From the IMG/VR virus record IMGVR_UViG_3300047281_000124: a stretch of DNA of 32,871 bases, one strand, 5' to 3'. The position numbers and the translations under genes are program-made. Each line of letters starts with the position of its first letter. Position 1 is the stretch's first letter. This stretch comes from a virus. Lineage: Duplodnaviria; Heunggongvirae; Uroviricota; Caudoviricetes. Positions 1-32,871 of this stretch are shown one piece after another. Below the pieces are notes generated by a model. That model had not been told where the DNA came from and did not search any database. It saw only the letters and a list, made by a program, of their open reading frames with translations.

Positions 1-844
1 GGAAAATAGCGTTAATTAAGGCAGTACCTATTAAACTAACAACCATTGTAGTTGCAAAAAGGGCTCCGGCAGCAGGAACAAACGCAGTTACTCCTGCAGT
101 AGTAACAAAAGCCCCTAGCCCGCCAACACCTGCGAGAGTGCCTGCTTTTAGCATAGCCGCCGCTATTTGAGGTGCAAACCATGCAACTGCAATAATAGCA
201 ACGATTTTTAAAGCATCTTTACCCGGTATAATTCTATACTCAATAGTCTGCCCCAGTTTAGGGACTAGGTTACTATTATCAATTACGGAAATAGCTTCAC
301 CATCAATAAATATTAGTACCTTACTTTCTAAAGTTACAGGTATATTGTGTTCTTCTAAAACCGATTTTAAAATTTCGCCCAAGTTCATACCCGGAGTTCT
401 ATTAGCTACAATAGCTTTAAAACTACTAGGAGGGTTTTCCATTACAGCAGGCGTTAAATTTTCTGAGTAAGTATAAAATCCAGAAATGCGGTTACGCCAT
501 CTTGGTTTTTCTAGACTATCAATTAAAGCACTTTGACCATCTCTAGTATGTATAAACTGGGTTGCATTAATCATTACGCCAACGTGAGATACATGGCCTA
601 GTATTCTGAATAGTACTATAGATCCTTCGGAGGGAGTTTCTAAATTAACCCAACCTTCTTTATACTGAGCAAACAATTCTGCAATACGTTCCGTATCACT
701 GTGATTGTAGTTTTGTATAAAACTAGGTAAAGTAATTTTAAACTCGTTTTCATAAATTAAACGAGTCAGCCCCCAGCAGTCTGCACCAGCAATATCTCTA
801 CCTTTTTCTTGGTAAGGTATACCAATATATTTATTATACCACAT
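1..844 (-). CDS. NlpC/P60 tail-tip peptidase fused to a gpI-like domain and a hydrophobic segment; runs off the window edge and is absent from the ORF track
   Basis: Hand translation from ATG 844 is open to base 1: MWYNKYIGIPYQEKGRDIAGADCWGL...SHVG...FIHT...RISGFY (NlpC/P60 Cys-His-His pattern), then ...VLIFIDGE...EYRIIPGK-DALKIVAIIAVAWFAP; TAATG overlap with the upstream gene. Confidence 0.85.
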   Translation of the reverse strand, partial: MWYNKYIGIPYQEKGRDIAGADCWGLTRLIYENEFKITLPSFIQNYNHSDTERIAELFAQYKEGWVNLETPSEGSIVLFRILGHVSHVGVMINATQFIHTRDGQSALIDSLEKPRWRNRISGFYTYSENLTPAVMENPPSSFKAIVANRTPGMNLGEILKSVLEEHNIPVTLESKVLIFIDGEAISVIDNSNLVPKLGQTIEYRIIPGKDALKIVAIIAVAWFAPQIAAAMLKAGTLAGVGGLGAFVTTAGVTAFVPAAGALFATTMVVSLIGTALINAIF

Positions 845-1380
845 TAAAATAATCCTGGAAAAAACGCAGGTGTAAAACAGTGCGTAGGAAATGGCTCAAC
901 ATCTAAACTAGGCATATTGAGCTCGGCGGTTACTGTAGTAGAGTTGTAACTTATATTAGTTAGTCTAAACCCGATAAAACTAGCTTCAGTAATATTGGGG
1001 GAAGAATTAAGCACTAACTTCAGCTCTGCGCTTGGCGCACCTCTAAGCTCTCTTATAGTAGGTATTAGTAGTCTAGTTACGTCTTGTATAGTAATAGTGC
1101 AGCGGGGTGCTGCACTATCATCGTCATTTGGTAAAGTTATTTCTAAGGGTACAAAGGGGTACTCTAGTCCACCACTAACAACCCCATAGTACACGTCTTC
1201 AGGGTCTAACCCTATAGGAGTACTCATGCGTTGGGTAAAATTATCCGCTAAACGAACATCTTGTGGTAACCCGATAGTAGGGTCAGCTTTTATTGTTAGT
1301 AACGTTATTAGAATTTCTTCTGATTCCGCACTGAACATGGCCTTTATAGCTGCAGGACTTAATGTACTTATTCTACTCAT
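844..1380 (-). CDS. Minor tail protein (DUF1833/lambda gpL-like position)
   Basis: ORF track 844-1416; start moved to ATG 1380, which overlaps the upstream stop (TAATG); motif FPTHCFTPAFFPGLF; lies between the distal tail gene and NlpC/P60. Confidence 0.72.
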   Translation of the reverse strand: MSRISTLSPAAIKAMFSAESEEILITLLTIKADPTIGLPQDVRLADNFTQRMSTPIGLDPEDVYYGVVSGGLEYPFVPLEITLPNDDDSAAPRCTITIQDVTRLLIPTIRELRGAPSAELKLVLNSSPNITEASFIGFRLTNISYNSTTVTAELNMPSLDVEPFPTHCFTPAFFPGLF

Positions 1381-1745
1381 TATGGTAAGATTTCCAGTTG
1401 TAGGGATATACCCCAATAACCGGGGGCTCTATACGTAGCAGTAAAGTACTGCCCGTCGGAAGTTGGTACAATTCTAGTCTCTACTACAGTATTTTTTCTA
1501 GGGTGGGTAAAACCGAATCTATATACACCTTTTATTGTATCAAATATAAAAGATTCTAGAATAGCCACTTGTGCAGTTGTAAACAAGAATGTAACGCTCA
1601 TAGTTTCTGGGCGCAAAGATCTACGTCTTATCTTAGAAGGTCCTGCATCCATAGGCGTTCTAAGAACGTTTAAACCTATGGATTCAGAGAACCCGCGTTC
1701 GACTGATTGAGGTAGAGTATTTGGCCAATAATATGTTAGTGCCAT
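1380..1745 (-). CDS. Distal tail / lambda gpM-like protein
   Basis: 121 aa immediately after the tape measure gene; WP-LPQ, LRTPMDAGPSKIRRR and FGFTHP motifs typical of this family. Confidence 0.65.
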   Translation of the reverse strand: MALTYYWPNTLPQSVERGFSESIGLNVLRTPMDAGPSKIRRRSLRPETMSVTFLFTTAQVAILESFIFDTIKGVYRFGFTHPRKNTVVETRIVPTSDGQYFTATYRAPGYWGISLQLEILP

Positions 1746-4700
1746 TTATCTCCTAATTAGTTGTGGCTGAGTTCCAAAAGTACCTTTTAAGGACTGTTGA
1801 ACACCAGAACCTACTCTATTAATTTCTCCAGCAACCATATCACCGACAGTTACTTCGATACGACGATTACCACGAGAGTCTTTAGTTTCTTTAGTAGTTG
1901 CAGTAGAAGTACTAAAGTTATTTACTACTACAGAAACTTCGTTACCACCTGAAGCACCTCCGCGAACACCTAAGTTACCTTGAGCATCACGTTTTAAAGG
2001 CATAATAGCCTCTGCACCAGCTTCACCCATTAAACCTGTTCCTTTTGCAAACTTGAATAAAGTTGGGGAATTTACAATGGAGTTAGTAAATGATCCGCCT
2101 TTAGCAAACTTCTGGATTCCGGAATCCCACGCGCCACCTTTTGCTTGGGGCATAGGGCCTACAAAGTTATCTGTTCCAGGAGTATACTGTGAACCTCCTG
2201 TTAAGGAGCTCATTAGTCCAGATAGACCTCTCGCACCTTTAAGTGACTCAGTTAATTGCATACGTAGTTCAAGTTTTGCTATACCAAGAAGCATATCAGT
2301 AATCATATCACCAAAACTTTGCTTACCTGTCATAGCAAAATCTATTAACGCATCAGACATACTACCTACAGAACTTTCGAAACTTGAATTAAATGCTTCC
2401 CATCGTTGACTTAGTTTTATATCAATTTGAGCTGTTTTCTCTTTGGCAGCCCCTAGATCAGCTATCCCAGTTTTCTCAAACTTATATCTAGTATCTAAAT
2501 CCAATAATTCCTGCTGTTTAGCTAACTTAGCATCACCATCTGCGATTTTTATAGCATTCTTAAGGGTTAAACTTTCTTTTTGGTATTTTATGTCTAACTC
2601 TGAGACACCGTTGGCCACTTCTCTTTTTCTAACTATAGTATCTAGCGATCTAATTTCAGAAGTATAAGAGTCTTGATTTATCTGTCCTAAATTTAGCTGT
2701 ATATCAAGCCTAGCTCTAGCTTGTTCGATTAAGGCACTACCTTGCTCATAATATTCTTTTGACAAAGCATTTTGGTTATCCAGTCCTTTTAGTTGTATAT
2801 CTAAAAGTCTGTTACTTATAATTTCAGCATCTGTACGTCTAGTAATAGCATTAGTTGTATCATTTGTTAAGTCTAAATTAGCTTCTGCGAGTTTTGTTTG
2901 AATTTGTGCATCTTTTAGTGCAGTACTTGCAAGACTTTTAAGTTCAGGAACTTTTGCCTCTTTTTGTACAGTAGCTGCGATACCTTCAGCTTTTTGATAG
3001 GGGATAAGCGTTAGAACTTTTTGAGCAGCCTGCTCTTTTCCAGTCATCTGTGTTAGAGTTTTTTGCTGTTCTACATCGCTTAAAGATTTAAACGCAGGGC
3101 TTTCTACTAAACTAGCTCGTTCTGTTTTTAATGACTCTAAGTATGATTGCATACCTTCTTTAAAAGTATCAAATCCTGCTGATATAATATTAGTTAAACC
3201 CGTAATTCTATCTCTCTCAGCAACTGTATTTAATTCTTGTAGTTTAGTTTGTAAATCAATATTGCGCTGTAGTAAAGCTATAGTTTCAGGATTGCTAGCT
3301 ATATCCCCTGATTTCAAGTCTTTGGCTAGATTTTTTGAACCTACTGCTTTTTCTTGCTCAGCAATACGTTTGATTTGAATATCTATCGCATCTCTAGCCT
3401 TTATATCTGGAACAGGTAATTCGTCCTTCTTTTTCTCTAAAGCCAGTCTTTCATTAGATAGTCTAAAGGCATCTAATGTATTAATTAAAGTATCAGTAGA
3501 TTTAAGTTGCTTAACTTGCAATCCAGTACTTTGCTGATCTAGTTTTGCGGAGTACGCAGCAGTTGCGGCGGTTTTAGGTAAACTATTAATCAAAGTTTTT
3601 TGTATCTCTATACTGCCCTTAGCTATAGCCAAGGTTAGTGGAGATTCTATTAACTTAAATGCAGACACTAATGAAGACCCCATAGCACTGCTCATATTTT
3701 GCTGTAAAGTGTTCAGCCTACTATTGGCCCCCTCTAGCTTAGTAGCCGCAGCAGCTACCTGTCCTTCTGCCTGTAACTTAATATTAATAAGAACTTGCTT
3801 TGTTTCTTTAGAAGTACCTAGAGAGTCTAATGCTTTAGAAGTATCTATGACCTTCTTTTCCGCATTTATTAGTTCTTGTTTTGTATCTTCTACTTGTTTG
3901 TATACTCCGGCCAACTGAGACCCTGTAGTTAAGATAGCCGCCTGAGCCTCTGGAGAAAACATTTTTATTTTACTAGTATCTAGCAGAAGCTCATTTAAGG
4001 CAGCAACACTTAAAATAGGGTTTTTAAATATATCCGCTAACTTAATGCTTTCTATAGCTAAGTCTGCGCCAAACTTACTTAGTGGGTCGTTGTTTATTAA
4101 AGTATTACTCAAAGCTGTGTAGGAATCGTTCAGTTTAGCTAAACCTGCGTTAAACTCTCGTAAAGGTGCAGCTAGTTTAGTGCTAGCTTTTTCTACTTCA
4201 GATAACTGCTTTGTCGCAGCCTTTCCAGTCGATACTACCTTACTACTATCAAGACTGTTAAAGGCTTTCTGTATATTTTGAAAACTAGTATCACCTATAT
4301 TAAGTAGTTCTTTTAGACTATCTTGAGCTTGTTTCTTTAATGCCGGGTCTGTAATACCTTCTATACTACTAGACAGTGCCATAGCTGTATTTTTTGCATA
4401 AAGGCTTTGCAAGTCTTTATCAACAAATTTATACGCAGTATCTAAAAGCCTGTCAAAGAAACTAGCGGATATGTCTGCTTTTTCTAAATTAGATGTCAGG
4501 CTTTCTAAGTTTTCTGTTAAAGTAGTTATGGCATTTGCTTTAGCAAGTATTGAAGAAACTGTTAAAGTATCTTCGTATTTTTTAGCAACATCTGTAGCTG
4601 TTTTTGTACTACTTTCTACTAACTCTATAGACTTTTGAAAGCTTTCTAACTCAGCCCCGTTCTTAGAAAAAACAGCGCTTAAAGCTCCAAAAACTGCTAC

Positions 4701-6314
4701 AGCCATACCAATGTAACCCATAAGGCCAGATGCTACGCTAAGTATTCCGCCTATAGAACTAGCGGCGGCAGCGGCGGTACCCGCTACTCTGACAAATCCT
4801 GCACTTAGGCCCGTTAATTTTTCTGCCTTTACAGATTCGTTCATTTTCTTTAGTGCTACAGAAAATCCGTCTATACCCACGTTTTCGCTTACACTACTTA
4901 GGATAGACCGAGAAGCTGCAGTTTTTCTAGCAGATTCTGCTCTTGCTATAGCAATACCTGCTGGAGTAAACTTTCCAGGAGGTGCGTCTCGTTTCTTCTC
5001 AAGAATATCCAAAGTTTTGGCATACTCAGTATTGGCATTTTTTGCTAAAGTAATACTTTTCGACAGCTCTCTATACGTACCTGCTACGGCTGTCTGTTTG
5101 CTACCTAATTTATCTAATAATGCTATATCTTTTGTAGTTATATCCTGTATAGACTCTTTGGCTAGGATTGTTTTAACACCCTTGGATATACCCTTTTTTG
5201 AAGTGGCTCTTAGGTCTGCCTCAGCAGCATCTACTTTCATAGTTCTAATATCGGCTATTTTTTCTTTTTCTGCTAGAATCTCTTTAGCACTTATGTCGGT
5301 CGCTACTTTTAGGGCCTGTTTAGCTGAAGTAGCGCGCGCTTCTGCAAACTTTTTAGCTTCCTCTGCCGATTCCTTTAGACTTGATCCGTACTGTCCAATA
5401 GCAGGAATAGCTTGTTTTAATAACATAATAGATATTGTAGACAAAGCTGCTGCCAATAAAGTAGGGCTAGTACCCAGTAACTTTATTAAGGGCCCTATCA
5501 CGGTATTAACTAATGTTAAGCCTGAGGTAGCAATGTCTTTTAATGATGCCAGTAGTTTTGTGTAAGGGTTAACGTCTATTTCAATATCTTTAAACTTACC
5601 AATACCCTCAGCTAGCACAGCATTAGTAAATGCCTGTCGTTTTTCAAGATCAGTTAAAGCTCCTACAGATTTTCCTATAGACCTTGCGTAGTCTTCCGTA
5701 GACTTACCTACTTTTGTAAATATACCTAATTCATCTAGTAGTTCTGGCTCTAGCTTAGTTATACCTCGGGTTAACCTACTTACAGCATCAGACATATCAA
5801 CACCTAAAGCCTGAGAAGCTTTTTTTGCTACCTCTCCTAGCTGTAAGAGCTGTTTGGCAGACATTCCAGAAGAGGTAGCTTTTGTAGTTGCTTCCATAGC
5901 TTCGCGTAAAGAAATGGCTCCACCACTTGCAGCTGTAAACTGTTTTGCTAAAGTTCCTAGAGCTGTTCCACTGGTAGCTCCAAGCTGGTCTAACCCTTTT
6001 ACCATGTTGGTGGTATCCGCAGCATTACTAAGTGCGGTGAACGCGGCACTAACTGCGAAAATGTTAGCAGCAAAGGTAGCGTACACACGTACTAAACCAC
6101 CTAAGCCTTCTGATTGTTTTGCAAAGTCGCGACCTGCGGCACCTGTACCGCCACTTGCGCGAGCTTGATCGTATCCCTGGTAGCTAGCTTTAACAGCTTT
6201 ACTAATACCAGCACTTTTTCCCATTTCATTATTAAACTGCTTGGCATCTGCCGTCTTAGCTTTAATACTGCCATTATCCTGTAATTCAACTGTATATACT
6301 GTCTTATTAGTCAT
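1746..6314 (-). CDS. Tape measure protein (about 1522 aa)
   Basis: Long Ala/Lys/Leu-rich helical ORF after the tail chaperones; T5 pb2-like N-terminus (GLGGLVRVYATFAANIFAVSAAF) and lambda-family C-terminus (GLMGEAGAEAIMPLKR); GGAG RBS before ATG 6314. Confidence 0.92.
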   Translation of the reverse strand: MTNKTVYTVELQDNGSIKAKTADAKQFNNEMGKSAGISKAVKASYQGYDQARASGGTGAAGRDFAKQSEGLGGLVRVYATFAANIFAVSAAFTALSNAADTTNMVKGLDQLGATSGTALGTLAKQFTAASGGAISLREAMEATTKATSSGMSAKQLLQLGEVAKKASQALGVDMSDAVSRLTRGITKLEPELLDELGIFTKVGKSTEDYARSIGKSVGALTDLEKRQAFTNAVLAEGIGKFKDIEIDVNPYTKLLASLKDIATSGLTLVNTVIGPLIKLLGTSPTLLAAALSTISIMLLKQAIPAIGQYGSSLKESAEEAKKFAEARATSAKQALKVATDISAKEILAEKEKIADIRTMKVDAAEADLRATSKKGISKGVKTILAKESIQDITTKDIALLDKLGSKQTAVAGTYRELSKSITLAKNANTEYAKTLDILEKKRDAPPGKFTPAGIAIARAESARKTAASRSILSSVSENVGIDGFSVALKKMNESVKAEKLTGLSAGFVRVAGTAAAAASSIGGILSVASGLMGYIGMAVAVFGALSAVFSKNGAELESFQKSIELVESSTKTATDVAKKYEDTLTVSSILAKANAITTLTENLESLTSNLEKADISASFFDRLLDTAYKFVDKDLQSLYAKNTAMALSSSIEGITDPALKKQAQDSLKELLNIGDTSFQNIQKAFNSLDSSKVVSTGKAATKQLSEVEKASTKLAAPLREFNAGLAKLNDSYTALSNTLINNDPLSKFGADLAIESIKLADIFKNPILSVAALNELLLDTSKIKMFSPEAQAAILTTGSQLAGVYKQVEDTKQELINAEKKVIDTSKALDSLGTSKETKQVLINIKLQAEGQVAAAATKLEGANSRLNTLQQNMSSAMGSSLVSAFKLIESPLTLAIAKGSIEIQKTLINSLPKTAATAAYSAKLDQQSTGLQVKQLKSTDTLINTLDAFRLSNERLALEKKKDELPVPDIKARDAIDIQIKRIAEQEKAVGSKNLAKDLKSGDIASNPETIALLQRNIDLQTKLQELNTVAERDRITGLTNIISAGFDTFKEGMQSYLESLKTERASLVESPAFKSLSDVEQQKTLTQMTGKEQAAQKVLTLIPYQKAEGIAATVQKEAKVPELKSLASTALKDAQIQTKLAEANLDLTNDTTNAITRRTDAEIISNRLLDIQLKGLDNQNALSKEYYEQGSALIEQARARLDIQLNLGQINQDSYTSEIRSLDTIVRKREVANGVSELDIKYQKESLTLKNAIKIADGDAKLAKQQELLDLDTRYKFEKTGIADLGAAKEKTAQIDIKLSQRWEAFNSSFESSVGSMSDALIDFAMTGKQSFGDMITDMLLGIAKLELRMQLTESLKGARGLSGLMSSLTGGSQYTPGTDNFVGPMPQAKGGAWDSGIQKFAKGGSFTNSIVNSPTLFKFAKGTGLMGEAGAEAIMPLKRDAQGNLGVRGGASGGNEVSVVVNNFSTSTATTKETKDSRGNRRIEVTVGDMVAGEINRVGSGVQQSLKGTFGTQPQLIRR

Positions 6315-6364
6315 CGTGTCTCCTAACCGTAGCAGAAACACACACGTATTTCTGAAGTACCCCT

Positions 6365-6393
6365 ATTATATCACATGGGGCTGCTTACGTCAA
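6365..6393 (-). promoter_or_regulatory. Sigma70-type promoter for the tape measure/tail-tip operon
   Basis: TTGACG-17 bp-TATAAT on the minus strand. Confidence 0.7.
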
Positions 6394-6413
6394 GTATAAT
6401 TTTTCATGGGCGT

Positions 6414-6445
6414 AAAAAAGCCCCGTATTTTCATACGAGGCTTTT
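6414..6445. terminator. Intrinsic terminator after the tail chaperone genes
   Basis: AAAAAAGCC-CCGTA...TACG-AGGCTTTT hairpin with A/T tracts on both sides. Confidence 0.7.
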
Positions 6446-6446
6446 A

Positions 6447-6815
6447 CTATTTACTTTTAGCTCTTAATATAGAACGTCTTTCATTATCTATAGTACTGAT
6501 TATCTTATATACTAAAATATGTTCATCTTTAGGTACGTCGTACAATTCAAATACTTGAAAAAGATTTAATAAGCTTTTTCCAATATAATTACCTCCCATA
6601 TAGTCCCACTCATCTCTAAGTGTTTCATATATAGTTAAGGATAATTGAGCAAGATCGGGCATATCCTCGAATTCCACAGGAATTTCGGAGTCTAATGGTT
6701 CACTTCCTAGAGCCGCACAGATTTCATAGTACTGCTCTTTAGAAACTCCCTGATCTGCATTATTTAGATAACTTTTAAGGTCAGCAGTTAGGCTTTCGAA
6801 CTGCTCTTGGAAAAG
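6447..6815 (-). CDS. Tail assembly chaperone C-terminal extension (gpT-like), reached by -1 frameshift
   Basis: The -1 frame is open from the slippery site at 6815-6821 to the stop at 6447 (LFQEQFESLTADLKSYL...EICAALGSEP...); predicted fusion about 255 aa. Confidence 0.75.
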   Translation of the reverse strand, partial: LFQEQFESLTADLKSYLNNADQGVSKEQYYEICAALGSEPLDSEIPVEFEDMPDLAQLSLTIYETLRDEWDYMGGNYIGKSLLNLFQVFELYDVPKDEHILVYKIISTIDNERRSILRAKSK

Positions 6816-7213
6816 TTTCCCAAGTCTGATACCACTTCTGATACAAATCCGTCAAAATCTGTTGAAGACTTCATAATAGCTAAAGCGTTATCTTCAGAGT
6901 ACTCTAATAGAGTTTCTGAGTCTTTACCACTTACATCAACAGGAGCTAGTTTTTCTAAGTAGGCATACTTAAAACCTGACCAGCCTTTTACGGTTGCTGC
7001 AACGTATAGTTTTAAGAACAGTTCATCGTCTAATTCTTCGACGGGTTGACGATTCTTAAATACAGTCTTAGTAGACTTTTTACGAATTGAAACTAAAGTT
7101 TCACGGGAAAGAAAAGTAAGCTTTACTTTGAAGCCTGGCATGCCAGGATATTCTGACTCTACTTCTTTTGAAGGTACAAGAAGAGACTTTAAGGAGATTG
7201 TGTTATCAGCCAT
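6788..7213 (-). CDS. Tail assembly chaperone (gpG-like)
   Basis: 141 aa between the tail tube and tape measure genes; ends in DLGNFSK containing the slippery heptamer. Confidence 0.85.
   Translation of the reverse strand: MADNTISLKSLLVPSKEVESEYPGMPGFKVKLTFLSRETLVSIRKKSTKTVFKNRQPVEELDDELFLKLYVAATVKGWSGFKYAYLEKLAPVDVSGKDSETLLEYSEDNALAIMKSSTDFDGFVSEVVSDLGNFSKSSSKA
6815..6821 (-). other. Programmed -1 ribosomal frameshift site G GGA AAC
   Basis: X XXY YYZ heptamer in the correct phase near the end of the chaperone gene; comparable to lambda G/GT GGGAAAG. Confidence 0.8.
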
Positions 7214-7234
7214 GTTATATATTATAAGTTAGTT

Positions 7235-7265
7235 AAAAAGAGGTACCGGTGATCAAGCCGGTACC
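7235..7265 (-). terminator. Probable terminator after the major tail gene
   Basis: 8-bp stem GGTACCGG/CCGGTACC followed by TCTTTTT on the minus strand. Confidence 0.55.
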
Positions 7266-7275
7266 GAGAGAAAGA

Positions 7276-8727
7276 TTACAGTGAAAAGTAACGAACTTCT
7301 AAGTCGTTAGTATTTTCAATATCATAGGTAGATGTAGCACTTTGAATAGCTTCAGTACCTTGTGCAGTAAAGTTAATTGTAGTTGACATAACTGCTTGAG
7401 CATCAATTGTAGGAATCTGTAAGAACGCACCGTCTGACATAATTTCTACACGAGTACCGCTTGCTGCGCCACCGATTTCAATTTGTAACTTAAACTTAGG
7501 CTCAACACCTGCAGTTGTTGCAGAATCAGCAAGTAATTGGCTAAGAAGTCCGGCACTGTTAGTACTACCTGTACGTAAGTAAGCTGTCATACTTCCGGAG
7601 ATAGCACGAGTACCTGTATAGTAACCAATAGCTAAGTTAACTACACCTAAGTTAGCGGGAGTAATATACGTAATATTATTAGCAATTGTAATAGAACCGC
7701 CAGTAAGTGCTAAGTTATAACTAGTACCACCTATACCACCAATGTTACTTTTCATAGTAACAGTAGACAGTTTGTTGGTAATAAAGTTAGCTGCAGTATT
7801 CTTACCAGTAGCAGTACCTGTTAACCCGCCAGTTAGTGTAAGAACCCCTGTACCTGTGTAAGATACGTTGGTTGCTAGCTGACGTAGTGCAGTACCTTTA
7901 CCGGTCCAGGCTACAGTAGCAATGCCATCTAGCCCAAAATCAACTACTGCTTGATCTAATGCACAGTTATCAATAACGTACGTAATACTGTCTACAGTAA
8001 TAACCATACCGAAAGGTAGTAGTAAGTTCTTATTGGAAGTAGCAGTAGTGACTTCAGAGTATGCAACAGGAATACCAGGTGTAGCTACTAAGTCGGCGGC
8101 TACGGCAATATTCTCATTCCAAGCAGTACGGTTAAAAGTTACTGCAGAAGTCCAGTTAGCGGCACTAACTGCGGCAGCAGGGTTAGTAGCATATATAGCT
8201 GTAATGCTAGTTGCGGAACTAGTCACGATTTTAACTGCGGTATTAAACTGACTTGCGCCAAGACCTAAAACACCTTTAACTACTACAGTTTCTCCAACTG
8301 TCATAGGAGTGAATCCGGTACCTGTTATCGTTACTAGACCAGCTACTAAAGTTACTGCTGTAATTGTTGTAGCTGCTGAAGCTGGGGTAGCTCCAATGGC
8401 TGTATTAGATAAAAGAGCATTCCAAAGGTGTGATTCTTCGGCTTTAACAGTAGCGTTTAAATATGGACGAATATACGTAGAGAATGAAAACTCTACATTA
8501 CCCAAACTAGTGTTAAAAGAGCGCTGACCACGAACAGGTGTAGCACCTGCTTCGCTGATATTGATTGTCTCAGCATTAGAAGATTGTGTAAAAGTAAACC
8601 CATCAAGTACTTGTAACTCTTGTGCGTTAGTAGCACTAAAGCCGCTAGTTGCTACAAGGCCTGTACCTGCTGAAACGTTTGTAGTAAATAAAACTCTACT
8701 ATTTCTAACTAGATTAAATGTTGCCAT
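7276..8727 (-). CDS. Major tail tube protein, T5 pb6-like, with an internal insertion
   Basis: LVRNSRV, ISEAGATPVRGQRSFNTSL and EFSFSTYIRPY match my recollection of T5 pb6 (LLRNTRI, VNEAGPRPTRGSKRFNDSL, WSFSTYILPY). Confidence 0.9.
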   Translation of the reverse strand: MATFNLVRNSRVLFTTNVSAGTGLVATSGFSATNAQELQVLDGFTFTQSSNAETINISEAGATPVRGQRSFNTSLGNVEFSFSTYIRPYLNATVKAEESHLWNALLSNTAIGATPASAATTITAVTLVAGLVTITGTGFTPMTVGETVVVKGVLGLGASQFNTAVKIVTSSATSITAIYATNPAAAVSAANWTSAVTFNRTAWNENIAVAADLVATPGIPVAYSEVTTATSNKNLLLPFGMVITVDSITYVIDNCALDQAVVDFGLDGIATVAWTGKGTALRQLATNVSYTGTGVLTLTGGLTGTATGKNTAANFITNKLSTVTMKSNIGGIGGTSYNLALTGGSITIANNITYITPANLGVVNLAIGYYTGTRAISGSMTAYLRTGSTNSAGLLSQLLADSATTAGVEPKFKLQIEIGGAASGTRVEIMSDGAFLQIPTIDAQAVMSTTINFTAQGTEAIQSATSTYDIENTNDLEVRYFSL

Positions 8728-8832
8728 TTGTCTATTCCTTTATTTTTATGTGTCTGTCGCATTTGACTAGATATTTATCTGTACGCATACTAAAGACACG
8801 ATTAATTAATAGACTATTAAGTCTACCTATAC

Positions 8833-9270
8833 TTACATCAGTTGATACCGTACCTGTAAGTTTATTTCACCAACAGCGTACGGGGCTAGTAAGCCCTCAT
8901 CTGTAGTTATGGAAGCTACTAAGATTTCAGTAGTTTCATAGTTTTTATCAATGTCATAGATTAAAACTCTGTTATCTGTAATAACAGTTTCAATGTCTTC
9001 TAATAATGCTTCTAGCTGTAGTTGAGCATCTTCGCCTTTACAGTACAGCTTAAGACTAATACCTAAGTATGCCCAGACGAAGTCGCCAGGTAAGTACTCT
9101 CTAGACTCAGAACCTGTTGACCCGTATATACACGGGAAATCATTAACTTCATCCCAGAAACGAATAATAGGATAAGCATTATTATAGATATTAATACTAT
9201 AAGGATCATTACCATCAATAAGCTTAAATTTTTCAACTAATGCTTTTAAAATACTTGTTCTACGACTCAT
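8833..9270 (-). CDS. Tail terminator protein (T5-like)
   Basis: 145 aa; FWDEVNDFPCIY and ITTDEGLLAPYAVGEINLQVRY motifs; directly upstream of the tail tube gene. Confidence 0.75.
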   Translation of the reverse strand: MSRRTSILKALVEKFKLIDGNDPYSINIYNNAYPIIRFWDEVNDFPCIYGSTGSESREYLPGDFVWAYLGISLKLYCKGEDAQLQLEALLEDIETVITDNRVLIYDIDKNYETTEILVASITTDEGLLAPYAVGEINLQVRYQLM

Positions 9271-10835
9271 ACTGATACTGCCCTTAATCTATTTCCAACC
9301 TTGGTTGCTGCGATTTCTCTAATTGATTTAGATATTAACAGTTTAGGGTCTCTTGTTTTTGGGGAACCCTGAGCGTACCCTGGTTCAAATGTTTGGTATG
9401 GGTTCTTCATATAATTATAAAAAGCTGTAATCATACCTGCTCTGCTCTGACTCATGCGCTCTACTTTAACTGACGCTGCGAAGCGTCCGGTTTGATAGTT
9501 TAGTATACTTCTACTGCTACCATCTCCCATATTAGCTGATATTACGTTCTGTAAGTTGTCATTAATTAAATTCTGTAAGTTAATTAATGAGTAAAGTTGT
9601 TGATTAGTACTCTTTATAGTAGATACTTTTAAGGAAGGCCTTTTACGGGCTTCTTTAAGTTTACTTATCTGTATTTTAGCAACTTTTAAGGCTTTATTAA
9701 TCTGACTAGTTATTTTATCAGTATCTTGATATTTAACTGTACTATTGAAGTTAGTAGTTATTGGATTTAAAGTTGGCTTACCTTCAAAAGCATTTTTTAA
9801 ACTAACTAACATAGATCTAGCTATACTGGGAGAGCCTTCGGTATTAATAAGGGTAGTAGCTAATACATTTAAAGATTGTGCATTAGAAAGTATGTCTTTT
9901 GCTAGCACGGCTCTTATAGGGTCTTTATTTATCTGTTTAGCTCTATTTATCAACATCTCTGATAAAGGTTTAAACGTAGATATAAACTGTTTAAAAGCCT
10001 TATCGGCATCAGTATTATTTAATGTTTGGCCCGTTAACTGAGCTAATAACTTATTTAGTCTATCTCCTGCTTGCGTTAACTGGTCTCCGGCAGCCTTATT
10101 ATCTTTCTTAAATTGTAGCTCTACTCTTAAATGAGGGTTACTAGAAAGCACCGTTTTAGAAGCTTTTATAAACACTTCTTCCTTATCAATTACATTACTA
10201 GTTAAGTAATCTGCATCCAATAAAGCTTTAATAATTATTTCTAAGGTTTGTTCGGTTTTTCCTGAAGTACCTTCTTTGCTACTAATAGTAAAATCTCTGT
10301 AGCGTTCTCCTGTAAAGGTAGCTGCTATAGGTAGATTTTTTAATATTTTAAGAGAGAATACACCGGCTAAGTGCCCAGACTCTATGTTCTCTGAAATGTA
10401 TTCGTATAGCTCGTGCCCTAGGGGGCCGTTATTTACAGATATAACAATCTCTATATACTGTAAAAATAGGTCTCTTAAAGTTTTTTGAGGAACTTTAGAT
10501 AGGTCAAACCCGCCTTCAAATTCTTGAATTTTGTTACCGTATGAAGAAGATTTAACAAAGCTTAAAAACTCCGCGTAATTAACTTTGCTAATTACAACTG
10601 CGGCATAGTCAGCTAGAGTAGCATTTTCTATACTTTTTTCTATACTTGATAATACACTAGATATACCACTTTGCGTAAACACAGAGCTAGCACCTGAAGT
10701 AGCACTCTCGTACTTTCTACGAATAGCTTTTGTATCTTGATCTTGAAGCGCTATAGCTTTTTGACTTCTAGACAGATTATTAAAGTCTGTAAACACCTTG
10801 TTTTTAAAAGTATCACTAAATTCTGCTAAACTCAT
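9267..10835 (-). CDS. Tail completion/neck protein with a long N-terminal extension
   Basis: C-terminal LNYQTGRFAASV...YNYMKNPYQTFEP...RDPKLLISKSIREIA resembles the T5 tail completion protein; synteny agrees; 522 aa. Confidence 0.65.
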   Translation of the reverse strand: MSLAEFSDTFKNKVFTDFNNLSRSQKAIALQDQDTKAIRRKYESATSGASSVFTQSGISSVLSSIEKSIENATLADYAAVVISKVNYAEFLSFVKSSSYGNKIQEFEGGFDLSKVPQKTLRDLFLQYIEIVISVNNGPLGHELYEYISENIESGHLAGVFSLKILKNLPIAATFTGERYRDFTISSKEGTSGKTEQTLEIIIKALLDADYLTSNVIDKEEVFIKASKTVLSSNPHLRVELQFKKDNKAAGDQLTQAGDRLNKLLAQLTGQTLNNTDADKAFKQFISTFKPLSEMLINRAKQINKDPIRAVLAKDILSNAQSLNVLATTLINTEGSPSIARSMLVSLKNAFEGKPTLNPITTNFNSTVKYQDTDKITSQINKALKVAKIQISKLKEARKRPSLKVSTIKSTNQQLYSLINLQNLINDNLQNVISANMGDGSSRSILNYQTGRFAASVKVERMSQSRAGMITAFYNYMKNPYQTFEPGYAQGSPKTRDPKLLISKSIREIAATKVGNRLRAVSV

Positions 10836-10837
10836 GA

Positions 10838-11464
10838 TTAATTATAACTCGCTGTATACAGATCCAATATACGTTTAATGTGTGCAGGAAGATTAGTGCT
10901 AGTAATATACTCTACTTGCATAGTATTAGGCTGAGCTAATTTATGAGTATGTACAGCTGAGTCATTCTTAATATAGTAAGCAATGAGATCAAGTACGGCT
11001 AACTTCAAGTCTTCTGGTAAGGTTTCGTAACCTGCGGTATATGTGATTCTGTATCCGTTAATAGCTTCTGGGAATATAGGGTTAGATCTGCTACCGTAAG
11101 GTACGTATCCTAATAATTCTGGTGGAGGGCTAGCTACTAAGATAGGTCTTAAGTTATTTTGTGTTTTAGATAGTACGAAGTTTACGTATTCTTCTAAGGG
11201 AGCATAATTAGCTCCGTAGTCTGAGGAGTACTCTACACTACTTATTGAAAGTACAGGAGTTTCGGAAAGTTCAATAGTATCAGAACCTCCTTCGCTGTAC
11301 TCTACTTTTGCTTCATCAATGTAATCAACAAAACTTCTACGGCAAACTGATTTTACTAGCTCGCTTACTTTTACTATTAATGAATCTATAGTTGTATCAC
11401 TAGTAGTACTAGAGATACCTTGATAGGCCTTATATTCTGCTCTTGTAACTAGTGGTAGTCCCAT
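10838..11464 (-). CDS. Head completion / head-tail adaptor protein
   Basis: Follows the capsid gene; ITYTAGYETLPEDLKLAVLDLIAYY and LPAHIKRILDLY motifs; AAAGGA RBS before ATG 11464. Confidence 0.75.
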   Translation of the reverse strand: MGLPLVTRAEYKAYQGISSTTSDTTIDSLIVKVSELVKSVCRRSFVDYIDEAKVEYSEGGSDTIELSETPVLSISSVEYSSDYGANYAPLEEYVNFVLSKTQNNLRPILVASPPPELLGYVPYGSRSNPIFPEAINGYRITYTAGYETLPEDLKLAVLDLIAYYIKNDSAVHTHKLAQPNTMQVEYITSTNLPAHIKRILDLYTASYN

Positions 11465-11507
11465 ATTTATTCCTTTATCTTTTAAATAGGCTGCTCGCAA
11501 CCTATTT

Positions 11508-11531
11508 AAAAGATGGGACCGAAGTCCCATC
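11508..11531 (-). terminator. Intrinsic terminator after the major capsid gene
   Basis: GATGGGAC-TTCG-GTCCCATC-TTTT on the minus strand. Confidence 0.78.
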
Positions 11532-11555
11532 CTTAAGTATTTACTTAATCAAAGA

Positions 11556-13451
11556 TTAAGCAGCCCATTTCATTGTAGCAACACCTTGACCGAGATTGGT
11601 AGCAATCTGAGTCATACCGGTACGCAAGCTAGCAACTAGAACACGACGTTGTGTTTCCACAAGTTCTTGTGTATCCATACGTAGACCGCGTTGGTTACCA
11701 ACGATAAAGTTAGGAGTATACACTGCAAGAGCACCGTATGCGCCAGTAGCTTGAGCTGGAAGTTCAGCAGAAACCAACACTGGAGAATTACCAACTTGAC
11801 CGATTTGACCAGTTAGCAATGTAGCTTGTACACCAACTTGGTTCATTGTCTGGAAAGAGGTATCTTCTAGCAAATTGTAGTACATTTCTGTAGATACGAT
11901 AAAAGTCACGTCTTGTGGGTCAAGACCTAAAGCACCTAGGGCTTTACGTAGAGCACGTAGGCTAGCAACGCTAGTAACGGCACCAGAAGCGATAGAAGCA
12001 GTAGTATTTGCAGCAGCTACACCAGTTGTGTAAGTTGCAAGACCTTTAACAGGGTCAGCACCAGCACCAGCACCTAGCAAGAATGCTTTGTCGATAGCGC
12101 GAGCTGTACGACGAACCATTGCATCACGAACGATAGGCATAAGAGCGATCAAGCTATCTTCTTCTTCTTCGTAAGCCATATATTCGTTGGTAGCAACTTT
12201 ATAAGCATTCAAAGTGATTTCTTTAACTTGGTGAACAGCAGTATTACCTGCGCTAGCACCAGTAGCAAACTGAGCGTTAGTAACCCAAGTTGCGTAACCA
12301 GCTTCTGGGTTCACTGGGATTGTCATAACGTTTGTCTGCATAGCAACGTTACGTAGCAATGGAGAAACGATCAACTTACGACGAACTTCAGCTTCCATAG
12401 CCATAGAAACTTCAAGTTCCCATGTAGCGGAAGGCAAGTGAGCGCCAGTTTTTTCCAATAGTTGACGACCAAATTTGGTGTCTTGGATTGACTTGCCAGT
12501 AATGCGTGAAAGGATAACAGCTTTTTCTTTGTCAGCGTAGCTAACTTCAGCAGTTTTGCCATCAGCGAAAGTCATTTTGGACTTTTGCATAGCTTCGATT
12601 TCAGCAGCTTTTTCAGTTAGAGCAGCTTGTAGGCCGTCTAAAACTGACTTAGTGCTTGCAGCTTGAGTAGCGAAGCGAGCTTCGACTTCAGCCATCAATT
12701 TGTCAGCACCAGTAGTGCTTGGAGTAGCAAGAGCAACAGCTGCCTTGATACGAGCCTGAACGTCAGCTTCTTGAGCATCGGCTAGGGATTTAGCAGTTGC
12801 CTGGTCAGCAAGAGCTTTAGCAGTAGCATCAGCTACCAATTGTTTAATTTCGTCTTGGGTCATTTCGACTTCCTTCTGTGATTTGCTGTTTACGTCCGTA
12901 GAGGAATCTAGCCCTTTAGCTGAGTCGCTTTTGGGTGCAAACTGCGATTTAAAATTGTTGTACTCATCAGCATCTGAAAATGCTTTAGACAAACTAAAAA
13001 GAGTATTCTGGTTGCAAGGAACTGATACAACTGATATTTCTACCAGTTCCAATTCTTTAACAACAAAAAGCTCTGCTACAGCATTATATTCAGCATCAAT
13101 AATTCTGAATCCAACGCTAAATGCGGTTACTACTTCGTCTTTTACTAAACTAAAGATTTCAGACGCAGCTGAAATCCGGGCTTTAATCCAAAGACCTTTT
13201 CCATCAATCTTATGCTCAATCATGCGTCCGATAGGATCATCGTGGTCATGTTGCGCTAGAATGATAGGGTTCTTAAGATAGTTCTTAATGCCCGCTTCCC
13301 ATACACTAGTAGGGATAACATCGTTTGATCTATCTACATCGTTAGTACTTGCGTAACCTTCGATAAAGATAGAGTCAATCTTATCACCTGCAGCAGGAAG
13401 CTCTTTAGCAGTAAAAGTACTATTTACAAATAATACTTTATTTTTACTCAT
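11556..13451 (-). CDS. HK97-family prohead protease fused in frame to the major capsid protein
   Basis: N-terminal IEGYAST, VDRSND, HDHDDPIG, AFSVGF and LVEISVVSVPCN motifs; then a coiled-coil scaffold and an HK97-fold capsid region (IPVNPEAG, EITLNAYKVAT); single 631-aa ORF. Confidence 0.93.
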   Translation of the reverse strand: MSKNKVLFVNSTFTAKELPAAGDKIDSIFIEGYASTNDVDRSNDVIPTSVWEAGIKNYLKNPIILAQHDHDDPIGRMIEHKIDGKGLWIKARISAASEIFSLVKDEVVTAFSVGFRIIDAEYNAVAELFVVKELELVEISVVSVPCNQNTLFSLSKAFSDADEYNNFKSQFAPKSDSAKGLDSSTDVNSKSQKEVEMTQDEIKQLVADATAKALADQATAKSLADAQEADVQARIKAAVALATPSTTGADKLMAEVEARFATQAASTKSVLDGLQAALTEKAAEIEAMQKSKMTFADGKTAEVSYADKEKAVILSRITGKSIQDTKFGRQLLEKTGAHLPSATWELEVSMAMEAEVRRKLIVSPLLRNVAMQTNVMTIPVNPEAGYATWVTNAQFATGASAGNTAVHQVKEITLNAYKVATNEYMAYEEEEDSLIALMPIVRDAMVRRTARAIDKAFLLGAGAGADPVKGLATYTTGVAAANTTASIASGAVTSVASLRALRKALGALGLDPQDVTFIVSTEMYYNLLEDTSFQTMNQVGVQATLLTGQIGQVGNSPVLVSAELPAQATGAYGALAVYTPNFIVGNQRGLRMDTQELVETQRRVLVASLRTGMTQIATNLGQGVATMKWAA

Positions 13452-13464
13452 TGTGCTCCTTTAA

Positions 13465-14658
13465 TCAAGGTTTAGGTACCTCTGGTTTCTTTGGGGCACC
13501 ACCTAATGCTGGATTAACAGCCGAGCCCGCAATGTTAGCCGGTATACGTAGATCATCATTCCCCGGTTTAGGGTCGTAACGTAATTCTAATCTAGCTTCA
13601 TTAGCAGAAATAATTCCACCATTAACTAGGGTTGTATTGTAAGCTGCTACATCTTTAAGCTCAGGCTGTAGAGCCGAGACGTTAGAAGTTATAGCATCAA
13701 TATCATATCCAAAATATCTTTCCATAGCGGAAGTGTATTTACGAATAATTGGCATAATTGTTTCTAGGTAGAACAAACGCATATTCGGAGAAATATTCGC
13801 ATTGTTACCGCCATCTAATAATAAACTAGGTACACCTAGTGCTTTTAGAATTTTTATATCATGAGACTTAATAGAGTTATCAAAATCCATATCTTGAAAA
13901 CTTGCATTAAGTAGATTACTAGGTTTTAAGCCTGAATCTAGGATCATTGGCTTTCTAGCACCATTTTTAGGGCTATAACCAGCAATCCAGTTTTGTATTG
14001 TTTTTTGCTTAGATACTTGACTCAGCGTATTTTCTGTAGTCAATACCATACCAGGTACAGCACCATTCTCGAAGAAGGTTTCTTGAAATGCTTGCATCTT
14101 ATACAAGATTTCAATTGATCTGTTAGCTGATAGAAGTCTAGAACTACCACGGTAGATAGAACGGCTGCAAGTATCTCTAATATGTATAATTTCATTAGGC
14201 TTGAAGTCCTGCATGTTATTATACTTATACCCTGCGATAAATGTCTTTGCATCCGGTAAAATCTGCATATTTGCAGAAGGCAGATGATATAAGAAAGCAC
14301 CATCAAAGTAGATAAAGATATTACCTTCTAAGATAAAATCTGTAAATATACTTGCACGAAAATCTTGTACACTTTGATAAGGGTTAGGTCTAAAGTTTAG
14401 TAAGGTAGCTAACGTCTTTTGACGCATACCTGGACTAATATCGGAGGCAATCTTATCTTTAATATCAAAGTCTAAACTAGCGCAACCTGATACAATCATA
14501 GTAGTACCACGATTGACAGACTCTAGTTTTTCAAATGAAGTTCTATAATTTGCAGGAGCATGTGAGCCTACAATTATACCTTCTTGTCGAAGGATTATTT
14601 CTTGAGCCGGGTTTAATTTTTCTTTAAACCAGTTACTCGCATTATTATACCAAGCCAT
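13465..14658 (-). CDS. Portal protein (HK97/T5-like)
   Basis: LNFRPNPYQS, FILEGNIFIY, FFENGAVPGMVL and ISANEARLEL motifs; upstream of the protease-capsid gene. Confidence 0.93.
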   Translation of the reverse strand: MAWYNNASNWFKEKLNPAQEIILRQEGIIVGSHAPANYRTSFEKLESVNRGTTMIVSGCASLDFDIKDKIASDISPGMRQKTLATLLNFRPNPYQSVQDFRASIFTDFILEGNIFIYFDGAFLYHLPSANMQILPDAKTFIAGYKYNNMQDFKPNEIIHIRDTCSRSIYRGSSRLLSANRSIEILYKMQAFQETFFENGAVPGMVLTTENTLSQVSKQKTIQNWIAGYSPKNGARKPMILDSGLKPSNLLNASFQDMDFDNSIKSHDIKILKALGVPSLLLDGGNNANISPNMRLFYLETIMPIIRKYTSAMERYFGYDIDAITSNVSALQPELKDVAAYNTTLVNGGIISANEARLELRYDPKPGNDDLRIPANIAGSAVNPALGGAPKKPEVPKP

Positions 14659-14666
14659 CTTATTCC

Positions 14667-15101
14667 TTATGTAAAGGCGCTAAAGAAGGAGCCCACAATC
14701 GCAGTCTTAGTATTTACTTCAGTACCGTTGAACTTCTCTACCTGAATATTAATCCATCGCTCTTGACGAGCAGCTGAACCGGCAGGAGGAGCTTTTCCAA
14801 ATATTCTATGTAACGAAACATGATGCTTATTACACAACGTTCTAACTTGCTCATAGAGCTCGTCTTTATGTTCTGCAATAAACTCGTCCCGTACAGCAAG
14901 TATTCCATCATCAGTTGAAATATCATACCTTTTTGCACTAGCCCATTTTTCTAGCAGTATTGTTATGGAATTAAAGTGATGTAATTCTAAATCGACCCCT
15001 GAACCACAGATACAACAAGTAGCTTGCTTATCATAAGCAGCTTTTGCCCTATCTCTAACCCATTTAACAGGTATACGGTTATTGCCGGTATTTTTAGCCA
15101 T
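14667..15101 (-). CDS. HNH-type nicking/packaging endonuclease
   Basis: CCICG...LELHH...TLCNKHHVSLH zinc/HNH pattern; sits between terL and portal as in T5. Confidence 0.8.
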   Translation of the reverse strand: MAKNTGNNRIPVKWVRDRAKAAYDKQATCCICGSGVDLELHHFNSITILLEKWASAKRYDISTDDGILAVRDEFIAEHKDELYEQVRTLCNKHHVSLHRIFGKAPPAGSAARQERWINIQVEKFNGTEVNTKTAIVGSFFSAFT

Positions 15102-15130
15102 TTTTGTTACACGTTCTTAATCTTGCTCTT

Positions 15131-15159
15131 ATTATAGCACTTGAGCAGTAGCATGTCAA
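15131..15159 (-). promoter_or_regulatory. Sigma70-type promoter for the HNH-portal-capsid operon
   Basis: TTGACA-17 bp-TATAAT on the minus strand. Confidence 0.8.
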
Positions 15160-15199
15160 CATATAAATTTTTTCTGCTTCCAGTACTATAAATTTTGAC

Positions 15200-15228
15200 T
15201 TGTTTATAGTATTTGATAGTGATATAAT
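15200..15228 (+). promoter_or_regulatory. Promoter for the GIY-YIG gene
   Basis: TTGTTT-17 bp-TATAAT with an extended TG; AAAGGGG RBS downstream. Confidence 0.6.
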
Positions 15229-15246
15229 TATACAAAGGGGATTATA

Positions 15247-15828
15247 ATGACATCAGGAATATATCAGTTAAACTTCGCAGACCAAGCCTATTACATTGGT
15301 CAATCACAGGACATGGAAACTCGGTGGAAGCAGCACGCTGATAAGTTTCTTAAAGGCAAAGCTGCCGCTAAAATGCAAGATGCCTACAATCAACTGGGTA
15401 TGCCTCATGCTGGTATAGTTATCGAGTGTCATAAAGACTACCTAGACATTATGGAGACATTTTACATCCATGACCAGAAACAGTATGCTAACTGTCTTAA
15501 TACGTCGGCACCTGCGCTTGACCCTAGTATTGACTATGAGTGGCTATTTCAGCATAGACATATGCTAAAGTTTTCATCTGCTGAAATTATTAAGGAATTT
15601 GTTGGAGTAGTTAAAGAGAATAATAAGCTACAAGAAGATCACGATGATCTAAAACATAGCTTTAATAAAGAGTATCTACTTCATAAAGCTGCCGCAGAAC
15701 TAAAACACGGCAAAGACGAAAACGAGCAGCTAGTAAAAAAGTACCACGATCGACTTCGTAACGCTCAGGAGAAAGTTACGAAACTTCTTAATCGTGGTCT
15801 CTTTGATAGGCTATTTAACCACCAATAG
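15247..15828 (+). CDS. GIY-YIG nuclease with a C-terminal coiled coil
   Basis: SGIYQL...YYIGQS...RWKQH N-terminus; antisense to the late operon and overlaps the terL stop region. Confidence 0.8.
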   Translation: MTSGIYQLNFADQAYYIGQSQDMETRWKQHADKFLKGKAAAKMQDAYNQLGMPHAGIVIECHKDYLDIMETFYIHDQKQYANCLNTSAPALDPSIDYEWLFQHRHMLKFSSAEIIKEFVGVVKENNKLQEDHDDLKHSFNKEYLLHKAAAELKHGKDENEQLVKKYHDRLRNAQEKVTKLLNRGLFDRLFNHQ

Positions 15829-17104
15829 TATAAGTGTACATGGCGTAGCGAACTGCGTCTGCCATGTGGCTCGCGATACCATGCTCTGGGCGTTCCCGAG
15901 TTACTGTATCTTTGCTATCCCAACGATATTGGTCAAACATGAGTAAAGTATGCTCGCAATGAGGCGACACTTTAATTCGGTTCTGATCTGCTAAAGTCTG
16001 TACCAAGGCGATACCGTCTAGTACAGACTTTTTTGCTTTGATAGTAGCAATATCGTAAGTGTAGGCCAAGTCAGCTGCCATCTGTGCGGATGCCGAGTCA
16101 ATGAAGATAGTCTCAATATTCCATTTATTAATCAGCTCATTGAACCTAGAAACGTGTTCAGCTGTCGTAGCTTGGTTCTCTTGGTATTCGTCTACGATAT
16201 GATAGGTCTCATCGCATGGCGAGTATATGATTACGCAGAACGCAGTAGGGTCTTTGTAACCAGGGTCAAGCCCTGCAATTACTTCATCGCCATCTCGCGG
16301 CACATAGTCCATTTTCAAGTGCTCATCTAAGGTATAGATTTGTCCCTCAAATACAGAGAACGAAGCCATGTACTCTTGTTCAAATTCTGCTTTTGACATT
16401 ACCGAACGAGCCTCGGCCACATCTTTTTCAGACATACGCTCATTCTCGCTATAGTCAGCAGTTATCGATGCCCACTCTGGGAATTCCTTACTAAAGCCAC
16501 GATCAAAGAACTTAGAGAACCAGTTGTTCTTTCCACGAGGTGTTGAGATAAAGATTGCCTTAGATCCAGGTTTATCTAGTGTAGGTCGCAACGCAATATT
16601 AAACGCAGCCTCTCCATCTCCCAACGCAGCCTCATCAAAGATAATCAGGTCATAACTTCTTCCAACACTCGAATCCACTGTACTAAGACTACCAAGACGA
16701 ATAGTACTACCATTAGTTAACTCCAATACACGATCTTTAACGTTATCACGCTCAACTTCCAAGTCGAAGTGCCTAATAAGCTTTCTCTGCAATTCAAACG
16801 AAATCGAGCTAAGCGAATAATTCGGTGATATAATTAATATATTACACCCAGGAATCAACATTACTAGTTGCCCGATTACATTGGCTATATAGGTTTTTCC
16901 CAAACGTCGCGCAAGTGCTGCACAGATAAACCTATAATTGGGATTATTGACTGCGTTTATTAACGCACACTGTGGGCGGTTCAATGTTTCATAAATACCT
17001 AGCAACTTTAAATAATTAGTAATAGGTAGCTTGATAAAGCGTTGAGCAGCTGGAAACTCTGTAATACCATCACAGGCAATATCAGGTCTAGAAATAGTAA
17101 GCAT
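15815..17104 (-). CDS. terL: Terminase large subunit (T5-like)
   Basis: Walker A ARRLGKT, Walker B LIIFDEAA, coupling motif ISTPRG, nuclease GLDPG and HMADAVRY. Confidence 0.95.
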   Translation of the reverse strand: MLTISRPDIACDGITEFPAAQRFIKLPITNYLKLLGIYETLNRPQCALINAVNNPNYRFICAALARRLGKTYIANVIGQLVMLIPGCNILIISPNYSLSSISFELQRKLIRHFDLEVERDNVKDRVLELTNGSTIRLGSLSTVDSSVGRSYDLIIFDEAALGDGEAAFNIALRPTLDKPGSKAIFISTPRGKNNWFSKFFDRGFSKEFPEWASITADYSENERMSEKDVAEARSVMSKAEFEQEYMASFSVFEGQIYTLDEHLKMDYVPRDGDEVIAGLDPGYKDPTAFCVIIYSPCDETYHIVDEYQENQATTAEHVSRFNELINKWNIETIFIDSASAQMAADLAYTYDIATIKAKKSVLDGIALVQTLADQNRIKVSPHCEHTLLMFDQYRWDSKDTVTRERPEHGIASHMADAVRYAMYTYTIGG

Positions 17105-17598
17105 TATTTAGCATCCAAGTTAATTAGCTTCTGAATTAAGGTACCATACTTAGTACCATCGGAGCCATTCTCATTGATCTGGACATTAACTTGATTCTTG
17201 ACGTTAGCACCTTGTACTTTCTCTAGAGCCATTTGTGCGGCTAGGTATTCCATAGACATTTTGTGGCTAAGGGCCATTATCTCTAGAATATCTTTGGAGC
17301 TTCCAACATCTGCCTCTTCCATGTCCTGAAACTTCTTGCTAAGGATAGCGTCCATTGCAGCACGCATCTTAAATTGGTTATTAAAGCCAAGGTTCATGAA
17401 TACGCCATCAACGTACGACTTGACCTCTTTACGGGCTAAAGTTTGGGACACGAGGGCGACTGGGACATCTAATAAATCTGCTACCTTGATGATGTCTTGG
17501 CTTTGGAGGTAGCAGTTTGCGATCTCTAACGATTCTGGTGAAATATCTAAAACTTCCGCTGGAGTTACAGCCGGAAGGTTACGGGATGGTTGGGACAA
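17104..17598 (-). CDS. terS: Terminase small subunit (T5-like)
   Basis: ISPESLEIANCYLQ...GFNNQ...SSKDILEIMALSHKM resembles T5 TerS; start placed at TTG 17598 (GAGG upstream) because the ORF-track start overlaps the -35 box. Confidence 0.8.
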   Translation of the reverse strand: MSQPSRNLPAVTPAEVLDISPESLEIANCYLQSQDIIKVADLLDVPVALVSQTLARKEVKSYVDGVFMNLGFNNQFKMRAAMDAILSKKFQDMEEADVGSSKDILEIMALSHKMSMEYLAAQMALEKVQGANVKNQVNVQINENGSDGTKYGTLIQKLINLDAK

Positions 17599-17632
17599 TT
17601 GGGGTACCTCGATTATTTTTATTGTATGCTCG

Positions 17633-17661
17633 ATTATATCACGTGGGCAGCTTAGGGTCAA
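17633..17661 (-). promoter_or_regulatory. Promoter for terS-terL
   Basis: TTGACC-17 bp-TATAAT on the minus strand; overlaps a TGACCCTAAGCTGC motif copy. Confidence 0.7.
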
Positions 17662-17718
17662 TGTGTAAATTTGGGCAGTTGGGGCAGCTTAGGGTCGGTG
17701 GCGAAGGACTTGGTACGG

Positions 17719-17829
17719 CTGCTCTAGCTTAACGCACCGTATTTGGTTTTAAGAATTTTAATAAAATATTGAATAACACCTGCTCTAGCTTCACGCACCG
17801 TATTTGGTTTGAATAATTTTAATAAAATA
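17719..17829. repeat. Two 50-bp direct repeats, period 61 bp
   Basis: 17719-17768 and 17780-17829, 47 of 50 identical (CTGCTCTAGCTT-ACGCACCGTATTTGGTTT...AATTTTAATAAAATA). Confidence 0.9.
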
Positions 17830-17891
17830 CCGCCTGTGGGTGGGCCTCCGGGGTATAGCGATAGCCTAAGTCTAATAACCGCCCCTATCCT

Positions 17892-17920
17892 ATTATAGCA
17901 CGAATAAGCATAAGCGTCAA
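17892..17920 (-). promoter_or_regulatory. Leftward sigma70-type promoter at the late/pre-early junction
   Basis: TTGACG-17 bp-TATAAT on the minus strand. Confidence 0.7.
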
Positions 17921-17977
17921 CATATTTATTAATAACTTATTTTTTATAGGGTTATTAATTGCTGCTATAATAAACAC

Positions 17978-18178
17978 ATGAACAAATTACACTCCGCTGC
18001 TACTACATACGCTAACGTACTGGTTCAATACCATGAAATACGTTTGCATTGTGAGACTAGCACACTTCGCGAAGATAAGCAAGCATTGCGTCATGCTTAT
18101 GACCAACTATGGCAAGCACGATATGATTTAGATAAAATAGCACAAGAATGTGCTGGTTACTTGAATAACATGGTATAA
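17978..18178 (+). CDS. Hypothetical protein (66 aa), probably leaderless
   Basis: ORF track; TATAAT 6 nt before the ATG; no SD. Confidence 0.65.
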   Translation: MNKLHSAATTYANVLVQYHEIRLHCETSTLREDKQALRHAYDQLWQARYDLDKIAQECAGYLNNMV

Positions 18179-18185
18179 TAACATC

Positions 18186-18281
18186 ATGAAATTAATTAAA
18201 GACTTCCTCCAAGCTCTCGTCCTTGCTACCATTTTGGGAGCACCCCTTGCCTACTATATCCTTTTTGTACTGAAACCTTAA
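18186..18281 (+). CDS. Small membrane peptide (31 aa)
   Basis: Hand translation MKLIKDFLQALVLATILGAPLAYYILFVLKP; TGGTATAAT 6 nt before the ATG. Confidence 0.55.
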   Translation: MKLIKDFLQALVLATILGAPLAYYILFVLKP

Positions 18282-18282
18282 T

Positions 18283-18519
18283 ATGATACTTACCTTTAAA
18301 GAACTAAACATTAACCCTACTGACTACAATGGTATGGAGTTTGGGAAAGCCCGGGCCTTGATTATCAATCAGGCATGTGACTATGTGATGGCTAAGGTTA
18401 TCACAGATACAAGCGTTGATGAATTTGATGCTATCCCATGGCCTAAAGATGCTGAGGTTTGTATGACTAAACAAGCTGTTATAATGTTCGTCAATATGCA
18501 TTCTGTTATAATACACTAA
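18283..18519 (+). CDS. Hypothetical protein (78 aa)
   Basis: ORF track; starts 1 nt after the previous stop. Confidence 0.6.
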   Translation: MILTFKELNINPTDYNGMEFGKARALIINQACDYVMAKVITDTSVDEFDAIPWPKDAEVCMTKQAVIMFVNMHSVIIH

Positions 18520-18528
18520 AGGAATAAT

Positions 18529-18702
18529 ATGATTCAAGATATAGAATTTGTGTTTGCTTCTGTAGCTACAGGAGAATGGACAAAAGAAGAATTTGAGGCA
18601 TGGTGCGTGCGTTCCCGCACTGTAGTTGATGATGCCTATGCTCAGGGGTATGACGAGGGCTCTGCGGGTTTATATGCAGACGAATATACAGAAGAAGATT
18701 AA
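18529..18702 (+). CDS. Small acidic hypothetical protein (57 aa)
   Basis: Hand translation MIQDIEFVFASVATGEWTKEEFEAWC...YTEED; AAAGGA RBS; followed by a terminator. Confidence 0.7.
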   Translation: MIQDIEFVFASVATGEWTKEEFEAWCVRSRTVVDDAYAQGYDEGSAGLYADEYTEED

Positions 18703-18708
18703 GAATAC

Positions 18709-18731
18709 CCCCACATAATGTGGGGTTATTT
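18709..18731 (+). terminator. Intrinsic terminator
   Basis: CCCCACA-TAA-TGTGGGG followed by TTATTT. Confidence 0.6.
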
Positions 18732-18750
18732 GTATCTCGAATTTTTATGG

Positions 18751-18840
18751 TATAATTGTTCTGTGGGCCTAAATTCCCGTGCTATCATAATGATAGCACT
18801 TGGGGCGCCGATTATACCACATATAATCGGGCCGTGTCAA
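18751..18840. repeat. Regulatory cassette copy 1 (rightward -10, CTGTGGGCCTA, 17-bp palindrome, hairpin over a leftward promoter)
   Basis: GCTATC-ATAAT-GATAGC at 18781; CCGATTATA-CCACA-TATAATCGG at 18808-18830; minus-strand TTGACA-18-TATAAT. Confidence 0.85.
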
Positions 18841-18931
18841 CTATTTCGCGATTGATTTTAACTATTAGGTCAATAGTTTTTTACAATGAGGAAACATGGG
18901 AAACTTGGGACAATTGGATTATAATAAACAC

Positions 18932-19051
18932 ATGAACAAATACACCACTAAACAAAAAGCCCTTTTCGCTGCCTTTTGTGCGCGACATGAAATAACCTTC
19001 AACACTATGGGGGAATACTATTCGGCACTTGACCAATACTTTATTGACTGA
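18932..19051 (+). CDS. Small hypothetical protein (39 aa), probably leaderless
   Basis: Hand translation MNKYTTKQKALFAAFCARHEITFNTMGEYYSALDQYFID; TATAAT-AAACAC-ATG identical to the start context at 17978. Confidence 0.55.
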   Translation: MNKYTTKQKALFAAFCARHEITFNTMGEYYSALDQYFID

Positions 19052-19161
19052 TATAATAAAGGCTTAGAAAATGATTCTCACGCTGTCCTGATTAGCGTAT
19101 ATTTATCAGGCGTTATCCGGTAACGACAAACCGATTTAACTTTTTTATAGGAAACTTTATA

Positions 19162-19482
19162 ATGACTACTACCGCTAAAACCGTAAACTACACCGTTGAC
19201 CAAACTGCATTCATGATTGCAGACTATCAGGCAGGCGTGACCACTGAAGCAATTGCTTTGCATCTTGGCAAATCGGTGCGATCTGTTGTTGCGAAACTCT
19301 CGCGCGAAAAGGTATATATTGCCAAAACCTATACCACAAAAACAGGCGAAAAGGTTGCCAAAAAAGATTCGCTCTCAGATGAAATCGGCGCTTTGCTTGG
19401 TGCAACGGAAGCTGAAATGGAATCACTGACTAAATGCAATAAAACGATTTTGGTGAAAATGTTGGCTGCCCTGAAAGCCTAA
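19162..19482 (+). CDS. T5 A2-like DNA-binding protein, paralogue 1
   Basis: HTH-like IALHLGKSVRSVVAKLSREKVY and C-terminal ESLTKCNKTIL; recalled T5 A2/D3 pattern SVRSKL...AKAY...SLESAK; pre-early-type position. Confidence 0.65.
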   Translation: MTTTAKTVNYTVDQTAFMIADYQAGVTTEAIALHLGKSVRSVVAKLSREKVYIAKTYTTKTGEKVAKKDSLSDEIGALLGATEAEMESLTKCNKTILVKMLAALKA

Positions 19483-19485
19483 AAG

Positions 19486-19506
19486 AAAAGCCCTTCGGGG
19501 CTTTTT
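19486..19506 (+). terminator. Intrinsic terminator
   Basis: AAAAGCCC-TTCG-GGGCTTTTT. Confidence 0.85.
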
Positions 19507-19540
19507 CTTCGCCTACTTATATAAGCCGTGGCTTATATGT

Positions 19541-19578
19541 GGCGCCAAATTATACCACATAATTTGGGGCGGTGTCAA
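19541..19578. repeat. Regulatory cassette copy 2 (hairpin over a leftward promoter)
   Basis: GGCG-CCAAATTAT-ACCAC-ATAATTTGG...TGTCAA; minus-strand TTGACA-18-TATAAT. Confidence 0.85.
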
Positions 19579-19659
19579 GGGTTTCGTGATTGTATTTAGC
19601 TATCGGGTCAATAGTTTTTTACAATGGGGAATCTTAGGGAATCGGGGTATAATTAACGC

Positions 19660-20010
19660 ATGGACATTAAAACACTTGATAATTTTGTTGATACGATGTG
19701 GGGCGAGTTTGCCGAAATTTATCCGGCCTTGGTGCGTTTCAATCCGCCTACTATCATTTTGAATAATCGGTTTACCCGTACCGCTGGACAATGCCATCAA
19801 ACCGACAATTATATTCAATTGGCTAATAAATTCTTTATTAGGAATGAGGCTGCTATGCTATCGGTTATTTTACCGCATGAGTTGGCTCATCAGGTTGATT
19901 ATAATTTATTTGGTGATTCTGAGAAAAAATGTGGGCATGGCGTAAATTGGGAAAAAATCATGTTACAATATGGTTTACCCGCTAATAAATATCACTCACT
20001 GGAAATATAA
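19660..20010 (+). CDS. SprT-like zinc metalloprotease domain protein
   Basis: NNRFTRTAG, HELAH and GHGVNW motifs. Confidence 0.85.
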   Translation: MDIKTLDNFVDTMWGEFAEIYPALVRFNPPTIILNNRFTRTAGQCHQTDNYIQLANKFFIRNEAAMLSVILPHELAHQVDYNLFGDSEKKCGHGVNWEKIMLQYGLPANKYHSLEI

Positions 20011-20223
20011 ATGATTAAAATGATTTCATGGTTCGGCACAATGGTTTCAATCATTGGCGCTTTTTGTGTGGCTTCGCAGGTTTTACTTGCTGGCTATATT
20101 CTTTTTAGCCTTGGCAGTATTTCATGGCTAATTGTGGGTATCGTCAAAAAAGATAGCGCGCTATATATTTTGAACGGTACATTCTTTATGGCTAATTTAT
20201 TGGGATTGTATAACGCATTTTAG
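20011..20223 (+). CDS. Small membrane protein (about 3 hydrophobic helices)
   Basis: 70 aa, almost entirely hydrophobic; abuts the SprT stop. Confidence 0.75.
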   Translation: MIKMISWFGTMVSIIGAFCVASQVLLAGYILFSLGSISWLIVGIVKKDSALYILNGTFFMANLLGLYNAF

Positions 20224-20224
20224 G

Positions 20225-20245
20225 AAAGGGCGCAAGCCCTTTTTT
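20225..20245 (+). terminator. Intrinsic terminator
   Basis: AAAGGGC-GCAA-GCCCTTTTTT. Confidence 0.85.
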
Positions 20246-20255
20246 ATTTATTCGC

Positions 20256-20465
20256 CTGCTATCATTTTGATAGCTTTGGGGCGCCAAATTTTACCACAAA
20301 ATTTGGGGGCGTGTCAAGCGTTTATTGAAAATAAACGTAAAATAAATTTATTTATTTTAGTTGACACGGGCGCGAAAAGCGTGATATAATGGTGCTGTGG
20401 GCCTATTACTAATGGCTATCATTTTGATAGCATGGCGGCTTACCACACTTTGCCGTAATTGTCAA
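20256..20465. repeat. Regulatory cassette copy 3 (palindrome, leftward promoter, AT tract, rightward promoter, palindrome)
   Basis: GCTATCATTTTGATAGC at 20258 and 20415; CCAAATTTT-ACCAC-AAAATTTGG at 20284-20306; TTGACA-18-TAAAAT on minus and TTGACA-18-TATAAT on plus. Confidence 0.85.
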
Positions 20466-20533
20466 GACATTTAATAATAACCTATTTTTTGTAGGGTTAA
20501 AATAATTGGGCTTTCCCGTTATATAATCATTAC

Positions 20534-21016
20534 ATGGAAAACACACAAAACCCCCAAAAAAAGCGTCTCGCAATCTATGACATGGACGGCACAATTGTGT
20601 GCAGCTTGCACCGCTATCGGACAATTGACGACAAAATTGATTTACAATTTTGGCGTGAAAATGAAAAATTCGCAATGGCTGATTCCCTACTGCCTTTGGC
20701 TGAACAATATCAGGCTGATTTGAAAGACCCTTCATGCTATGTGGTTATTGCCACTGCTCGGGTTTTGCACAATGCAGACGACCAATTTATTAATGAAATT
20801 TTGGGAAAGCCAAACGCTATTATCTCACGCAAGGACGGGGATTCTCGCTCAGGCGGTTTGCTTAAAATTTTGGGGTTGAAACAACTTTTTAACCTTAAAC
20901 AGTTTAGGGGCATTAAAGACATTGTTTTTTATGAGGATAATACGTCTTACTTAAAAGCGGTTTGCGATTATTTCAATATTCGCGGTGTATACATTCCAAG
21001 CAAGCAAGGCCATTAA
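20534..21016 (+). CDS. dmp: HAD-family deoxynucleoside-5'-monophosphatase (T5 Dmp-like)
   Basis: DMDGTIVCSLHR, DSLLPL, IATARVL and FYEDN correspond to my recollection of T5 Dmp (DLDGTIINSFHR, DTLLPL, ICTARLM, MIDDH). Confidence 0.75.
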   Translation: MENTQNPQKKRLAIYDMDGTIVCSLHRYRTIDDKIDLQFWRENEKFAMADSLLPLAEQYQADLKDPSCYVVIATARVLHNADDQFINEILGKPNAIISRKDGDSRSGGLLKILGLKQLFNLKQFRGIKDIVFYEDNTSYLKAVCDYFNIRGVYIPSKQGH

Positions 21017-21017
21017 A

Positions 21018-21167
21018 ATGCGAAACTTTTTTTATTATATTCAATATATACTCTTACCACCGATGGCGTTTGTGGCTTTTTTAATCGGACTAAAAAACGC
21101 CGTAAAATTTGTTTATTCTGATACACGCGAAGCCATAAAAGAACATAAAAGATACTATAAAAAATAA
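21018..21167 (+). CDS. Small membrane-anchored protein (49 aa)
   Basis: MRNFFYYIQYILLPPMAFVAFLIGL plus a basic tail; starts 1 nt after the dmp stop. Confidence 0.55.
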   Translation: MRNFFYYIQYILLPPMAFVAFLIGLKNAVKFVYSDTREAIKEHKRYYKK

Positions 21168-21272
21168 ATTTGGAAAATCGGAAAAATTCCGGTTTTCTGG
21201 TGTATAATAATTACATTGGGGCGATATGCTCTAATCCGCGAAGTCCGACGGTTTCGGTTCTAAAGGTTCAAA

Positions 21273-21971
21273 ATGGCTAAAAAACAATTCTTCGCAATTC
21301 TCGATACTGAAACCACAATGGCTGATACAGTCGCTGATTTTGCTATCATTATTGTTGACCGTGAAGGCAAAATTTACAATCAATGCTCTGTTTTGGTTTC
21401 GGGTCACTATGGCACTCACGAATTGTTTCATGATAAAGCTGCAAACGATATTTGGGGTTATTCGGGTTTGGAAAAGCGCAAAGCTAATTATTCTAATATG
21501 TTGGAATCAGGCACTCGAATGGTTGCTTCAGTTGCTGCAATTAATAAATGGATTAATCAAGCCATTGGAAAATATAATCCCGTATTAACTGCCTACAATC
21601 TCGCATTTGATAAAAGTAAATGTTTAAATACTAATATTGATTTGTCGGGTTTTAATGATTCTTTTTGCTTATGGCAGGCTGCAATTGGTAATATCTGCAA
21701 TAAAAAAGATTATCGCAATTTTGCTTTGCAAAATCATGCGTTTAATAAAACAACTGTTCACGGTAATATGACTTTCCAAACTAATGCCGAGATTGTATGC
21801 GGGTTTATTAATGGCGAATTTATTAAAGAGCCACATACTGCACTTGAGGATGCGCGTGATTTTGAACTGCCTATTCTGAAAGCCATTATTAATAAACGCA
21901 ATTGGAAAGATAATATCAAGCCTTATAACTGGCGCGATTTTCAAACTAAAGATTGGTTTACTGCAAAATAA
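21273..21971 (+). CDS. DEDDh (DnaQ-like) 3'-5' exonuclease
   Basis: ExoI LDTETT, ExoII AYNLAFD, ExoIII HTALEDA. Confidence 0.88.
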   Translation: MAKKQFFAILDTETTMADTVADFAIIIVDREGKIYNQCSVLVSGHYGTHELFHDKAANDIWGYSGLEKRKANYSNMLESGTRMVASVAAINKWINQAIGKYNPVLTAYNLAFDKSKCLNTNIDLSGFNDSFCLWQAAIGNICNKKDYRNFALQNHAFNKTTVHGNMTFQTNAEIVCGFINGEFIKEPHTALEDARDFELPILKAIINKRNWKDNIKPYNWRDFQTKDWFTAK

Positions 21972-21973
21972 TA

Positions 21974-21995
21974 AATAACCCCTTCGGGGGTTATT
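21974..21995 (+). terminator. Intrinsic terminator
   Basis: AATAACCCC-TTCG-GGGGTTATT. Confidence 0.75.
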
Positions 21996-22004
21996 AATAA
22001 TAAT

Positions 22005-22121
22005 ATGAAAATATTATCTATTATATTATTACTATTCTTTTTAATCACGCATAAAAGAACAGATAAAATGCCGGATATTATTATCCCCGATTATGTCGAA
22101 ACTATTGATGAGATAATATAA
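22005..22121 (+). CDS. Possible small membrane peptide (38 aa)
   Basis: MKILSIILLLFFLITHKR...; lies between two terminators with no SD. Confidence 0.3.
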   Translation: MKILSIILLLFFLITHKRTDKMPDIIIPDYVETIDEII

Positions 22122-22125
22122 TATT

Positions 22126-22156
22126 AACCCGCTATCTATTTGATAGCGGGTTTTTT
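22126..22156 (+). terminator. Intrinsic terminator containing a palindrome variant
   Basis: AACCCGCTATC-TATTT-GATAGCGGGTTTTTT. Confidence 0.8.
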
Positions 22157-22165
22157 CGCATCCGA

Positions 22166-22339
22166 CTGCTATCATTTTGATAGCGCGGGCGCCAAAATTA
22201 TACCACATAATTTTGGGCCGTGTCAAGCGTTTATTGAAAATAAATGCAAAATAAATTTATTTATTTTGTTGACACTGCCCCGAAAATCGTGTTAAAATCG
22301 TTCTGTGGGCCTAAATTTTCCTGCTATCATTTTTATAGC
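22166..22339. repeat. Regulatory cassette copy 4 (near-duplicate of copy 3)
   Basis: Palindrome at 22168; CCAAAATTAT-ACCAC-ATAATTTTGG at 22192-22216; same AT tract; TTGACA-18-TAAAAT; CTGTGGGCCTA; palindrome variant at 22323. Confidence 0.85.
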
Positions 22340-22488
22340 GCGGCTCCTGGACGAATGCGTGACGAAAATAAATAAAATTCTCTTGTTTTGGGGCGGGTTC
22401 TGATGTATAATCTTTACATGGGATGAAAGAGGCCTAAGGCAGTAAAGGGAAACTGTTAAAAATCCCTGATTCTCCGATTGGAAACAAA

Positions 22489-22821
22489 ATGACTGCTACC
22501 GTAAAAGCCACCAACTACACTGTTGAACAAACTGCTAAAATGACTGCCGATTATCTGGCAGGCGTGACCACCGAGCAAATCGCTCTTGAGTTGGGCAAAT
22601 CGCTTCGCTCTGTTGTTGCAAAATTGTCTCGCGAAAAAGTTTACGTTGCAAAAACGTATACCACAAAAACCGGCGAAAAAGCCGTCAAAAAAGACGAAAC
22701 CGCTGATGCCATTGGCGCGGTTTTGCTAATGACCGAGGCTGAAATTGAAAGCCTTACAAAAGCTAATAAAACAGCTTTGCAAAAAATCTTCGCAGCTCTG
22801 GCAAATTCCGTGCCAGCCTGA
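22489..22821 (+). CDS. T5 A2-like DNA-binding protein, paralogue 2
   Basis: 77 of 106 aligned residues identical to 19162-19482 by hand count. Confidence 0.65.
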   Translation: MTATVKATNYTVEQTAKMTADYLAGVTTEQIALELGKSLRSVVAKLSREKVYVAKTYTTKTGEKAVKKDETADAIGAVLLMTEAEIESLTKANKTALQKIFAALANSVPA

Positions 22822-22848
22822 CCCTAAGTTGGGGCGAAAGCCCCACTT

Positions 22849-22879
22849 AAGCCGCTATGAAATTCATAGCGGCTTTTTT
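22849..22879 (+). terminator. Intrinsic terminator
   Basis: AAGCCGCTATG-AAATT-CATAGCGGCTTTTTT. Confidence 0.85.
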
Positions 22880-22888
22880 GCGTTTTGC

Positions 22889-22952
22889 GTGCTATCATTT
22901 TGATAGCACTGCTGGCGCCAAAATTATACCACATAATTTTGGGCCGTGTCAA
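22889..22952. repeat. Regulatory cassette copy 5
   Basis: GTGCTATCATTTTGATAGCAC, then CCAAAATTAT-ACCAC-ATAATTTTGG and TGTCAA. Confidence 0.85.
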
Positions 22953-23214
22953 GTTATTTATAACTTATTTTTTGTAGGGTTGTTTTGACGCAACAGTCGC
23001 AATTTGGGCGCGCCGGCTATTTTGTGACTGTTGGGTCACTTTCTGCACTTTAGGGTCAGAATTTGAACTTTCCGGTTTTTGAACTGCTATCATTTTGGGA
23101 GCAACCACCTGCAAAAAGCACCCCTAAAAGGGGCGCCAGTGCTAATCCTAAATTTTTCAAGTGCAAAATATGCCGCGCGCATATGCGCCTAGTGCCGCGT
23201 CTAAATTTTTATAT

Positions 23215-23243
23215 TTGAAAAGTTTTTTGATTTATTGTATAAT
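23215..23243 (+). promoter_or_regulatory. Sigma70-type promoter for the small ORF at 23264
   Basis: TTGAAA-17 bp-TATAAT. Confidence 0.7.
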
Positions 23244-23263
23244 TATTACTTAGAACGGGAGAT

Positions 23264-23380
23264 ATGATGGATATGTTTGAAATGGCTTTTTTCTATGGCG
23301 ATTACTCATCGCTACCAACGTCTGATGAACTATTTGAAAATATCGGTGGTACCAACGTACCTCTCGAAATTGTTGATTAA
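23264..23380 (+). CDS. Small acidic peptide (38 aa)
   Basis: Hand translation MMDMFEMAFFYGDYSSLPTSDELFENIGGTNVPLEIVD; GGGAGA RBS and its own promoter. Confidence 0.55.
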   Translation: MMDMFEMAFFYGDYSSLPTSDELFENIGGTNVPLEIVD

Positions 23381-23397
23381 GGAATAAAAATTTACAT

Positions 23398-23426
23398 TTG
23401 CACTAAGAGTTCCCAAGTGTTATAAT
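23398..23426 (+). promoter_or_regulatory. Promoter driving an ORF-free structured transcript
   Basis: TTGCAC-17 bp-TATAAT with an extended TG. Confidence 0.7.
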
Positions 23427-23444
23427 TATTGTAAGAAACGGGTA

Positions 23445-23557
23445 ATCTTCTGATGAGGTCTGACCCTAAACTGTAGCCGTTATCGCAATCGCCCAGAGCA
23501 TAACAATAGTGCGTATCATACAGTTTTAAACAAGACCGAAACTCTAGGCGTCGGGAT
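23445..23557 (+). ncRNA. Candidate type I hammerhead ribozyme with an extended stem II
   Basis: ATCTT-CTGATGA-GGTCT...AGACC-GAAAC-TCTAGGC-GTC-GGGAT; stem II continues with AAACTGTA/TACAGTTT; stems I and III are weak. Confidence 0.45.
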
Positions 23558-23941
23558 GGTTTCGCTGATTACTCAAACTAATCACAACCATTGCAGCTTA
23601 GGGTCAAGATAGGGAGTATAAAGGTAACCCTTACGGGAGCCGGAAAGCTGCTATCTAGTCAGCACTTTCAATGGATACATTGATCTTAATACGTAGTAAA
23701 GGCCTGCGTTGTTAGCGAACTAAAACTAGAGAAAGAACTTTGAAATACAGCTATAGTATAATTATCAGTACCCGAGACTTGATCTCGGAGTGTGGGAGAG
23801 TTACCCACTAGCGCATCCGTCATAAATCTAGGTAGTGTTGACGTATCTACTAGCGGTGGGGCTTAGCTTTAATTCGCCCTCGTGTCGCAATCTCACGTTA
23901 ATAAGATTAAAAATTGAGGAGTCGCTATCCAACGTTCAAAT

Positions 23942-23975
23942 ACCCGCTTAGTTCATGACTGTGCGGGTTTTGTTT
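23942..23975 (+). terminator. Probable terminator ending the structured transcript
   Basis: ACCCGC/GCGGGT stem with inner AGT/ACT pairs, then TTTTGTTT. Confidence 0.55.
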
Positions 23976-24058
23976 GGTCTGTACCCGTCACCTCCAAGTT
24001 TTTAAGTGCGCCTAGTGCTGCGCCAGTGTTAAACCTAAATTTTTTGACGTGCTGCGCC

Positions 24059-24087
24059 ATTATAAGTGTTACAACGAAGTTTGTCAA
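24059..24087 (-). promoter_or_regulatory. Leftward consensus promoter with no downstream ORF
   Basis: TTGACA-17 bp-TATAAT on the minus strand. Confidence 0.7.
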
Positions 24088-24210
24088 GTGTATTTTTACT
24101 GTCTGACCCTAAGTTAACGCAATCTAGAGCATTTGACCCTAAACTACAACAATTTGATGCGATTTGGGCACTTTGGCGACTTATTGCAGCTTAGGGTCAG
24201 ATAGACGAAG

Positions 24211-24242
24211 AAAAGCCTACTTAATATGACTTAAGTAGGCTT
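24211..24242 (-). terminator. Terminator of the first early operon
   Basis: 12-bp perfect stem AAGCCTACTTAA/TTAAGTAGGCTT with a T tract on the minus strand. Confidence 0.75.
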
Positions 24243-24385
24243 ATTTTGAGTTGTAGCTGCAGTTTAGGGTCTGGCACCGTAGTTAAGAGGCAAAAAACGC
24301 ACTTGCTTAAATTGCGGTGGTACACGTCCAGAAATTTTTATGGAACAGAATTTTTGGTACGTGGCACCGTAGTCGTTTTTCTAGT

Positions 24386-24787
24386 CTAATATTTCAGCAA
24401 AGGATCAGTAAAGTAATTAGTGGATACGGTATTTAATCCTGCTAATTGTTGTGCGCGCTCTTGTACTGGATCTACCGTCAACCTCTTCTCAATAAGTGCA
24501 AGAACGGATTTATTGACCTTTTCCAAGCTTTCGAGGATTTCTGCATTCACGTCTAAGAGCTTAGCGATGCGTTCGATGTATTCTTCCTTTTTAATAGGTA
24601 CTTCACCGCGTTTAGTCAAGTATTCCTTCTTACGGTACACACCTAGTGAGCTAAGCTTCGCTATAATTGAACGATCCGGTACTGGTTCGCCGTGGCTTAG
24701 GGTCATCATTGCAGAGATTTCTGCTACTGTTTTACCTGACTCGTAGTCAGCAATTAGTTTTTGGGTTATTTCTTTATCGTATTTCAT
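24386..24787 (-). CDS. A2/D3-like DNA-binding protein, diverged third paralogue
   Basis: LIADYESG, RSIIAKLSSLGVY..K.Y.TK.GE..IKKE and ESLEKVNKSVL align with both A2-like ORFs. Confidence 0.65.
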   Translation of the reverse strand: MKYDKEITQKLIADYESGKTVAEISAMMTLSHGEPVPDRSIIAKLSSLGVYRKKEYLTKRGEVPIKKEEYIERIAKLLDVNAEILESLEKVNKSVLALIEKRLTVDPVQERAQQLAGLNTVSTNYFTDPLLKY

Positions 24788-24793
24788 TAGATA

Positions 24794-25792
24794 CTACCAG
24801 TTTTCTGACACAGTTGCTGCGCTAGTATAGACGGCAGCTTTAGGTTTAAATACATCTTTACTAATAAGTGGTGCAGGTACTTTATCCCACTCAATCGGGT
24901 CTAGAACCATGTAAGCTGATCGGTTCTCTGGGTGAGCACACCAAATCTGAGCAAGCATTACTTGGGCCAGGTACGGAGTATCCTTAAAAATACCCTCCCT
25001 AAGCTGCGGCCCTACGAGCCGATGTTTCCATACAGCAGACTGTACTTTACCCTCAGCCGCACCACTTCGCACAGTAAGACCTTCGGTCCGTTGGTGCATA
25101 ATCTCGTCATCGGTCATCGGGCCGGGCGTGTATAGCATCGCTTGTGCAAGTTGTGGATGAACAATCAAATCAATCTCTGACTTATCCCACTCGGAGTATT
25201 TAACACCATGTACAAGTTTGTGCGCGTACATAATTGTGGGAACTAAAGCACAATAGCTACTATTTGGAGCTTTGTACTGTGTCTTAAGGTAAGACGAACG
25301 AGCATCTAGCATTAGAAAGCGGTATAACCCTTTAAGGGTATCTGTATTAAAGTTATCTCTACGAAACTTTGCCCCACTAATAAGTCCGTTGTCGTTGAGC
25401 TTTAGGGTCATACGAGCTAAGATTGTAATGATTTGCGGCATAAATATATGCGAGTAATCAATCAAACCAAAGGTCTCAACATACCCCTTAACAGCAGCTT
25501 GTCCCGCCTTATCTTTAGCAGCAAGCAGTAAATCCTCGTCAATGCTAGGCATATTCTCACTATCACTAAAATTACCCTCATAAGCACCGGACTCACCATT
25601 ATTGCTAGTATAAATAGCATTTAGTTCATCAACGCGCTTTTGATAAATACTCTCATGTTCCGCTCGAACGGTGTGTTCAACGGAATCAGATGCTTGGTTA
25701 TAAGCATCTCGCATACCTGTCCAGCTAATATTATCGTAACCAAGTTTAGCAGACGTAACAACTGCTTTATAACTTTTAGAATAATTTGGCAT
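24794..25792 (-). CDS. Conserved T5-like early hypothetical protein (332 aa)
   Basis: YCALVPTIMYAHKLVHGVKYSEWD and VMLAQIW...DPIEWD resemble a conserved T5 early ORF as I recall it (YSSLVPLFMAAQKQYQNIKYSDWD). Confidence 0.6.
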   Translation of the reverse strand: MPNYSKSYKAVVTSAKLGYDNISWTGMRDAYNQASDSVEHTVRAEHESIYQKRVDELNAIYTSNNGESGAYEGNFSDSENMPSIDEDLLLAAKDKAGQAAVKGYVETFGLIDYSHIFMPQIITILARMTLKLNDNGLISGAKFRRDNFNTDTLKGLYRFLMLDARSSYLKTQYKAPNSSYCALVPTIMYAHKLVHGVKYSEWDKSEIDLIVHPQLAQAMLYTPGPMTDDEIMHQRTEGLTVRSGAAEGKVQSAVWKHRLVGPQLREGIFKDTPYLAQVMLAQIWCAHPENRSAYMVLDPIEWDKVPAPLISKDVFKPKAAVYTSAATVSENW

Positions 25793-26145
25793 CTTTTATA
25801 TTCAGGTGCAAGCACCTACCTATTCGACCCTAAGCTGTAGCAAGCCTAAAATCCCTCTAGCCGGGCAATGCTAAAGAGGCTAGAAGATACTCCAGCTAGT
25901 AATATTTGTGATTCCTCAGCAGCCCCGGAATCAAAGGGTGGAAAGCGGTGTTAAATTTTTATTTTTCTTAAATTTTTAAAACGAAATTGTGCTTAATAGC
26001 ACGCACACGGGATGAGATTTCAAAAACTTTCATGAATTTGTCCAAACTTCTTGACGTCGCCACAATGGGGGGCTAGAGAAGTGTGTTAACAAATGAAAGA
26101 TTTTAGAAATCTTGTGTGCGTTAGTATGAATAACTTATATAATCT

Positions 26146-26174
26146 ATTATATCCATAAAAAGCAAAGTGCACAA
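26146..26174 (-). promoter_or_regulatory. Early promoter
   Basis: TTGTGC-17 bp-TATAAT on the minus strand. Confidence 0.55.
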
Positions 26175-26217
26175 GTGTAATTTTCTTTAGCCATAGCATT
26201 TTTACTGTATTACCGAT

Positions 26218-26541
26218 TTATAAATTCGAGAAAGGGGAAACGTGTTGCATGACTTTAGCGCGCTGTGACCCTAAATTATAGCATTCGGTTGCTAGTGCAA
26301 GTAGTTCAGGTTTCTCAAATGTATAAATCTGTGCGTCTAGTTGAAGGAACTCTTTTGTGGAAGTTTCAATGATGTTGAGCGGGATGGCGCTAGCTAGCTT
26401 CTCGGCCATGGTATACTTTATGTGGCGCATGACGATCTCAGTATCCGACATTGAGTTAATGGCTTTCCAAGAGAGCTGCTGCCTAATCCTTAGCAGTTTA
26501 GGGTCGTACTTGCCGAGTAGTTGTTTGATTTCGTAGTTCAT
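26218..26541 (-). CDS. Hypothetical protein (107 aa)
   Basis: ORF track; ATGA-coupled to the upstream gene. Confidence 0.65.
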   Translation of the reverse strand: MNYEIKQLLGKYDPKLLRIRQQLSWKAINSMSDTEIVMRHIKYTMAEKLASAIPLNIIETSTKEFLQLDAQIYTFEKPELLALATECYNLGSQRAKVMQHVSPFSNL

Positions 26542-26777
26542 ACTTCATAAACATGGTAAACTAGGTTGTTATCCTGAACTGTAGCGATGTAGTAGCCTTG
26601 AGGTGCGTCCTCGCCTGTGTAGGCTGTGAGGAACGTGACTGATCTTAGATGACTGGCCTTACTTGTATTGATCCATACTACTAGGTTGTCGCCTTGCATC
26701 TGTGCTGATAAGATTTCGAAGACGTTAGTTTCAATGTGGGTAATACCGTGTTTGTTTAGGGTAAATTTCTTAATCAT
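26538..26777 (-). CDS. Conserved phage hypothetical protein (79 aa)
   Basis: EILSAQMQGDNLVVW...YIATVQ...LVYHVYE pattern common in phage small beta proteins. Confidence 0.7.
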   Translation of the reverse strand: MIKKFTLNKHGITHIETNVFEILSAQMQGDNLVVWINTSKASHLRSVTFLTAYTGEDAPQGYYIATVQDNNLVYHVYEV

Positions 26778-26931
26778 TTTTTTCGTACCATTCTAGAATG
26801 TCATTCATTGTGAAAAGGTCGTCATTAGCCATTGCGACTGATGCGCACTTGGCTACTAGCAACCGTGCGAAGAATGACAGATCTTTATCGTAAGTTAGTC
26901 CGGCTTGTTCGGCCATTTGTTCAACGTTCAT
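26770..26931 (-). CDS. Hypothetical protein (53 aa), distant member of the 28.2-28.9 kb paralogue family
   Basis: Hand translation MNVEQMAEQAGLTYDKDLSFFARLLVAKCAS...; overlaps both neighbours. Confidence 0.55.
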   Translation of the reverse strand: MNVEQMAEQAGLTYDKDLSFFARLLVAKCASVAMANDDLFTMNDILEWYEKND

Positions 26932-27127
26932 ATGTTTTTACCAGTGTGAATTGTTCGTCTTTGTAAGGGAAGTCCCAAGGCTCTGTAAATATCCCTAGCG
27001 ACCGGATAGCCTGATACTCGGTATCGTACGGCTCTAGCGCATACTTGTCCCCGTACTCGTCTGCGTAGGGTTCTGGCTCTACTAGACAGCCGTTTACTAG
27101 AATATACCAGGTGTATTTAACGTTCAT
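26921..27127 (-). CDS. Hypothetical protein (68 aa)
   Basis: ORF track; coupled overlaps with neighbours. Confidence 0.65.
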   Translation of the reverse strand: MNVKYTWYILVNGCLVEPEPYADEYGDKYALEPYDTEYQAIRSLGIFTEPWDFPYKDEQFTLVKTYER

Positions 27128-27333
27128 ACTGGGGTTCCTTTACAGTCTTTATTATCATGGGTTTCTATAGCTTTGAGAGCTTGTGCTTCCGTACCTTTAC
27201 AGAATTTATTAATACCATTTTCGTCTGACCACGGACCAAACCGGGCAAACCTTAGGTCAAGAAACTTATAAAAGAAGAAACCTGTTCTAGCTCCGTATTG
27301 ACCATCTTTAAACTTAACTAATTTGTATTTCAT
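27124..27333 (-). CDS. Hypothetical protein (69 aa)
   Basis: ORF track; ATGA overlap. Confidence 0.65.
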   Translation of the reverse strand: MKYKLVKFKDGQYGARTGFFFYKFLDLRFARFGPWSDENGINKFCKGTEAQALKAIETHDNKDCKGTPV

Positions 27334-27458
27334 TCTAGTTCCTCAGTATAGTTTTCCATAAATTCTTCGCATTCTGCTCTAGTCTCTCCGTAGAACAGGG
27401 TATTACCCATAAACCCCCAGACCTCAAACCAAGTCTCCCCAAATTGTAAGATTTCCAT
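27330..27458 (-). CDS. Small acidic hypothetical protein (42 aa)
   Basis: MEILQFGETWFEVWG...; AAAGGA RBS downstream of the promoter at 27483-27511. Confidence 0.6.
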   Translation of the reverse strand: MEILQFGETWFEVWGFMGNTLFYGETRAECEEFMENYTEELE

Positions 27459-27464
27459 GCGCTG

Positions 27465-27514
27465 TTTTCCTTTTGATAAACTATTATAACGCAAAAAAGG
27501 ACGCAACACAAGTG
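27465..27514 (-). promoter_or_regulatory. Early promoter/RBS cassette (partial copy of the 80-bp repeat)
   Basis: TTGTGT-17 bp-TATAAT with the same GCGTCCTTTTTTGCGT spacer as at 29215 and 29801. Confidence 0.75.
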
Positions 27515-27543
27515 CAAAAACACCGATGTTACGTCCCCTTTGG

Positions 27544-28266
27544 TTAAACCTCAATCAAACATTCTTTGTAGTATGGGTTCTTATTGTATCCGTATGGATT
27601 AGCAATAAGCCTTGTAGTGCCGATAGTTTGCTCACCTGGAGTGTGAGTGTGACCATACAGCCATGTAGTATCTTCTAGCTCAGAAATCCAACCACCAAGA
27701 TCGTTAGCGAAGTAGTAGTTGATAATGTCAGGGCCTTTAAACTCAGGAGCAATACACTCAGTAGCTGGCAAGAAGTGAGTAATGATTACTTTCTTACCCT
27801 CAACTGCTTCGTACTGGTCTTTGATGTAACCTGCGTGCTGTTCATACAACTCAGCACACTTGGTACCGCTAAAGCCTTTGATGACACGGAAGTCGTTGAT
27901 ACGATTAGCACAGATTACACGATTAAAGTCGTTATTACCGAAGTTAGACCAGAGTGCAGCACCGATAAAAGTAACTCCCCCGATAGAAACGCGACCCGGA
28001 TTAAGAAAATGGATGCTAGTGCCATAAGAGAACCTTTTTAGATAATCATCAAACTCCGCAATATTACCGTTATAGTACTCATGGTTACCAGGCACATAAA
28101 TTACCTCTTTAGTGTGCTCTGCGAAGCGCTTCAGCGCAGACCAGCATTTATCGTGGCCGACATTCAAGTCTCCCGCAATCACGAGAACTTCTTCACCTTT
28201 ATTAGTGTAGAGATCACGATCTTCGTAAAACTCTTGGTGGACATCACTTAGTAATCTGATCTTCAT
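27544..28266 (-). CDS. Calcineurin-like metallophosphoesterase
   Basis: SDVH, AGDL, PGNHEYY, THFLP and GHTH motifs. Confidence 0.9.
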   Translation of the reverse strand: MKIRLLSDVHQEFYEDRDLYTNKGEEVLVIAGDLNVGHDKCWSALKRFAEHTKEVIYVPGNHEYYNGNIAEFDDYLKRFSYGTSIHFLNPGRVSIGGVTFIGAALWSNFGNNDFNRVICANRINDFRVIKGFSGTKCAELYEQHAGYIKDQYEAVEGKKVIITHFLPATECIAPEFKGPDIINYYFANDLGGWISELEDTTWLYGHTHTPGEQTIGTTRLIANPYGYNKNPYYKECLIEV

Positions 28267-28495
28267 CTTGTGTTCCGTAAAAATTCTCTTTAATCATAAA
28301 ATCTATATCTAGACATACGACTGCTTGTTGTAAGGGGTAAGACATATAAACAACATCAATGATCTTATCAATGTCTGCTAGTATTAGTTCGGCAAACCTT
28401 TGATCCACTAATTCTCTCGATATAAAACCATCTAGAGAATTGCAAGCAACTTCTCTGTAAGCAGCCTCGGCGAGTTCTTTAATTCGTTCATTCAT
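28244..28495 (-). CDS. Small hypothetical protein, tandem paralogue 3
   Basis: MNERIKELAEAA...RFAELILAD...IKENFYG. Confidence 0.75.
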   Translation of the reverse strand: MNERIKELAEAAYREVACNSLDGFISRELVDQRFAELILADIDKIIDVVYMSYPLQQAVVCLDIDFMIKENFYGTQDEDQITK

Positions 28496-28683
28496 TCTTC
28501 AACTCCGAAATGTTCTAAAATAAATGCAGGGTCGCCCACTACTAATGAGGCACATTCCCTGACAATCAACTCAGCGAGCTTTTCTGGATTCAATCTATAA
28601 TATTTCTCATATTCGCCAAATGCACCGTGACTATGCTCAACTTCGGTAGCCTGTTTAATAAGTTCTTTAATTCGTTTGTTCAT
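28492..28683 (-). CDS. Small hypothetical protein, tandem paralogue 2
   Basis: MNKRIKELIKQA...KLAELIVREC...ILEHFGVEE. Confidence 0.75.
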   Translation of the reverse strand: MNKRIKELIKQATEVEHSHGAFGEYEKYYRLNPEKLAELIVRECASLVVGDPAFILEHFGVEE

Positions 28684-28904
28684 TCTGCAATTCCGAAATG
28701 CTGTTTAATCTTATTGCTATTACGGCTATACTCAGCCAGAGCAAGATCACTTGTCATACACTCTTCTGTCCATAGAGCTTTAGTAGCTTCGGCAACAATC
28801 AACTCGGCAAACCGTTCTAGCTCATAAACATTCATAGGCTTCCCAAAAATGCCGTGAATCACAACATCTGCTTGATTGGCTAATTCTAATATTTTTGTGT
28901 TCAT
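28680..28904 (-). CDS. Small hypothetical protein, tandem paralogue 1
   Basis: MNTKILELANQA...RFAELIVAEA...IKQHFGIAE. Confidence 0.75.
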   Translation of the reverse strand: MNTKILELANQADVVIHGIFGKPMNVYELERFAELIVAEATKALWTEECMTSDLALAEYSRNSNKIKQHFGIAE

Positions 28905-29053
28905 TCTGAACCCTTGGTTTGACTAACTAAAAAGCATACTGTTAGTAGGAATACCCACATAGACCAGTTATGTACTTGTACAAGGTATACTGTACCTATA
29001 ATTAGGGCTAGATTGTAAGACAGAATAAGAATTGCTTCTACAATATCTTTCAT
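28901..29053 (-). CDS. Small membrane protein (50 aa)
   Basis: Hand translation MKDIVEAILILSYNLALIIGTVYLVQVHNWSMWVFLLTVCFLVSQTKGSE; ATGA overlaps on both sides. Confidence 0.65.
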   Translation of the reverse strand: MKDIVEAILILSYNLALIIGTVYLVQVHNWSMWVFLLTVCFLVSQTKGSE

Positions 29054-29193
29054 AGTATCAATCCCGCCGCAAACTTAACTGCGTATTTAGTTGCTCCAAA
29101 CATCAGCCCAAGCGTAAAGCCGACAGCAGCACTAGCTGCGGCGAGTGCAATAGTCGCAGTCACATAGAATATAAATGCTTTAATGTATTTCAT
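29050..29193 (-). CDS. Small membrane protein (47 aa)
   Basis: MKYIKAFIFYVTATIALAAASAAVGFTLGLMFG...; AAAGGA RBS inside the repeat cassette. Confidence 0.65.
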   Translation of the reverse strand: MKYIKAFIFYVTATIALAAASAAVGFTLGLMFGATKYAVKFAAGLIL

Positions 29194-29270
29194 ATCTTTT
29201 CCTTTTGATAAACAATTATAACGCAAAAAAGGACGCAAAACAAGTGAATGTTTTCCGTCCTTATTGCCTA
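29191..29270. repeat. 80-bp exact direct repeat, copy A (promoter, RBS, ATG)
   Basis: Identical to 29777-29856; contains minus-strand TTGTTT-17-TATAAT, AAAGGA and the start codon. Confidence 0.92.
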
Positions 29271-29779
29271 AAACGTCCTAACAACTCAGAAACTTCGGCA
29301 TCCGAACTGTCTCCTAAATCCTTTTCGTTCATAAAAACGGCTTCATCACCAAACTTTGCTAATTTGCGACCTGCAGCATCGTTATCACATACAGCAACAA
29401 CTCTACGATTTAAACAACCTAACCAATTGGCCAAGTCAGGGGAGGGGTTGTTACTTAATACAGCAAGGGCGCTGAATCCTTGTTCTGTCAGTCGTGCTGC
29501 ATCAAATACACCCTCAGTCAGAAATACTAAGTTAGGCGTCAAGTGTAAACTTTCCATTCCCCATACTGCTAAGGTAGGTTGCTTTTTGTAAGTAAAATAC
29601 TTGCCTTTTCGTGGCGAATTAGCTGCTTTTTTCTCACCGTTAGGGCGATATTGTTGATATCCTACTAGCTGCCCGCTTAAGTTCCACAAATAAAAAGTTG
29701 CAACTTGCTCTACTTCATCCAATATTGGGCGATGTAGTTCTAAGTTTAAATGACGACTTTTTAAGTGTTGTGCTAACAT
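29261..29779 (-). CDS. Stand-alone TOPRIM / DnaG catalytic-core-like protein (172 aa)
   Basis: VFLTEGVFDA and VAVCDNDAAG (DxD) TOPRIM motifs; GKY motif upstream; start at ATG 29779 inside the repeat. Confidence 0.8.
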   Translation of the reverse strand: MLAQHLKSRHLNLELHRPILDEVEQVATFYLWNLSGQLVGYQQYRPNGEKKAANSPRKGKYFTYKKQPTLAVWGMESLHLTPNLVFLTEGVFDAARLTEQGFSALAVLSNNPSPDLANWLGCLNRRVVAVCDNDAAGRKLAKFGDEAVFMNEKDLGDSSDAEVSELLGRFRQ

Positions 29780-29856
29780 ATCTTTTCCTTTTGATAAACA
29801 ATTATAACGCAAAAAAGGACGCAAAACAAGTGAATGTTTTCCGTCCTTATTGCCTA
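29777..29856. repeat. 80-bp exact direct repeat, copy B
   Basis: Identical to 29191-29270. Confidence 0.92.
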
Positions 29857-30063
29857 TGTGCACTGCATATGGTACTCGTACTGTTCATGACCCGAAGCTG
29901 CATCTAGCTTCATAGGTACGACACGGTACTCATACTTACCGGCTCGCCAAGACTTCTCAACCTCACCAGCAAATGCAGCACCTTCTTTAGTAGAATAGAC
30001 TCCTAGTATGTAATGATGGGTATCATCTTCACCCCAGCGCAGCATTTCGGTTACGTATATCAT
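29854..30063 (-). CDS. Hypothetical protein (69 aa)
   Basis: ORF track; ATGA-coupled to thyX. Confidence 0.7.
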   Translation of the reverse strand: MIYVTEMLRWGEDDTHHYILGVYSTKEGAAFAGEVEKSWRAGKYEYRVVPMKLDAASGHEQYEYHMQCT

Positions 30064-30971
30064 CTTGAGTTATTTGGAATAAGTTGTCGAAACTGTATCC
30101 ATCCTTTAAAGTTACCAGACCAGAACTTACCTTTGCGATCCATGTGAGTAATGCCATCTTCCCAAGGTAGACTGCCCCAAGTGTCGCTTACTGTTATCAT
30201 TGGTGAGGCTTGATGCTCAACAGGGCTAGCATGAACAGGCTCAGAGTTAATCAGACGATCAAAGATCATCTTAGCTTTCTCTAGGCTGTCATCACTCTTA
30301 CGATAGCTGACCTGAGCACAACATGAGGCTGACACCATTCTAGCGTCCTCTACTGAGATACGATGATTGTCGACGTAATAGCTAATATCATCACCAATGA
30401 ATGTACGAGTAACATATGGTACGTGCCATTGGCCTGGATGAATCTCTTGAGGAATACTAGCCTCATGGCAATTGAACATCATCTTAGCCAACTCTGCAAT
30501 CTCAGGTTGTGCATCTGCATGATCTCGTAGCCAGTACCAGTTATCCCACTCAGTAGCAGTAACAACAGTCTTCATCATTTGAAAAGGTTCTGTAACCCTA
30601 TTAGCGATCTGCTTATGCAACCTCGCACCTGCTAAAGACTTACTCCAACAAAGAATCTCTGTACAAGCAGCGTTCCAAATAGACTTAGCTCCTCGTAGCT
30701 CAAACCCTTGCAGCTCCTCTTTAGCCTGCATACCTGCCTGATTAATGCCCCAATGAATAGGCTGTGCCATATTTTGCATAATATGCTCGTGCATCTTCTC
30801 AATTGGAATAGCTCGGCTAGATGCCGCGTTGCGTGAGAACTGACGGTGTGTCATCAACTCTGAGTGAATAAAGCGAGGATAATCTAACTCAAAGGTGGTA
30901 ATACGTTTACCATTACAGATAGAGTCTTGGACGATGGTAGCGGTAATCCCGCCTTTGCCGGTAAATTTCAT
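30060..30971 (-). CDS. thyX: FAD-dependent thymidylate synthase
   Basis: ELMTHRQFSRNAASSRAIP signature, plus HADAQPEI and VHASPVEHQA. Confidence 0.9.
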   Translation of the reverse strand: MKFTGKGGITATIVQDSICNGKRITTFELDYPRFIHSELMTHRQFSRNAASSRAIPIEKMHEHIMQNMAQPIHWGINQAGMQAKEELQGFELRGAKSIWNAACTEILCWSKSLAGARLHKQIANRVTEPFQMMKTVVTATEWDNWYWLRDHADAQPEIAELAKMMFNCHEASIPQEIHPGQWHVPYVTRTFIGDDISYYVDNHRISVEDARMVSASCCAQVSYRKSDDSLEKAKMIFDRLINSEPVHASPVEHQASPMITVSDTWGSLPWEDGITHMDRKGKFWSGNFKGWIQFRQLIPNNSR

Positions 30972-31174
30972 TTATAGAACACATTCAAGTAAATAGACGA
31001 AATCAGCAATACAAAGCTAATTGCGTAAAATATATAAGAAGCCCGATTAGGGCTAGAGGGAACTGTGAAGTCAGGACGAATGTCCTTAGCAGCAAGTTGG
31101 TTAGCTAAATCAATAGCAGTACCTTCGGTAATTAGCTGAGTCTTACCAAGGAATCTAACAGATATGAGGTTCAT
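30968..31174 (-). CDS. Small protein with a C-terminal membrane anchor (68 aa)
   Basis: ORF track; hydrophobic C-terminal helix; coupled overlaps. Confidence 0.6.
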   Translation of the reverse strand: MNLISVRFLGKTQLITEGTAIDLANQLAAKDIRPDFTVPSSPNRASYIFYAISFVLLISSIYLNVFYK

Positions 31175-31332
31175 TTTAGTTTATATGAGATAGTTGTTGG
31201 AAGCCTGCCATCGTTTTGACTAAGCCAGATACACTGGAAGATGTGTGTAGCATTCTCCCATGTTTCAATGCGGAATCTATCTTCTGTGTAGTCTTTAAAC
31301 TTACAATTAGTGATTATATCGTCGTAATTCAT
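31171..31332 (-). CDS. Hypothetical protein (53 aa)
   Basis: Hand translation MNYDDIITNCKFKDYTEDRFRIETWENATHIFQCIWLSQ...; TAATG and ATGA overlaps. Confidence 0.6.
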   Translation of the reverse strand: MNYDDIITNCKFKDYTEDRFRIETWENATHIFQCIWLSQNDGRLPTTISYKLK

Positions 31333-31673
31333 TATTTTACTTCATGATCTAAGTCTACAGAAGTCGAGTAGTAACCATTAGATGATCCTTCCCAGCGAAC
31401 ATCAACATAGCCTTTAATAGTTGCAAACTTATAGAAAGTCCATTCGTTTACATCATCGTATCCTGTTTCATTATAACCAGAGGACTCTTCTGCCATAAGA
31501 ATAGGAGCACCTACCAGATCGCTAAGATCGCCTACAACAGACTCAATGTACACACTTTCGCAACAATCTTGAGCATGGTAGAGCTTATATGACTCTGTAT
31601 CGTTTGAAAAGATGATTTCTTCATCACCAATGCGAACTACGTTGTTAAATACTTTACCTATCATGCTTTTCAT
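31332..31673 (-). CDS. Conserved phage hypothetical protein (113 aa)
   Basis: QDCCESVYIESVVGDL and WTFYKFATIKGYVDVRWEGSSNGYYS motifs widespread in phages; AAAGGA RBS before ATG 31673. Confidence 0.8.
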   Translation of the reverse strand: MKSMIGKVFNNVVRIGDEEIIFSNDTESYKLYHAQDCCESVYIESVVGDLSDLVGAPILMAEESSGYNETGYDDVNEWTFYKFATIKGYVDVRWEGSSNGYYSTSVDLDHEVK

Positions 31674-31694
31674 ATATTTCCTTTTGTTGAAACA

Positions 31695-31723
31695 ATTATA
31701 CAATAAAAAAGGGGCATAAGCAA
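31695..31723 (-). promoter_or_regulatory. Early promoter (diverged cassette copy)
   Basis: TTGCTT-17 bp-TATAAT followed by TGTTTCAACAAAAGGA, similar to the 29.2/29.8 kb cassettes. Confidence 0.65.
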
Positions 31724-31758
31724 GTCAAAAATATTGATGCTCATGCCCCTAAACTGGA

Positions 31759-32181
31759 TTAAATGTAGAAAATGTGATTGCCTATCACTGCAACTCGCTT
31801 TAAACCCCAGTTAGGTCTAACAGTGAAGTTATGATAGTGTGTAGCCTCAAAACCTTTACTATTATATGCGATTACTGCTGCATTGATTGAATCTTGCCAA
31901 TCTTTAGCATTAATCTTAGCTTTCGAAGGTTTGATAGTCCAGCTAAACTGTTTTTTCTGGTAGACTACACCACATATTGATTTTGGATAATCAGGATGCC
32001 TAACTCGGTTAAGTGTAACGATTGCAACCGCTTCCTTACCTAATTTAGATTCACCCCGCGCTTCATAGTATACGTTCTTAACCAAACAATGAAACTCTTG
32101 TTTGGTTGGGAGCTGTGCCACTTGCTCCTTATATGAAAAGACCGAAAATACTAGTAGCATTGCTAGTATCGTGCCTTTCAT
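31759..32181 (-). CDS. SleB-like cell wall hydrolase (Hydrolase_2)
   Basis: N-terminal signal/anchor; CLVKNVYYEARGES, VTLNRV, VVYQKKQFSW and IGNHIFY motifs. Confidence 0.9.
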   Translation of the reverse strand: MKGTILAMLLVFSVFSYKEQVAQLPTKQEFHCLVKNVYYEARGESKLGKEAVAIVTLNRVRHPDYPKSICGVVYQKKQFSWTIKPSKAKINAKDWQDSINAAVIAYNSKGFEATHYHNFTVRPNWGLKRVAVIGNHIFYI

Positions 32182-32223
32182 TCTACTAAGGCTAGAACAG
32201 CAGTCGTAATCTGGCAGCCTTCC

Positions 32224-32532
32224 TTAACTGACTGAATCGCTTCCTGGTACGTCGGTGCTGACACCTCCCAGATCGCTAGTTTCTTGTCCATCATTGCGTA
32301 AACTCTGATTATTTGCATAAAATTCCTTTAGTTGTGTAATTTCATTAATAAGGTTTGCTTCACGCTGTTGCAATTGATTGATTACTAGCACGTTATTTTC
32401 ATTCGTTTCTACTAATTGTTTCAATGTTCTAGCGGCTCTTAGCATCGTAGCGGTCGGAGGTCGATTTTCGATTACTCCACCATCTTTGTATACTACTTCA
32501 CCGTTCATTAATGTATTATATAAGTTGTTCAT
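32224..32532 (-). CDS. Hypothetical protein with a coiled coil (102 aa)
   Basis: ORF track; start moved to ATG 32532 because the track start overlaps the -10 box. Confidence 0.65.
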   Translation of the reverse strand: MNNLYNTLMNGEVVYKDGGVIENRPPTATMLRAARTLKQLVETNENNVLVINQLQQREANLINEITQLKEFYANNQSLRNDGQETSDLGGVSTDVPGSDSVS

Positions 32533-32560
32533 TTGCTTACTTTTCTTCTTGAGAACATTC

Positions 32561-32589
32561 ATTATATATCAAAGGAGCATACGGGACAA
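32561..32589 (-). promoter_or_regulatory. Early promoter
   Basis: TTGTCC-17 bp-TATAAT on the minus strand. Confidence 0.6.
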
Positions 32590-32645
32590 GACAAAATTTT
32601 TAAAGCTTAGCGCCAATTCCGTATAGCCAAGCCTAAATTTGGGTA

Positions 32646-32674
32646 TTTACAATAGATGCTTATCATGGTATAAT
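32646..32674 (+). promoter_or_regulatory. Promoter for the second GIY-YIG gene
   Basis: TTTACA-17 bp-TATAAT with an extended TG. Confidence 0.7.
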
Positions 32675-32707
32675 ATTTACAGTAATAGAAATTTTAAAGG
32701 GATCTAT

Positions 32708-32871
32708 ATGAATATAGGCATATACTTATTATACTGGAAAGAAGATGATTCTAAAGTATACATAGGAAAATCTACTGATATAAAAAACAGAATTAATAGG
32801 CGTCACTATGGGTTAGCTAATAACAGTCACGAGAACTATAAACTACAAAATATGTATAATAAGTACGGAGA
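32708..32871 (+). CDS. GIY-YIG homing endonuclease-like protein (partial, runs off the window)
   Basis: Hand translation MNIGIYLLYWKEDDSKVYIGKSTDIKNRINRRHYGLANNSHENYKLQNMYNKYG; AAAGGGA RBS. Confidence 0.85.
   Translation, partial: MNIGIYLLYWKEDDSKVYIGKSTDIKNRINRRHYGLANNSHENYKLQNMYNKYG

Follow-up and report, generated by a model that had tools for sequence, protein, structure and literature searches.

A type I hammerhead ribozyme with long conserved stem insertions, predicted to process a structured non-coding RNA in a freshwater T5-like phage lineage

The window analyzed here, that is, the whole stretch of 32,871 nt of the virus record IMGVR_UViG_3300047281_000124, contains an ORF-free gap at 23381–24385 that separates small plus-strand genes from minus-strand genes. 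The stretch is present in freshwater metagenomes. Its large terminase (TerL) has about 400 relatives in IMG/VR with 67–85% identity, and the nearest cultured phages belong to the Demerecviridae (the T5 family), whose TerL is 48% identical. A nucleotide search of INPHARED gave no matches for either the non-coding region or the structural genes, and ARAGORN reported no tRNA or tmRNA in the window. An earlier note on this DNA, made from its sequence alone, had located its candidate ribozyme at the end of a T5-like first-step region, and the position agrees: the injection stop signal annotated in T5 lies at the same place between plus- and minus-strand gene blocks. The order of elements downstream of the hammerhead is common to all relatives, with a variable RNA followed by a conserved intrinsic terminator, a minus-strand consensus promoter and a motif-flanked bidirectional terminator. 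The following features were delineated within the gap:

23397–23426, plus strand: sigma-70-type promoter (TTTGCA, 18-nt spacer, TG-extended TATAAT at 23421–26; consensus scan 10/12 plus TG)
23445–23449, plus strand: stem I, 5' strand AUCUU, pairing with 23606–10 (scanner match)
23450–23456, plus strand: catalytic core strand C3–A9, CUGAUGA (CUGAYGA in 13/13 homologues, varying only at the free N7)
23457–23537, plus strand: stem II, GGUCU 23457–61 paired with AGACC 23533–37
23538–23541, plus strand: core G12-A13-A14 plus A15.1 (GAAA), invariant in 13/13
23541–23549, plus strand: stem III, 5' strand ACUCUAGGC, 9 bp with 23596–604
23550–23595, plus strand: insertion of 46 nt capping stem III, an irregular hairpin in predicted folds (AUGGUU/AACCAU, GAUUA/UAAUC, loop CUCAAAC)
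23596–23605, plus strand: stem III, 3' strand GCUUAGGGU (23596–604), and cleavage nucleotide C17 (23605)
23603–23605, plus strand: cleavage triplet GUC, of the NUH form (H not G)
23606–23610, plus strand: stem I, 3' strand AAGAU, the predicted 5' end of the downstream product
23606–23975, plus strand: predicted 3' cleavage product (about 370 nt, 5'-OH end), with no plus-strand ORF of at least 40 aa and bounded by a conserved terminator
23728–23813, plus strand: conserved structured domain with a three-way junction (P1 hairpin with loop AAAGAA, single-stranded AAAUACA, P2 23771–88, P3 23794–806)
23943–23975, plus strand: intrinsic terminator (CCCGC 23943–47, GCGGG 23963–67, then UUUUGUUU)
24087–24059, minus strand: consensus promoter, part of the conserved order downstream of the hammerhead in relatives

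The identity of 23445–23610 on the plus strand as a hammerhead ribozyme is well supported; its activity is putative and its biological role is a proposal. The topology is type I, with an open stem I and loop-closed stems II and III, and the strands follow each other as stem I 5' strand, core, stem II hairpin, GAAA, stem III hairpin, H17 and stem I 3' strand. The closing pair of stem II (G10.1–C11.1) corresponds to G23457–C23537 and the pair A15.1–U16.1 to A23541–U23604. All the motifs listed in the earlier note are present (CTGATGA 23450–56, GGTCT 23457–61 with AGACC 23533–37, GAAAC 23538–42, GTC 23550–52 and GGGAT 23553–57), as is its extension of stem II, AAACTGTA/TACAGTTT with a GTTAT/ATAAC hairpin. 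Beyond the 5-bp helix of stem II, the RNA opens into an internal loop and continues with the AAACUGUA/UACAGUUU helix and, at its far end, the hairpin GUUAU/AUAAC; the insertion amounts to 71 nt and the whole stem to 81 nt, which is unusually long, as had been remarked before. In all homologues, the first 5 bp of stem II are followed by an internal loop or loop. Since stem III is formed by 23541–49/23596–604 and stem I by 23445–49/23606–10, the element extends over 23445–23610 and does not end at 23557. Because the cleavage triplet is GUC 23603–05, the cut is predicted after C23605, and the fold makes C23605|A23606 the most likely scissile bond.

The occurrence of such an arrangement by chance was assessed with a structural scanner, which demanded the core, a stem II of at least 4 bp, GAAA, a stem III of at least 4 bp, UH and a stem I of at least 3 bp. 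It gave exactly one match across both strands of the window, at 23450–23605, with helices of 5/5/9 bp. Dinucleotide-preserving shuffles of the window (n = 300) gave 0.027 matches per shuffle under the loose criteria and never reached 5/5/9 bp (0/300). The minimum free energy (MFE) structures of 23434–23605 and of 23434–23612 contained stems II and III exactly, with the 9-bp stem III present in both the MFE and the centroid fold, and the fully constrained hammerhead fold of 23434–23625 (192 nt) lay 3 kcal/mol above the MFE. The folding energy was no better than that of shuffles, either for 23434–23625 (z −0.43) or for 23445–23557 (z −0.2). Scanner matches of 50 nt in L022 and L031–L035 were discarded as false positives, located downstream of TerL and with a loopless "stem II".

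A blastn comparison of the gap with the loci of relatives revealed, in L049, a 74%-identical homologue of 23440–23609 and, in L046, a partial homologue. The alignment of these two keeps CUGAYGA, GAAAC and both stem II helices and includes two compensatory changes (U-A to C-G and A-U to G-C). In L046 the distal stem II is cleanly deleted (33 nt), parts of it are likewise cleanly deleted in L017 and L083, and in eight relatives stem II is replaced by a 17-nt hairpin. Because selection for the core was to be avoided, IMG/VR was searched with a 17-mer taken from stem II only (GGTCYGACCCTAAACTG), with the catalytic core excluded; every true homologue found in this way had CUGAYGA upstream and GAAAC downstream. 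In L017/L082 the long stem III takes the form CCCUCUA...UAGAGGG-U-A and is followed by a perfect stem I partner. Altogether, syntenic hammerheads were recognized in 12 relatives, in L016, L017, L041, L042, L046, L049, L055, L062, L063 and L083 by the scanner and in L037 and L072 by a search with the covariance model R1. Each of the two complete relatives (124 and 128 kb) has exactly one. The stems of the relatives are unrelated in sequence: stem II is built from GUUUC/GAAAC, GCUGA/UCAGC, GCUUA/UAAGC, GCACA/UGUGC or GCCCA/UGGGC, and stem III from CCCUCGGG/CCUGAGGG, CUUCCAGG/CCUGGAGG or CCCCCA/UGGGGG.

The R1 model was made from five short relatives only, with the window excluded and just the three core helices given. 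Searched over 725 kb, it recovered the window element at 23442–23613 on the plus strand with 34.4 bits and an E-value of 4.3e-6. Standard pairs filled 94.8% of the pair cells of the 12-sequence alignment, compared with 74% when the 3' partners were shuffled and 22–50% when they were slid by 1–3 columns, and 13 of the 18 pairs had changes on both sides. As this alignment was fitted to the model, a core-anchored pair table of 13 sequences was made in addition. Conservation of the core among related phages had been named beforehand as a test on which the proposal could fail, and the core is kept in all 13: apart from N7 it is invariant in the table, together with the pairs G10.1–C11.1, A15.1–U16.1 and C15.2–G16.2, while H17 is C in 11 sequences and A in two (triplets GUC and GUA, respectively). 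Around this constant core the helices covary. Stem I is paired at positions 1–3 in 13/13 with UA/AU and UA/CG swaps, positions 2–5 of stem II interchange between GC, CG, UA and AU, and stem III, 8–10 bp long in 13/13, has compensatory changes in five of nine pairs. The helix ends are sharp, position 6 being paired in 0/13 sequences in stem II and 1/13 in stem I, and position 10 in 2/13 in stem III. The U.G wobbles at III.3 in 6/13 sequences fit only a plus-strand RNA, and the plus strand is therefore taken as the RNA strand. One extra U stands between A9 and G10.1 in L049, L046, L017 and L083. All relatives have insertions in stem III, which spans 54–103 nt as a whole, most of them with a CUCCCAA-type loop. 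The hammerhead identity proposed in the earlier note is thus upheld by the absence of matching shuffles (0/300), by the detection with R1 and by the covariation in relatives.

The form in which the ribozyme had been drawn there did not survive the comparison. The drawing was that of a minimal type I form in which stem III has 2 bp, stem I is AUCUU/GGGAU and the cut follows 23552; it would probably act as a dimer through a self-complementary UCUAGG loop. Its motifs all occur in the window in the right order, and a relaxed scan for its geometry matched once in the window and in 0/100 shuffles, although this rarity comes mostly from the core and stem II that it shares with the arrangement described above. 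The GUC at 23550–52, however, is not found at the corresponding position of L046, L017 and L083; the proposed stem I becomes ACCCU/GCGAU in L049, with two uncompensated mismatches, and the loop there is CCUAAGCC, which is not palindromic. In-register self-pairing of ACUCUAGGCGU leaves three mismatches, and no short relative shows the minimal layout. The 9-bp stem III, on the other hand, covaries, and the true partner of AUCUU is AAGAU at 23606–10, which moves the predicted cut 53 nt downstream of 23552. Neither the short arrangement nor the palindrome being conserved, the minimal form is very improbable, and dimerization is not needed because the conserved stem III has 8–10 bp.

A second alternative places the signal in the DNA. 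The motif CAGYTTAGGGTCR is dispersed over both strands of the window (26 matches versus 5.5 expected), one copy of UCUGACCCUAAACUG lies within stem II of the hammerhead, and the motif also forms part of the 3' strand of stem III in the window; the injection-stop region of T5, too, is rich in a short repeat. The gap could accordingly be read as an injection-stop-like region with protein-binding inverted repeats made of GACCCTAA, whose resemblance to a hammerhead is incidental. What decides against this is the behavior of the relatives. Eight of them keep the hammerhead with a motif-free stem II, and in L055, L063, L083 and L017 stem III is not made of the motif while its pairing is kept by double changes. 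Read from the opposite strand, or in a DNA cruciform, the U.G wobbles would turn into A.C mismatches. Moreover, an unpaired core that is invariant while the helices vary is an RNA signature, and R1, in effect a generic type I hammerhead model derived from relatives, recognizes the element. A purely DNA-level explanation is therefore hardly credible. Cleavage in trans of the dispersed UUAGGGUC copies was also considered and rejected: stem III forms within one molecule as a hairpin and remains closed once cleavage has occurred, and it is not the motif in L055, L063, L083 and L017.

The match to Rfam hammerhead models that had been suggested as a check was not obtained, either on the window at gathering score or on 23300–24500 at E ≤ 10, and seven relatives searched at gathering score gave no hammerhead either; short relatives and short examples reached only 12.9–20.8 bits. 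The sensitivity of these models was judged on other phage hammerheads. R1 scored 109 hammerheads in 80 other IMG/VR loci, which had been collected with a generic core-plus-stem-II pattern; many of them are compact copies of 55–70 nt in arrays, and such compact canonical phage hammerheads received 40–60 bits. In six loci with compact hammerheads, however, the Rfam search at gathering score returned no hammerhead and only a twister-P5, and those of L127, L167 and L111 were not reported. Since Rfam also misses compact canonical phage hammerheads, its negative result on the window is uninformative. The curated models thus fail on hammerheads whose stems II and III have long insertions and, at the gathering threshold, on compact phage ones as well, so that phage ribozymes are likely under-counted.

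The promoter that had been placed just upstream of the ribozyme is present, its TGnTATAAT −10 box at 23418–26 ending 24 nt before CUGAUGA. Transcription is predicted to start at about 23433–34, and the ribozyme begins some 10 nt past that predicted start. In the complete relative G002/L095 a TTGAAT/TGTATAAT promoter also lies directly upstream of the hammerhead; in most other relatives the hammerhead is preceded by a conserved 5' domain that contains two covarying hairpins. A tRNA-Glu(UUC) abuts stem I of the hammerhead in L037 and L072 and is located upstream of it at a distance of about 70 nt in G002 and about 625 nt in G001.

Upon transcription from the sigma-70 promoter at 23397–23426, stems II and III would form as they emerge, AAGAU (23606–10) would then pair with AUCUU (23445–49), and the 2'-OH of C23605 would attack the next phosphate. 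The 5' piece, predicted at about 172 nt (approximately 23434–23605) in place of the roughly 120 nt given in the earlier note, would comprise the leader with its triphosphate and the whole ribozyme and would end in a 2',3'-cyclic phosphate. The 3' piece of about 370 nt would run from A23606, with a 5'-OH, to the terminator at 23943–75. The hairpin at 23556–23591, which had been assigned to the downstream RNA as protection of its 5' end, is the distal part of stem III and would stay on the 5' fragment. A link between the 5'-OH end and a phage polynucleotide kinase was dropped, as the PHROG match at 20534–21016 is weak.

Stem I is short (5 bp and AU-rich in the window, 3–5 bp among relatives), and no covarying partner for the loop in stem II was found in stem I; with stem I this short and no tertiary contact between stems I and II identified, cleavage need not be fast at the Mg2+ level of the cell. 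The ribozyme may also be slow or switched, in which case the motif-bearing stem II insertion, a competing helix or a bound factor would gate cleavage and the element would serve as a regulated processing or decay switch and not as a constitutive 5' trimmer. The competing pairing would join 23461–73 to 23594–606 over 13 nt (92% complementary), could sequester the cleavage site and is also possible in L049 and L046, but cannot form in L017, L055 and L063 and is weakened in L083. The large conserved insertions of stems II and III with their recurring CUCCCAA-type loop would suit a switch, and a regulation of cleavage has been suggested for phage hammerheads that act slowly (PMC3088659); the co-transcriptional MFE structures, however, favor the hammerhead stems, and no ligand- or protein-binding element was identified. 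Overall, a gated ribozyme appears improbable, if less so than the two alternatives discussed above.

The terminator of the downstream RNA aligns with the conserved GUUCAAAAGCCCC...GGGGCUUUUGUUUU block of the relatives. In addition to the local hairpins, its three-way junction domain has a long-range helix, GCUA 23750–53/UAGC 23809–12, which is GCCG/CGGC in L017. A pattern scan for the domain returned 63 stretches from IMG/VR, of which about 33 were judged genuine, and RNAalifold of 21 junction-domain sequences gave 21 pairs, 15 of which were changed on both sides. No Rfam match to the domain was obtained in the window at gathering score or in 23300–24500 at E ≤ 10. The junction domain is undescribed, and the downstream RNA is more novel than the ribozyme. 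A permuted tmRNA was considered in view of the stretch GCU-AUC-AUC-UAA, which looks like a tag frame, and of a T-arm/acceptor/CCA-like stretch in L017, and was rejected: ARAGORN finds no tmRNA, and the GCU-AUC-AUC-UAA stretch is a helix strand, because the change of its "codon" to GCCG in L017 is compensated by CGGC 60 nt downstream.

The hammerhead is located 64–222 nt upstream of the junction domain in 26 of the 32 loci that have upstream sequence, and the domain is absent within 330 nt in many hammerhead-bearing relatives. Therefore, the two are frequent partners and not an obligate pair, and for the same reason a role in 5' maturation of this RNA is not the whole story. RNA-library contigs from three freshwater studies cover the RNA from 23648/23653 to 23758–23930 with a mean depth of 14–372, and the segment 23265–23536 with a depth of 2–4; 23537–23647 is empty, the cleavage site is not bridged, and cover resumes at 23648–53 and not at 23606. 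These data are contigs, from which ends, strand and expression level are not readable, and the starts at 23648–53 are not RNA ends. They hint, if weakly, that the downstream RNA builds up and the piece bearing the ribozyme does not.

Taken together, a genuine type I hammerhead, most likely serving as a self-processing module for a conserved structured non-coding RNA, is the best explanation of the locus (probability about 0.85), with catalysis, ends and purpose predicted from sequence and structure. The purpose of the ribozyme would be to trim a leader (in relatives, the upstream tRNA-Glu or 5' domain) off the structured RNA, leaving a non-coding RNA from an injection-stop-like region with a defined 5'-OH end. 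One may go further and imagine a two-module locus in which the hammerhead yields a roughly 370-nt RNA that has a 5'-OH and an AAAUACA-GCUA...UAGC junction, a new class of abundant phage non-coding RNA whose action would fall early in infection, either in taking over the host or in halting and resuming DNA entry; this is a speculative extension and rather unlikely.

Minimal or dimeric hammerheads with a stem III of 2–3 bp are known from the newt satellite and ASBVd. The window element has in common with them the type I or type III core, and a short GAAAC...GUC arrangement can be drawn in it; it differs in that its conserved stem III has 8–10 bp and the short arrangement is not conserved. RiboJ-like synthetic 5' insulators place a hammerhead behind a promoter, so that the variable leader is removed and the downstream RNA is left with a 5'-OH. 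The element described here is, in contrast, natural, its downstream RNA is non-coding and its function is putative. With the discontinuous mammalian hammerhead, in which a very large loop is tolerated (PMC3088659), it shares a canonical core that tolerates a very large insertion in one helix; here, however, the insertions of 46–71 nt are conserved hairpins, the host is a bacteriophage and the topology is type I.

The annotation of T5 (AY543070) reads from plus-strand first-step genes through the injection stop signal gap (9140–10149) to minus-strand genes, and in both phages a non-coding gap of at least 1 kb lies between plus-strand first-step and minus-strand early genes. Both gaps have dense short repeats (GTGCAAATCCGACA in T5 and GACCCTAA in the window), and in T5 no RNA product is annotated there. 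The gap of the window thus appears to match the T5 injection-stop region by position. As R1 finds no match in T5 1–14000 or in the locus of Vibrio phage 70E37.1, the nearest cultured relative, the ribozyme belongs to the metagenomic lineage.

Hammerheads of phages and prophages, which probably cut long transcripts, were described in 2011 (Perreault et al., 2011; PMC3088659), and the literature treats their function as a question that is not settled (PMC3088659; PMC6765202). The window element resembles these type I hammerheads (PMC3088659; Rfam clan CL00010, Hammerhead_1 RF00163) in its core, three helices, NUH triplet, open stem I, phage context and presumed cutting of a transcript, and it has every feature of sequence and secondary structure by which a hammerhead is recognized. 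It is not detected by the Rfam models. Compared to the compact phage hammerheads of 55–70 nt, its stem II measures 81 nt, stem III spans 54–103 nt and the element 85–158 nt; unlike the arrays that flank genes, it occurs in a single copy per genome, and unlike the hammerheads between protein genes, it keeps to one syntenic location within a non-coding gap. From the known phage hammerheads it differs in four respects: stems II and III both carry long insertions that are conserved, each genome has just one copy, the element keeps the same position in a T5-like non-coding gap, and it is often coupled to an undescribed structured RNA. With phage hammerheads known since 2011 and their purpose still largely open, the freshwater T5-like lineage is well suited to the question: each genome of about 125 kb has one copy, at an unchanging location directly behind a strong promoter and usually upstream of a conserved structured RNA that is deeply covered in environmental RNA libraries, which makes the purpose of a phage hammerhead directly testable.

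Downstream of the hammerhead, the window carried a further structured RNA element:

23728-23813, plus strand: conserved structured RNA domain.

Its parts were a P1 hairpin with an AAAGAA loop, an unpaired AAAUACA, a helix formed over long range by GCUA and UAGC, and a pair of covarying hairpins with (G/U)AAUGU between them; covariation was found in 15 of the 21 predicted pairs. The domain had no match in Rfam, while about 33 genuine copies were present in IMG/VR, the corresponding loci including L130, L131, L137, L177, L183, L201, L203, L217, L225, L228, L232, L249, L253, L259, L263, L265, L247, L017 and others. It was also overlapped at high depth by contigs from RNA libraries of three studies.

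The transcription signals on both sides of the hammerhead RNA were the following:

22914-22953: promoter-bearing 40-nt cassette, its promoter at 22952-22923 on the minus strand with perfect TTGACA/TATAAT boxes.
24087-24059, minus strand: perfect-consensus promoter directed back toward the terminator of the hammerhead RNA.
24213-24242: bidirectional terminator between two inversely oriented copies of the dispersed motif CAGYTTAGGGTCR.

The cassette was repeated several times per locus, at 85-97% identity, in nearly all relatives collected with the large terminase (TerL), and the relatives kept both the promoter at 24087-24059 and the motif-flanked terminator. The terminator of the hammerhead RNA itself was bidirectional in the relatives; with the minus-strand promoter facing it, this predicts a short antisense transcript (~110 nt).

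Upstream of the hammerhead, four relatives possessed a tRNA-Glu(UUC) gene:

L037: 3235-3310, minus strand.
L072: 2363-2438, minus strand.
L094: 802-876, plus strand.
L095: 1681-1756, minus strand.

In L037 and L072 stem I of the hammerhead was abutted by the CCA end of this tRNA; the window was free of any tRNA. Approximately 50-110 nt upstream of the hammerhead, the relatives L041, L042, L046, L049, L055, L062, L063, L083, L037 and L072 had a conserved 5' domain, missing from the window, in which GGUGUUAUGAG was followed by a variable hairpin, AUAACAACUUGAU and a covarying hairpin with the loop CGAA..CUCUAG.

Features reminiscent of tRNA were also found within and behind the ribozyme. At the tip of the stem III insertion, the 7-nt loop of the distal hairpin recurred in the form C-U-N-N-N-A-A and resembled an anticodon loop: it read CUCAAAC in the window (23573-79), CUCCCAA in L046, L049 and L037, and CUUUCAA, like the anticodon loop of the neighbouring tRNA-Glu, in the two complete relatives G001 and G002 (the latter being L095). 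In the relative L017 the stretch directly after the hammerhead cut site (~440-480, minus strand) resembled the 3'-terminal third of a tRNA, with a T-arm GGUGG-UUCGAAC-CCACC, an acceptor strand CCCGUCA and a discriminator plus CCA; a matching 5' acceptor strand for this stretch was not found. Just beyond the terminator of the hammerhead RNA, the window contained CCCGUCACC at ~23983-91.

Among the unrelated IMG/VR phage contigs retrieved by the generic hammerhead pattern were L154, L127 and L167. Compact type I hammerheads numbered nine in L127 and nine in L167, while in L154 a twister-P5 ribozyme at the Rfam gathering score (1188-1246, minus strand) adjoined hammerheads.

Two further open reading frames of the window were as follows:

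11556-13451, minus strand: 631-aa ORF matching both the head maturation protease and the major head protein families.
15247-15828, plus strand: GIY-YIG endonuclease-like ORF beside the large terminase gene, on the opposite strand.

The motif CAGYTTAGGGTCR was dispersed in the window, with 26 matches against 5.5 expected (at most two mismatches), the copies falling for the most part on the plus strand to the left of ~26.7 kb and on the minus strand to the right of 22.8 kb. Its approximately 20 sites on both strands included:

9343, 13568, 17652, 17689, 22827, 23050, 23469, 23598, 24112, 24142, 24191, 24264, 24697, 25402, 25833, 26274 and 26498.

Locus L001 (6.8 kb), in which the matched protein shared only 35% identity with that of the window, contained six copies, often placed immediately upstream of -35 boxes or start codons. 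A phage protein may recognise the motif as its DNA site. In phage T5 (L090) the injection-stop region contained, within 9740-10500, about ten copies of GTGCAAATCCGACA, together with TTTTTAAATGAGAATCATT repeats and the DnaA-box-like GTTGATAAC, which parallels the GACCCTAA motif of the window.
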